DNA of 64,000 nt from Macrostomum hystrix (taxonomy: Eukaryota; Animalia; Platyhelminthes): assembly GCA_950097015.1 (NCBI GenBank), contig CATNEN010000007.1:6758001-6822000 (forward strand). The letters run 5' to 3'. How positions within the stretch are numbered: position 1 is the stretch's first letter; the number at the start of each line of letters is the position of its first letter. This document shows positions 1 through 64,000 of the stretch, piece after piece. The position numbers and the translations under genes were made by a program. Under the pieces are notes generated by a model. That model had not been told where the DNA came from. It was given only the letters and a program-made list of their open reading frames with translations, and ran no database searches.

Positions 1-559
1 AAACTTGCTAGTCTTATATACTAAAAATGAAATGCTTGCTTGGTTGCTTGTAATTGATTTTCTTCCGAACGGCTCAACCGATTTTCACCATTTCTTCACC
101 AAAATATGCCAAATATGGGCAGAATTTTACACGTATTTTTAATAAGCTTAACTTCATTGTTAAGGGGATTAAATATTCGAAAAACTGTTTTAGATAGGAT
201 TTTTAATGCATTACATCAGAGCCAGTTTTGTCAATGTGCGTTCCGCTGCCAATTTTAATGATTGCATCAGGGCCAGTTTTGTTAATAGTGAGTACACTGA
301 TAAGAATTTCACTGTGTCAAATGTACATAGCTATGTCAACCCCACTGACGAGACAGTCAGTACGAATTTATAAATAGATTACATCACAGCTTTTCTCACC
401 CGTGTGTGTGTGTGTGTTTGATTTGAATAGGTAAAATGTGCATAGCAGACTTCAATTCAACGATATATTGAGACATCTACTCCTTTCTTACTACAACATA
501 TAAATCATCAAATCTTTAACAAAATTTCAATCGAGAAAAGTGTCCAACAGTTTTTTAAA

Positions 560-1090
560 TGTCCTACAGTTTTCTACATGTGTTTACCACTATTCTAAAT
601 GTGTTTACCAGTATTCTAAATGTGTTTACCAGTATTCTAAACGTGTTTACCAGTATTCTAAATGTTTTTACCAGTATTCTAAATGTTTTTAACCGTATTT
701 TAAATGTGTTTACCAGTATTCTAAATGTGTTTACCAGTATTCTAAATGTTTTTACCAGCATTCTAAATGTGTTTACCAGTATTCTAAATGTGTTTACCAG
801 TATTCTAAAAGTGTTTACCAGTATTCTAAATGTTTTTACCAGTATTCTAAATGTGTTTACCAGTATTCTAAATGTGTTTACCAGTATTCTAAATGTGTTT
901 ACCAGTATTTTAAATGTGTTTACCAGTATTCTAAATGTGTTTACCAGTATTCTAAATGTGTTTACCAGTATTCTAAATGTGTTTACCAGTATTCTAAATG
1001 TTTTTAACCGTATTTTAAATGTGTTTACCAGTATTCTAAATGTGTTTACCAGTATTCTAAACGTGTTTAACAGTTTTCTAAAACTGGGTC
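560..1090. repeat. 21-bp minisatellite (GTATTCTAAATGTGTTTACCA)n inside the Helitron
   Basis: Direct tandem periodicity of 21. A related array lies in reverse orientation at 13200-13800. Confidence 0.95.
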
Positions 1091-1184
1091 TCGGTATTCT
1101 AAATGTGTTTTATAGTTCTCTAAATGTGTCTAAAAGTTTTCTAAGTGTGGATTAACTGCTTTCTAAATGTGTTTACCAGTTTTC

Positions 1185-1715
1185 TTTGCTGCTGGTGGGA
1201 ATTACTGCTCTGCTGCTGGGGGGGAATTACTGCTCTGCTGCTGGGGGGATTACTGCTCTGCTGCTGGGGGGGAATTACTGCTCTGCTGCTGGGGGGGGGA
1301 ATTACTGCTCTGCTGCTGGGGAGGAATTACTGCTCTGCTGCTGGGGGGAATTACTGCTCTGCTGCTGGGGGGGAATTACTGCTTTGCTGCTGGGGGGGAA
1401 GACTGCTCTGCTGCTGGGGGAATTACTGCTCTGCTGCTGGGGGGGAATTACTGCTTTGCTGCTGGGGGGGATTACTGCTCTGCTGCTGGGGGAATTACTG
1501 CTTTGCTGCTGGGGGGGGGGGATTACTGCTCTGCTGCTGGGGGAATTACTGCTTTGCTGCTGGGGGGGATTACTGCTCTGCTGCTGGGGGAATTACTGCT
1601 CTAGCTGCTGCTGGGGGGGAATTACTGCTTTGCTGCTGGGGGGGGATTACTGCTCTGCTGCTGGGGGAATTACCGCTTTGCTGCTGGGGGGGAATTACTT
1701 CTCTGCAGCTGGGGA
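1185..1715. repeat. G-rich minisatellite (AATTACTGCTCTGCTGCTG(G)n), ~23-27 bp unit
   Basis: Tandem units with a G tract of variable length. Confidence 0.95.
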
Positions 1716-2053
1716 GACACTGGTTTTTTACTGCTGAGGGGATAGTTTTGACATGTACTTAAGTAGCATTAAGCTGAGTTGTATCAAACGTAAGTTACTT
1801 GTGTAATTTTGCCCCGATGGGGCTCTTGGTGTACAGACTGAATGTCTCAGACAGACTATTTTTGTATTTAGTGAGAATTCAAATTTTCGTTGAATCGCAA
1901 TCACATACGAGTGTATATTTGCAATCAGGGAAATTAATACTGACGACATGAGTTTTCATTTTTGTTTGCTTTCAGGTTTATTTTGTCCTTCTGCATTACA
2001 CAATATTTTTGTTTGAACAGTAGTGCCCCCCAAAGGGGGGCTTAGTGTGCTAG

Positions 2054-2230
2054 TCTTATATACTAAAAATGAAATGCTTGGTTACTTGCTTGTAATTGAT
2101 TTTCTCCCGAACGGCTCAACCGATTTTCACCATTTCTTCACCAAAAGATGCCAAATATGGGGACACATATACACGTATTTTTATTAAGCTTAACTTTATT
2201 GCTAAGGGGATTAAATATTCGAAAAACATG
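2054..2230 (+). mobile_element. 5' end of the next Helitron unit; downstream sequence diverges and no 3' end was identified
   Basis: TCTTATATACTAAAAATGAAATGC... nearly identical to 12-185 and fused directly to CTAG at 2050-2053. Confidence 0.8.
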
Positions 2231-2659
2231 ATTTTTGCACATTTTTTCAAAGGTCAAACCATCTTGGCCTATTGAGAATTTTACTCACTGCCACTGAATT
2301 AGAATTGCATCGTCAAATTGCGCAACAACCCCTAGCTGATTCAATTTGAAGCCTGCACTCTGGAGACAAATTGGAAATAAATGTACACAACCAACCGCGA
2401 GACTGAGTGTACTCTATTTTCTTACTTCATTGTACAAAGCCAGAACTTTGAGAATTCATTTTATAAAGAGATTTTTGCACTCATTAACCAACAGTCGAAA
2501 TAGCCGATGTGTAGGCACTAGGAATAGGTTAGGCTAGGATAGGGTTCGATTCTGCACTGCGTCAAAACATTTAGACTAATAGCCAGGCAGTAGTGATTAA
2601 AGATTATTTAAATTTATTTTCTTCATTTCGTAAATAAAATATCATAAATCATAGCAAAC

Positions 2660-3125
2660 CTGTGTCTGAATCATGGCTAAATCAGACTTTGAATCATGGC
2701 TAAACCAGAGTTTGAATCATGGCTAAATCAGAGCTGAGTCATAGCTAAACCAAAGTCTGAATCATGGCTAAACCAGAGTTTGAATCATGGCTAAACCAGA
2801 GCTGAGTCATAGCTAAACCAAAGTCTGAATCATGGCTAAACCAGAGTTTGAATCATGGCTAAACTAGAGTTTCAATCATGGCTAAACCAGAGTCTGAATC
2901 ATGGCTAAACCAGCGTCTCAATCATGGCTAAACCAGAGTCTGAATCATAGCTAAACCAGAGTTTGAATCATGGCTAAACTAGAGTCTGAATTCATGGCTA
3001 AACCAGAGTTTGAATCATGGCAAAAACAGCGTCTGAATCATGGCTAAACCAGAGTTGGAATCATGGCTAAACCAGATCTTGAATCATGGCTAAAACAGAG
3101 CTTGAATCATGGCTAAACCAGAGCA
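2660..3125. repeat. 23-bp minisatellite (GAATCATGGCTAAACCAGAGTTT)n
   Basis: About 20 tandem copies visible. Confidence 0.95.
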
Positions 3126-4279
3126 AGACCAGACCAGACCAGACCAAGCCACTTTCAAAAGTGGCTTGGACTTTTGAAAATGGATAGTTTCACCAAACGT
3201 AAGCCGACTGGAATACCCTAGGGATTACAGTCATTGCAAAATTGGTTTTGAATTGAATTGCAGTTCAGTAAACGTGATTCAGCATTCTGACCAAATTTTT
3301 CAACCAATCAGAATTAGAGGACACACAAACCGACCCTGTTAGTGCCAGTGAATATAATTTAAAACGCAGGCTTTCATACGGGGACTCTTACCTTCTCAGC
3401 TAGACTAAACGTAAATTAAAGTTACCTTATTTACATTTGTACTTTGCTATTGTCGTTTATTTTTCCTTCTCTCTCACTTACCATGGCTTCCTACAACGGC
3501 AACAACGAGCACAAGCGGCCGAAGCTGACGATCGAAGGTTTGCGCCTCGGCTGGATGTCAGCCGCGATTACTGGCGAAGTGTCTGGCCTAATTAGGGGTT
3601 AACAAGACTCTATAAAAGGAAGCGTTTTTGCAGTGACTTTTTATCGTTTTTCACAATTCGCCTCACACTGTGAGAAGCACGAGCAAGCTAGTCCACTTTG
3701 TTTCGTCTCGCCCCGCCCGACCACGCTCCGCTCGTTCAGTTAGGTAGCTTTCGGCGCTACGCGTCTTGAGAGTGCGCCGCTGACAAGGGTGGTCTAGATA
3801 GGCGCTTGTTGTCGCTCGCACCGGCGGGACACAATGCCTGTGTGGTATGAGTCAGACCAGGCCCACGGGCTAAGGTCTGCGATGCCTCACACCTGCAGTC
3901 GTTTTTTGAGCAGGCTTGGCAGGAAGGAGACCTGTGCCTTCGGGTGCAGGAATCCTCTCCACGTTGTCCCGTCAGCTGACCCATGGGTACACGTCCCGCG
4001 AGTGTTCAAGGCTGACCCTAGGGCAGCCGGACAGAATGGGCAACAGCGCTGGATGACCCATCCAAGGCCTCTGGCCAAACTGGGTACCTCTAGCCCTGGC
4101 TGGAGGGAAAGGTATCACCCTTCGACCTCAACAGGGTATGCGGCCAGTCCGCAGTTTTCCGTTAACCTGTGCGTGATCAGGTACCTCTACCTCTAGCCTT
4201 CGCTCAGCTTTGGGATCGCGGCTGAGTGGGTTATTCCTGCCTGTTTCTACAGGAAGCCCCTCTCCTCTTTGCAGCTAAA

Positions 4280-5741
4280 ATGGCTTCCAGCCTCAATTCT
4301 GCTCCGGCCGAGGACACCACGGTGCCCGAGGTCATACACGATGCGGCGCCCGGGCCTGGCCCTGCGACTGCCACCAAATGCCGCGCTGTCCATCTCGCGC
4401 GATGACCGGGGCGCTAAGCGCTCCACAACCTCTGTAGCGGCGAAGAGACGTAGGCGCCCGAAGGCCCACGGCAAGTCGGCTCCGTCGACCGAGAACCGGG
4501 CCCAGGCCAGGGGGGCTGAAGGGGCTCTGCCTAGGGCGGGGGCTAGGGCGGAGGGCCTTGCGCCTCCTGCCCAGGCTCCTGCACAGGGTGGGGCCCACGA
4601 CGCCCCGAGGCCAGGGTCGCGGGCCAAGTAGGTCCCGGCGCCCATCCGGCCGGCGGCTCGGCCCGAAGGAGAAGTGGAGGCGGAGGGCCCCGTGCCCACC
4701 GCCGACGCAGATCCTGAGGGTGGGGACGCTACCGGACAGGGCGGCGAACAGCTCAGCGACATCTGCCGCAACATAGACGCTATGCTGTGGCAACTCCAAT
4801 TGAAGGGCGAGCCCCTGGCGGTCGGCACAAGCGCTACCAGGGAATCGTGCTTCGTCGTCTGGCCCGGCGATGCGGAGTCAGGGCGGCGGCTCCTGGAGCT
4901 GCTGCCCACGCAGAGCTGGGCGGCTGGCCTCGATTTCCTTCGAGAGAACGAGCCACCGAAGACTAAACGACATCGTATTTTCGTCCCGGCGAAAAGTGTC
5001 GTCACCAGCGCTGAGGACCTCCGCATGGGCCTCATCGCGATGAACCGGGAGCTGCCGACAGCGGGCCTAATCGTGCACCGCACGATCCTGCGCCCCGACG
5101 GCACTGGTTTCACCGCCATTCTGGGCCTGTCCGAGCAGTGGACACGTCGTTACCCAGATGGCACTAACATCTGCATTGGTCTGTGGAAGACCAAAATCTT
5201 CGCCTTCGAGGCTGACAAAACTCGGGGTAAGACCGGGCCCACCACCGTACCTGCCACTGAAGGGTCCTAGGACCCCGAGGCTGGGACTGGGGGCAGGGCC
5301 CAGTCATCTCGCCAAAAGAGGCCAGAGCGCGCAATCGCTGGCAGCTCTGAGCGTCGCCCCGCGCGTGTCACCAAGCGCCGGGGCCTTCTCCAGCGGGCCT
5401 CCGAGGCGGTGCGAACTGCCAAGGTGACCCAGCTGCGCGCTGAGATGCGCGGTGGCCCACCGGAGCGGTCGCCGCCACCAAGGGCTACGGGGGAGGCCTC
5501 AGAGATGCCCAGCTCTATCGAGCGGGGCCCTTCGAGCGCCCCTCCCACGGCCCAGGGAGCGGTATCGGCACCGGCTGAGGGCGACTCTGGGCCTGGGCTC
5601 GGGGCCGGAGGTAGGGTTTGGGCGGCTGACCCCGTCCAGTTCGCGCCTCTGACTCGGGGCCCGGGCACGGAGGAACCCATGGCTACCGACTTCGACCCGG
5701 AGGAGGAGGATCGCCTTCTGGCTGAGTCCCCCTCCAATTAG
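4280..5741 (+). pseudogene. LINE ORF1 remnant (Loa-type)
   Basis: GC-rich fragments 4269-4631, 4674-5270 (RHRIFVPAK...EDLRMGLIAMNREL, resembling the Loa-type ORF1 domain) and 5409-5741, separated by stops and frameshifts. ATG at 4280. Confidence 0.6.
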
Positions 5742-5754
5742 ACCGCTGCCTGCA

Positions 5755-8484
5755 TGATGATCCCCGGGATATCATGTCTGCAAGTTACCCAGCACTGCGT
5801 GGCAGCATCAGTCAATCTGATGCGCACGACAGAGCGCATGATGCCGGGCCTTGTACTTGTGCAGGAGCCCTGATTATCGAAAAACAAGCCAAGTAACATT
5901 CCTGCTGGCTATGACTGTTTTTGCATGGCAGACTCTGTCCGCCCTAGATCACAGATCTATGCTGCAAAAGCCTTAATTGCGTGGATGAGACCCGACCTCT
6001 CTAACTGGGACATCTGCGTCATCCAATCTGCACACATTGTGCCCAACAAGCTGACCCTCGTGGCATCCGACTACCTGGCAGGTGACGCCCCCGTGGTCAG
6101 CGATACCCTCGTCGCCCTATGCTATTTCGCCAGGGCACGAAACTCCGAGCTGCTCCTCGCGGGAGATGCAAACTCACATCACACCCACTGGGGTAGCTCA
6201 AAAATCAATGACCGCGGCGAAGAGCTCCTGGCCTTCGTTAGCGGCACGCCTCTTAACTTCTACAATGTGGGAAACACGCCCACGTTCGACAATGGGCGGT
6301 GGGCTGAAGTGCTTGACGTCACCCTGGCCTCACCTGGCATCCTCCCACGGGTGCGGGGGTGGGAGGTGTGGGAGACCGAAAGCTCGCTTTCGGACCACCG
6401 TTTCATTCGCTTCAACATCGGTACTCCCGATAAGAAGCAAAAGCCTATCTAGAGACGTTATGTCAGAAACACCGACTGGCCCACGTTCAGCCAAAAACTG
6501 CATGAGGGCCTTCGGGATTCCGACCCCTCCATGGCCATAGCAACCACGCAGGACCTGAATGGAGTGGCTGCTCTGCTGGGCGGCGCCATCACAGAGGCCT
6601 ACGAAATGGCTTGCCGGCTCAAAGCCTACAAAGGCAAAAAATCGGCCCCCTGGTGGAACCCCGAGCTCGGAGTCCTTAGACGTCGAGCTAAGGCTCTCCA
6701 GAGGAAGCTGAAAATCTCGCACGACCCCGACGACAAAGAGGCCTATACTCGCGCTATCCACGAGTTTAAGGGCCGGGTCAGAAGGGCAAAAACGGACAAG
6801 TGGCGACAATACTGCGAAGGGCTTGAGGGCTCGCGGCCCACGGCCCGCGTGGTAAAGGCGCTCACAAACGACCGCTTCTCCAAGCTCTCGTCGATCAAAA
6901 AGCCTGACGGCTCGATCACGGAGGAAACGCTCGAGCTCATGCTAGGGCATTTCTTCCCGAGTGTACCGGCGCACTTTGGCCCAGACGACCACTCGCATCG
7001 CGGTCAGAGCCTGGCTCAGTCACTCGTCACAAATGACCGCATCGTTCGCGCGGCAGTCATTCAACCCTTATAAAGCACCTGGGCCAAATGGTATCTATCC
7101 GGCCTTTCTGCATGAAGCGGTCAAAAATGGCCGCTTCCTCCATCTCCTCTGCAGACTTCTACGGGCCTGCATCGTGCTGGGCTATGTGCCAGCGCTGTGG
7201 CACGAAGCCCGGGTCGTCTTCATCCCGAAGCCCGCCAAAGGCGACTATCGCTCGGTCAAGTCTTATCGCCCGATAAGCTTGACTTCCACCTGCCTCAAGC
7301 TCATGGAAAGACTGGTGCTCTGGCGCCTTCTTACTGTAGAGCTAGGGCGGGCTACGCTCTCCCCAAACCAACACGCCTTCCGGGCGGATCGGTCCACGGA
7401 GAGCGCCTTCCACTGCATTGTGGAGACTCTCGAGAAGGCAGTGCTGGGCAGTGGTTTCGCCCTGGCTGTCTTCCTAGACATCGAGGGGGCCTTCGATAAC
7501 GTTGTTTTCGAAGCCTTTGAGGAGGCACTGGTTTCCAGGGCCACTCATCCCCACCTCGTTCGCTGGGTCATGTACATGATCCGGCATCGCCACGTGGTGG
7601 CCCACCTCGAAGGCAGGTTGCTCTCGGCACCTGTCCTGAAAGGAGGGTCCCAGGGCGGCGTCCTCACTCCACTGCTGTGGAACCTCGTCATAGATTTTGT
7701 GCCAATGAGTTGCTGAAAAGCACTCGTCCTGACCCGGTCCTGAAGGTGGGATATGCCAACGATGTGACCGCCATCTGTGCGGGCCCCTCGGCGGAAACCA
7801 CCAGGGACCTCATTCAGGGCTCTATCAACAGGGCGGTGCGCTGGGCGGACCAATGCGGGCTCCGACTCTTTGAGTTCAAGACCGTTGCGGTTATGTTTAC
7901 CAGCAGACTGCTCTGGACCATTAAGCCCCTGACACTATATGTGGAGAATATTTCCATGGATAAGCAGGTCCGATGCCTTGGTCTCATGCTAGAACATAGG
8001 CTTAACTGGACCCCGCACATCACCACAAAGACCAAGAGGGCCCTGGCCATACTGGCGCAAGTCAGGCGTGCCGTGGGCACCACTTGGGGGCTAACCCCCC
8101 AAGAACCTTTGGTGGATTTACACGGCGATCATCAGACCGTCCATTACGTACGCTGGCCTCAACTGGGCCGGTACCATGGGCATCCAGAAAAACCTGGAGG
8201 CGCTCTATAGGGTGCAGGGCAGAGCCTGTCGTATGACACTGGGCGCCCCGGACTGTTTCTGCTGCTCCGGACGTGAAAACGCCGAGCATTTCATCTGCCA
8301 CTGCCCGGCCTTCACCCGGGCTAGGCTAAAACATCTCGGGCCGGCACCGACCCTTGTCGAAGCCGGCTCGCCCGATAACATTCCACAACTCTCCCACTTC
8401 CTCCGGGATACCGGTCGAGCTGAGTTCTTCCCAGCCTATGGCGAGGAAGATCGCGCGGCGGAATCGACCGACGGACGACCCTGA
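5755..8484 (+). pseudogene. LINE ORF2: APE endonuclease, reverse transcriptase and C-terminal CCHC finger, disrupted
   Basis: APE motifs LVQEP, GDANSHH..WGS...N.RG, DVTLAS and SDHRFI. RT motifs KAPGPNGI, FIPKP, YRPISL, FLDIEGAFD, QGGVLTPLLWNL and YAND (degenerate YADD). C-terminal CFCCSGRENAEHFICHCPA. No RNase H segment between RT and the finger. Confidence 0.9.
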
Positions 8485-9974
8485 GCGGCACCGCCTCGCT
8501 GGAGGCCGTCTGGCTGCCAGGGGTTAGCGATATGGGCGGCTTCGGCCGTCATGCGTCCGTCATGGAGGCTCCCTGCCGCTAAGTCAAGGCGCTTGTTGTC
8601 GAAGTCAGTACGTGCTCTCTCGGAGACTCCGCCGTCAGGCAGAAGGAGTGCCAACCGATAGCATCTGTCGGGGCAGTGCTGAAAGCAGAGACAACCGGAG
8701 CCTCTCGGGAAGAGTTAGGGCGCGGATTAGGCCAGTTAAGTAAAATTGTTATATCCAATTTCCACAAGCCAAATTTTGCTTTTCACCGTGAGCGCGCTAT
8801 AATTGCTTTCAGTGCGAATATCCTCATTCTGTCGGTGTAACTTTTGAATCAAGTTAAGCAATTAAACTAGAGTCAAATCAATTCCAATTCTTATCTGGAG
8901 TCGGCGAGCCACAAAAAACTGACTAAATCACTCCCAATCAAAATTATTCGAGTCTTCGTGTTCGTACCGTGTTATTATTTTTTTCATTGGGAGTTTCGCC
9001 GAGCCGGAGGACGACACGCGGGTCTCATCGCTTATCTATTCCGCTTCGCTCGCTACCCCAGTCTCTACCGCTATTTATTTTTAGATTTCCCCTGCTGCTA
9101 TTGAACCGATTGGTAGAACACCAACCCCGGCGAATAGTGAATAGTCGCTAGCTTTAAATTCCTCACGCTCCAGCTAGGACATTCATTTTATTACAATATC
9201 TACTACTCCTTTCTTACTACATAATCTGCTGTATTTATAACATCTTGAAACTTATTAATTTAAGTTTTAACCATCATATGATGACTGTGTAGCTAATGGA
9301 AAATGCTTTATTAAAGCTTCAATTTCAGATACTATTTTGAAAATCTTAATGACGCCTGAATATCAGAAACTGGTGTATTTTGTATGCTTATGTTTTAAAT
9401 TGTCGCGTCTTTGCCATGCCACACTAAATTAGAACCATTTTATTCCTCTTCCATATGCAAAATGCTTGACAATTGTTGGTGTCGATTGGCAAACAAAGTA
9501 GCCTTCAATCTGGCTTACAATGCAATGTATACCCGATGATATGTAATGCATTTTGCTGAAGCGTCTGCCCAACTGACAGTGATTAGTTTTACATACTCTG
9601 TTTGCTAGTCTAAGATTTTCTTTTCCTAATTATGAACATAGATTTAATTTATATAAAGGAGCATGCAATAAGTTTCACACTGCACCCGGAATTAATTTTA
9701 TACACTTTTATTTATTTCTATGCACCAAAAAGTTAGGAAATCAGGAATCTTTAAAATACATAAAATAATGCAACAATCTGCCCTTGCTGTAAAAGGGACT
9801 GTAAAATGTTAATATAGCTACCTTGCACTATAATCAGTTATATTTTTTATTTAAAAAAACATGTAATAATTGCACTAAAAAAGCAGTTATGGGGCAGTAG
9901 GAACTGTCGATTAAGCAGGTAAAACCATCAAGCAGTAGCCAGAGACTGGTGCAACAGAGGCACTGATAACTCAC

Positions 9975-12730
9975 CAGAGCAGGAAGTGCACATGGGGAAG
10001 GCCTGAGGCGAGTTGGCACAAAATCTATGAATTTGTTAATCCAGGTTGTCAATACTGTATGAAAATCTGCTTTCACTCACCGCGCTTCTGGTACTCCAAG
10101 GAGCACACATGCGCAGCCTCCTTGCCAAAACGCTTCCTGAGCACTTCAAGCAGAGCCTTTTTCTTCAGTTCAAAGACTCGAGTCACAATGTCCGGGCGGT
10201 CCTCAGCCCGCTGACCGGGCAGCAGCTGCACGCTGATTTCCGGCCACTTCGGGTTGCACGTGGCTGTGACAAACAGGTCCGGCTTGCCGAACTTGTGCAC
10301 GTATGCCATTGCATCCTGCAGTCGCTCCATCAGGTACCTGGGTCCACCTACAAAGCTGGAAGACAGGTACACATGGGCAGGCTTACCAATCTCATTGGGG
10401 TCTCTCTCGGTGCTCCTGCCATCAGCAGCGAACAGAGCGTCTCGTAGGCCGCTGTATGTCTCGCTGCGCAAATCGTTCTGATGAGTGCGCAGGTACAGCA
10501 GCCTCTCGGACTCGATCTTGGCAGCCATGTCTACCAGGTACTGCTGGAAGAGGCGCCTGCCGTAATGCAGCACGTTGAACTGGCCACCTCTCACCATGAT
10601 TTCGCTGGCGTAGTACTTCATGGGCGTCAGCTTCCGCCCATTCGCCATCTGCAGCTCCGGGTGCCAACCGTCCTCGCCATTCGGGAACAGCAGCACGTAC
10701 TCCAGAGGGTCATAGGACCGGTGCGTCTCGGAAATGCGCTGAACTTCGCCTCCGCGCAGTCGGATCACAACGTCACGACTTTTCGGTGCGTCCTCGGAAC
10801 CACCGACAACCAGGATGCCAACCTCATTGGCAGTAGGAAGATTGTAACGCCTGGGATTGAACAGGAAATTGAATTGGTGCCGCAGGTATTTCACATAATG
10901 CAACAGATTTATCCCAGGTTTATCCCAAAGAGCAGCTCCATAACACAGCTCACTCACCGAATGTGTTCCCCAGCTGGTCTTCGGTCCGGGTGAATCACAA
11001 TTCGCGCATCTCCCAGCTCAGGGTCGCCACTGATCCGCTGAGCAGCAGCTCGCAGGCTCTGCACATAGCCGTTGCACTCGTGCAGTACAGTTTGCAGCAG
11101 CTCCAGCAGCTGCGGCTTCACCTTCTGGCTGAGGCTCAGGCGGCTTTCCAGCTCGCGGTCCATGAAGTAAACCTGCCAGCCATGCGGCACGGCTGAGGTG
11201 TCGGCAAGCAGCGGCCCCATGTTGTGATGCAGCTGGCCGCTGATGATGAAGCTGGGACTCCAGCCAGGCACCAGTCTGAGCTTCGCACCCAGAGAAGTCA
11301 GGTGCAGCACAGAGTTGTAGCTCCTGATGTTAGCCAGGAACTCTGCACTGAGCCGGTGCTGCCCCGTGTACAGATCTGCCAGGACCTCCGGCACCGAACG
11401 GGTGGGCAGCTTCACCTTGCCCTTGGCACAGCAGAAATTTCTCGTCTCCTTGGCCCACAGCAGGGCGCCGCAGTCATTACAAGCGCTGTTCATTGGGCCG
11501 CATTGGTGAGCCGGGGCTTCTGGCTTCACCGGTTCGGTATGCCTGTGAGCAGGGTTTGAGTAGGGGTTGAGCAGAGATTATAATGAGGGTGCATAAATTT
11601 CGATTCTTTGTGTCAACATGATTTGAAACTACTAAGGGAGAAAATTACTCACCTCTGCTCAGTCTGTGCTCCAGTGTCCGAACGGGAGCTTGGAGCTGGC
11701 ATTGCTCTCGGGCACTTGACTTTCTTGGCCCTCTTGGCAGGAGTTTTGCTTGCTGCCAAGCTTGGAAACTCAGCATCTGAAAGGGCTTGCAAAGGCTCTC
11801 GAAGTCTCAGTGACTCGTAATGTTCATGGCGCAAGAGCACCCGCACAATGGCATTAGGAGGATGCAGATTAGCCCTGAAATACTGCATCACATTACCATT
11901 GGCCTGGTAAATGACCAGGTCCACATTAAAACAGCGGCTCAATAACGAAGCAACTTCATCTGAAACATAAATTCCTGTTTGAAAAGAGCAATTCACAATG
12001 TCATCAGCACTCTCAGGTGCAATGAGGCCATCTGCAACCAACTGAGGCATGAGTTCTGCAACACGGCAAGACAAATCCTGCCGCAAGGAGGCTGCGTCAG
12101 TTTCCAGCGGGGTTCCACGCAGCTGATCACACACGGCATAAAAGAAGCAATTGCCATCACCAACAATGGGGATTACCTGCAACTGCTCAAAGGGTACAAT
12201 AGCTTCCGTACCTTGCTGCTGGGTGTCCGACCTAAGGGGCAATGAGTGAAAGTAAGCACAGCTCCCTTAATTGGCTTTTTAAGACAATTAATTTTAAAAA
12301 ATTATCCCATGAAAATTATCCCATTCAAGGCAATTCAGATAAAAAAACAAAAATAAAGACTTGTTTTAAAACTTTGCTATAAAACTCACCTAGAAACCAC
12401 GGCTCCACGGCGACGAATCCGATCGGCTTCCAGTCGGGCAGCCCGCTCTGCCTCAGTCTCAGCCTCTCTGCGCTGAGCGTCCCGCTGCCGCTGTTCTTCC
12501 AGTCGGGCAGCCCACTCTGCCTCAGTCTCAGCTTCTCTGCGCTGAGCATTCCGCTGCCGCTGTTCTTCCAGTCGGGCAGCCCACTCTGCCTCAGTCTCAG
12601 CCTCTCTGCGCTGAGCGTCCCGCTGCCGCTGTTCTTCCAGTCGGGCATCCCGCTCTGCCTCGGATTCTACCTGTCGCCGTCGCTTGGCATCGCGGCTCTT
12701 CTTTAAACTGCTGGCGCCGCGTCGAACCAT
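9975..12730 (-). CDS. Helitron RepHel N-terminal half: STPR-like 23-aa repeats, OTU cysteine protease, Zn finger and HUH Rep. Exons 12730-12390, 12231-11653, 11542-10958, 10850-10081, 10002-9975. Truncated
   Basis: All junctions are GT-AG and phase-compatible. Motifs: EAETEAEWAARLEEQRQR repeats; GDGNCFFYAV...HEHYES (OTU); CNDCGALLW..E..CCAKGKV; RRYNLPTANEV; SYDPLEYVLLFPNGEDGW; LFQQYLVD; SSFVGGPRY; GKPDLFVTATCNPKWPEI; EYQKRG-LPHVHFLLW. Confidence 0.9.
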
Positions 12731-13199
12731 GATTGAGAAATGAGAAGTGAAATGAAAAAGTTGAAAAGAATGATAAGGTTTGAAAGATGAAAGTTTGTGA
12801 ATTCGGATGTCTGAAGAATCAGATAAGGCGCCCTAATAGCCAAACTAATTTGCAGGCTTTTTATCATCCAGTGGGCTGAACTGGAGCTTATCTTAAGACG
12901 CAGGGTAAAAACTGAAAAATCGATAAAGAAGAAAGAGGTCTCAATATTAAAAACCTATGATTTGGGGTGTCGGCTCTCTAGGCCCGTGTGTGCACATTCC
13001 AAGGCAGAGGGCTAGCAATGTACACTGGTCTGCGCCAGCCTGAAAATGAAGCGGGTTAGGGTACTAATGTACATGCGAATACTATACCCAGCAGAGAACC
13101 AATGGCGCTGTTGTATAAAACTGTTGGACACATTTAGAAAACAGACACAGTTATTATTAAGACACATTTAAAAAACTGCAAAACACAAAAAACAGGTAA

Positions 13200-13800
13200 A
13201 CACATTTAAAAAACGGCTAAACACATTTCGACAACTGTTAACACATTTAGAAAACTGTTGAACACATAAAACTGGTAAACACATTTAGAAAACTGTTAAA
13301 CACATTTAGAAAACTGTTAAACACATTTAGAAAACTGTTAAACACATTTAGAAAACTGTTAAACACATTTAGAAAACTGTTAAACATATTTAGAAAACTG
13401 TTAAACACATTTAGAATACTGTTAAACACATTTAGAATACAGGTAAACACATTTAGAAAACTGTTAAACACATTTAGAAAACTGTTAAACACATTTAGAA
13501 AACTGTTAAACACATTTAGAATACAGGTAAACACATTTAGAAAGCTGTTAAACACATTTAGAAAACTGTTAAACATATTTAGGAAACTGTTAAACACATT
13601 TAGAATACTGTTAAACACATTTAGAATACAGGTAAACACATTTAGAATACTGCTAAACACATTTAGAAAGCTGTTAAAAACATTAAGAATACTGGTAAAC
13701 GCATTTAGAAAACTGGTAAACACATTTAGAAAACTGTTGGACACACGTAGAAAACTGTAGGACATTTAAAAGACTGTTGAACATTTTAAAAATACTGTTA
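13200..13800. repeat. 21-bp minisatellite (AAACACATTTAGAAAACTGTT)n in the Helitron 5' region
   Basis: Reverse-complement relative of the 560-1090 array. Confidence 0.9.
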
Positions 13801-14337
13801 GACACTTTTCTCGATTGAAATTTTGTCAAGATTTGATGATTTATTGTAGTAAGAAAGTAATAGATATTGAGCAATATTAATATTCATATTATATTGAAGT
13901 CTGCTATGCACATTTTACCTATTAAAATCAAACACACACACACACGGGTGAGAAAAGCTGTGATGTAATCTATTTATAAATTCGCAGACTGTCTCGCCAG
14001 TGGGGTTGACACAGCTATGTACATTTTACACAGTGAAATTCTTATCAGTCAGTGTACTCACTTTTAACAAAACTGGCCCTGATGCAATCATTAAAATTGG
14101 CAGTGGTATGCACGTTAACAAAACTGGCTCTGATGTAATGCATTAAAAATCCTATCTAAAACAGTTTTTCCAATATTTAATCCCCTTGGCAATGGAATTA
14201 CGCTTAATAAAAATACGTGTATAATTGTCCCCATATTTTGCATCTTTTGGTGAAGAAATGGTGAAAATCGGTTGAGCCGTTCGGGAGAAAATCAATTACA
14301 AGCAAGCAACCAAGCATTTCATTTTTAGTATATAAGA

Positions 14338-14397
14338 CTAGCAAACTAAGCCCCCTTGGGGGGGCACAACTGTTCAGACAAAAAATATTGTATAATG
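14338..14397 (-). mobile_element. 3' terminus of another Helitron unit
   Basis: Hairpin GCCCCC..GGGGGC at 14350-14365, CTAG at 14338-14341, and a subterminal segment matching ~1995-2025. Confidence 0.8.
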
Positions 14398-16577
14398 TTT
14401 CCCCGTTTTCCCGACTCGAGTTTTTCCTCTTCCCCGACGTAGCGTCCCCGAGCCAGCGGCTAAGGCTGAGAGAGACGCATCTCTGCGTTTCCGTGTTTTC
14501 CGCGTACTGCGTGACTCCGGCGGCCCCGCTGGCAAACCCTTGTGCGGCGTCCTGCAATAAACCTGAGACAGAGACCGAGACAGAGACAGAACCTGCGATA
14601 ATCCCCGTGATTCCATGGCGCAGCTTTGATTGGTTCAGCCCGTAAGTGCAATTCGTCAATGGTTTTATCTTAATTAGTCATCGCAAAAATGTTTCTTTTT
14701 GCGTATAAGTGCATACAGCATTACGTCCAGCACTATTCTTTGCTAAAAATATTAACAAGTTACTAAGGCAGTGAATTAGGATTGTTGCTTCTTTAAACTA
14801 ATGCAGGCTAGTGGGGTGTGTTGATGGCAGAAAAGCAGGGGTGTTGGTACCTTACTGTAAAGGTGGCATCACAAAAAGCAAATAGCGATTGGGAAAACAT
14901 TTATCAACTTTTAATCGACTTTAACACGACATGACCTAGCTTGACCTACCCAGACTGACTAGATTAAGAGTAGGGGACCTTGGGTGGTGTGGGCTTTGCC
15001 CCCTCCCAGAGGCTGCTTAGAAACTATCACACAGTCTCCTGCAACCGCATGAGAGGCATGAGCAATGTGTTACCGTAGTTGGACGGTTACAACATACCTT
15101 CAATATGGGCAGAGTTTGATCTCTGGTTTGGTGAATTCGGCTTCAATTATATTCTCAGTGCTTCGATGAACTACAGAAGGCTTAAAACTTTGTGCTTCCT
15201 GCGCATAGCGAAACTTGTCAAACTCGCATACGTGGCCGTTGATGCACCGTGCCATTCGTGAGGTGCTCTCAATGATCGACTGCAACAAGGGTTCAATTAC
15301 TTCGTCTTCATCTCCGTCGTTGTGATTGACGCAAACTGCCTGACCAGAGGTAACAGCTTTCTTCTAAAAGGTCAGCCAATAGTCGGACCCCATGATAGCA
15401 TCAAGCAGAGCAGTCTGTGCTTCCTGTTGTGTTGTTGCTCTAGCTAGGCGAAGAAGGCAGCTACCAATACGATATATACTAACATGTAACTAACTATATT
15501 TTCATATTAAGGAAACAAACTTCGATTTATTTTAATTCACTTCGATTCACCTCAATTTCCTTCTTATTTCTTACTGTTTCTCCAAAACTCAATTATATGG
15601 GACGAAGATGGTCGTCGTATTGCTGGCTCAAAGACAGTTTTCTTTAGTTTTTGCTGGCTAAAATGCATTACATTGAGCGGAGGTGAGGGAGTGCATTTAA
15701 ACGAAATGAAAGGATCGCGAAAAAAACTTTGATATTTTGGCAGTGATTCAATTTTAGAAATACGGTTAATTATAAAATTTATAAAGGATCTGCCTGAATT
15801 CTAAGATATTTATAAAGGCTTTATATAAGCCTTTTTTAGGGTGCGTTCGAGTAGCTTAAAATGACTTAAACTAAACTAAACAGTTGCTTTAGTGTAACTT
15901 TTTAAAACCGAGATAATTTTTATTAACATTTAATTGGGTATCCACTTTTTATTACGTTCTCTAGCATGAGAGCCCACTGACTGTTGTCTTTGCATTCATT
16001 TGGAAGCCCAGGTAATTCTATTCCTGGATGTATTCCAGGAAACACAATCAGTCAAAAGTCAAAACAATCACGCTCTCTGCTTAGGCCGTTAGGGAGTTAG
16101 TTGTAGCTTTGTTTTCTGGATATATTAACATAGTCTATTTTATGCTAATTTCTATTTTCTGGATAGCTATGACAGAATTATCAGACTGAGACTTTGTTTG
16201 GGCTTTTCTGCATTTCTATAACTCTACTGAATATTACTAAGTACGAGTAATTGCAGTAAAGAATACTATTTATCTCTTCATTCTGTATAAAAGTGCAACT
16301 ATAGAAAGTTATTGAGAATAGAAGTGAATGAATGGATCCATGTACAGATAAAATAATTATGGAAAAAGAGGGCAGCCTATTGGACTCTATGATGGGGTGG
16401 GCTTAGGTTCCCAATTTTTACTTTGAATTTTGCTTCTGAACACACGATTGCAAGTACCCGTGTAATATTTGGACCAACAATTATCTTTATCTCTATTCTT
16501 AGTTTAAAAAACGTTAGCGACATTTTACCGCACTGTTTATATCATGTTAAAAAACGCACTGTTTAACAAACCTTATT

Positions 16578-17253
16578 ATGCGGTAGACTATGCGGAATTT
16601 ACCGTACTGTTTAAATGACCTCATTTCAGGCTTGGACTATGCGGTAGACTATGCGGAACTTACCGCACTGTTTAAATGACCTCATTTCAGGCTTGGACTA
16701 TGCGGTAGACTATGCGGAATTTATATCACTGTTTAAATGACCTCATTTCAGGCTTGGACTATGCGGTAGACTATGCGGAATTTACCGCACTGTTTAAATG
16801 ACCTCATTTCAGGCTTGGACTATGCGGTAGACTATGCGGAACTTACCGCACTGTTTAAATGACCTTATTTCAGGCTTGGACTATGCGGTAGACTATGCGG
16901 AATTTACCGCACTGTTTAAATGACCTCATTTCAGGCTTGGACTATGCGGTAGACTATGCGGAATTTACCGCACTGTTTAAATGACCTCATTTCAGGCTTG
17001 GACTATGCGGTAGACTATGCGGAACTTACCGCACTGTTTAAATGACCTCATTTCAGGCTTGGACTATGCGGTAGACTATGCGGAATTTATATCACTGTTT
17101 AAATGACCTCATTTCAGGCTTGGAAAATGCGGTAGACTATGCGGAATTTATATCACTGTTTAAATGACCTCATTTCAGGCTTGGACTATGCGGTAGACTA
17201 TGCGGAATTTACCGCACTGTTTAAATGACCTCATTTCAGGCTTGGACTATGCG
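16578..17253. repeat. 61-bp subterminal tandem repeat of the MULE (~11 copies)
   Basis: Unit TTACCGCACTGTTTAAATGACCTCATTTCAGGCTTGGACTATGCGGTAGACTATGCGGAAT. It contains the TIR motif TTACCGC and inverted GCGGTA. Confidence 0.95.
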
Positions 17254-17861
17254 TAGGAGTGTCCGGTTTAACAGTGATAGATATATTTTAGCTTCGAATA
17301 TAAAGTCTGTGTAATTAGTCTTGTTGCATTGTGCACGTCGTTAACGAAAAAAACGTCCACAGCGAAAAATCGTCCAGAGCCAAAACAGTAAGTAAATAGT
17401 AACTGGATGCTGACGCAAGCCATATTACGGTACAAAAATCTATGCAATTAGTCAAGCCAGACTGAATTGCAAATGACGGAGCGACATTGAATTTGACGTA
17501 GTCAGTCAAGACGTACGGAGCAGCTCATCAAATCCTCCTGGCCTTGGTCCCTGTTGAGAAAGGGGATGTTCTAATATCAGCAACCGTCAATATCGGTGCC
17601 ACGGCCGTGTCAAGACCAAAGAATTTTTTACTCGCATTGCAGAATCTAAAAGCATAATCGAACTACTCACGTGTCTGCCCCGATACAGAAGTCGCACCGC
17701 CAAGTCGGCTGCTCCATTGACTCGAGAGATGAGATTTGCGCATGGCCGAACGCGCAAACCGTGTGGCACCACATGCGACACGAGTCACAAAAAATCTGTC
17801 GTGTGTAATGTATGTGGGCAATAGCTAGAAAGTGAAAATATTCACAATTGATGCAATCATT

Positions 17862-18116
17862 TATTAAGAAAGTCTTATTTAAGAATAGCAGACTCAGCGT
17901 TTATTTAGGACGGATTTAGAGAAGGATAAAGGGGTGAGACAATTAGGTAGCTCTGGCGTAGCTCAACAGAAGTTACAGGTACAGTTTGGAAATTTAGCAA
18001 TCTACCATAGATATAAAGCTTACTTAGATTCTAGAAAATTCTAGAAGGAAAACTTTAGGATTTACTTACTATTAATAGATGCAGCTATTTTTAAGATAAA
18101 CGATTACATATTAACA
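17862..18116 (-). repeat. Copia 3' LTR (TG...TA ends)
   Basis: Direct repeat of 22252-22506. Confidence 0.95.
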
Positions 18117-18223
18117 CTCCCACTTAATGTTTAGATTAAAAATTCTAATGCCAAACATACTTTTAATAAAGAGTTAGATGTCAGATCTGGAAGCAGTTAT
18201 CAGTTCAGTCTGAAATACTCGTA

Positions 18224-21200
18224 TTAACGAACGGGAATTAGTTCTTCAAGTAATTGAAACTTGGCATTCGACAGTGCTTTTGTAAGAATGTCAGCAACCA
18301 TTTCTTCAGACGGACAGTAAACTAGTCGTAAAGTTCCACTGACTAACTTCTCACGCACGAAATGGTGACGGATATCAATGTGCTTGGAACGACTGTGGTA
18401 GACAGGATTTTTCGCTAGAGCAATACAGCCTTGATTGTCTTCTAGGATAGTGGCACATCTGACAGTTTCTATGCGAAGATCCCGTAGTAATTGTTGTAAC
18501 CAAGTGGCTTCCTGAGTAGCAGCTGAGAGAGCCATGTACTCCGCCTCCGTTGTCGATAAGGCTACAGTTTGTTGCTTTTTGCTGCTCCAGCTAATCGGAC
18601 ATTCAGCCAACTTGAAGATGTATCCTGTAGTAGAACGACGGTCATTTTGATCTCCAGCCCAGTCTGCATCGGAATAGCCAATTAGGTCAATTTCGCGCGA
18701 GTCCTTCTGAAAAACTAATCCAGATGAAATCGTTCCTTTTAGGTACCTTAGGACACGCTTCACTCCACTCCAATGCTGTTCAGTTGGGTCTGAGCAGTAA
18801 CGCGCGAGAACTCCCACTGCAGCTGAAATATCTGGTCGTGTAGCTAATGCTGCATAGTTTAGACTTCCTACTGCGGCCTGATACATAGTTTTGTCCACCT
18901 TAGCATCGCAGTCTTGTGCAGTGTAGAACTTGACACTTGTATCCATTGGTGTTGATACCGGTTTACAGTTAATCATGTTGAATTTTGATAGGACACTATT
19001 TAAATAGCGTTCTTGGTTCAGAAACAAAGAGCCATTATTCCACGTAGCTTGAACTCCAAGAAAGTAGTGAAATTCGCCTAAGTCTTTCATTTTAAATTTC
19101 GATTGCAGTTCTTGCTTCAACACAAACATGTAATCATCAGAAGCGGTTAGCAAAATGTCGTCCACGTACACACCGATCGCAGATTGAGAGTTAGCATAAA
19201 TGCATGGTTCTGACTTTGCCTGCGTGAGGTTAAGACTTAAGAGTTCATCATGGAGCGTTTGATTCCAACATCGAGGTGCCTGTTTTAGTCCGTATAGACT
19301 TCTTTCAAGTTTGCATACTAGCGTTTCCTTGCCTTCAACCACAAATCCTTCCGGTTGTTCCATATAGATTTCCTCGTCTAGTTTGCCGTTTAGAAATGCT
19401 GTTACGACATCCATCTGGTGAATTTTCCAATCTCGTTGAATTCCAAGAGCTAGTAGAGTTCTGATTGATGTAAATCGAGCTACTGGTGCGTAAGTCTCCT
19501 CATAATCTACACCATGTTCTTGAGAGTATCCTTTAACAACCAATCTTGCTTTAAATCTATCTACTAAGTTGTCTGACTTGTACTTGACACGAAATACCCA
19601 TTTACAGCCAATAGTTTGACGTCCTTTAGGTAGTTCAACCAGTTTCCAGGTCTTGTTCTCCATCAGTGACTCATACTCGGCGTTTGCAGCCTCTTGCCAG
19701 TCTCTAGAAAAAGAGCTGTCCAATGCTTCCTTCAGAGTTTTTGGTTCTTCAATTTGTGTTGCCACAGATGCTACGTAACGGTCAACGGGCTTCTTATCTC
19801 GAGTTGATCTCCGAACTTCTTGTTTGTCGACATTTCCAGAAACACATTTGAAATCAGACGCTGCAGCTTCCGTATCTGCATTCAGTTGAAGTCTCTCCTG
19901 CTTCTCCGATACTTGTTTAACGAAGCACGACTCTTTGAACGTTACATCTCGACTAACGAACACGGTTTGTGTTTGGAAATCAAAACAGCGGTATCCTTTG
20001 GAAGTTTCCGAGTATCCAATAAATCTGACTTCCCGAGCTTTGGAGTCAAATTTGTGACGCCTTTCAGCCGGGACATGGGCGTAGGCAACGCATCCAAATA
20101 CTCGCAAATGCTGAACATTCGGCCTTTTACCAGTCCAAATCTGATATGGTATAGCTTTGTTGATTGCACTCGTTGATGACCGATTACGCAAATATGTTGC
20201 TGTAGAGATAGCTTCTGCCCAGAATTCTTTGCCAATATGAGCATGTGCAATCATTGTTCTTGCTGCCTCCACCAAGGTTCTGTTCATTCTCTCAGCTACT
20301 CCATTCTGCTCAGGAGAATGTGGGACTGTAGTTTGGTGAATGATTCCGTTTTTGACACAGAACTTTTCAAATTCTCTTGATGTATACTCTCCACCATTGT
20401 CTGTCCGTAGAATCTTGATAGACTTGCCTGTTTGATTCGTAACAAAAGCCTGAAAATTCTTGAATTTTTCAAAAACTTCTGACTTGTTTTTCATAAAGTA
20501 AACTGAGCAGTAGCGCGAGTAATCATCAATAAATGTGACAAAGTACTTCGATCCTCCAATGGATGTAGTTTGCATTGGACCACACACGTCACTGTGAATT
20601 AGACCCAATAGTTCGCTTGACCTTGACGCTACACCCTTGGTAAATGGCGTTCTATGTAGTTTTCCTTCTATACATGCCGTGCAGAAACTGATGCTTCCAA
20701 CTTTTGCGTCAATGCCGTCAACTTGCTTTTTATGAATTAGAGATTTTAGATCTTGCTCTCCTAGGTGACCATATCGCTGATGCCATAAATCTAAACTGTT
20801 GGTTTTCGCGATTGTTGCTGATTCAGTAGTAACAGAAATACCTTTGAGTTTGTACAATCTCCCAACTTTCAAAGCTTCTCCAGCAACTGTGCCTTTATTA
20901 TCTACAATCTGACACTTGTCATCGCTAAACTTGACACTGAACCCTTTTCTGGTGACAGCGGATACTGAAAACAGGTTTTGCTCCATGAGTGGGACGCACA
21001 GAACATCAGTCAACTTACACAATTTCATTTCAGAGCCGACGCTGATGTGCATCCTGATAATACCTTTTCCTGTAGCATTTAGTTTGTGACCATCTGCTAA
21101 CGAAATTTTCTCTTCCACTAGCAATTTCTGGAAATCCACAAAATTCGTACGATCATTGGTCATGTGATTAGTTGCGCCTGAGTCCACAATCCAAGTAGTA

Positions 21201-22099
21201 CTGATTGACTCCTTTGATGCGCCCAAAGACACTGCCGAAAATGCAGAATCTTCACCCGAAACATTGCTATCTTCTTTCCCTACGCTTTCTGGAAAGTCTG
21301 CAATCTTAGCCTGATGTTTCCGCCGATTTCTATTAAACTCTTGTGGTCTTGAACTTGTGCTAGTCGCACCTGTTACTGAGAGGCTGTTCTTATATTTGTA
21401 GCATTGCTTCTTTACGTGACCAGGCTTATTACAGAAAAAGCATACTTTCGGTCTGACACTCTGGTGCTGTTGCTTATTAAATCCAACCAGAGCCTTCGAG
21501 TTGCTGCTAGATCCACAGCTTTCCTGCTCAAGTCGTTTTGACTCCTCGTGCAAAAGCCGTTCGTGTACGAATTCCATCGTCAGGTCGTCCGCCCGCGATT
21601 CCAGAGCTGTAATCAACCCGTCATAAGACTTCGGCAAACTATTTAGCAAAATTGTGACTTGATAGTCTTCGGGAACACCTGCCCCGATAGCCGACAATCG
21701 TTTGACGATATCCTTGAGCTGATTAATATGCTCCTGCATGGATGCACCTTCCTCCATCTTGAGCGCCTGTAGTTTCCGATTTAGGAATAATTTATTTGCC
21801 AATGTACTTCGCTCGAAATGTGTTTTAAGCTTATTCCAGGCTTCCTTTGGAGTTTCTGCATCCTCAATGAGATGAATTTGACTATCTGCAACAGCCAATA
21901 CGATAGTTGCTAGGGCTTTATTCGCACGCCGATTGAAATGAACTTTGACCTCGTTGGTCGCGTCCTCAGCAAGTGTCTCGGTACCATTAACAACTTCCCA
22001 AAGTTCTCGCTCCATCAGAACGTTCTTCATCTTGAACTTCCAGATATTGTAGTTGGAACTATCCAACTTCTCAACCAGTGGCTTGGCATCGAAGGACAT
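18224..22099 (-). CDS. Copia gag-pol polyprotein (Gag, CCHC, PR, IN, RT, RNase H), 1291 aa
   Basis: Uninterrupted ORF with CFFCNKPGHVKKQC, WIVDSGATNHM, LWHQRYGH, IHSDVCGP, RTDNGGEY, QNGVAERMNRT, MDVVTAFLNG, SLYGLKQA, YVDDI, YSDADWAG and KHIDIRHH. Confidence 0.97.
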   Translation of the reverse strand: MSFDAKPLVEKLDSSNYNIWKFKMKNVLMERELWEVVNGTETLAEDATNEVKVHFNRRANKALATIVLAVADSQIHLIEDAETPKEAWNKLKTHFERSTLANKLFLNRKLQALKMEEGASMQEHINQLKDIVKRLSAIGAGVPEDYQVTILLNSLPKSYDGLITALESRADDLTMEFVHERLLHEESKRLEQESCGSSSNSKALVGFNKQQHQSVRPKVCFFCNKPGHVKKQCYKYKNSLSVTGATSTSSRPQEFNRNRRKHQAKIADFPESVGKEDSNVSGEDSAFSAVSLGASKESISTTWIVDSGATNHMTNDRTNFVDFQKLLVEEKISLADGHKLNATGKGIIRMHISVGSEMKLCKLTDVLCVPLMEQNLFSVSAVTRKGFSVKFSDDKCQIVDNKGTVAGEALKVGRLYKLKGISVTTESATIAKTNSLDLWHQRYGHLGEQDLKSLIHKKQVDGIDAKVGSISFCTACIEGKLHRTPFTKGVASRSSELLGLIHSDVCGPMQTTSIGGSKYFVTFIDDYSRYCSVYFMKNKSEVFEKFKNFQAFVTNQTGKSIKILRTDNGGEYTSREFEKFCVKNGIIHQTTVPHSPEQNGVAERMNRTLVEAARTMIAHAHIGKEFWAEAISTATYLRNRSSTSAINKAIPYQIWTGKRPNVQHLRVFGCVAYAHVPAERRHKFDSKAREVRFIGYSETSKGYRCFDFQTQTVFVSRDVTFKESCFVKQVSEKQERLQLNADTEAAASDFKCVSGNVDKQEVRRSTRDKKPVDRYVASVATQIEEPKTLKEALDSSFSRDWQEAANAEYESLMENKTWKLVELPKGRQTIGCKWVFRVKYKSDNLVDRFKARLVVKGYSQEHGVDYEETYAPVARFTSIRTLLALGIQRDWKIHQMDVVTAFLNGKLDEEIYMEQPEGFVVEGKETLVCKLERSLYGLKQAPRCWNQTLHDELLSLNLTQAKSEPCIYANSQSAIGVYVDDILLTASDDYMFVLKQELQSKFKMKDLGEFHYFLGVQATWNNGSLFLNQERYLNSVLSKFNMINCKPVSTPMDTSVKFYTAQDCDAKVDKTMYQAAVGSLNYAALATRPDISAAVGVLARYCSDPTEQHWSGVKRVLRYLKGTISSGLVFQKDSREIDLIGYSDADWAGDQNDRRSTTGYIFKLAECPISWSSKKQQTVALSTTEAEYMALSAATQEATWLQQLLRDLRIETVRCATILEDNQGCIALAKNPVYHSRSKHIDIRHHFVREKLVSGTLRLVYCPSEEMVADILTKALSNAKFQLLEELIPVR

Positions 22100-22239
22100 A
22101 GTGTCGATCCACCAACACAGCTGGTTGTTGAGCTGAACTTTCTAAGAGACGGTAGATGAGAACAATCACGCCGACTGACGCACTGCCACTAGAGCAGCTT
22201 TAGTGCTCAAACTGCAGCAGATCGCAGTGGAAGGGCGCA

Positions 22240-22251
22240 GGGCCCATAACC
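22240..22251 (-). other. Primer-binding site GGTTATGGGCCC (copia-type, internal half of tRNA-iMet)
   Basis: Lies immediately 3' of the 5' LTR. Same motif as the Drosophila copia PBS. Confidence 0.85.
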
Positions 22252-22506
22252 TATTAAGAAAGTCTTATTTAAGAATAGCAGACTCAGCGTTTATTTAGGA
22301 CGGATTTAGAGAAGGATAAAGGGGTGAGACAATTAGGTAGCTCTGGCGTAGCTCAACAGAAGTTACAGGTACAGTTTGGAAATTTAGCAATCTACCATAG
22401 ATATAAAGCTTACTTAGATTCTAGAAAATTCTAGAAGGAAAACCTTAGGATTTACTTACTATTAATAGATGCAGCTATTTTTAAGATAAACGATTACATA
22501 TTAACA
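22252..22506 (-). repeat. Copia 5' LTR
   Basis: Direct repeat of 17862-18116. Confidence 0.95.
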
Positions 22507-24396
22507 TCATTATGTTTGCAAATTGCGGTTGTGAGTCTACTGTGTACTGGTATACGTATATGTCTAAGTATATATAAGAGGCGTCACGAACTTTATTAAA
22601 CTCACCCACAGGTCTTGCTCTTTCTCGGGCTCGGCAGCTCCGCTAAACACTCTTGCTGGCCCGCCGGAGCAATGCGCGCCAAATTTTTTGGCGATAATTT
22701 AGCAAGGCTTGCGCAGTCGCCTGCACTGGCTGCGCTAAGTCCGCTTGCTGCACTATCCGAGAAGCATAAATGCAGCAAAATATGCCGCAACTATTGCAGT
22801 CCTGCTGCATCGGGTGTTCAAATCTGCGGACCTGAAGTTTTGGCCATTTAATATCGGCCGGAAGTGCCAACGTGCTGAAAACTTATATAGCTCAATAGAG
22901 AAAATCCAAATTAAAAACATAATCACAATGTCGCTTTGCTTGTCGTTGCAAGTCAAAGGAGGAATTGTGACGTGCAGAGACCGTAATAAAAAGTTTAAGC
23001 AAAGGTACGGAATTTATTACTTGATAGCTTCACAAATGCTTGGCAGCTCAGCTTCCCGCTTTCCAGCAGGGTCCATAATTGTTAAGAAGCCGCTGCGCAA
23101 GTTAATCCATAAAAGGATGAAGTGGTTGATGTCGTGCCAGATGCCAAGCACTGAGGCCTTGGCAATGGAGGCCTGAACAGTAGTTTTTTAGAGATCGGAC
23201 TTTTATAGTTAATCAGTCAATCAATTAATGTTTCAATCAACCAATGAATCAATTAATGGGATAATAAATCAATTAATTTTAGCGAAAACCAACGAATCAA
23301 TCAATTTACTGGATAATGAATCGGTACATATTGTAAGGTGTGCGGTGATTCATTCTCGCATCGCGTCGTAAGTTAGGTTCGTAAATTGTGCAATGCGATG
23401 TACACTCTCTGGTGTACGCACGCCAAGGCACTTTTGCCACCCAGCCCTTCATCAACGAATCAGATTTTAGTTGAAAAATTAAAAAAAATGTGTCACCAAC
23501 TAAAAAATGTAACTACAACTAACCTTACGCAGCCTAATCACTAGCTCTTCTGGCAGTTTGGTGGTCTTTTGTACAAGCTGATTGTTCGGCCTGCCCGAGT
23601 TGCGCGTTTGCGGATTCTTCGAGCTTTTCGAGAGACCAGATAATACAAGTTGGACATGACTGGTCAGGAGGCTCACGATGCCATCGTGAGCCGCAGCCAA
23701 GGAAGCTAGATAAGCGTCAAGAACGTGTTAGTATATTTTAATTTTAATTTGTGCCAGTCTCGAATATCTTGTACGTTCGCAACTGGAGCACGACACATGA
23801 CTGACAGCAATTTGACTTGCCATTAAACTCTGCTGGTAGTCAAATGACGTAGACCTGTTCGCAACATCTCCGGTTGTGATAAAACAAATTCACTATTTGC
23901 ATGTCCAGGAAGTTTTCATAAATAAATAACTTACCGTACTGGAAAACCAAGAGTGCTTCGTTAACAGGCAGTCTCGATCAAAGCGGCGGATGCACAACTG
24001 ACCAAAGTCGCCAGTGTCACATGTGAAGCACGGCTTCAGATCCGCAGTTGCGTACGCCTTGCTTTTAGTACGCAGAGTGACACGCCGGTTGCTGTTTTGC
24101 TCGCTGCTGTCAACAGAGGGCGACGCAACAATGTGACTCACCACCTGGTCGTCAGGCGTCGTTGGTGATAAAATTTCTTCTGTAGCTGTATGCGTGCGAA
24201 GATGTTAAAAAACTTGTTAAGACCTTCTCTCTCGCGAACATCCCTAATGACGAACCCATCCTTAACTCAACATTGCAATTATATTGAACTTATTAATGTC
24301 ACTAGTTCGTTTGCTTACCGAACCGACGCCTCTTTGAATTAGGAGACTCAGGTGCTCCAGCCGGGGATACTTTTCGCTTCATATTGTTGAGCCCAA

Positions 24397-24535
24397 TGTC
24401 ACGGGGTTTCGGCAATAGCTTGCGGTCACGCAGGTAAGAGTTTCGTGGAGCAGGGCGCCTTCTTCTCCACCCGTCACCGGTTAGAGAGTGTGGCCTGCAA
24501 CCCGGAATCCCGCGTTTCCGGCCATACCTGGGAGG
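24397..24535 (+). mobile_element. Possible LTR-start fragment (TGTCACGGGG...) of a second element, abutting the Gypsy truncation
   Basis: Starts with TGTCAC exactly where MULE coding sequence resumes. Not matched to the Gypsy LTR. Confidence 0.35.
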
Positions 24536-27106
24536 CCCTATAGTCTATGCATAGACGTTGAGTCCCGTCCTTTTTCTTGACGAGGACAATAGGCGAGACC
24601 CAATCTGAGTCACATTCTTCTATGACTCCTTGCTCGAGCATTTGTGCTATATGTTGGTCTAGAAACTCCTTTTGATTCGGCGTGGTACGCCGCGATGGTT
24701 GCGTTATTGGCCTGGCTTTAGGATCGATGAGTTCTATTCCCATCTCATGCATGTGAGTGTGGCCTAGATCATTATTGTCTTGTGATATTTGGCTTCGGAA
24801 ATAGTTAAGCAGGCGCAGTGTTGTAGCTAATTGAGTTGTGGTGAGTTTGGATTTGTCTAGTTGAAACTGATTGATCAGCCAGTTCGCCAGCTGGGCAGTT
24901 AGAGCTGGTAGCTTACTGATTTGCTGAGTTAGATTGGCTGTATTATCGATACTGAAGTCAGACTCTCTTAGTGTAGTCTGGACTATTACCTCCCGTTGGC
25001 TAAGTTCTTGGAAGGAGGCCACTTCTTGGCCCCTTTTGATGTGAATTGGTGTTTCCCGCAGTTCAGTACCCGTACAAGTACATGATCAGTGTCGCTGACT
25101 GCATCGATGGTTCTGGCTAATTGTTCAGATCTTGTATTGAATAGTGTTGGCATGATCATCCCTTGTGCATGCGGTGTTGAATCGAGTACTCGACTTGGTA
25201 TTAAGGTTTCTGCTCGTGGCGGCAGCTCAATGGAACTGGCTGCTAGCACACGGCGAACTTGGAAGGTTTCTTTTATCTCCCTCAATGATTTGCACCGATG
25301 TACCGGCTACCGTAGCGCAACTTGAGTTGAAATCTAACATTATTTGGAAGCTACGTAGGAAGTCCATGCCCAGAAGGGCTTCGGCAGTGGCATCAGCCAT
25401 TACTAGAAATACATGTGTCTTAGTTATTTCTCCTAGTTTAATTTCGCAACGCAATGATCCTAGGATCTCGGTTGTGGATCCATTGAAAGCTGTTGCCTTT
25501 CTGGTGTAAGTACTAGGTACAAATACATTGTTGATTGGATCTGCGGCGACTAATCTATCTTTTACTTTTACACCCATAGCGCTAGCAGTGGCACCAGAGT
25601 CTAAGCAAGCTAGTATTTTAGAATCACCTACTTCTAGTTGCACGAAATAGCTAGATTCAAATTTGTCTGGAATAGCATCCCAATGTCTACATTGAGGATC
25701 GCCATCCTTCGGTTGGTGTTGTACATTATAAGCCTTATCGTGTTGGCGACCGGGGTCTACCTGTCTCTGGTAGCACACCCTAGTTCCCACCAGACGATGC
25801 TGATCGGCTAGCTGTCTTAATTCAGGTGAGAGCTGGCTGCCGTGGACGAACAGTTGTTCTGGCAGCTGTTCGGATTGGATGAACCCAAAGTTTGATGACC
25901 AAGAAGCTATGGTCCCGATCTCCGTGAGACCTGATTCACGGATCGGTTTCGAACCTTGGTTCCCCTTATTTGGATTAGGAGGAATGATTCTAGGCGGCGA
26001 TGAAGGGCAGTCGGCGACCAAGTGGCCTGTCCGACCGCATCTATGACATGCCCGAGGAGGGCGAGAGTTGATCTGTGGCTGATAATAAGGGCGTTCTCTC
26101 TTCGGCGAGAGATTACGCAGCGGCTGAGCAAGGCGACGCCTTGGCGGTGAGAGATTATTCTGCGTAGTCTGATACATACGTTCTATCTGTTGCACGGGTG
26201 GCAACCTAGTCTGGTCAGCTCGTTTAATTTCCTCAGCTTGTTGGTGAACTAACCTTTCTAATTCAGCGACACGCTGTTCCATAGCCCTTTTTCGGCATCT
26301 GGTTCAGCGGTGCGAATTCTGGCTATAGTAGATGGCATATTTAGGAGCTGGTAGACCCCAACGAGGTCCTTGGCTTTCCGCATGAGTTCTTCAGCCGAGG
26401 CAGCACTATATGTCTCTTGATCCCACAAGAGGAGCTTTTCGGCAAGCCCCTTGTCACGTAGGCCATGACAGAACCGAGCTTTGATCAGGGGTTTCGCTTC
26501 GGTGAGCGAGAGACCCGCTAATCTGGTATACGAGACTAATCTATCGAAGAACTCGGACATAGGTTCCGAATGGCTTTGAGAAGCAGCAACTAATTCGACA
26601 TATGCCTTATCCTTTTGCTTGGAATCCGTGTACCTTTCCCTAAGCACACGAATGGCGGATTCGAATGGCAATTGGTCACAGCGGTAGTTGAGGAAGACTT
26701 CCTGACACTCGGGTGCCAGTAGAGATACTAGGACAGCAGAGCGCTGGTCCTCTGGGACACGGCAGGTGGCTAGATATGACATGAACTGAGCCTCCCAAGT
26801 GTCAAATTTCATCTTGGGATTGAAAGCCGGTGGCGGCCGAAGGCGAATCTCAGGTTGCTTCGGTACAAATGACGGCGAGGAGTTATCTAGGCTGGATGTC
26901 GCCGGTGAGTGGACAGTAAGACGAGCCTCTATCATCTTATGAAGAGAAGTCGGAGTCTGAGCAAGCAAGACGTGCTCACTGACATCGACAGCGCCCTCAG
27001 GCTGATCGGTGGACCCTATGGAATTTACTTCGGCAGGGTCGGCATCAATTTCGCCTCCACCGAGTTGTGGTGGGGCTTGGACCTGATCGTCGCCGTTATC
27101 GGACAT
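24535..27106 (-). pseudogene. Gypsy gag-pol: capsid-like region, coiled coil, CCHC knuckle, cold-shock domain, aspartic protease, RT start; frameshifted
   Basis: PPPAFNPKMKFDTWEAQF, Q..SEPMSEFFDRL, RFCHGLRD; CHRCGRTGHLVADC (26007-26048); CSD at ~25718-25925; LDSGAT..LLGMDFL; SDWVSPIVLVKKKDGTQRLCIDYR. Confidence 0.9.
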
Positions 27107-27878
27107 GGCGAAACGGCTACGAAGAGTGCAAGAGCAAGGTCAGGCACGAGCGGCCTGCAGTTAGGCAAGGTGAGCAGAGTGAGCGAAAGAAGATTCCAGC
27201 AAAAACGATTTTGCCAAGCGGCGGAAGTCGATGGCGGGTGGACAGGGCGAGAAGGCGAGAGAATGAGAGTGCGTCCTAATACTTAAATGCCTGACTGGGG
27301 CACAAAACCACGGCCTAATAGGGAGAGTCCTATCACGCAAACCACCCCAGCTAATCAAGTCAGGCGGTATAGTCCCTACACAAAAAATCGGCGCACAGCG
27401 TAACCTGAACGCGGAGTCAAGCTCAACGCTACTGTTGTCAGCGGGCGACGTACTCGGCGCCGGGACCGGATCGACGAGTGCGCACCGGGTGCTTCGGTTC
27501 CGGTCGGCTTCCTTGATCGGCCGCGGGCTCACGCTCGACACGCTCGGCACGCTCGAATCCGGAACTGGGCGATCGTCCAGATCGCCGTCACCGCAGGTGC
27601 AGCTGCTGATATCACCAGGACCGACGAGCCGGTATCCCCAGGCGAACCGATGGCAACAGGCGATGAACAATGGACAGACGGTGGCCGTGAATAGGGTCAA
27701 ACAGCCCGGTGTCCTTAAAAGGGCCGTTTCAGACTCGACAAACAGTAGGTAGCCGGCAGGTAGTGGTGATGAGCAATTGATACAGGCGGCGCGAAATAGC
27801 AGATGATAGGCAGTAGACAGAAGGAAATAGACAGGAGCTCGCTAACACCGTCGTGCGTCCGGCAGTGCAGAGTCTGTG

Positions 27879-27895
27879 TCTCGGTGGGACCTCCA
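27879..27895 (-). other. Gypsy PBS complementary to the tRNA-Gln 3' end
   Basis: Minus strand TGGAGGTCCCACCGAGA is the complement of TCTCGGTGGGACCTCCA, the animal tRNA-Gln 3' terminus. It lies 4 nt after the LTR. Confidence 0.9.
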
Positions 27896-27899
27896 AAAT

Positions 27900-28540
27900 T
27901 GTGTGACGATTAAATGACGAAGACAGAAGTCCGTGGCGGCGGCAATTAGAGTTCACTTCAGTCTAGAGTCAGTTCAATTATGTGGTGTAGCGGTAGCACT
28001 TTATTATCGTGGTGCACTGGGATGCACGACAAGCAGAGAGTAAAGAGTAAGGTGCAGGAGCTCAACAATAGTAATAACAATGACGGCACGGCGAGGCGAA
28101 GATAGGAAGTAGTGTGGACAAACAGGAACATGAGAAGACACGGGGGACAAACCGGCAGAGAAGTGGACAGGCGGACAAGACAAGACAGGACCAGAGCAGT
28201 GGAGCGCGGGGGGCCCAAAGCCCCTAGTTAAATAAGCTTAGTAAACTGCAGAACAGGGCGATCGATAACTCTAGAAACTGGCTCCAGCCAATGAGCGTGT
28301 AAGTACACTGGTCTGGGCAGACGACAATTTAAACATTAGCAAAACCAAGCTGTGGCAGCGCGATGTGCACTAACGCCTACTAACAGTAACACTCTAAGAA
28401 TTACAGCTTAACCATACGAACTGAGAGATGGATGAAAACCAGATGACATCAGTAAAACGGCCCTAGTTAGTACACACGTAAATTAGCTATGTAAATTAAC
28501 ATGTAAATTAAATTGCTAGGGGCGCTTTCAACAAGTGACA
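27900..28540 (-). repeat. Gypsy 5' LTR (~641 bp)
   Basis: TG...CA ends, internal AATAAA (~28000), adjacent PBS. Confidence 0.8.
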
Positions 28541-30097
28541 ACGTCACAACTGGTTATCAATGTCTGCATGAACTTGCTCCAAAGTTCGTCTCTTCATTGA
28601 CTCAAAGTATTCAAAGTATGGTGATGATCTCATAATGCCTTCATCATCATTACAAAGGGACAACTCTGCAGGTTCATCTACCTTTGGTGATGTGGTCCAA
28701 TAGTCTGCCAAAATTCTCTGTTCAGATAGAAGCAGCTGGGACTGAAGAGTTTGAATCTCCTCATTTATATCCACAAACGACCAGGAGAGAAAAATTTTGA
28801 AAATTTTATTTATCCACCGCATCGCATCCTGTTGTGAGCTCGCGTACTGAACCAGCACAAATAATTTCACAAACAACTCCCTCGGTCCTTTTTTCATATT
28901 GAGGCGATTAGCTGTGCGACACATTTGGTGAATCAGATGGTTGCTACACAGAAAAACTCCAAATTTTATTTCCGACGGCTTGCTGTTGTTAAAAATTGGA
29001 AATGGTTCCTAAGGTACGTAGAGATGTTTATATGATGAAAATCAAGGCATGAATGAATTTGTGCCCACGAAAAATCAGACACAAAGAGGATTGGAAGGCG
29101 CGAAGATTCACTGAACGAGCTTGATAACTTCAAGAGAGAATGTCGAACCTGCTTTAGGAAATGAGAAACAGACGCTACGTCATGTCTGTTCGTCAAACAA
29201 TTGGCCACGGAAATGGCATTAATTGTATCTTCCGCTGTCGTAACAAGAGAATACAGGAACGTTGCACCAGGAATAGACGCTTCCTTTGTTAAAGATCCAG
29301 TGGAATCTATGTGCAGAACGGCATGCCCATGTCGAGAGATTAGAGAAATAATGAACTGGATTTCTTTGTGAGAAAATAATGTTAGCCTGAACGGATCCAT
29401 AGGGCGTTCGTGTATGATTCCAGGTAGCAATTCATGTGTGTAAATGCTGACGTATACCTCCTTCAGAATTGCCAGTTCAACCTCGAAGATAGCATGTAGC
29501 CTTTCAGATTGTTTAATTATAGATTTGATGTTCCGCATTACATTCAACGTTTTGCAGGAATCGAAATTTTTTGAAAGTAGATATGCACGATTAGATTCGT
29601 CGTTCACATTCTGCCTGTGTGTCTCTCTAGAGCCAATTGTTCGTACGTCTTCAGCGAATCTATTAAACTCATCTAACGTTGTGCGTCTAAATCGACTGAA
29701 TTCCGATTTTGAGTGGTCAAATGCGCCATCGACACAGATGCGAAAGCGCATCCCGCCGTTCAGGACAGTAGGAGGTCGGTCAATTATAAATGTATACCGT
29801 CGCTCACAACCGTCGATCTTACAGTTCGCTTTGACCGTCCAAAACTTTGAGTTCACAGATAAATCACACAGCCCCTCTTCTACTGTAAAAAAACTACACA
29901 GGCTGATTTATAAGCCCGCGAAGATCAATTGCCTTGAATTCATTGCGAGCTGATGTCAAGCTGCACTAGCTCGCAAAAATACACTACGGAGATACGAAAC
30001 ACACTTTAACATTGAATAACCCGCAGACGCTTTCATGAATCAGTCTGAAATTTTACACATCCAATCAACTCGATTGCATCAGAGGTTTTGTAACTTT

Positions 30098-33000
30098 TCA
30101 TTGCGATTGATGCAGTAGAAGTGTCTGCCTGCGAATGTCAAGCTGGCTCCCAACAACAACAACAACAAAGGACGACAACCCAAGGCCGAAGCCAGAGGGG
30201 CTGCCGTCAGCATGCGCAAGAGCAGAGTGGCGCAGAATTGTCAGTCCACGAGGGTCAGAGATCTCAGCGTCAGTCAATAGCAGTTCAGGATAGCGTAGCG
30301 CCCTCGCCTGACCACGCCGCCGGGGCCCCTGCAGGGAAAGCAGCAGCACGTCCTGCAGTGGCTCGGGGCAGCGCTGCTCCGCACGGATGACGTGGCCAGC
30401 CAGCTGCAGGCGCCGGATGCGCAGCAGCTGACTTGGCCGGCAGAGCTGGGCCCGGCGATAGAGCTCATCGTTGCTGGTGTTGGTGACGGCAGTCGGCGAA
30501 TAGTGGACGCCGAAGGCGGCTCGCAGGAGTCCGGCGTGGGCGGCATCGAGTTGCTTCTCCTGTGTGCCGTTCAGAGTCCACGTTTGAGCGTTGTAGAGAA
30601 AGACGGTCTCTATGACGGCTTGAAACAACCGCCCTCTCAGCCGATCCGGCAGCGTGGGGCACTGCAGGACAGTCCGCAGGGTGCGAAAGGCTGCCCAGGC
30701 AAGCGCCCTGCGTCGCGCCATGTCGTCCAGGATGTCGGGCACTTGACCGCCGAGATAGATGAAGGTCTCGCAGCGCGGCAGCAATGCCGCTTGCCCATTT
30801 ACGCTGTGGCAGAGGATCTCGCCGTTGAGGTCATTTGGGACGGTCAGCACCATTGTTTTCTTGGTGTTCACGGACAGCCCGACCATTGCCGCCGCCGCAG
30901 TCAGCTTGTCCAGCAGATGCTGAGCACCTTCGATTGAGCTGGACAGCAGCGCCAGGTCGTCCGCGTACGCCAGGACAGAGAGTCGTCTTTCGGGGTGTCG
31001 GCTGCTTGTCCTGCGACAGAGCAGAAAGCCGTTGGCGTCGTCAGGGAGGCCAGTGCGCAGCACCCAGTCCAGGACCAGGACGAACAGAAAGGGGGCGAGT
31101 GTGTCGCCCTGCAGCACACCGGAGGTCGTGTCGAAGAAATCGGATAGGCCGTCCGGCGTCACAACTGCCGCCCTGGTCTCCTGGTACAGGGCCATCACAG
31201 CCGTTACCAGCTGCTCAGGCACATGGTACGCGCGCAGGATCTTCGGGATGACCCGTCTCGACACCGAGTCGAAGGCCTTTAGAAAATCCACGAAGATGCA
31301 GATGACCGCCGACTGGTGGATACGGGTCTCTTCTAAAATGCGGCGCAAAGCGAGAATCTGATTCACCGTGCCCCTACCTGGCCGGAAGCCGTTTTGCTCT
31401 CGCCGGAGGAACGGGTCCAACACAGGTTGCAGCCGCGTCAGCAGCACCCTGTTGTACAGCTTCGCGGCGCAGGACATTAGGGATATTCCGCGATGCTCTT
31501 CGACCTTGACAGTTCCGGGCTTCTTCGGGATCCCGACGATGTGCGCCGTCCGCCATTCAGCGGGGGCGGGACCTCCCGCCAGCACGCAGTTCATCACTTG
31601 CGTGACTTCTTGCGCCACCAGCGGGAGGCGCAACACTTCGACAGGCACGTCATCGGGTCCGGTGGCTTTGCCGCCCGGTGTCTTCTTAGCGAGCAGAAGC
31701 ACCTCGTCAATGGTGATAGGACTGGTGTTGAAAGAGCTTTCTTCTGGCAGTGCGACCTCTGCGGGCAGTGACATGTCGTCTCTTGGCGGCGGTGGAGACG
31801 CGTTAACGATGCCAGAGAAAAAGGCTTTTAGTTCGTTTCGCCTCTCTTCGGGCGTGTCACCAGACAGGTTCAGCGTACTGCGCCGTTTACGGCCTGTCAA
31901 TTGGTTTACAACAGACCAAACAGCACGGGGCTTCTTGTCGGGGCCGGCGTCAGTAATTTCTTGAATTGCGGCCTCAACAGCGGCGCGTTGCCGGGCCTTA
32001 AAAACCTCTGCTAAGGCTTTCTCAGCTTCCTCCGCAGGCTGTCCGCTCCTCCGCAGTCTTTCCACAGTTTGCCGGGCCTGTCGCAGCGCCTCGTCGTTTT
32101 GCCATACAGGCTGACCGCTTGCTACTGGTTTCACCAGAGGCAGCGTTTTAGTAGCGGCAGCCTGGACAGCGCTGCTGACGTCCGAGTATTTGGCAGGTGC
32201 TGCTGGTTCCGGTCGTTTGTCTAGCGCGTCGGCAAAGGCCAGGCAGAAACGGCCTCTTGTGCTTGGGTCGCGCAAGGCGCGGAAAAAGCGCTTTGGCTGC
32301 CGCTTCGGTGGTCGGTATAGTGGGTGCCTAAGGCGCAGTTCACAGTAAAGCAGTCTATGGTCAGACCGAATTGCCAAAGGTGCCACCGTGTCGCAGTTGA
32401 CTGCACGGCGCCGTTCCCGCCAGCGGATTAGAATGTGGTCCAGCTGTGCGAGTCTTTTTGTGGCAAACTTTCCACTGGCGTTCCGGGTCGGGCGCTTGCA
32501 TCCAGTGAACGTTGCCAGTCTCACAGCTGGTTTCCTAAAGAGAGTGTTCGCTGAGACCAGATCGTGCCGGTCCACGAAATCCATTAGTGCATCGGTGTTG
32601 TTGTTTTCGCGCGGGGTGACAAAGAGAGCTCGTTCAGATTTTCGCATAACAGCGTTGAGGTCTCCAAGCACCAGCACTGAGTCACGCTGAGCAACCGCCT
32701 CCAGTTGCGCCGAGAGGAACTCCAGAAATTGACGGTGCTCCGTCGGGTGCGCAGCTGTGGGTGCATAGGCACAGAATAAGTGAATATTACGGGTGCGGAG
32801 ACGAAGGTCGACTCGTAGTAGTCTTGGCGATAAGCTTTCGCATCGAAAACATTTCTGTAGCCGTGGGCTGGTGAGGACACCAACTCCTCCTCGGCCTTTT
32901 GCGTCTGCTGAAGTGAACTGAAGGAGCCAGCCGCCACCGAGGTGCTCCTGATGGAGCCCAGGATCGGTTTTAATAGATAGCTCCTGCAGCATTACAATGT

Positions 33001-33373
33001 CTAGTTGCAGATCGGTAGCTAATTTTGCCAGTAGATGTTGCCTCCAACCTGCTCGCAGAGTCCGGCAGTTCCAAGTCGCGACTCTTAGTTGTTGTTTCTG
33101 TTTATGCAGCGTGCAATTTGGTTCAGCTTGGATCCGTTGGTTGTGGACCTCTAGGTCCCCGGCGCCACCCGGAGGAACCGTACCACTGCGCATAGAGGTT
33201 CTGCCAGCAGTGCGACGCTCGCGGGCACGGTGTCGGCCACGGCAGTTTCGCTCGCGGCGTCGTTCAATACGCCGACGCACACTGCGTTGTCCTCGTCTGC
33301 AGGGTGGTGTGCCGCTCTTGGCAGCCGCAGCAGGTGCGCGGCTCTCCGTTGAGGCCTTGGTACGCAATTCCAT
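30098..33373 (-). CDS. RTE APE endonuclease-reverse transcriptase (~1090 aa; first ATG at 33373)
   Basis: ATWNCRTL, LQE, AYAPT, GDLNA, QLDHIL, SDHRLL; GKATGPDD, RGISLMS, QNGFRPGRGT, FVDFLKAFDSV, GVLQGDTLAPFLF, YADD. No internal stops. Confidence 0.93.
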   Translation of the reverse strand: MELRTKASTESRAPAAAAKSGTPPCRRGQRSVRRRIERRRERNCRGRHRARERRTAGRTSMRSGTVPPGGAGDLEVHNQRIQAEPNCTLHKQKQQLRVATWNCRTLRAGWRQHLLAKLATDLQLDIVMLQELSIKTDPGLHQEHLGGGWLLQFTSADAKGRGGVGVLTSPRLQKCFRCESLSPRLLRVDLRLRTRNIHLFCAYAPTAAHPTEHRQFLEFLSAQLEAVAQRDSVLVLGDLNAVMRKSERALFVTPRENNNTDALMDFVDRHDLVSANTLFRKPAVRLATFTGCKRPTRNASGKFATKRLAQLDHILIRWRERRRAVNCDTVAPLAIRSDHRLLYCELRLRHPLYRPPKRQPKRFFRALRDPSTRGRFCLAFADALDKRPEPAAPAKYSDVSSAVQAAATKTLPLVKPVASGQPVWQNDEALRQARQTVERLRRSGQPAEEAEKALAEVFKARQRAAVEAAIQEITDAGPDKKPRAVWSVVNQLTGRKRRSTLNLSGDTPEERRNELKAFFSGIVNASPPPPRDDMSLPAEVALPEESSFNTSPITIDEVLLLAKKTPGGKATGPDDVPVEVLRLPLVAQEVTQVMNCVLAGGPAPAEWRTAHIVGIPKKPGTVKVEEHRGISLMSCAAKLYNRVLLTRLQPVLDPFLRREQNGFRPGRGTVNQILALRRILEETRIHQSAVICIFVDFLKAFDSVSRRVIPKILRAYHVPEQLVTAVMALYQETRAAVVTPDGLSDFFDTTSGVLQGDTLAPFLFVLVLDWVLRTGLPDDANGFLLCRRTSSRHPERRLSVLAYADDLALLSSSIEGAQHLLDKLTAAAAMVGLSVNTKKTMVLTVPNDLNGEILCHSVNGQAALLPRCETFIYLGGQVPDILDDMARRRALAWAAFRTLRTVLQCPTLPDRLRGRLFQAVIETVFLYNAQTWTLNGTQEKQLDAAHAGLLRAAFGVHYSPTAVTNTSNDELYRRAQLCRPSQLLRIRRLQLAGHVIRAEQRCPEPLQDVLLLSLQGPRRRGQARALRYPELLLTDAEISDPRGLTILRHSALAHADGSPSGFGLGLSSFVVVVVGSQLDIRRQTLLLHQSQ

Positions 33374-33732
33374 TGTTGGAGCAGGAATTGGCACCAGGAG
33401 GCGGCGGCGCTATTCAAACGCAGTAGCGTTTAAATAGACTGCAACTTTAAATAGACTGCAACTTTAAATAGACTGCAACTTTAAATAGACTGCAACTTTA
33501 AATAGACTGCAACTTTAAATAGACTGCAACTTTAAATAGACTGCAACTTTAAATAGACTGCAACTTTAAATAGACTGCAACTTTAAATAGACTGCAACTT
33601 TAAATAGACTGCAACTTTAAATAGACTGCAACTTTAAATAGACTGCAACTTTAAATAGACTGCAACTTTAAATAGACTGCAACTTTAAATAGACTGCAAC
33701 TTTAAATAGACTGCAAATAGACTTGAAATTTT
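30154..33732 (-). mobile_element. RTE-clade LINE, full length
   Basis: 10-bp TSD TGGCTCCCAA (30144-30153, 33733-33742), 3' (TTG)n tail and a single EN-RT ORF. Confidence 0.9.
33429..33715. repeat. 17-bp tandem array (TTAAATAGACTGCAACT)n forming the RTE 5' end
   Basis: About 17 perfect copies inside the TSD-bounded element. Confidence 0.95.
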
Positions 33733-34699
33733 TGGCTCCCAAAAATACACTACAGAGATACGAAACACACTTTAACATTGAATAACCCGCAGACGCTTTC
33801 ATGAATCAGTCTGAAATTTTACACATCCAATCAACTCGATTGCATCAGAGGTTTTGTAACTTTTTATTGCGATTGATGCAGTAGAAGTGTCTGCCTGCGA
33901 ATGTCAAGCTGGCTCCCAAAAATACACTACAGAGATACGAAACACACTTTAACATTGAATAACCCGCAGACGCTTTCATGAATCAGTCTGAAATTTTACA
34001 CATCCAATCAACTCGATTGCATCAGAGGTTTTGTAAATTTTCATGGCGATTGATGCAGTAGAAGTTACTTTTTGAAAGTACAAGAAAATACACTGCGGAG
34101 ATAGGAACAAACTTCAAAGCTGTGTAATTCTTTTATGCATTGACAAAAATATATTATATTTATTTTGGAACGTTATATTAGTTGCATCAGAAGATCGTGT
34201 AAGTTTCGCTGTAATTGAATGGTTATTTTTTAAGTTACAATACTCTTGTTTGAATGTGAATGTGAATGTCAATTGGGAAATTAATACGTGTAAAGTTAGC
34301 GGTTTTTACCGCGCGGTAAAATGTCGCTAACGTAAATCACAAACGTTTTTTCAACTTGCTTTTCTATTTTTCTGCTAGGCCCCTATTATTGTATTTGTAT
34401 TTTCAAATAGTAATTTTCATAGGAATAATTTTGCTATATCTTTATGTGCATCTATGTGTTGATATTCTACAACTTGCAAAGTGCTAGCTGTCTTATTATA
34501 GCACTTGTGATATATTTGGCCTAATATTTTAGCTAATAATAGCTTATTCTAGAGGTTGAACCTGATTGTGAATTTGTGAATTCATGTCCCTTTTTATGAA
34601 TGTGATTTCTCAATACTGGTTCATGATTAGGCCTAGTAAAATTTCCTTTCTTCATGAAATCATTTGATGTCTAACTTCCTCTATGTAATTCTGATATTT

Positions 34700-35225
34700 A
34701 AGAAAGTTTTAAGAAAGAAAGAAGGCAAACTTGAATCACAGATCTATCATGGTGGCTGCAGGCTACACAATGTTTTGTACTCTTTTTCTCCTCTGCAAAG
34801 CAAACTTGAAGCCCCTCAATTAGAGAAAGCCTCATAGATAACTAATGCCAAAGGTGTCCACCTGTTGCATGTGATCCAGAGAGATCTTGACAAATGTCAG
34901 GACACAAGCAAGACAGGCATTTTCTTGGCTTAGCTCTCGAATGAAAACCTCGAAAACTTCTAGCAGCTTAACAGCCTTCTATGACACCAGGTACTCATTT
35001 TCAGAGCACATCAATGGGATGATACTGTGTCCTGTAGACGCTTAGGGCCAGCTCCTGCTCATTGATCTTCTTGAGCATGGCAAATGTGGAATTCCACCAT
35101 GTATCCATATCCTGCTCAAGGCAGTGGACAGGCAGGTCAAGCTGCTTTTGCAAAGCAGTTAAGTTAGCTTGTGCTGTTGCAGAATGATTGAAGTGCCCTG
35201 CAATGCTTCCTGCCTTGTTGATGCC
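34700..35225 (-). pseudogene. hAT transposase fragment
   Basis: Minus-strand translation INKAGSIAGHFNHSATAQANLTALQKQLDLPVHCLEQDMDTWWNSTFAMLKKINEQ (cf. QDV.TRWNST..ML). Confidence 0.8.
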
Positions 35226-35691
35226 TTGTCAATGAATAATAAATTCCACAATCACAATCATGCCCAGCCTTAAAAAATTCACAAAATTTCACTCGCAACA
35301 AAAAATGCATATTTGTCTGGTCTTTAGCTTATTGTTGCTTGTCCAAGAACAAGTAACATTTTCTTCAGTGAGAAAAAATTATATACAATAGGCCTATTTG
35401 ACAGTCTTATTAATATAATGTTTTTATGTTTGTTTTTGCATACAAGAGCTGTGAATGCTTATTCACAGCTCTTGTTATGGCATCCTTATAACAGTTTTTA
35501 TAAAACTGAGAAAATAATTTATTATTATTGCAGTTTATGTCCCATAATTTCTGCTTGCATGACATAATGATACCCATATATTGATACTAGCTATGCATTG
35601 ACCCTTATATTGATTTCTTAATTGTGTATTCATAATGTAACCTTTCATACAGTATTTCAGCCTTCAGTGTTCTACCCAATAATTAAAAGAC

Positions 35692-38600
35692 ATGGCCGAA
35701 ATGTGCGCTACACAACAGTTAGAAGAGTGCATTGACAGTGTCTGTTATCCACCTGACACTGATAACAGTCCAGTGTTAGGCAAAAATGGGAGCACTGCAG
35801 TAGAGAATGGCAGCCATCAACAGAGGAATGGGAATTCCAATTCGTCCACTTGGGGCCATCTGCTGTCTATAAATGATGGCTATCCCACCATTAGTGAGTG
35901 ATTTCAATTACTGAAAAACAAATGTATTTATTTAGTTCTGAAAAACTGCAGGCTGATTGCTTGCTTTTCGTGCATTAAATTGAAGTTTTAGTAGTTTAAG
36001 TTAAATAGAGCAAAGATGAATAGTGTATGGAGAGAAAGAGGAAGAGAATTAGAATGTGGGCTTAACCGCCTAGAGCCCAAAATGCTTTATTGTTTGAAAT
36101 CTTACCAGGCGGGTTAATTATTTCGCCTGTATCCTAATTTGCTTCAGCCTCACCGAAATTTCAAATTCTAAATTTGCTGGTCCCTTAGATTCACCCTTTT
36201 CATCCTAATTATCCTAATCCTCATTCTCCTAAATCCCAATTCTCCCTATTACCTTTCTTCCTTATCTGTATTTATTCCTAATCACTAGTTTGCCTTTTTC
36301 AATTCTCACAATTCTCAAACCTCACAATCCTCAATTCTCCTTAATCCCATATCTCCCAAATTCCATCACCCTATTCCCGTTTCTCCCTATTCCCTACTCT
36401 CTCAAATCCTAGTACTCCTTTATCCCCATTCTCCCGTATTCCTTTTCGCCCTTCCTAATCTCCCTTTTCGCTATTTCCCCATCTTTATTCTTCGTAAATG
36501 TCCTTGAATCCATAGTTCGTCGAAATCCTAAGATACAATAATATCAGAATCTTCACCACAGTATCGGGCTCGTCCCGCTAATTGGCTTTGGGATCTACCA
36601 ATCTTCTCTGCATTTAATATTCGAAATGTCGCATTGATAATTCCTTTTGTTGAAATGTAACTCGTAATTCACGGTAAGTTACCGCTAAATAATTAGTTAG
36701 CTAGGGTTCTTTTTTAACCTACTTTTTACCGGTTTTGAGTCTATAACCGATTATACTAGCTGTGAACAGTAAAAGGACCGCCATATTTCCTCCTTGGGGG
36801 AAGACCTCGGGGTATTTCAAATACCCACTGCTTAATTCACGAAAGCTCCTAAAACAAACTAACTTTCACAGCCATCCGACGTCAGCATCGTCGGCATATT
36901 CAACTATTCTTGTCGTAGTCCCTGGTGACAGGGTCATCTTACTTTGCTCTACTTGCTTACTTTACTTTGCTTTATAGAATTTTATATAAATAAAATTATA
37001 AATAAAATAATTATAAAATTATACTTTTATCAATCCAAATTAGTCAGCTTTGATTTGATTTTGGATTTTTGTGAATTGATATTTCTTTTTTGCCTAAATT
37101 TCTGGTTTTTCCACCAGACACCACTACGGGAGTTGTTGAATATCTCGACGATGCCGGTGTTTTGTATGTTTGGAAGTGAGTTAAATAACTGTTACAGTTT
37201 TGTACAGAAAGTATATAAGTATATAATAATATTAAAAATTATTATTTTATATTAAAAAATTAAACGAAATAAACTGAACTTGAAGAGTTATAACCAGCTC
37301 CTGATGCACTTCTCCCCTACGCAGCGCTGCAGAAGACGTCGGTTTTAGTTGGGCGCGGAGATTTGTGCGACATTCGCCTGCCGTCATTGAAGCGGAGCCA
37401 GCAGATTTCCACGCAGCATTTCACTATCATGCACCTGGTAGGGCCATTTTTCTGTCATAGGCGTAGCCAACGTATTCATTGTCAATTGTCAAATTCAAAG
37501 TTTGCAAGTTCCAGAAATATCTAAATGAAATCGCCCCTAACTATTTGAATTGCTATTCAATATTTGTTTTAGCCTGAATCGGCCCTTCGCCATGGCAATG
37601 ACGGCCATCCCACCAATGGCAATGGTGACTCCGAAATAAGCCGTAAAGCGTCTGTCTCCATGGTGACAGTTGTGTGCGATCACAGCACGAACGGCACATT
37701 TGTGGATGGAGTAAAAATCGGTTAGCTTATTTATTTGAAAATTGTGTAAAATTTACCTACTCATGAGTAGTAAAACTAAGAGAAAAAGTATCTATGGAAA
37801 GTAAGTCACGCATTTATTTTGCCTTTGAGTGCAAAATTGCCCGTGTAAGTCAACTAAGCTAGCAACTATGCTATCCCGAAACTCTTCGTCTATGGTTGCA
37901 TTTGATTTATTACTAAAAGTCTACTGTGCTTGTGGGACTGCTTGTATGAAACTTGCGGCAATTAGCATCTGATTGCAAGCTGATACCTTGTGTTACCGCC
38001 GCCACGCCTGCTAGGCAAGGACAAGCAGGTTGTGATTAACAACAACCAGGTGATCTCCCTACTTTCTGCCGGCAATCGCTGCTGGATGTTTGCCGAATGT
38101 CGCAGCGACGACGACCCGGATGATCGACCGGAGCTGCCTGAGTCCATCACCAGCCGGTTTGTGGTGTCTTCCCAGCTGGGCGAGGGCGGCTTCGGCAAGG
38201 TGTTCCTGGCCTACGAGATCGGCACCTGCCGGTCCTGCGCTATTAAAGTCATCTGCAAACGGGACATGTTCTATATGGGCACTGTAAGTTGCGTCAAGGG
38301 TGTTAAGACTCGTTCGTTAACTTTTTTTGGAGGCTTCTTGAACTTTAATCCTATAAAACAGTTCCATCTTATTAGGTTCATAAATCTGTGCCTACAGATG
38401 TGTTTAGAGGTGCTGAGTTAAAATATATATATATAGTTTTATCAGCAACCACTTCCTTTAAAATGGCTTCCTCATAACAATCCTATTAAAATTAGGTAAA
38501 ATCACACGATTTGCTGTAAAAACCAGGAGCAAACTTGTACCAACTACTTTACATATTATTTTTAAGTATACAGGTAAGCTACAACAGACAGTAAATTGAA

Positions 38601-41600
38601 GACCCACTGTCTTCTATTGGGTCTAGTGGGCAGCAGGTGAAGTTTGAAGTCGATTGGAAAACCTGAAGTAAAGTTCAAGAAGCCTCATTTTGTGCCTATT
38701 TTTTTATAATCACCATTTTCTTTATTTCGGGTGTAAATCACTGGAGTTACCATGGTGACATAGAAATTGTATGCGCGTGTATTATGATGGATTGATGTCA
38801 ATAGACCGGTACACGGTGTCAAAGGCTGTGGGTAAGAATCTCCATCTAGCTATTATAAGAGCATTTTACATCCACTGCAATCCGCGGCACAGGTCTCAGA
38901 GATTGACCGCGCCATCCAGACTCAGGAGGTCAAGAATCTGATGTCCATCCAGCATCCGAATATCATTCGTGTTCTGGAGTTTATCAACGATCAGGACAAC
39001 GCTTTCATTGTTCTGGAATAGTAAGTTCAGATGCTGTCCTCACTTCCCAATGGCGTGATCTCAGCATTGCTTGTTAACACTAGACTTGCCTGGACACTGA
39101 CTTGTTTCTGTTTGCATCTTTACAGCATGTCGGGTGGCGACCTCTACGATAAAATTGAGCGCTGCAAAACTCTCACGGACGCCCAGACGAAGCACATTGG
39201 ATATCAGCTGGCCTGCGCTGTTCTGGTCAGTGAAATACCCATTTGAGTTTGAGTCTTTGTCGCTTTTCTATGAAAATTAACCAGCATCTGACTTACAGCT
39301 TCTTCTCATTTTAGCACCTGCACGAAAACAATATCAGTCACAGGGATATTAAGGTAATCTCTCTTATTCCTCCAAACAGCAGCGACCATTCAAATTGAGT
39401 ATTTAGTGAAGATATCAGCCTGACGACTCAGATTGAGTATTTAGTGAAGATATCAGCCTGACGACTCAGATTGAGTATTTAGTGAAGATATCAGCCTGAC
39501 GACTCAGATTGAGTATTTAGTGAAGATATCAGCCTGACGACTCAGATTGAGTATTTAGTGAAGATATTAGCCTGACGATTCAGATTGAGTATTTAGTGAA
39601 GATATTAGCCTGACGACTCAGATTGAGTATTTAGTGAAGATATTAGCCTGACGACTCAGATTGAGTATTTAGTGAAGATATTAGCCTGACGACTCAGATT
39701 GAGTATTTAGTGAAGATATTAGCCTGACGACTCAGATTGAGTATTTAGTGAAGATATCAGCCTGACGACTCAGATTGAGTATTTAGTGAAGATATTAGCC
39801 TGACGACTCAGATTGAGTATTTAGTGAAGATATCAGCCTGACGACTCAGATTGAGTATTTAGTGAAGATATCAGCCTGACGACTCAGATTGAGTATTTAG
39901 TGAAGATATCAGCCTGACGACTCAGATTGAGTATTTAGTGAAGATATCAGCCTGACGACTCAGATTGAGTATTTAGTGAAGATATCAGCCTGACGACTCA
40001 GATTGAGTATTTAGTGAAGATATTAGCCTGACGACTCAGATTGAGTATTTAGTGAAGATATTAGCCTGACGACTCAGATTGAGTATTTAGTGAAGATATC
40101 AGCCTGACGACTCAGATTGAGTATTTAGTGAAGATATCAGCCTGACGACTCAGATTGAGTATTTAGTGAAGATATTAACCTGACGACTCAGATAGTGCAA
40201 ATAATTCAAATCACGGATTGAATGTCTTGTCCAAGATTATTAATAAAATCCTGCATCTCACAGCCAGAGAATGTGCTGCTGGCCGACAAGGACGCCGAAC
40301 TGCCCACCGTCAAGCTGACAGACTTCGGCCTCAGCAAGCTGCTCCACCGAGGCACCGTTCTGCGCACCGTCTGCGGCACGCCGGGCTACACGGCGCCGGA
40401 GATTAACGAGCTGGGGGAAGAGCAGAGCTACACTAACAAGTGCGACGTCTGGTCCCTTGGCGCATTGCTGTTCGCTTGGTGAGCCTGAATCCGACTAGCT
40501 AACTCCTTGTGTACATTTCTAGCACAAAGTCAAACAGCTGACCCACTGGCAGTGTCTAACAGCTGACTCACTGGCAGTGTCTAACAGCTGACTCACTAGC
40601 AGTGTCTAACAGCTGACTCACTAGCAGTGTCTAACAGCTGACTCACTAGCAGTGTCTAACAGCACACACACTAGCAGTGTCTAACAGCTGACTCACTAGC
40701 AGTGTCTAACAGCTGACTCACTAGCAGTGTCTAACAGCTGACTCAGTGTCTAACAGCTGACTCAGTGTCTAACAGCTGACTCAGTGTCTAACAGCTGACT
40801 CACTAGCAGTGTCTAACAGCTGACTCAGTGTCTAACAGCTGACTCAGTGTCTAACAGCTGACTCAGTGTCTAACAGCTGACTCACTAGCAGTGTCTAACA
40901 GCTGACTCACTAGCAGTGTCTAACAGCTGACTCACTAGCAGTGTCTAACAGCTGACTCAGTGGACGATGGGGCTAATCTGGCAAGTTATCTTTGGGAACG
41001 TTTTTCGGTAGCAGTAGAAATATTTTTATTCCATTTGCAGTCTGTTCGGCCGCTCATACAACCCCGATTCGGATGCGGAGGTGCTGGGATTGGCTGCATC
41101 GCAGGACTGCGCTCCAGCTGAACCTGCTGATTCCGAGCCGCCTGCCTCGCCAATTTCAGCGTCAGCTGCCAGCCTCCTGCAGGCCATGCTTCAGCCGCTG
41201 CCAGAGCGCCGCCTGGCCATGTCGGACGTGATTGCGCATCCGTGGTTCGCCGACTGCCGCCTGCCGCTCAATGAAGCCGCCGCTTCGACCGGACAATCTG
41301 TCGATGTAGCTGACGGAACAGTTGACGCCGCCACCGCCGTCGCTACTGGCGATGTGTCAATCGTGTCGGAGGCCTCCTCTATTATTGTCGAGAAGTCGCC
41401 GCTGACATCAGAGCGGACGGTGGCAGCTGAACCAATTGGCAGCGGAGTCTCGGCGCGTAAAAATCGGCGCGTCGGTCGTGCTAGCACCTCGACAGTGTCG
41501 TCAGCGGCTGCGCCATCGTCACCGAAAGTCGATTCAATCAATGACAATGAAGGCGCCGCGCAGCCGCAGCCATCGTCGCGTGCCGCTCGTCGACTCAGCA

Positions 41601-41731
41601 AGCGCGCCTGGCCGACTGAGGCGGAAGCCACACCGGCGCTGGAAGCCTCGCCGGCGCAGTCCGAGGAGACGCTGGCCGCTGACGCGCCGCCGGCTAAGCG
41701 CTGGCGCGGCTGGTCGTGTGAACTTCTCTAG
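35692..41731 (+). CDS. CHEK2: Chk2-like FHA-domain Ser/Thr kinase. Exons 35692-35893, 37325-37437, 37573-37720, 38015-38283, 38893-39020, 39126-39225, 39315-39353, 40264-40478, 41041-41731
   Basis: FHA motifs VGRG..CD, ISTQHF and DHSTNGTFV. Kinase motifs LGEGGFGKV, AIK, HPNII, HRDIK-PEN, DFG, RTVCGTPGYTAPE and DVWSLG. GT-AG phases are consistent. Confidence 0.88.
39394..40192. repeat. 38-bp intronic minisatellite (~21 copies)
   Basis: ATTGAGTATTTAGTGAAGATATCAGCCTGACGACTCAG in tandem. Confidence 0.95.
40533..40962. repeat. 25/18-bp intronic minisatellite (CAGTGTCTAACAGCTGACT[CACTAG])
   Basis: Tandem, with two unit lengths. Confidence 0.95.
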
Positions 41732-42914
41732 TCAGCCGATGTGACAGCCGAAAGGCAACGGCAAGCTCTCCTGCTGTGCTGTTCACTTCAATTAACAATT
41801 CCTTGACAGCTTTTGAATTGTTATCGGTTTTGAATTTTTCCTATCATCCCGCTATCGATCTGGCCGCGTGTAAATTGCTGCTTTCAGAGTTGCCATTGCG
41901 TCCTGACTGTCTGACAATGCAATGCAGTTTCTCTCACTCGCCCCCGCCGCACTGTCTCTAACGCGTCCTTACCATACTACTAACGCTGCTTACTAACAAA
42001 TGGCACCGGTGTTTTATTTGTTCCGCTGTGGACTGCGGAGTTTGGTATATTTGGCTTTACTTGTTCTTTTTTTAATTCCATTGCCCAATCTTTTACCTTT
42101 GCCCATTGTTGTGCGTGTGTTTCAACAATTTATTTTAAATCGTTTTTTGGCATTGCCATGTCTTTTATTATCTCCTTAAGGATAGAATTGAATTATTCTA
42201 TCTAGACATATCTGTGTGGCATCGTTTAGCAATGTGCGAACGCACAGTGCACGTCACGGAACCATTCAGTTTCTTCTAATTGATTGTCTTTTTTGTTTTT
42301 CTTTTGTACCTGTACTGTCAAATTGAGCTTACAATCCCGTCCTGCCTACTTGTCAGTAGACTCTGCAGCAAACTTTTTTATTGGGAATAAAAATGACTGA
42401 AATATGCATCGCGTGCATCATTTATTTACCAAGTTTGCCTTTTTATGGTTAATTTTTTGTTATCTTGCTAATTAATCAAGGCCAATTGCGATGGCACTTG
42501 CTCGCTAAATGACTTGCCTCGGAGATGCGGGTTAATGACATGCTATGGGAAGTTCTACTTCACTCAATGAGTGACAAATAGTGCAGCTATTGTTACAGAC
42601 CATTCGCTCTCCTATTTTGGACTTTTACTTTTACTACTATTTGTGTTTCTTCTTTGACAGCCTAAAATCTGGGGCATCCAGTTTTTTTATTCTCTAATTT
42701 GTTAATTCGAATTTCCAATGCACCAACCCTCGCTGTACGCGTTTTTGTTCTCGAAATGGGTTGACAAACCATTGTCGGATTTATCCAAATAAAACGCCTA
42801 CAAAAGTGCACTTGTGCGAATGGAAAATTGTGAAACTTTTTCCAGTTGTGACTGGCTTTCTATCTCCCATGGGTGTCTTCTGTGAGTGTTTACCTGAGGC
42901 GAAGGGGCGATATC

Positions 42915-44670
42915 TAGCAGCTGACTGAAGAGCAGTGTCTAACAGCTGACTGAAGAGCAGTGTCTAACAGCTGACTGAAGGGCAGTGTCTAACAGCTGGC
43001 TGAAGGGCAGTGTCTAACAGCTGACTGAAGGGCAGTGTCTAACAGCTGGCTGAAGAGCAGTGTCTAACAGCTGGCTGAAGAGCAGTGTCTAACAGCTGGC
43101 TGAAGAGCAGTGTCTAACAGCTGACTGAAGAGCAGTGTCTAACAGCTGACTGAAGAGCAGTGTCTAACAGCTGACTGAAGGACAGTGTCTAACAGCTGAC
43201 TGAAGAGCAGTGTCTAACAGCTGGCTGAAGGGCAGTGTCTAACAGCTGACTGAAGGGCAGTGTCTAACAGCTGACTGAAGAGCAGTGTCTAACAGCAGAC
43301 TGAAGGGCAGTGTCTAACAGCTGACTGAAGGGCAGTGTCTAACAGCAGACTGAAGGACAGTGTCTAACAGCAGACTGAAGGACAGTGTCTAACAGCTGAC
43401 TGAAGGACAGTGTCTAACAGCTGACTGAAGGGCAGTGTCTAACAGCAGACTGAAGGACAGTGTCTAACAGCTGACTGAAGGGCAGTGTCTAACAGCAGAC
43501 TGAAGGACAGTGTCTAACAGCTGACTGAAGGGCAGTGTCTAACAGCTGACTGAAGGACAGTGTCTAACAGCTGACTGAAGAGCAGTGTCTAACAGCTGAC
43601 TGAAGGGCAGTGTCTAACAGCAGACTGAAGGACAGTGTCTAACAGCTGACTGAAGGACAGTGTCTAACAGCTGACTGAAGGACAGTGTCTAACAGCTGAC
43701 TGAAGGGCAGTGTCTAACAGCTGACTGAAGGACAGTGTCTAACAGCTGACTGAAGGGCAGTGTCTAACAGCAGACTGAAGGACAGTGTCTAACAGCTGAC
43801 TGAAGGGCAGTGTCTAAAAGCTGACTGAAGGACAGTGTCTAACAGCTGACTGAAGGGCAGTGTCTAACAGCAGACTGAAGGACAGTGTCTAACAGCTGAC
43901 TGAAGGGCAGTGTCTAACAGCTGACTGAAGGACAGTGTCTAACAGCTGACTGAAGGGCAGTGTCTAACAGCTGACTGAAGGGCAGTGTCTAACAGCTGAC
44001 TGAAGGGCAGTGTCTAACAGCTGACTGAAGGGCAGTGTCTAACAGCTGACTGAAGGGCAGTGTCTAACAGCTGACTGAAGGGCAGTGTCTAACAGCTGAC
44101 TGAAGGGCAGTGTCTAACAGCTGACTGAAGGACAGTGTCTAACAGCTGACTGAAGGGCAGTGTCTAACAGCAGACTGAAGGACAGTGTCTAACAGCTGAC
44201 TGAAGGGCAGTGTCTAAAAGCTGACTGAAGGACAGTGTCTAACAGCTGACTGAAGGGCAGTGTCTAACAGCAGACTGAAGGACAGTGTCTAACAGCTGAC
44301 TGAAGGGCAGTGTCTAACAGCTGACTGAAGGACAGTGTCTAACAGCTGACTGAAGGGCAGTGTCTAACAGCTGACTGAAGGGCAGTGTCTAACAGCTGAC
44401 TGAAGGGCAGTGTCTAACAGCTGACTGAAGGGCAGTGTCTAACAGCTGACTGAAGGGCAGTGTCTAACAGCTGACTGAAGGGCAGTGTCTAACAGCTGAC
44501 TGAAGGGCAGTGTCTAACAGCTGACTGAAGGACAGTGTCTAACAGCTGACTGAAGGACAGTGTCTAACAGCTGACTGAAGGACAGTGTCTAACAGCTGAC
44601 TGAAGGACAGTGTCTAACAGCTGACTGAAGGGCAGTGTCTAACAGCTGACTGAAGGGCAGTGTCTAACAG
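42915..44670. repeat. 25-bp minisatellite (CAGTGTCTAACAGCTGACTGAAGGG)n, ~70 copies
   Basis: Tandem. Shares a 19-bp core with 40533-40962. Confidence 0.95.
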
Positions 44671-44805
44671 TTGAAAGATGCAACTTCTAAAACACGACTA
44701 AGTATTGTGGATAGGTAACTGACCTAAAGACAGTATAGAGAGCTCAGCAAGCGGAATGTATTTTTTGCTTTCACTATGTGAAGTTAAATCAAAAGCGCGC
44801 TACTG

Positions 44806-47800
44806 TTAGTAGGCTATATGCACATCCCGCTGAAAATTTTGCCCGCCATGCCGGCGCATGCGGCCGCTTTCAGTTGTGTTTGGCGGCGGCTGCTGATCCG
44901 GGCTCGGTGAGCGCAGCGTCCGCTGGCTGCCGGCGCTGCTGCACTGACTCAGTGTGGCTGGGCTGCTTCTCGGCTGCCGGTTTTCAACGATCTCTTCGTC
45001 GTCGACCTGAGGCGGCGGCGGTGTTGCGGGCGGCGTTTTCACCGGTGCGGTTGTTGAAAAATATGCGCTGTGTACGCGGCTCCGCAGGCCGCTGCTGTAA
45101 ACGTCGTCGCCTTCGATGCCGCAAATGGCATAGCTGAAGTCGCCCCCCGACTGCATTATTGACACCATGGACGAGGACAGCGATGACGTCATCGACGTTC
45201 GTTTACCTGGCGCCGTTAGGTAAGTGGCCCGCACCAGCTCCTCGCAGCGGCGCCTTCGAGCGTCCAACATCGGGTGCATCCGCCTGGCTCTGGCGGCCGC
45301 AGCGCCGGCGCCGACGAAGTCCGCCGCCCCCGGACCGGCCTGGCCACCCAGCTGAACGCGGCCGAGCCGCGCCGGCAGCCCGGTGCCTGCAGGTGCAGCG
45401 GCGCCTGGTCGCAGGCCGGCTGACGAAGCGGAGCCGGAACTAGAGACTGAGACGAACTGTCGGCGATGTTGCGGTTTGCGCCACTGCGGTAGCTCCAGGT
45501 GAACATCGATCAGCTGCATAGGCAGCATCTAGGGGTTGGAATACGGGTATAAAGAGCATGTTGTAACTCGATCTACTGAATTGCATGGGAGCCCCGAATA
45601 AGGTTTCACTGAAAGGACAAGCCAAGCAGATAGACCACGGGGCTTTTTCAAATACCCCCATTTTTCTTTCTTCTATCTCCTAAAATATTCAACTAATCGC
45701 AATGAAAATCCTGAATACGAAGTAAAATTTTCCGCTGTGTCCGATTAAACAACTTCCGGAATCACAAAACATCGGCATCGTCGTGATATTCAACGATTCT
45801 CGTCGAAGTGTCTCTGGGCAAGAACCAAAAAATGTAGGCATCATTTTTACTACGAGCTCGTATTGTGGATTGATTAAATCGTAATTTTTTTCATTTTTTA
45901 ACTAATAAAGATTTGCCATAGAAGTTTATGCAGAGCAATGCTACTTGTCCTTGTCACCAGGACGTTAAACAAGAATCGCTGAATATCTTGACGATGCTGA
46001 CTCGGACGGCTTGGAAAATGAGTTCATCATAAAGAGCGGAAAATTTAGATCCCTGTGGTGGAATTTCCTGAAAATCGGTCATCGGTTTTGGAGCTGTCGT
46101 GAAGTAGGCAGGGGGGTATTTGAAACAGCTGGTGGTCTTTCTGCTGTCAAGAGCCAAGCAAACCCCTGGCTTGTTTCGCAACTTCTTACCTGAACCTGAG
46201 CATTTTCGGCGTCAACCGATCGACGCACTGGTCCGGCAGTGCTGATGCTTGATTGCCGCCGTTCCTTCTGCTTATCTGCGCCGTCATCGGTGGCTAAGTC
46301 TGGCGCTGCAACAGCCAATGGCATCGTTGTCGAACTCCTCGGCCGCTGCACCAGACCGAATGGCAGCGGCGCCGCCTGCCAGCCGGACATCCGTCCAGCT
46401 GTCGACTGCTCCTCGAGCCTGGCGGTCAGACGGTTGCCGCTGCCACGAACGCTGCCGGCGCCGCCCCCGCTAATACTGGCGTTGGTTCGATGCGACTCAC
46501 CTGCGCCTGCTGGCCAGCGGCGGCTCCACTGGCCCAGGGGCCGCACCCGACCCGAACTCGAGCCTGATGCGCCCGTGACTGCACAGCTGCCGCCTCCGCT
46601 GCCTTGGAATTGTGGCGCCAACGAAGACGCAACGGTTGTGGTCGTTAACGAGCCGATGCTGGACTTTCTTGGACTGCGGAATCGGCCATGTGCATATTTA
46701 CTGCGGGATTCCTTGAACAGAGCTGCTTTTAAGTAAAATTTGCACTTTTATTCGACGTTTCTATTCTAAGCGGCAACTACCTTTGCTTATTTGATAGGCA
46801 ACATTGTTCCATTATCGTAGCCTATGACAATTCAGCTCTGGGTTTAACTCCTTCAGATTGAGTCATTTTACTGGCAGGCAGTCAGTCAGACAACCCTTTC
46901 TTCTCGTGACCGTTTCCTGCGTTCTTTTGTGTGCACCCTCATATGCGAACTCGCAGTAGTCAACTATACTGGCAATGGAATTTTCGCTTTGATTTTTTGC
47001 GATATCGCATGCCCTTGAATTGAATGGCTATATCCCATACTTTCGCTTTTTCACAATACAAGAGCTAGACAGTATGAGAAACGCTAACTGGAAGCGATCT
47101 CATAGCACCTGTTGTCAATTACTCGTAAACGTTAATGCATACTTACTTGGTCATTAGTATCCAGGACTAACCTTCATTCACAGTCTGCATATTTTAGGTC
47201 CTAGACAAGCTAAATTCTGTTTTTTTCGCCAGTCACTCCTGACTCAGTGAATAATAAATTATAAACATGTACCGACAAGCATAGCAGGTGTCCTAACATT
47301 GTGCACAGCTCTGGCAGGCAGCTCCAAACAGCACTAAATCGATAACCGACTTGCACTTGCATTTGACCCTGCATACAACTGAGCACCTATCGACTCTAAA
47401 AGCCAAAATTTCCTGTTCCGGAGTGACGAAAGCTCACCTGAGTCCACCAACAGCAACGCCGCTATCGTTAGTCGCCGCCACCGCCAGTTGTCGTCGACGT
47501 TTGGTCGTGGCAGGATGCGCTTTAGTACCGGCCAGAAAGCCGCCGCCGACAACGCCGACAACGCTGGCTATTGTGAGGCCGCCGCCGAGGGCTGCCGACG
47601 TCGCTATGGAAGCCGTAGATCCAGCGGCAGGCATAGATGACGATGTTGTGGACGCTGGTCCTGTCAGGAACTGCAGCGGCAGCTGAAGCTCTAGCTGGAG
47701 AATGCTCGCAGCCGATGCCGCTTCTTCAACCATCGCAATTTCTTATCGCACTCTTGAGCTGCTCCCGTTTACCTGCTACTTCTCACTCGGGAGCTGCAGT

Positions 47801-48280
47801 TTTCTGGCCATTGCGGGAGGCTTTTAATGCAAGCAAGCAATCCTATAATATCATGTCTGTGTGCTTAGCCAGCAAGCTGAAGAGTGAATTAAGCCTGGAA
47901 ATTTGCTGCAAGGATGGGGCTGCAAGAGTGCTGTCTGTGTGGCCAGGCTCTCAGGCCGTGATACTATTTTTAAGTCGCTTCCTCTCGCTTGCCCGCTCAG
48001 CCTAGTCTTGCACCATGCGGCGCGAGTGAGGCTCGCAATTCACTTTCTGCGAATGGCGAACTCGCCCGCATTTACCTTTATGGGCCGCGGCGTAGACTTC
48101 TTTTTAAGCGCAGACCTTCCCGGCCACTTAGCCAAACCAATCCGCCTTGGTGGCCGCTTGGGCTGCAAATGCAAACAATGCATCAATTAAATCGCTCCGC
48201 AACCACCTCACCTACTTTGCTCCGTTCCAGCTGCCCACTTTAGCCCCAGTCATACTTACCCCACCGAGTCCACTCTCTTA
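44806..48280 (-). CDS. Unidentified multi-exon gene, low-complexity Ser/Ala/Arg-rich. GC-rich exons approx. 45528-44806, 46720-46190, 47695-47437, 48163-48076
   Basis: GC-rich blocks bounded by minus-strand AG/GT sites. No recognisable domain, and the exon chain was not verified. Confidence 0.4.
45625..46145. mobile_element. MITE-like non-autonomous element; a related dispersed copy lies at ~36780-37170
   Basis: Imperfect inverted ends AGACCAC..TTTCAAATACCCCC / GGGGGTATTTGAAA..GTGGTCT. The motif GTTGAATATC..GACGATGCCG is shared with 37130-37165. Confidence 0.4.
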
Positions 48281-51200
48281 ATAAACACACACGCACACAC
48301 ACGCACACATGGTATTGCGGCCTGAGATCGCGCGGAACACATGCGGTTTTTGCCTTGCGGTGCATGATGAGGACAGCTCTAAACAATTCTATAGCAACTG
48401 CTAAAGACACAGACGCATACCCAGTGGCTAGAGACACAGAATCTACATTAACTGAATGAATAGATTCGACAGAAAGGGTGGAGGGGGCAGGTCATAAACT
48501 TACCACTTGGCAGCCGCAATCGACCCGTGGTGTTAAGAGACACCATTTAAATACTTTTTAAAGCGAGCTTGCTTAGTCGAATGAAAAGACCCATCATTTC
48601 GTAGCTGTTAAGTACAGATCATTGACCCGTTGTGATGGACTGCATCATTATTTAAGCACTCCCTCATTACTGCATGTTTGAGCTAACACAGTTGCTATGT
48701 GCATTGCTTAAGACTAATGTTACACATAGAAGAACGTGCCACTCGAACGTATTATATTAAGCGTCTACATAGGCTGTGATCCAATTGTGTTGTCAGGTTA
48801 TAGATATCTCGTGCTATATTCAAGTCATCTCAATTAAACCACGTGAGTCTTCAGGACTAGTGTTACTTGCTCATTTCACAAAATTTTAAACTTTAAACCC
48901 GAAAGAGCATAAAAATATTGCTTTTTTACGCACCCACTGTTTAATTGCAGCAAAATTTATTTGCGCGAGCGAGAAAAAAGAAGAAAAATACGCCAATGAG
49001 GATGCGTATCAGCTCACGAAAGCATGTTTTTGTTTTAAATTTAAAAATCGTAATTTTTTTATTTAACTTTCAGACAGCACTAATTTATGACGGCGTCGTA
49101 TCATAGCTTAATTTATTAAGCCTACAACACAGCTATGTTTGCGTTTAGCTTGATATCGTCAATCATCTTAAGGGTTCACTAAAGGTCGCGTACCCTCAGA
49201 TATAGGCCTAATCTCTATTTTCGAGCACACGATGCATGATCCGGACTATTGGGCCTATGGCTACCAGTTGCAGTTTGCAGTCTGGTCTCTGGTTTCAGTT
49301 TTTATAAACATTTCTTTAGGCCTATCACCATTAGACTAAGCCTAACCATATAATCATATAATTCATAGTCACGATTATGTCCTTTATATGCCAGAATTTT
49401 TGGCATTCTTTCGTTTTTTCATTTCGCATCATTCTTATGATCCCTGACCATTGTTCATCGTTCATGCGATGATTGGGGCTTTTGCTATACAATCCCCATT
49501 AAAATCATCAAAAATATATCATTTGCATAATTTCAGCAGCAATCGCTCAGGCTTATATGTCTCCTGGTTCATTCCAGTCAATGAAATCGTTTGAATAGTT
49601 TTTCATTGGGCTGTTGAGCTACTTAATGGAAGTTCCTCAAAAGTGAGCATTCTCAACTTCAATTTCAATAGCTAGGCCTATGAAGTATGAAGGTACCTAT
49701 ACTATATATATATTCTGTTTTGTCCTACAATCCTTAACACAGTAATTTTGTATGTGTTTTAATGGGAGGGGATGGTTCGACATAAGTGAGGTGGGGGTGG
49801 CAGCATACTGCTCCAAGCAAATACTGCCTTACTATGTTCCATGCCCTTTGTTTGTTTGGAGTAATGGAAATAGATCATTTAAACTTCAAAAATATTCACT
49901 TTTTTACAATCCCTTACACACATTTCTGATTTCTTAGTGATTGTATACTCTGCTTTCAGTTTAGTACCACTATACTAAATAATCCCACCATAATGATTCT
50001 AAATGATTAATAATTGGAGGGGATCATAACACAAAAGTGAATGTAATGCTTAGCTACTTAGTTTTCTGCTGTCTATTGTTGCCATTTTTGTTGATATTGT
50101 TGCTTCCATTTGAAATGATGCAGAATCGATATGGTAGTTTGAATATTACATTCTATCATCTTTTGTTGTCATTGTTGTTGATGTTATAGTCTTTATCTGT
50201 AATGGTTCAGAATTAAGGTGATAATACTATGAATTACAGATAAAACAACACTTCTGGGTCCATATTGTTCTATTTAATAATTTCAATGAGGTGCAAAATC
50301 AGGGATGGTAATATCAATGAATTCAAAATGTTTCTAGTATATGCCTTAAATTTGAGGTAGAACAAATGTTTGAATTAAACACAGAAAGTTGCACTCTTAA
50401 GGAATTTGTATTTATGTTTGACATTTTTCAAACATATTAAAACAAAACGAAATTTCTTACATATCCAGATAAATGTGTCACACAATGACAATAGTAGAAA
50501 ATAAGATGAATGTTTTTAAATGAATATGTATTGTATTTTAAATAAGCTTTAAGCTTCTCTAAAAGCTTAGGATGTAAGCTGCTAAGTAACATTTTTTTGC
50601 TGCAGAGACTAATTTTAGGCATACTTTTCATTAAGATGTTTTAATGATGTTTAAAACTTATCTTTAGACTTTGTAATTAGTTATAACCTCAAAAAAAGTT
50701 TATGAAATTAGATTCAAATTTGCTTACTAGCACAAAAAGCCATAGTGTTTAGTTTCTTGTGTTTAGCCAATTGCTAGTCCTATTCATTTTCTCTATTTTG
50801 TATATTTTTACTTATTGTCAAACTAGGGTTCCAATTGAATGTCGTTGTCCAATGAAATAGAGTCCAGTCCCACAGTTTTTCTTATGGCTGTAGAGTCAGG
50901 AATTAGCAAGTTATGGTGTCTTACAACTTGTAGTGCTTTGTATATTCATACTCTGGTTGTCCTGTGTATTTGAAAATAGCTGAATTAATATTAGATTTTT
51001 CATTGTATAGTCCATGTATGATATGCAAAGGCTTTTGCTTAGGTATTTGCTAATTTAGTTGTGGATTTTTTGTCTTTGCACTGTCCCTATATAAATGTGT
51101 CCATGTCCATCCATGCAGTATGAAGCCATGTAAAAGTTCTGAACTATAAAGTGGCACATATGCCAAAGATACCACCTCCAAATGGAACAGGAGAAATATG

Positions 51201-51628
51201 AGTCACATGTATCCACCATTGCAGGACTCTACTATTTGTTCAAATATTCAAATATGCAAAAAAGTGGCTGAAATAAAAAGTTTCAAATTGTAATTTTTGA
51301 AGTTGAAATTGTTCCATAGAAATTCGAACTCAAAATTTTTTAAATTCAAATTTAAACTTAAACTTTTAGCATCTGTAGATATTATTATGAAATGTAAAAT
51401 ACGAGCAAATATAATTATTGTAACTTTTAGAATCGAATCATGGTTACTGTGCCTACCAGGCCTTAAAAGCCAGTGCTAGTCAATGTTGTTTTTGCTAGTG
51501 TTTTGTTTTCATCTTATCTAAAATTATTATTTCGTTGCTTTAGAGATAGACAATTAAGATCTGGATTATCGATTTGGCTTTTTGTCAATCATTTCAAGTC
51601 CCGTCGGTTCTCAAGCGCGGCGCCTCAA

Positions 51629-52889
51629 ATGATAAACATGGACAGTGTGGAAAGATCTGCTGCTGCCGCCATTGGCACAGCTGACCGGGCATCTGTCCCA
51701 GTGATGGACAGCGGCTTATTCACTGACTCCGGCATCGGGACAACCCTGCCACTGACGGAGGCTGAAGCCGAGTCGGCCAGTCGGTCTCAGTCGCTCTGCT
51801 TCCGCGACATGATGGAGCAGCTGCCGCCAGCGCACAGGCAGGGCGTGAAGCGGCTCATCGGGCACGCGCAGCGGCAGAAAAATCCCCGCCTGATCGGCAC
51901 GCGGATCGCCGTTGAAGCTGTGGACTTTCTCAGCGAATTAGACGACTATGATGCCTCTGGATTTTTGCTGGACTGTCTGTTTAAACGGGCGGCTTTCGAT
52001 GCCGCCACCTGCAGTCGAATGCGCCTCGTCAGCTCGCGATGGTGCCGCATCGTTGACAGGTGAGCCCGACTGGCGAAAGTCGCCCATTTCTCTAGCCCCA
52101 ATTCGCACGAAGGGCAGTGGGATACTGTTGAGCTGATGAGGGCAGTGAAAGACTGTGGTTAAAAAATTCACCTCCACCCCTTTAATTCTCCTCCTATTCA
52201 GGCATTCGCCTGTCCGAGCTCCCACCAGGCGCATGAAGCCGATTTCAGCAATCAGCAAAGAAACCCGTCGTCGTCTTCGCCGACGTCGGCATCATCGCCG
52301 GGCCACGCTGGACAGTTCATCATCTTCCGCTGACAATTCAATGCTAGAAAATTTCTCCAGTCGACGAAGCAGCTTTTCGGCCGCCTCCACAGTTATTCTC
52401 GCCAGCAGCCGGACTCTGGGAGCCACGCAGGCTGCCGCAGAGTCACCGGCTCCATCAACGTCCAGCCCTGCCTGGCACGTGCAGCCGCCGCGACGCGCCT
52501 CGCTGATGACTGTCCCGATTGCCTTAGCCAATCAGGATGCATCCGACGCATACGACTGTGCCGGCGATGACACCGCCGTTGTCGGCGGCGGCGGCCTATT
52601 CGACGCATTCGTAGCCGAGGGCAAGCGGCTGGTGAACCGGCAATTCCTGCGCCACTGCCCCCGGTGCCGCTGGCCTGCGATGGTAGACCCGGACACACGG
52701 ATCGGCCGCTGCACCCGGCCTGAGGCGGAGTGCGGCTTCGCCTTCTGCTCCAACTGCCTAGCTGATGGCCATCTGTACCGACACTGCCCATTCCAGATGC
52801 GCACCAGCCCCATCAAGCTGCCGCCGCCCACGCCTACCGGGCCGCCCAGGCTGCGGCTGAGCTTGAAGAAGCGGCTCCAGCGATTGTAG
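51629..52889 (+). CDS. FBXO5: Emi1/FBXO5/FBXO43 (Rca1)-like APC/C inhibitor. Exons 51629-52059 and 52202-52889
   Basis: DSG degrons (DSGLFT, DSGIGT), LIG..IAVEAVDFLSEL F-box region with VSSRWCRI, RASL D-box, ZBR CPRC..C....CGFAFCSNC...H...C, and C-terminal KKRLQRL (RL tail). Confidence 0.85.
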
Positions 52890-53049
52890 AGATCGCGATT
52901 ATCATTATTGATTCCGTCCCGAGTGTTTCACTGAGGCCGCTAACTCTTGTGCTTTGTCCAGCAACTGGATTTGTAAACATTGACGCGACTATTGGCAATC
53001 AGTACCTTTTTCTTAGAAGATTGATTATTTGGCGATAGTGATTACATTT

Positions 53050-53665
53050 GCCACCACACCCTCCAGGGTTCTTCTGTACGTCTGCCACCACCCCCTCCAG
53101 GGGTGTTCTGTTCATCTGTCACTACCCTCTCAAGGGGTGTTCTGTTCATCTGTCACTACCCTCTCAAGGGGTGTTCTGTACGTCTGCCACTACCCCCTCC
53201 AGGGTTCTTCTGTACTTCTGCCGCTACTCCCTCCAGGGTTTTTCTGTACTTCTGCCGCTACTCCCTCCAGGGTTTTTCTGTACTTCTGCCGCTACTCCCT
53301 CCAGGGTTTTTCTGTACTTCTGCCGCTACTCCCTCCAGTGTTCTTATGTACTTCTGCCGCTACTCCCTCCAGGGTTTTTCTGTACTTCTGCCGCTACTCC
53401 CTCCAGTGTTCTTATGTACTTCTGCCGCTACTCCCTCCAGGGTTTTTCTGTACTTCTGCCGCTACTCCCTCCAGGGTTCTTATGTACTTCTGCCGCTACT
53501 CCCTCCAGTGTTCTTCTGTACTTCTGCCGCTACTCCCTCCAGTGTTCTTCTGTACTTCTGCCGCTACTCCCTCCAGTGTTCTTCTGTACTTCTGCCGCTA
53601 CTCCCTCCAGTGTTCTTCTGTACTTCTGCCGCTACTCCCTCCAGGGTTCTTCTACACGTCTGCCA
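53050..53665. repeat. 34-bp minisatellite (CTCCCTCCAGGGTTTTTCTGTACTTCTGCCGCTA)n
   Basis: Tandem copies. Confidence 0.95.
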
Positions 53666-54629
53666 TCAGTATACTTTAGTATACTTCAATATCTGATATA
53701 CTTCAGTTTGTGCTGCAATGATTAAGGAACTCTAACTCGCTGGTCAGTTATTACTGCGAGATGAAAGCTTTTAATTTCATTTGATTTTTATGTCACTTTG
53801 CAGTGTCTTTTATTGCAGTGTCAGGCTTTTGTACGATATACCTTCCCCAGTTGGTCGTATTTTTGTTATCAATGTTTTTATTTGACCGTCCCTGCATTTT
53901 GTGTTGTACCAACCGTATGCTTGCACCGCTTGTACGAAAGCATTCAGGTTATTATTAGCCTCTGACAGATTTGGATCTGCAACTTTTATTTTCTAATTTG
54001 TTTTTAGCAAAAAACATTTGCTTTCTCATTTTTCTCAGTTTTAGCCGAATACTTTAAGAATGCTCAAATTGTTGTTGCCGATTTATTAAGGCATTTTTTG
54101 CATGCCAAATCTTTAGTTTATAATGTCCCCGTGAGTATGACAAGCTGCTGCTCATTGACTTAAAATGACATTAAGATTAATTCACCATTACTGCGCAAAT
54201 CTGTTGTCTTAATCAACGCAAACATTTATTTTCTGCTTCACAAAGCACAAAGAACATGACCTGCTAATATGTTTGTCACAAATTGACATGTAGGGTTGTC
54301 TTTTTATCATCAAAACTAAAATCGTTCCTGGCAATTCATTTACTTTGACTATGCCATTCTGATGAAAACACTGCTGTCAATCAGTCATCAATATCCCAAT
54401 AACTGCTTACTCACCAACACTACTTCCCAACTGTCCGGTCATCGATTGATTCATCCTTTTTTCAATTTATTTTTGCTGCTTTACATTTTTGCAGCATAAA
54501 ATTGAATAAATGACAATTATTCGGGTTCGCGCTAATGTCGTTTTTCGTTTTTTCATTATGTAATGCAGCTCCAAATTACTCACCAGTTGGGTTCTCAATT
54601 AAAATAAAACAACGCTTTATTATGATTGC

Positions 54630-56072
54630 TGTCAAACAGTCTAAACCCATTGGCTGGGAATTCAGTCAGACAGTCTAAACCCATTGGCTGGGAATTCAGT
54701 CAGACAGTCTAAACCCATTGGCTGGGAATTCAGTCAGACAGTCTAAACCCATTGGCTGGGAATTCAGTCAGACAGTCTAAACCCATTGGCTGGGAATTCA
54801 GTCAGACAGTCTAAACCCATTGGCTGGGAATTCAGTCAGACAGTCTAAACCCATTGGCTGGGAATTCAGTCAGACAGTCTATACCCATTGGCTGGGAATT
54901 CAATCAGACAGTCTAAACCCATTGGCTGGGAATTCAGTCAGACAGTCTAAACCCATTGGCTGGGAATTCAGTCAGACAGTCTATACCCATTGGCTGGGAA
55001 TTCAATCAGACAGTCTAAACCCATTGGCTGGGAATTCAGTCAGACAGTCTATACCCATTGGCTGGGAATTCAGTCAGTCTAAACTCATTGGCTGGGAATT
55101 CAGTCAGACAGTCTATACCCATTGGCTGGGAATTCAGTCAGACAGTCTAAACCCATTGGCTGGGAATTCAGTCAGACAGTCTATACCCATTGGCTGGGAA
55201 TTCAGTCAGACAGTCTATACCCATTGGCTGGGAATTCAGTCAAACAGTCCATACCCATTGGCTGGGAATTCAGTCAGACAGTCTAAACCCATTGGCTGGG
55301 AATTCAGTCAGACAGTCTAAACCCATTGGCTGGGAATTCAGTCAGACAGTCTAAACCCATTGGCTGGGAATTCAGTCAGACAGTCTATACCCATTGGCTG
55401 GGAATTCAGTCAGACAGTCTAAACCCATTGGCTGGGAATTCAGTCAGACAGTCTATACCCATTGGCTGGGAATTCAGTCAGACAGTCTATACCCATTGGC
55501 TGGGAATTCAGTCAGACAGTCTATACCCATTGGCTGGGAATTCAGTCAAACAGTCCATACCCATTGGCTGGGAATTCAGTCAGACAGTCTAAACCCATTG
55601 GCTGGGAATTCAGTCAGACAGTCTAAACCCATTGGCTGGGAATTCAGTCAGACAGTCTAAACCCATTGGCTGGGAATTCAGTCAGACAGTCTAAACCCAT
55701 TGGCTGGGAATTCAGTCAGACAGTCTATACCCATTGGCTGGGAATTCAGTCAGACAGTCTATACCCATTGGCTGGGAATTCAGTCAGACAGTCTATACCC
55801 ATTGGCTGGGAATTCAGTCAGACAGTCTATACCCATTGGCTGGGAATTCAGTCAGACAGTCTAAACCCATTGGCTGGGAATTCAGTCAGACAGTCTATAC
55901 CCATTGGCTGGGAATTCAGTCAGACAGTCTATACCCATTGGCTGGGAATTCAGTCAAACAGTCCATACCCATTGGCTGGGAATTCAGTCAGACAGTCTAA
56001 ACCCATTGGCTGGGAATTCAGTCAGACAGTCTAAACCCATTGGCTGGGAATTCAGTCAGACAGTCTAAACCA
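54630..56072. repeat. 34-bp minisatellite (CAGTCAGACAGTCTAAACCCATTGGCTGGGAATT)n, ~42 copies
   Basis: Tandem copies. Confidence 0.95.
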
Positions 56073-56152
56073 TTAGGCTGATTTGAAGAAATCATTTCTA
56101 TCATGTATTCTAAAACGATCTAGATCAATGCTAATTTCAGAGCTAAGGATTC

Positions 56153-56443
56153 ATGAGTGCGACAGTAGCAGCAACCGCCGCTGTCTCCAATGCCCGCTTA
56201 GAATTCGTCTACGCATTGCCTCCACGGCGAAAATTTTCAGCCGCGTCTGCATCGCCGTCGCGTTCTCCATCATCCGTGTCGACATTGCACCCAACAGTTG
56301 GCAAGTTCTGCTGCCGCGACGGCTGTAGCAATCTGGCGATTATCGATCCGCGCTGGGACTCTGAGTACTGCTCAACCGAATGCTGCCTGGCTCACGCGGA
56401 CGAAGTTCGCCGACTATTTGCCGCCCTGTGCGAACTCGACTAA
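56153..56443 (+). CDS. 96-aa protein consisting essentially of a TOX4-type C-terminal Cys-rich domain
   Basis: CCRDGCSNLAIIDPRWDSEYCSTECCLAHADEVRRLF resembles the TOX4 C-terminus (C.[28 protein letters not shown]). In-frame TAA at 56144-56146 precedes the ATG. Confidence 0.7.
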   Translation: MSATVAATAAVSNARLEFVYALPPRRKFSAASASPSRSPSSVSTLHPTVGKFCCRDGCSNLAIIDPRWDSEYCSTECCLAHADEVRRLFAALCELD

Positions 56444-57189
56444 GCCGTGTTGCTTGACGTCTTGTGGTTTCTGGCATGCATTTGCTTCTTCTCCGTGTTC
56501 AAACGATCTGCTTAGGTTGGATAGGTTAAAGCTAATTTACTTGCATTTGCTTGATGCTTATTTTGTTCTCAGGAAATTAATATGCGACAGCTGTCTTTTT
56601 TCCATGTTTATTCCAAAACCAGAAGCAGTGGCTAAGGATTATTGAAACATTGACAATGAGTTAGGGGAAGTGTTTTACTAAAGAAAAGAGGTCAGTAAAA
56701 AGGAGGGAAACAAAAGGATGATACACAGTATTTCTTGTTTTCAACTTGTAACCAACCTTTCATAATATCGCCAAGTTAGCATTTCAAGTTATGAAATTTG
56801 CTCTAAAACTTGTTCTTGGCACTGTCTCATTTTTGTAAATACATTTCTCAATTGAAGTCCCTGTTCAGTGTCGTGTCGTTCTAGTTGTTTTCCTTCAAGA
56901 AAAGGAAAGTTAACTAAGGCTAATAGCTGTGCGATGTGCATAAAAGTGCAGACCAATGGCTAGTTTGTCCTGTGTTCTGTCAGTTGCGCCCGTTTCATTT
57001 GAAAGTTTTTTTGTGTCCGTTTGATTTCTATACTAAGATGTACTTTTTTCACTGCTTTGCCACAATCAAAGTTCTCTTATCCATCAGATATTACTGTAAG
57101 TTCTACTTGCGATTTATTTTAAAAAACATTTCTTTATTTATTAAAATAGTATACTGCTATTGTGTTTTACCTGACATCGAATAGAATAG

Positions 57190-57385
57190 AATGATTCAGT
57201 CCATGGACTGGGGGCCGCCACAACCACCCAAACTTATGGCCCAGCTGATGCTGGTGCCCATTTTACAGCAAAGTCAACTTAAACTATGCGGAATCGCTGA
57301 ATAAAAATGCCCCCCCTGTCTGAGAATCGAACTTCTGACCTCTCAATCATTAGTCCATAGCTTTTAGTCACTGGGCTACATTTTT
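57190..57385 (-). mobile_element. Degenerate tRNA-derived SINE or pseudo-tRNA
   Basis: Minus strand GTAGCCCAGTGACTAA...GAGGTCAGAAGTTCGATTCTC has A-box-like and B-box-like motifs. No intact cloverleaf. Confidence 0.4.
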
Positions 57386-57524
57386 TTATCCTAAGTTACG
57401 TAGCATAAGATACTAGAACGATTCGGTTGTTTCCCACTGGAATCGCAGCAAGAGAATCGCACGAAATCCAATGCCTTGCAGCTCGCGGCTCGGACAAAGG
57501 ATTGCACGGTGACAGCCAGCGGCC

Positions 57525-57645
57525 AGCCAGCCAGTTACAGACAGACAGGGATCTCACAGCCAGTTATAGACAGACAGGGATCTCACAGCCAGTTACAGAC
57601 AGACAGGGATCTCACAGCCAGTTACAGACAGACAGGGATCTCACA
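57525..57645. repeat. 29-bp tandem repeat, 4 copies
   Basis: CAGCCAGTTACAGACAGACAGGGATCTCA. Confidence 0.9.
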
Positions 57646-57677
57646 AAAAGCGGAATCAGCTATTCTTCCGCGTCACA

Positions 57678-60212
57678 ATGCACCGGAAGCGCAAGTGGGA
57701 GCAGGGCCGGGCCAGCAGGCAGGTGCAGTTCCTCACCGCCGAGGATCGCGAATCCGGCGGCAAGACCTGCTGGGACCAGCTAGAGATTGTCGGCAGCGTG
57801 AAGATCTTCCCGCCAGGCCTGTGCGGCATGACCTACCTGCGCTACCTGTACATGTCGCACAATCGGATTAGCGTCATTCCCAACCAGATTTGCCAGTTGA
57901 AAAGTCTGGTCCACCTAGACCTGTCCTTCAACCTGATCAAGATTCTGCCACAAGAGATTAGCGAACTCACCGAGCTCAAGGAGCTCTACCTGCAGAACAA
58001 CCAGATCCGGGCCCTGCCGATGCAGATCGGCCGCCTGTTTCAGCTAACCACCCTAAACCTGAACCACAACCCACTCAATCAGGACATCTCGCAGCTCTAT
58101 AATACTGAGACTACTCAGAATATGCTCAACTGGTTCCTAGATAGCGAAGGTAACTTTATTGTAATAGCATCATATTTAATGGTTTCGTTTCTACCCAGGA
58201 GTTGCTACCCAGCTCTCCGCTCCGTTGGTTGCCACCTACTTTCTGATCCTCATTGTGAATTTCATTCTGACTCGCGCACCACCCCGCCACTCTTGAAGGA
58301 TTCGCCATGCCGCCTCCGCCCAGTCGGAACTGGCGCTACCTGCGCGATCCAAATGACAGCAACGACGGCATCGCCTTCACCCTGATGTGCTACAATGTAC
58401 TGTGCGAGGGTTACGCCACAAAGAAGCAATATCCCTACTGCCCGTCCTGGGCGCTGCAGTGGGAGTACCGGAGGCGCGGCATTATGGACGAGATTCGGGT
58501 CTACCAGGCTGATATTCTCTGTCTGCAGGTAGGGATGGCGCTCTTCTTTGCAGCTTTCCCCAATGTCCTCATGTCCCAATGTCCTCATGTCCCAATGTCC
58601 TCATGTCCCAATGTCCTCATGTCCCAATGTCCTCATGTCCCAATGTCCTCATGTCCCAATGTCCTCATGTCCCAATGTCCTCATGTCCCAATTTCCTCAT
58701 GTCCCAATGTCCTCATGTCCCAATGTCCTCATGTCCCAATGTCCTCATGTCCCAATGTCCTCATGTCCCAATGTCCCAATGTCCTCATGTACTAAAAAAC
58801 AACAATATCCTCGGACATGGTTATCACGTCTCCATAGTAGATAATTCGTGCTATACCAGCTAATAGCAAAGTGTGGCCAAACCCAACCCCGGCGCAGGAG
58901 GTGGAAACTGAGCAGTTTTCGGTCTTCTTCAAACCAGAACTGGCTAAATGCGGCTACGATGGCATCTTCAGTGCAAAGAGCCGCGCCAAGACCATGTCAG
59001 CCAGCGAGAGCAAGTACGTCGACGGTGTAGCCATCTTCTGGAAGAAGGAGCGCTTCAACCTCATCAAGGAGGATGTCATTGAGTTCTCGAGAATGGCAGT
59101 TGAGCGCTACGAGAAGGACTGCAAGGTTGGTGCTCACTCACCCGCTTTCGGTTGCAGATGTGCAGAAACATAATTTGCCTTATTAACTTTACAGGAGAAT
59201 CATGAAATGATCAATCGGGTCATGGTGAAGGATAACATCGCCCTGATGGCCATCTTCGAGGTGAAGGACGAGGCCTCGGCCAAGACGCGCCAGTTGGTCG
59301 TATCAACCGCGCACATTCACTGGGATCCTGAGTACTCTGACGTCAAGCTCATCCAGTCCATCATGCTGCTCTCAGCGTTGTGGAAAAAGATCGAGGAGCA
59401 CATGCTGCAGCAGCGGCCGGACGCCGAGTCGGTTGACGTCACCAGCATGCCGCTGATCATCTGCGGCGACTTCAACTCGCTGCCGGAGTCGGGTGAGTAG
59501 GACTCATGGATGTTCGTTGGCGCATTCTCATGTCTGAGTTAGAGTAGATTTGCCATGAGATGGGTCGCAGTGTTTTGATCAAGGATCAAGACAGGTAGAT
59601 AAGTAGTGTGATTGGGCTATAGGATCAAAGTATTCTGGGAATTGGAACTGGTACGCGGAGTGTCATCACATATGGTCCATTGTTCCAGGTGTATCGCAGG
59701 AAGTCGATGAGACGTTAAGCAATACAGATATAAAATAAATTCCGATCTCGCACTGTGCAGACAGGCAACAATTTTCTAATTGTCTCAAACACTCCGTCTG
59801 TCCCGCAGGTGTGTTTGAGTACCTGGCAACTGGCAAGATCAACAAGTCGCACCCGGACTTCAAGGAGCTCGGGTACGAGAACATTCTGGACAAGCTGACT
59901 CCGCACAGGTCTCAGCACCACACGGATCTGCTTGAGCACGATCTCAATCTGGTCCGCTGCTACGACCAGGAGGTCGGAATGCGCTACACCAACTACACCT
60001 ACGACTTCCGCGGCGTCATCGACTACATATTCTACACTGGCGCGCATTTCAACAACATCGGCTGCCTGGACATGATCCCGGAGGCCTGGTTTGTTGAGCA
60101 CAGCATCCTGGGCTGCCCGCATCCGCACATCTCGTCCGATCATTTCTCGCTGCTAGTTGAGCTGGAACTGCGGCCTGAGCAGCCGCAGCGGCCGGGTCTG
60201 GTTAGGAAATGA
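57678..60212 (+). CDS. CNOT6: CCR4-NOT subunit 6 (CCR4) deadenylase, LRR plus EEP. Exons 57678-58149, 58299-58528, 58898-59125, 59195-59492, 59809-60212
   Basis: N-terminal LRRs; CYNVLC, YPYCPSWAL.WEYR, LQEVE, DGVAIFW, AHIHWDPEYSDVKL, GDFNSLP, IDYIFY, SDHFSL. Splice phases are consistent. Confidence 0.95.
58558..58790. repeat. 16-bp intronic minisatellite (CCCAATGTCCTCATGT)n
   Basis: Tandem copies in CNOT6 intron 2. Confidence 0.95.
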
Positions 60213-60524
60213 CGCCCCGATTGGCCAACGGTCGCATCCGTGAGATAGCTAATCAGTCACTGGGGTCTGGTGGCGCAGGCTCTGGTAGACTCTTATGAAT
60301 GCCAGCACAAAGCTTGGGATTCTCCTGTGTGTTCTTTAGATGGGTCCGGCTTTCGCAGAGTTCTGCTACCGACTTCTTCCCAAATGCATGCTCTCCCATC
60401 TAATGGCCTCAAGATCTTCAGGTTGCGACACCGCCAATGTCAAAATCTTTCAGGTCGGGCCACTGCTAATACCCCAATATCCTCAGGTCAGGCCCCATAT
60501 CACACCAATATTCCAATATCTTCA

Positions 60525-61670
60525 GCTTAGGCTCCCATATTATCCCACCAATATCCCATTATCCTTATGCTAGGCTCCCATATTATCCCACCAATGTCCC
60601 ATTATCCTCTCGTTAGGCTCCCATATTATCCCACCAATATCCCATTATCCTTATGCTAGGCTCCCATATTATCCCACCAATATCCCATTATCCTTATGCT
60701 AGGCTCCCATATTATCCCACCAATATCCCATTATCCTTATGCTAGGCTCCCATATTATCCCACCAATATCCCATTATCCTTATGCTAGGCTCCCATATTA
60801 TCCCACCAATATCCCATTATCCTTATGTTAGGCTCCAATATTATCCTAAAAATATCCCACTATCCTTATGTTACGCTCCCATATTATCCCACCAATATCC
60901 CATTATCCTTCTGTTAGGCTCCCATATTATCCCACCAATGTCCCATTATCCTTATGCTAGGCTCCCATATTATCCCACCAATATCCCATTATCCTTATGC
61001 TAGGCTCCCATATTATCCCACCAATGTCCCATTATCCTTATGCTAGGCTCCCATATTATCCCACCAATATCCCAATATCCTTATGTTAGGCTCCAATATT
61101 ATCCTAAAAATATCCCACTATCCTTATGTTAGGCTCCCATATTATCCCACCTATATCCCATTATCCTTCTGTTAGGCTCCCATATTATCCCACCAATGTC
61201 CCACATCCTTATGCTAGGCTCCCATATTATCCCACCAATATCCCATTATCCTTATGCTAGGCTCCCATATTATCCCACCAATATCCCATTATCCTTCTGT
61301 TAGGCTCCCATATTATCCCACCAATGTCCCATTATCCTTATGCTAGGCTCCCATATTATTCCACCAATGTCCCATTATCCTTCTGTTAGGCTCCCATATT
61401 ATCCCACCAATATCCCATTATCCTTATGTTAGGCTCCCATATTATCCAAAAAATATCCCATTATCCTTCTGTTAGGCTCCCATATTATCCCACCAATGTC
61501 CCATATTATCCCACCAATATCCCATTATCCACTCGTTAGGCTCCCATATTATCCCACTAATGTCCCATATTATCCCACCAATATCCCATTATCCACTCGT
61601 TAGGCTCCCATATTATCCCACCAATGTCCCATATTATCCCACTAATGTCCCATATTATCCCACCAATATC
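60525..61670. repeat. 43-bp minisatellite (TAGGCTCCCATATTATCCCACCAATATCCCATTATCCTTATGC)n
   Basis: Tandem copies. Confidence 0.95.
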
Positions 61671-62647
61671 CTCAGTTCATAACTACATGTGTAAAAGCGC
61701 TTCTCTGGGCTATAAATTGCAGTTTCTGTGCTGGTATTCGGTTTCTTAATTCATGCTTTGCTTAGTTGCGGCAACGATTGCGCAACTCTCTGACCTACCT
61801 TCTGTCTTTTGTATGAGTAATTTATAAAAGTCCCATTTTAATTTGCCCCTCACCATTCAAGGCGAAGATTGTTTTGAGAAAAAGCTTGATATCAGTTTCT
61901 CGCTTCGCCCCTATTTCCTTTAAATCATCGCTTCTTTGATAAACCTTCCATTAACTATATTTTATTTCCAATCTTACTCCCGTTTCTGTCCTCTTGTTTT
62001 AGAATGGCGCCTCCGCTACTTAGGCTTTTCGTTCAGTTAATTAAACTTTTAAGGAAAATTTTAGGCCTGGCCCTGCACCTGAGTCTCCCCCCCCGCGCTG
62101 CTTGCAGAGCCAGTCCCGGTCTGCTTATACTTGAGCTCTTTCGCTAAGTGCAGTATTCGCTGTTCGCTTGTTATTGTCATAGAAATCGCCTATTACATTT
62201 AACTGGATTATGATGCGCAAGAAGATTCGCTCTACTCTTTTTCTTCTTTGTGTAGTAGTTCCAAATAATTCAATTTAATTTTACTCTCACCAGTTGCTGT
62301 CATTAGCGCCACCAAAGTGCCACTGAGTCAGCGTTAATTTAATATTTACCTGTGCTTGCGCCTTCTAAACCCGGTTCGTTTTCAGTCGTTCTCGTCAAGC
62401 AAAGGGATTTAGAATTCAGTCACTACACATCTATTCTAGCGTAAAATCTCATCTTTCCTTTGTTCCTCGCTTGAATTCGATCTATCCATGCATAAATCTA
62501 AAATATTAATATGATATTTGGCGTGTAGCGCAGCAAGCTACTCATGCTGAGCTTATCTACTTGGACTAACTGTGCGACTTCGTGTCTACTTTTTTCGGGC
62601 TGGCTTTTTAATTGCTTTACTTAGATTTGACTGGATCGAGTGAGGCG

Positions 62648-62900
62648 TGCGACTGGATCAGGTCAGGTGTGACTGGATCAGGTCAGGTGTGACTGCTGGA
62701 TCAGGTCAGGTGTGACTGCTGGATCAGGTCAGGTGTGACTGCTGGATCAGGTCAGGTGTGACTGCTGGATCAGGTCAGGTGTGACTGCTGGATCAGGTCA
62801 GGTGTGACTGCTGGATCAGGTCAGGTGGGACTGTTGGATCAGGTCAGGTGTGACTGCTGGATCAGGTCAGGTGTGACTGCTGGATCAGGTCAGGTGTGAC
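62648..62900. repeat. 23-bp minisatellite (GACTGCTGGATCAGGTCAGGTGT)n
   Basis: Tandem copies. Confidence 0.95.
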
Positions 62901-62928
62901 ATGTCATGAAATCACTCCTCATTTTCAG

Positions 62929-63529
62929 GACCAGACTCTCGACGACGATCTGGTGCCGGCGCCACTGCTGACGACGCCCCGGCAGTCCGAAGATCTGGCC
63001 GACGGCGGCCTGCCGGGCTCACGACGACCAGCCACTGGCGGCCCTGCTGCGACGACGACTGCCGCTGCTGTGGCAACTAATTGGCTGGCCAACAATGATC
63101 CGCACTACGTCGGAACTGCCAGCAACAGCGCCGGTGGCGGGGGCGGGGGCAAGATTGCAGCTGCAGCCGCTGCTAGCCCAGGGCGGCTAGCCCAGCGGAA
63201 GAAAGCAGCGCCCTCAGCCGCTGCTGTGCCCGAAGGTGAGCCTGCTTATGATCTCCAATTAGTATTTTCCCCAATTGTTTGTTTATATATTAACGGAATT
63301 TTGCTTTACGATGAATCGTGTTGCAGCGGGTACTCAGGGCTACCAGCAACAGCAGCAGCGGCAGCAGGACATGTCTCAGTTCGTGTACAACATGCGCCAC
63401 CCCTGCCGTGGCTACTGCCTAATTGTCAATAATTACGAATTTGAGCCAAGCACCAAGATGACGGCCCGCAGCGGCACCGCCAGTGATTTGGCTGTCCTGC
63501 GCGAATCATTTCGGCGGCTGCAGTTTCAG
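62929..63529 (+). CDS. Caspase (effector-like), partial. Exons 62929-63235 and 63327-63529. Start not located; the gene continues beyond the window
   Basis: YNMRHPCRGYCLIVNNYEF...RSGTASDLAVLRESFRRLQFQ is the caspase p20 N-terminal signature. Confidence 0.85.
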
Positions 63530-63596
63530 GTAATTAGTTCCAGAGCCAATCAGTGCTGCTGTCAGTTGTATATAAGTAGTCTAATGCCAAGAAGTT

Positions 63597-64000
63597 TGGT
63601 ATCCCGCGCAGCTGCGGGCTCTTCAGCTCTCGATCTGTGCTGATTTGAGCACTCCCTGTCAGCCTGGAGTCTGGTATCCCGCGCAGCTGCCGGCTCTTCA
63701 GCTCTCGATCTGTGCTGATTTGAGCACTCCCTGTCAGCCTGGAGTCTGGTATCCCGCGCAGCTGCCGGCTCTTCAGCTCTCGATCTGTGCTGATTTGAGC
63801 ACTCCCTGTCAGCCTGGAGTCTGGTATCCCGCGCAGCTGCGGGCTCTTCAGCTCTCGATCTGTGCTGATTTGAGCACTCCCTGTCAGCCTGTAGTCTGGT
63901 ATCCCGCGCAGCTGCGGGCTCTTCAGCTCTCGATCTGTGCTGATTTGAGCGCTCCCTGTCAGCCTGGAGTCTGGTATCCCGCGCAGCTGCGGGCTCTTCA
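63597..64000. repeat. 75-bp intronic tandem repeat
   Basis: TGGTATCCCGCGCAGCTGCGGGCTCTTCAGCTCTCGATCTG... with period 75. Confidence 0.95.

What the first reader, a model, noticed from the sequence alone, without database searches (positions are those of the whole stretch)
25718..26048. Gypsy Gag with a cold-shock domain fused between the CCHC knuckle and the protease (Lin28-like RNA-binding module in a retrotransposon)
Seen: in one frame of ORF 25227-26282 the knuckle CHRCGRTGHLVADC is followed by EIGTIASWSSNFGFIQSEQLPEQLFVHGSQL...VGTRVCY...DKAYNVQ and then the LDSG protease. Known: G..(W)...FGFI (RNP1) plus LFVH.S (RNP2) plus VG..V.F/Y and A.NV is the cold-shock OB-fold signature. The short beta1-beta2 spacing resembles CSDE1/Unr domains. 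CSD plus CCHC is the Lin28 and plant CSP combination, here in reverse order. Standard Ty3/Gypsy nucleocapsids have only CCHC. Inference: a retrotransposon lineage captured a CSD as a nucleocapsid extension. It might act in RNA chaperoning or packaging, translational control, or interference with host let-7/small-RNA pathways. I do not know of this being described.
Basis: partly seen in the sequence, partly recalled or inferred. Interest (0 to 1): 0.9.

Follow-up and report, generated by a model that had tools for sequence, protein, structure and literature searches.

The report
Flatworm Gypsy retrotransposon carrying a cold-shock domain
A broken copy of a Ty3/Gypsy retrotransposon, whose only relatives found are in the flatworm Macrostomum lignano, really does carry a cold-shock RNA-binding domain between its zinc knuckle and its protease; nearly intact relatives keep the domain, which is unusual for this element class, though bird retroviruses have a published precedent.

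Summary
On the minus strand, ORF 25230-26282 encodes one CCHC knuckle (26007-26048), a 70-residue cold-shock domain (CSD, 25716-25925) and a DSG aspartic protease (25332-25649).

- **The domain is real.** The window copy hits Pfam CSD at E 2.6e-5, just under the curated cut-off. An AlphaFold model built with a 20-sequence alignment has mean pLDDT 85.5. Its best solved-structure match is Drosophila Unr CSD1 (TM 0.83).
- **It belongs to a lineage.** Two diverged Macrostomum lignano polyproteins (65% and 48% identical) have the same knuckle-CSD-protease order. One of them belongs to a group of copies 98-99% identical to each other, two with complete 1879-residue Gag-Pol ORFs.
- **It is conserved.** The CSD is 51-77% identical between lineages and its flanking linkers 10-55%. 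The nucleic-acid-binding aromatic residues and histidine are kept.
- **The window copy is dead.** It has three frame breaks and ends early in reverse transcriptase.

The most likely role is an extra single-stranded-RNA binding and chaperone module of the nucleocapsid. This is inferred, not tested. It is not a Lin28 relative. I found no description of a CSD in Ty3/Gypsy, but bird endogenous retroviruses are reported to have captured CSDs repeatedly. I call it a new variant of a known kind, of moderate interest.

The parts
26261..27106 (-). Gag (capsid-like) ORF of the element, 282 aa
   Evidence: ORF. Weak Pfam PNMA (E 7e-4) and DUF1759 hits. It is 80% identical to P0001 residues 162-349 and 48% identical to P0002 residues 36-267.
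26283..26290 (-). First frame break, between the gag frame and the knuckle-CSD-protease frame. The relatives read straight through here.
   Evidence: Three-frame translation, sequence and tblastn of P0001 and P0151. The break lies at a short homopolymer run, so an assembly error is not excluded.
25230..26282 (-). ORF encoding an N-terminal spacer, the CCHC knuckle, the cold-shock domain and the aspartic protease (351 aa)
   Evidence: Residues 1-337 align with P0001 352-670 (E 1e-116) and P0002 272-599 (E 4e-80).
26001..26054 (-). Single CCHC zinc knuckle (nucleocapsid), residues 77-94
   Evidence: Pfam zf-CCHC at E 1.2e-5 and 25.6 bits, above the cut-off of 20.8. Motif coordinates.
25926..26000 (-). 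Pro/Gln/Asn-rich linker between knuckle and CSD, poorly conserved
   Evidence: 10-29% identity between the three lineages. Low pLDDT at the model's N-terminus.
25716..25925 (-). Cold-shock domain, residues 120-189: five strands with a short helix between strands 3 and 4
   Evidence: Pfam CSD E 2.6e-5. AlphaFold model with mean pLDDT 85.5. Foldseek top hits are all CSDs, the best being Unr CSD1 4qqb_X at E 8e-6 and TM 0.83. 51-77% identity between lineages. W128, F134, F145 and H147 are invariant.
25332..25649 (-). Retropepsin-type aspartic protease, residues 212-317, with active site LDSGA at 25590-25604
   Evidence: Pfam gag-asp_proteas, Asp_protease_2 and Asp_protease at E 1e-7 to 4e-7, all above their cut-offs. 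Coordinates.
25061..25273 (-). Protease-to-RT linker piece, read in another frame after the second frame break at about 25273
   Evidence: It aligns with P0002/P0151 residues 599-670 (57% identity) and P0001 residues 670-732. Frame change seen.
24534..25022 (-). Pre-RT region and first residues of reverse transcriptase, after a third frame break within 25023-25060. Homology stops at about 24534, so the rest of RT, RNase H and integrase are missing.
   Evidence: 66% identity to P0002 residues 684-846. No other piece of this family occurs in the window.

Best explanation
The window holds a dead, 3'-truncated copy of a Ty3/Gypsy-type LTR retrotransposon family. The only relatives found are in the flatworm Macrostomum lignano. 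In this family the Gag-Pol polyprotein carries a genuine cold-shock domain (CSD) between the single CCHC zinc knuckle of the nucleocapsid and the protease.

An ancestor of the family acquired the domain once. The nearest cellular CSDs are the eukaryotic Unr/CSDE1-like, multi-CSD type. The domain has been kept under constraint in at least three diverged lineages, including one with young, full-length copies.

Most likely mechanism (inferred): the CSD is an added single-stranded-nucleic-acid binding and chaperone module of the nucleocapsid region. Its aromatic and histidine platform would bind and melt single-stranded RNA or DNA. It would work beside the one zinc knuckle, possibly in place of the second knuckle that many relatives have. 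The processes it would serve are genomic RNA selection and packaging, primer annealing and strand transfer during reverse transcription.

Shown here: presence, position, fold, conservation and retention of the binding residues. Inferred: RNA binding, chaperone activity, and on which side of the CSD the protease cuts.
For: **The domain is a CSD**
- Pfam CSD hits on each of the three proteins separately: the window at 24.5 bits, P0001 at 29.2 bits (above the cut-off of 27) and P0002 at 21.8 bits.
- An HMM of the three element CSDs hits 5-11 repeats per multi-CSD protein at 20-33 bits each. Summed E reaches 5e-39 at a database size of 1.8e9.
- AlphaFold model with mean pLDDT 85.5, five strands and one helix.
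- The listed Foldseek PDB hits are almost all CSDs (one eIF5A OB fold among them). The best is Unr CSD1, with TM 0.83 and rmsd 1.8.

**It is a family feature**
- P0001 (1336 aa) and P0002 (1760 aa) both show gag, CCHC, CSD and PR in that order. P0002 continues through RT, RNase H and integrase. P0001's model lacks an RT match but has integrase.
- The seven proteins of the P0002 group are 98.3-99.4% identical to each other. Two have full 1879-residue ORFs. Only two substitutions fall in the CSD across all members.

**It is under constraint**
- The CSD is 77, 55 and 51% identical in the three pairwise comparisons. The linkers are 41, 17 and 12% identical (Fisher one-sided p of 3e-5 to 9e-5). The protease is 72, 65 and 61% identical. 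There are no indels inside the CSD.
- W128, F134, F145 and H147 are invariant, and position 132 is F or Y. From established knowledge of CspA and CspB, these are the RNP1/RNP2 positions that stack on bases.
Against: - No binding or chaperone assay exists.
- The structure model relies on an alignment made mostly of CSD proteins, so the fold is partly imposed by that alignment. Those proteins were, however, found by significant sequence similarity. The single-sequence model was uninformative (pLDDT 39).
- The window copy alone is below the Pfam cut-off and is itself non-functional.
- Only one species is represented among the relatives. No relatives were found in metagenome or viral contigs or in further protein searches.
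- LTRs were not found for this copy.
- The protease cleavage sites are unknown. The CSD could end up on the nucleocapsid, as a separate peptide, or on the protease.
Confidence: 0.7

Rival explanations
1. The CSD is kept by selection, but not as a packaging or chaperone part of the nucleocapsid. It would instead act as a regulator. Options are control of translation of the element's own single-ORF Gag-Pol mRNA (as Unr/CSDE1 CSDs do on cellular and viral mRNAs), modulation of protease activation as an N-terminal extension, or interference with host RNA pathways (small RNAs, let-7-type precursors).
For: - The closest solved structures and sequence neighbours are Unr/CSDE1-type CSDs, which are translational regulators.
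- In the P0002 lineage Gag and Pol are one ORF, so the usual frameshift control of the Gag:Pol ratio is absent.
- The CSD lies directly upstream of the protease, behind a poorly conserved linker.
Against: - Nothing specific ties it to Lin28. The Lin28 knuckle model scores 15 bits against a cut-off of 27, the order is reversed and there is one knuckle.
- The position next to the CCHC knuckle is where nucleic-acid-binding modules of Gag normally sit.
- No data on targets.
Confidence: 0.2
2. The CSD is a neutral passenger: a piece of host mRNA copied in by template switching that hitch-hikes without any role.
For: - Retroelements do pick up host sequence. The bird ERV survey lists many one-off host domains (PMC12287698).
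- The window copy is dead.
Against: - Three lineages only 46-63% identical overall keep it without a single indel, at 51-77% identity, while the flanking linkers fell to 10-55%.
- All base-stacking residues are retained.
- It is kept in young full-length copies.
Confidence: 0.07
3. Artefact. Either the resemblance to a CSD is chance, or the architecture is a gene-model or assembly chimera of a host CSD gene with a transposon.
For: - The window hit is below the Pfam cut-off.
- P0001 and P0002 are automatic gene models.
Against: - Three proteins give separate Pfam CSD hits.
- There is strong multi-repeat homology to CSD proteins.
- In the raw window DNA the knuckle, CSD and protease lie in one uninterrupted ORF of 351 codons, with no room for an intron or a join.
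- The same junctions recur in seven M. lignano proteins that were each recorded on one contig.
Confidence: 0.02

Closest known systems
Ty3/Gypsy (Ty3/Mdg4, Metaviridae) LTR retrotransposons of Macrostomum lignano, surveyed in PMC12801592
   Same: Gag with a CCHC knuckle, a DSG protease, then RT, RNase H and integrase in that order in the full-length relative P0002. The relatives come from that flatworm.
   Different: Standard elements have only one or two CCHC knuckles between capsid and protease. Here a 70-residue CSD is inserted. The M. lignano LTR survey does not mention 'cold' or 'CSD'. The clade within Ty3/Gypsy was not determined here.
Bird endogenous retroviruses carrying captured cold-shock domains (Mol Biol Evol 2025, PMC12287698)
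   Same: These are reverse-transcribing LTR elements that acquired Pfam PF00313 CSDs. There are 46 ERVs, the domain was captured several times, and the authors read this as possibly adaptive.
   Different: They are Retroviridae of vertebrates, not Ty3/Gypsy of a flatworm. The CSD position varies among those ERVs. Here the position is fixed (knuckle-CSD-protease) across diverged lineages with intact copies. Homology between the two sets of CSDs was not tested, because no sequences were available.
CSDE1/Unr and protist multi-CSD proteins
   Same: They are the closest CSD type by structure (Unr CSD1 4qqb_X, TM 0.83) and by sequence. They share the short beta1-beta2 spacing and a helical stretch between strands 3 and 4.
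   Different: Those proteins have 5-11 CSDs and no retroelement domains, while the element has one CSD. The best single-domain score is only 33 bits at about 30-39% identity, so no donor can be named. The named top hits are dinoflagellates (Effrenium voratum, Gymnodinium smaydae). This may only reflect how many CSD repeats those organisms have.
Lin28 and plant CSD/glycine-rich CCHC proteins
   Same: The same two kinds of RNA-binding module (CSD and CCHC knuckle) occur on one polypeptide. From general knowledge, the two modules grip adjacent single-stranded RNA segments.
   Different: The order is reversed, with one knuckle instead of two or more and a 25-residue disordered linker. The Lin28-specific knuckle model is far below its cut-off. 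This is an analogy, not membership.

Membership tests
Cold-shock domain (Pfam PF00313, OB fold) | Match to the family profile at or above the curated score | tested here: met
   P0001 scores 29.2 bits against a cut-off of 27. The window copy scores 24.5 bits (E 2.6e-5) and P0002 21.8 bits (E 1.8e-4), both just below the cut-off. So the feature is met for the lineage and is sub-threshold for this copy taken alone.
Cold-shock domain (Pfam PF00313, OB fold) | Five-stranded antiparallel beta-barrel | tested here: met
   The AlphaFold model has strands at model residues 11-20, 23-28, 34-38, 59-66 and 73-80, with core pLDDT of 89-96. The Foldseek PDB hits are CSDs. Caveat: the alignment used for the model consists mostly of CSD proteins.
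Cold-shock domain (Pfam PF00313, OB fold) | RNP1-like (G-F-G-F-I) and RNP2-like (F-V-H) motifs with the upstream Trp | tested here: met
   The window has W128, NFGFI at residues 131-135 and LFVH at residues 144-147. W128, F134, F145 and H147 are invariant in the three lineages, and residue 132 is F or Y.
Cold-shock domain (Pfam PF00313, OB fold) | Binds single-stranded RNA or DNA | not testable with these tools
   Needs a binding assay with purified protein.
Ty3/Gypsy LTR retrotransposon (Metaviridae) | Gag with a CCHC knuckle followed by a D-S/T-G aspartic protease | tested here: met
   Pfam zf-CCHC and three aspartyl-protease models score above their cut-offs in the window ORF.
Ty3/Gypsy LTR retrotransposon (Metaviridae) | Pol order protease, RT, RNase H, integrase | tested here: met
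   This is met in the relative P0002: RVT_1 at 831-991, RT_RNaseH_2 at 1054-1156, Integrase_H2C2 at 1439-1488 and rve at 1505-1594. The window copy ends in the first residues of RT at about 24534, so it shows only the start of this order.
Ty3/Gypsy LTR retrotransposon (Metaviridae) | Long terminal repeats and a primer-binding site | tested here: inconclusive
   No direct repeat flanks this copy, and no second copy of its upstream region occurs in the window. A simple primer-binding-site pattern found nothing. This is expected for a 3'-truncated copy. DNA of the intact relatives could not be fetched.
Lin28 family | N-terminal CSD followed by two CCHC knuckles of the Lin28 type | tested here: not met
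   The order here is knuckle then CSD, and there is one knuckle only. Pfam Lin-28A-like_zf-CCHC_2 scores 15.1 bits against a cut-off of 27.
CSDE1/Unr family | Several tandem CSDs with the interspersed CSDE1-type domains (PF23456) | tested here: not met
   There is a single CSD and no PF23456 hit in the window ORF, P0001 or P0002. Only the type of CSD resembles Unr.

The most novel reading that the evidence does not exclude
The CSD is not just extra nucleocapsid glue. It would be a Unr-like translational or RNA-fate regulator built into a retrotransposon. Examples are driving or timing translation of the element's own single-ORF Gag-Pol RNA, possibly in response to temperature or stress, or sequestering host regulatory RNAs. 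The knuckle-plus-CSD pair would then be a convergently assembled Lin28-type RNA clamp used by a selfish element.
Probability: 0.1. Interest if true: 0.8.

Novelty: new variant of a known kind. Interest (0 to 1): 0.55.

Why it matters
Nucleocapsid regions of LTR retroelements are thought to rely on CCHC knuckles and basic stretches. A lineage that added a second, unrelated RNA-binding fold and kept it through substantial divergence gives a natural experiment. It can show what limits RNA packaging and chaperoning in these elements.

Together with the repeated CSD captures reported in bird retroviruses, it suggests that CSDs are a recurrently useful acquisition for reverse-transcribing elements.

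M. lignano is a transgenic-capable model with heat-inducible LTR elements (PMC12801592), so the question can be addressed experimentally. The practical stakes are modest, because this is a refinement of transposon biology and not a new kind of system.

Tried and rejected
- **Single-sequence AlphaFold** of the knuckle-plus-CSD stretch was uninformative (pLDDT 39).
- **NCBIfam scan** of the CSD stretch gave no hit.
- **Three word-indexed protein searches** found no new relatives: the CSD region within the 351-aa length range, P0002 residues 335-465, and the whole 351-aa ORF.
- **Scans of metagenome and viral contigs** with a three-sequence alignment gave pattern matches, but none was confirmed.
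No DNA of the other copies could be fetched, so there is no dN/dS, no LTRs of the intact relatives and no insertion ages.
- **Exact look-up of six window-encoded proteins** found none in the collection, so the source species could not be confirmed.
- **Other copies in the window:** none.
- **tRNA genes or a primer-binding-site pattern** to fix the 5' end: none.
- **Supplements of the two key papers** are not held.
- **BFVD structure search** found only phage and giant-virus Csp-like proteins and no retroelement protein.
- **Rejected: a Lin28 relationship.** It fails the membership features.
- **Rejected: a programmed frameshift at the gag/ORF2 junction.** Both relatives read through as one ORF, and two further frame breaks occur in this copy.
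- **Rejected: BEL/Pao assignment.** There is only a weak DUF1759 hit and no Peptidase_A17. RT_RNaseH_2 and Integrase_H2C2 are present.
Full report
**What is in the window**

The window is a transposon-rich eukaryotic region and is not human. It holds:
- an intact Copia element;
- a LINE-type ORF with an endonuclease and RT;
- a Helitron fragment;
- several satellite arrays.

The finding lies on the minus strand. A gag ORF (26261-27106) is followed by a 351-codon ORF (25230-26282) that overlaps it by a few codons in another frame. This second ORF encodes, in order:
- one CCHC knuckle (26007-26048);
- a Pro/Gln-rich linker;
- a second linker;
- an aspartic protease with LDSGA at 25590-25604.

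**Is the stretch a cold-shock domain?**

Yes. The evidence is as follows.
- Pfam PF00313 matches residues 125-188 at E 2.6e-5 and 24.5 bits, just below the curated 27 bits. Knuckle and protease models flank it.
- phmmer against PDB sequences is weak (E 0.085), but the top hits are CSDE1/Unr CSDs.
- The exhaustive phmmer scan of 1.84 billion representatives returned many proteins with 4-10 matched stretches for this part of the query. Pfam shows these to be multi-CSD proteins.
- An HMM built in a script from the three natural element CSD segments hits each of their 5-11 repeats at 20-33 bits. Summed E-values reach 5e-39 at that database size.
- A single-sequence AlphaFold run failed (pLDDT 39). 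With a 20-row alignment (the window segment, two element relatives and 17 multi-CSD proteins) the model reached mean pLDDT 85.5. It has five strands and a short helix between strands 3 and 4.
- Foldseek against the PDB lists almost only CSDs. The best are Drosophila Unr CSD1 (4qqb_X, E 8e-6, TM 0.83, rmsd 1.8 Å) and human CSDE1 CSDs, followed by CspA, CspB, YB-1 and CRHSP-24.

The caveat is that the alignment partly imposes the fold on the model. The independent Pfam hits on three proteins do not share that weakness.

**Is it a feature of a transposon lineage?**

Yes. Two polyproteins match the whole ORF, and both are from Macrostomum lignano.

| Protein | Length | Identity to window ORF | E-value |
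|---|---|---|---|
| P0001 | 1336 aa | 65% | 1e-116 |
| P0002 | 1760 aa | 48% | 4e-80 |

- Both have gag, CCHC, CSD and protease in the same order. In P0001 the CSD hit is above the Pfam cut-off (29.2 bits).
- P0002 continues through RT, RNase H and integrase, the Ty3/Gypsy order.
- P0002 stands for seven proteins that are 98.3-99.4% identical. Two of them are complete 1879-residue Gag-Pol ORFs, and only two substitutions fall within the CSD across all members. This is a young and probably recently active family.

No further relatives turned up in three more protein searches or in metagenome and viral contig scans. The known range is therefore one flatworm species, plus the window's unconfirmed source. 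I could not confirm that source, because exact look-ups of the window's proteins found nothing.

**Is it constrained?**

Percent identity in a three-way alignment:

| Region | window vs P0001 | window vs P0002 | P0001 vs P0002 |
|---|---|---|---|
| CSD (no gaps) | 77 | 55 | 51 |
| Protease | 72 | 65 | 61 |
| Knuckle | 80 | 50 | 60 |
| Linker before the CSD | 29 | 24 | 10 |
| Linker after the CSD | 55 | 10 | 15 |

- The excess of the CSD over the linkers is significant in each pair (one-sided Fisher p of 3e-5 to 9e-5).
- W128, F134, F145 and H147 are invariant, and residue 132 is F or Y. From established work on CspA and CspB, these are the positions that stack on bases.

**State of the window copy**

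The copy is a relic. The relatives read gag and the rest as one ORF, but here the frame changes three times:
- near 26283-26290;
- at about 25273;
- within 25023-25060.

Homology then stops in the first residues of RT at about 24534. No other piece of the family occurs in the window. All three frame breaks lie at short homopolymer runs, so some may be assembly errors. The truncation is not. No LTR could be assigned.

**How it most likely works**

The CSD sits where Gag proteins carry their nucleic-acid-binding modules, beside a single knuckle, and it keeps the binding platform. The best-supported reading is an added single-stranded RNA/DNA binding and chaperone module of the nucleocapsid. It would serve packaging, primer annealing and strand transfer.

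This is an inference from position, fold and conservation. I rate the whole statement at 0.7. The structural part is near certain and the functional part is about 0.6.

The rivals are:
- a regulatory role of the Unr kind (0.2);
- a neutral passenger (0.07);
- an artefact (0.02).

**Origin of the domain**

No close donor was found. The best single-domain match is 33 bits. The named top hits are dinoflagellate multi-CSD proteins (Effrenium voratum, Gymnodinium smaydae). This may simply reflect their many repeats. A host Unr/CSDE1-like source is plausible but not shown.

**Comparison with what is known**

It is not a Lin28 or CSDE1 family member, since defining features were tested and not met. 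It resembles them only in module content and CSD type.

Seven full-text searches found no description of a CSD in Ty3/Gypsy elements. A dedicated study of M. lignano LTR elements does not mention one. However, a 2025 survey of bird endogenous retroviruses reports Pfam CSD in 46 proviruses of two major groups. The domain was captured several times, at varying positions (PMC12287698).

Capture of a CSD by an LTR retroelement therefore has a precedent. What is new here is the element class, the fixed position between the nucleocapsid knuckle and the protease, and retention across diverged lineages with intact copies. I rate it a new variant of a known kind, with interest 0.55.

**Constraints observed**

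- The broken pieces were searched separately.
- I say where the copy is broken but not how it could be restored.
- The in vivo test that would alter an intact element is listed under referred steps.

Noticed in passing
window 17862-22506 (minus strand): An apparently intact Ty1/Copia element. It has a 1291-aa ORF with gag, protease-like barrel, integrase and RVT_2, flanked by 255-bp LTRs that are 100% identical (17862-18116 and 22252-22506). This suggests a very recent insertion.
   Followed up: partly
window 29969-34099: A LINE-type ORF of 1098 aa (30098-33394, minus strand) with an Exo_endo_phos endonuclease and RT. It is bracketed by 188-nt direct repeats (29969-30156 and 33735-33922, 98% identical, with a third copy at 33912-34099). 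A perfect 17-bp tandem array lies at 33361-33785. The layout could reflect tandem LINE copies or an unusual terminal structure.
   Followed up: no
window 16455-17364: A satellite array with a 61-bp period and about 15 units, mostly 95-98% identical, just outside the Copia LTR.
   Followed up: no
window 10073-10957 (minus strand) and 6961-7716 (plus strand): A Helitron_like_N fragment (E 1e-46) and a separate RVT_1 fragment. These are further transposon debris.
   Followed up: no
window 28544-29856 (minus strand): Two adjacent ORFs of 296 and 126 aa with no Pfam match, lying between the Gypsy fragment and the LINE. Their nature is unknown.
   Followed up: no
window 60001-62000: A 2-kb block with very strong negative GC skew (-0.41), unlike the rest of the window.
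   Followed up: no
window 26283-26290, about 25273 and 25023-25060: All three frame breaks of the Gypsy fragment lie at short A or G homopolymer runs. The pattern fits long-read indel errors as well as real mutations.
   Followed up: partly
proteins P0003, P0007, P0031, P0106 and others (not in the window): The nearest cellular CSDs belong to protist proteins with 5-11 tandem CSDs. Two of the named sources are dinoflagellates. Many share a conserved 'L-P-P-E-L-R' helical stretch between strands 3 and 4, like the element's CSD.
   Followed up: partly
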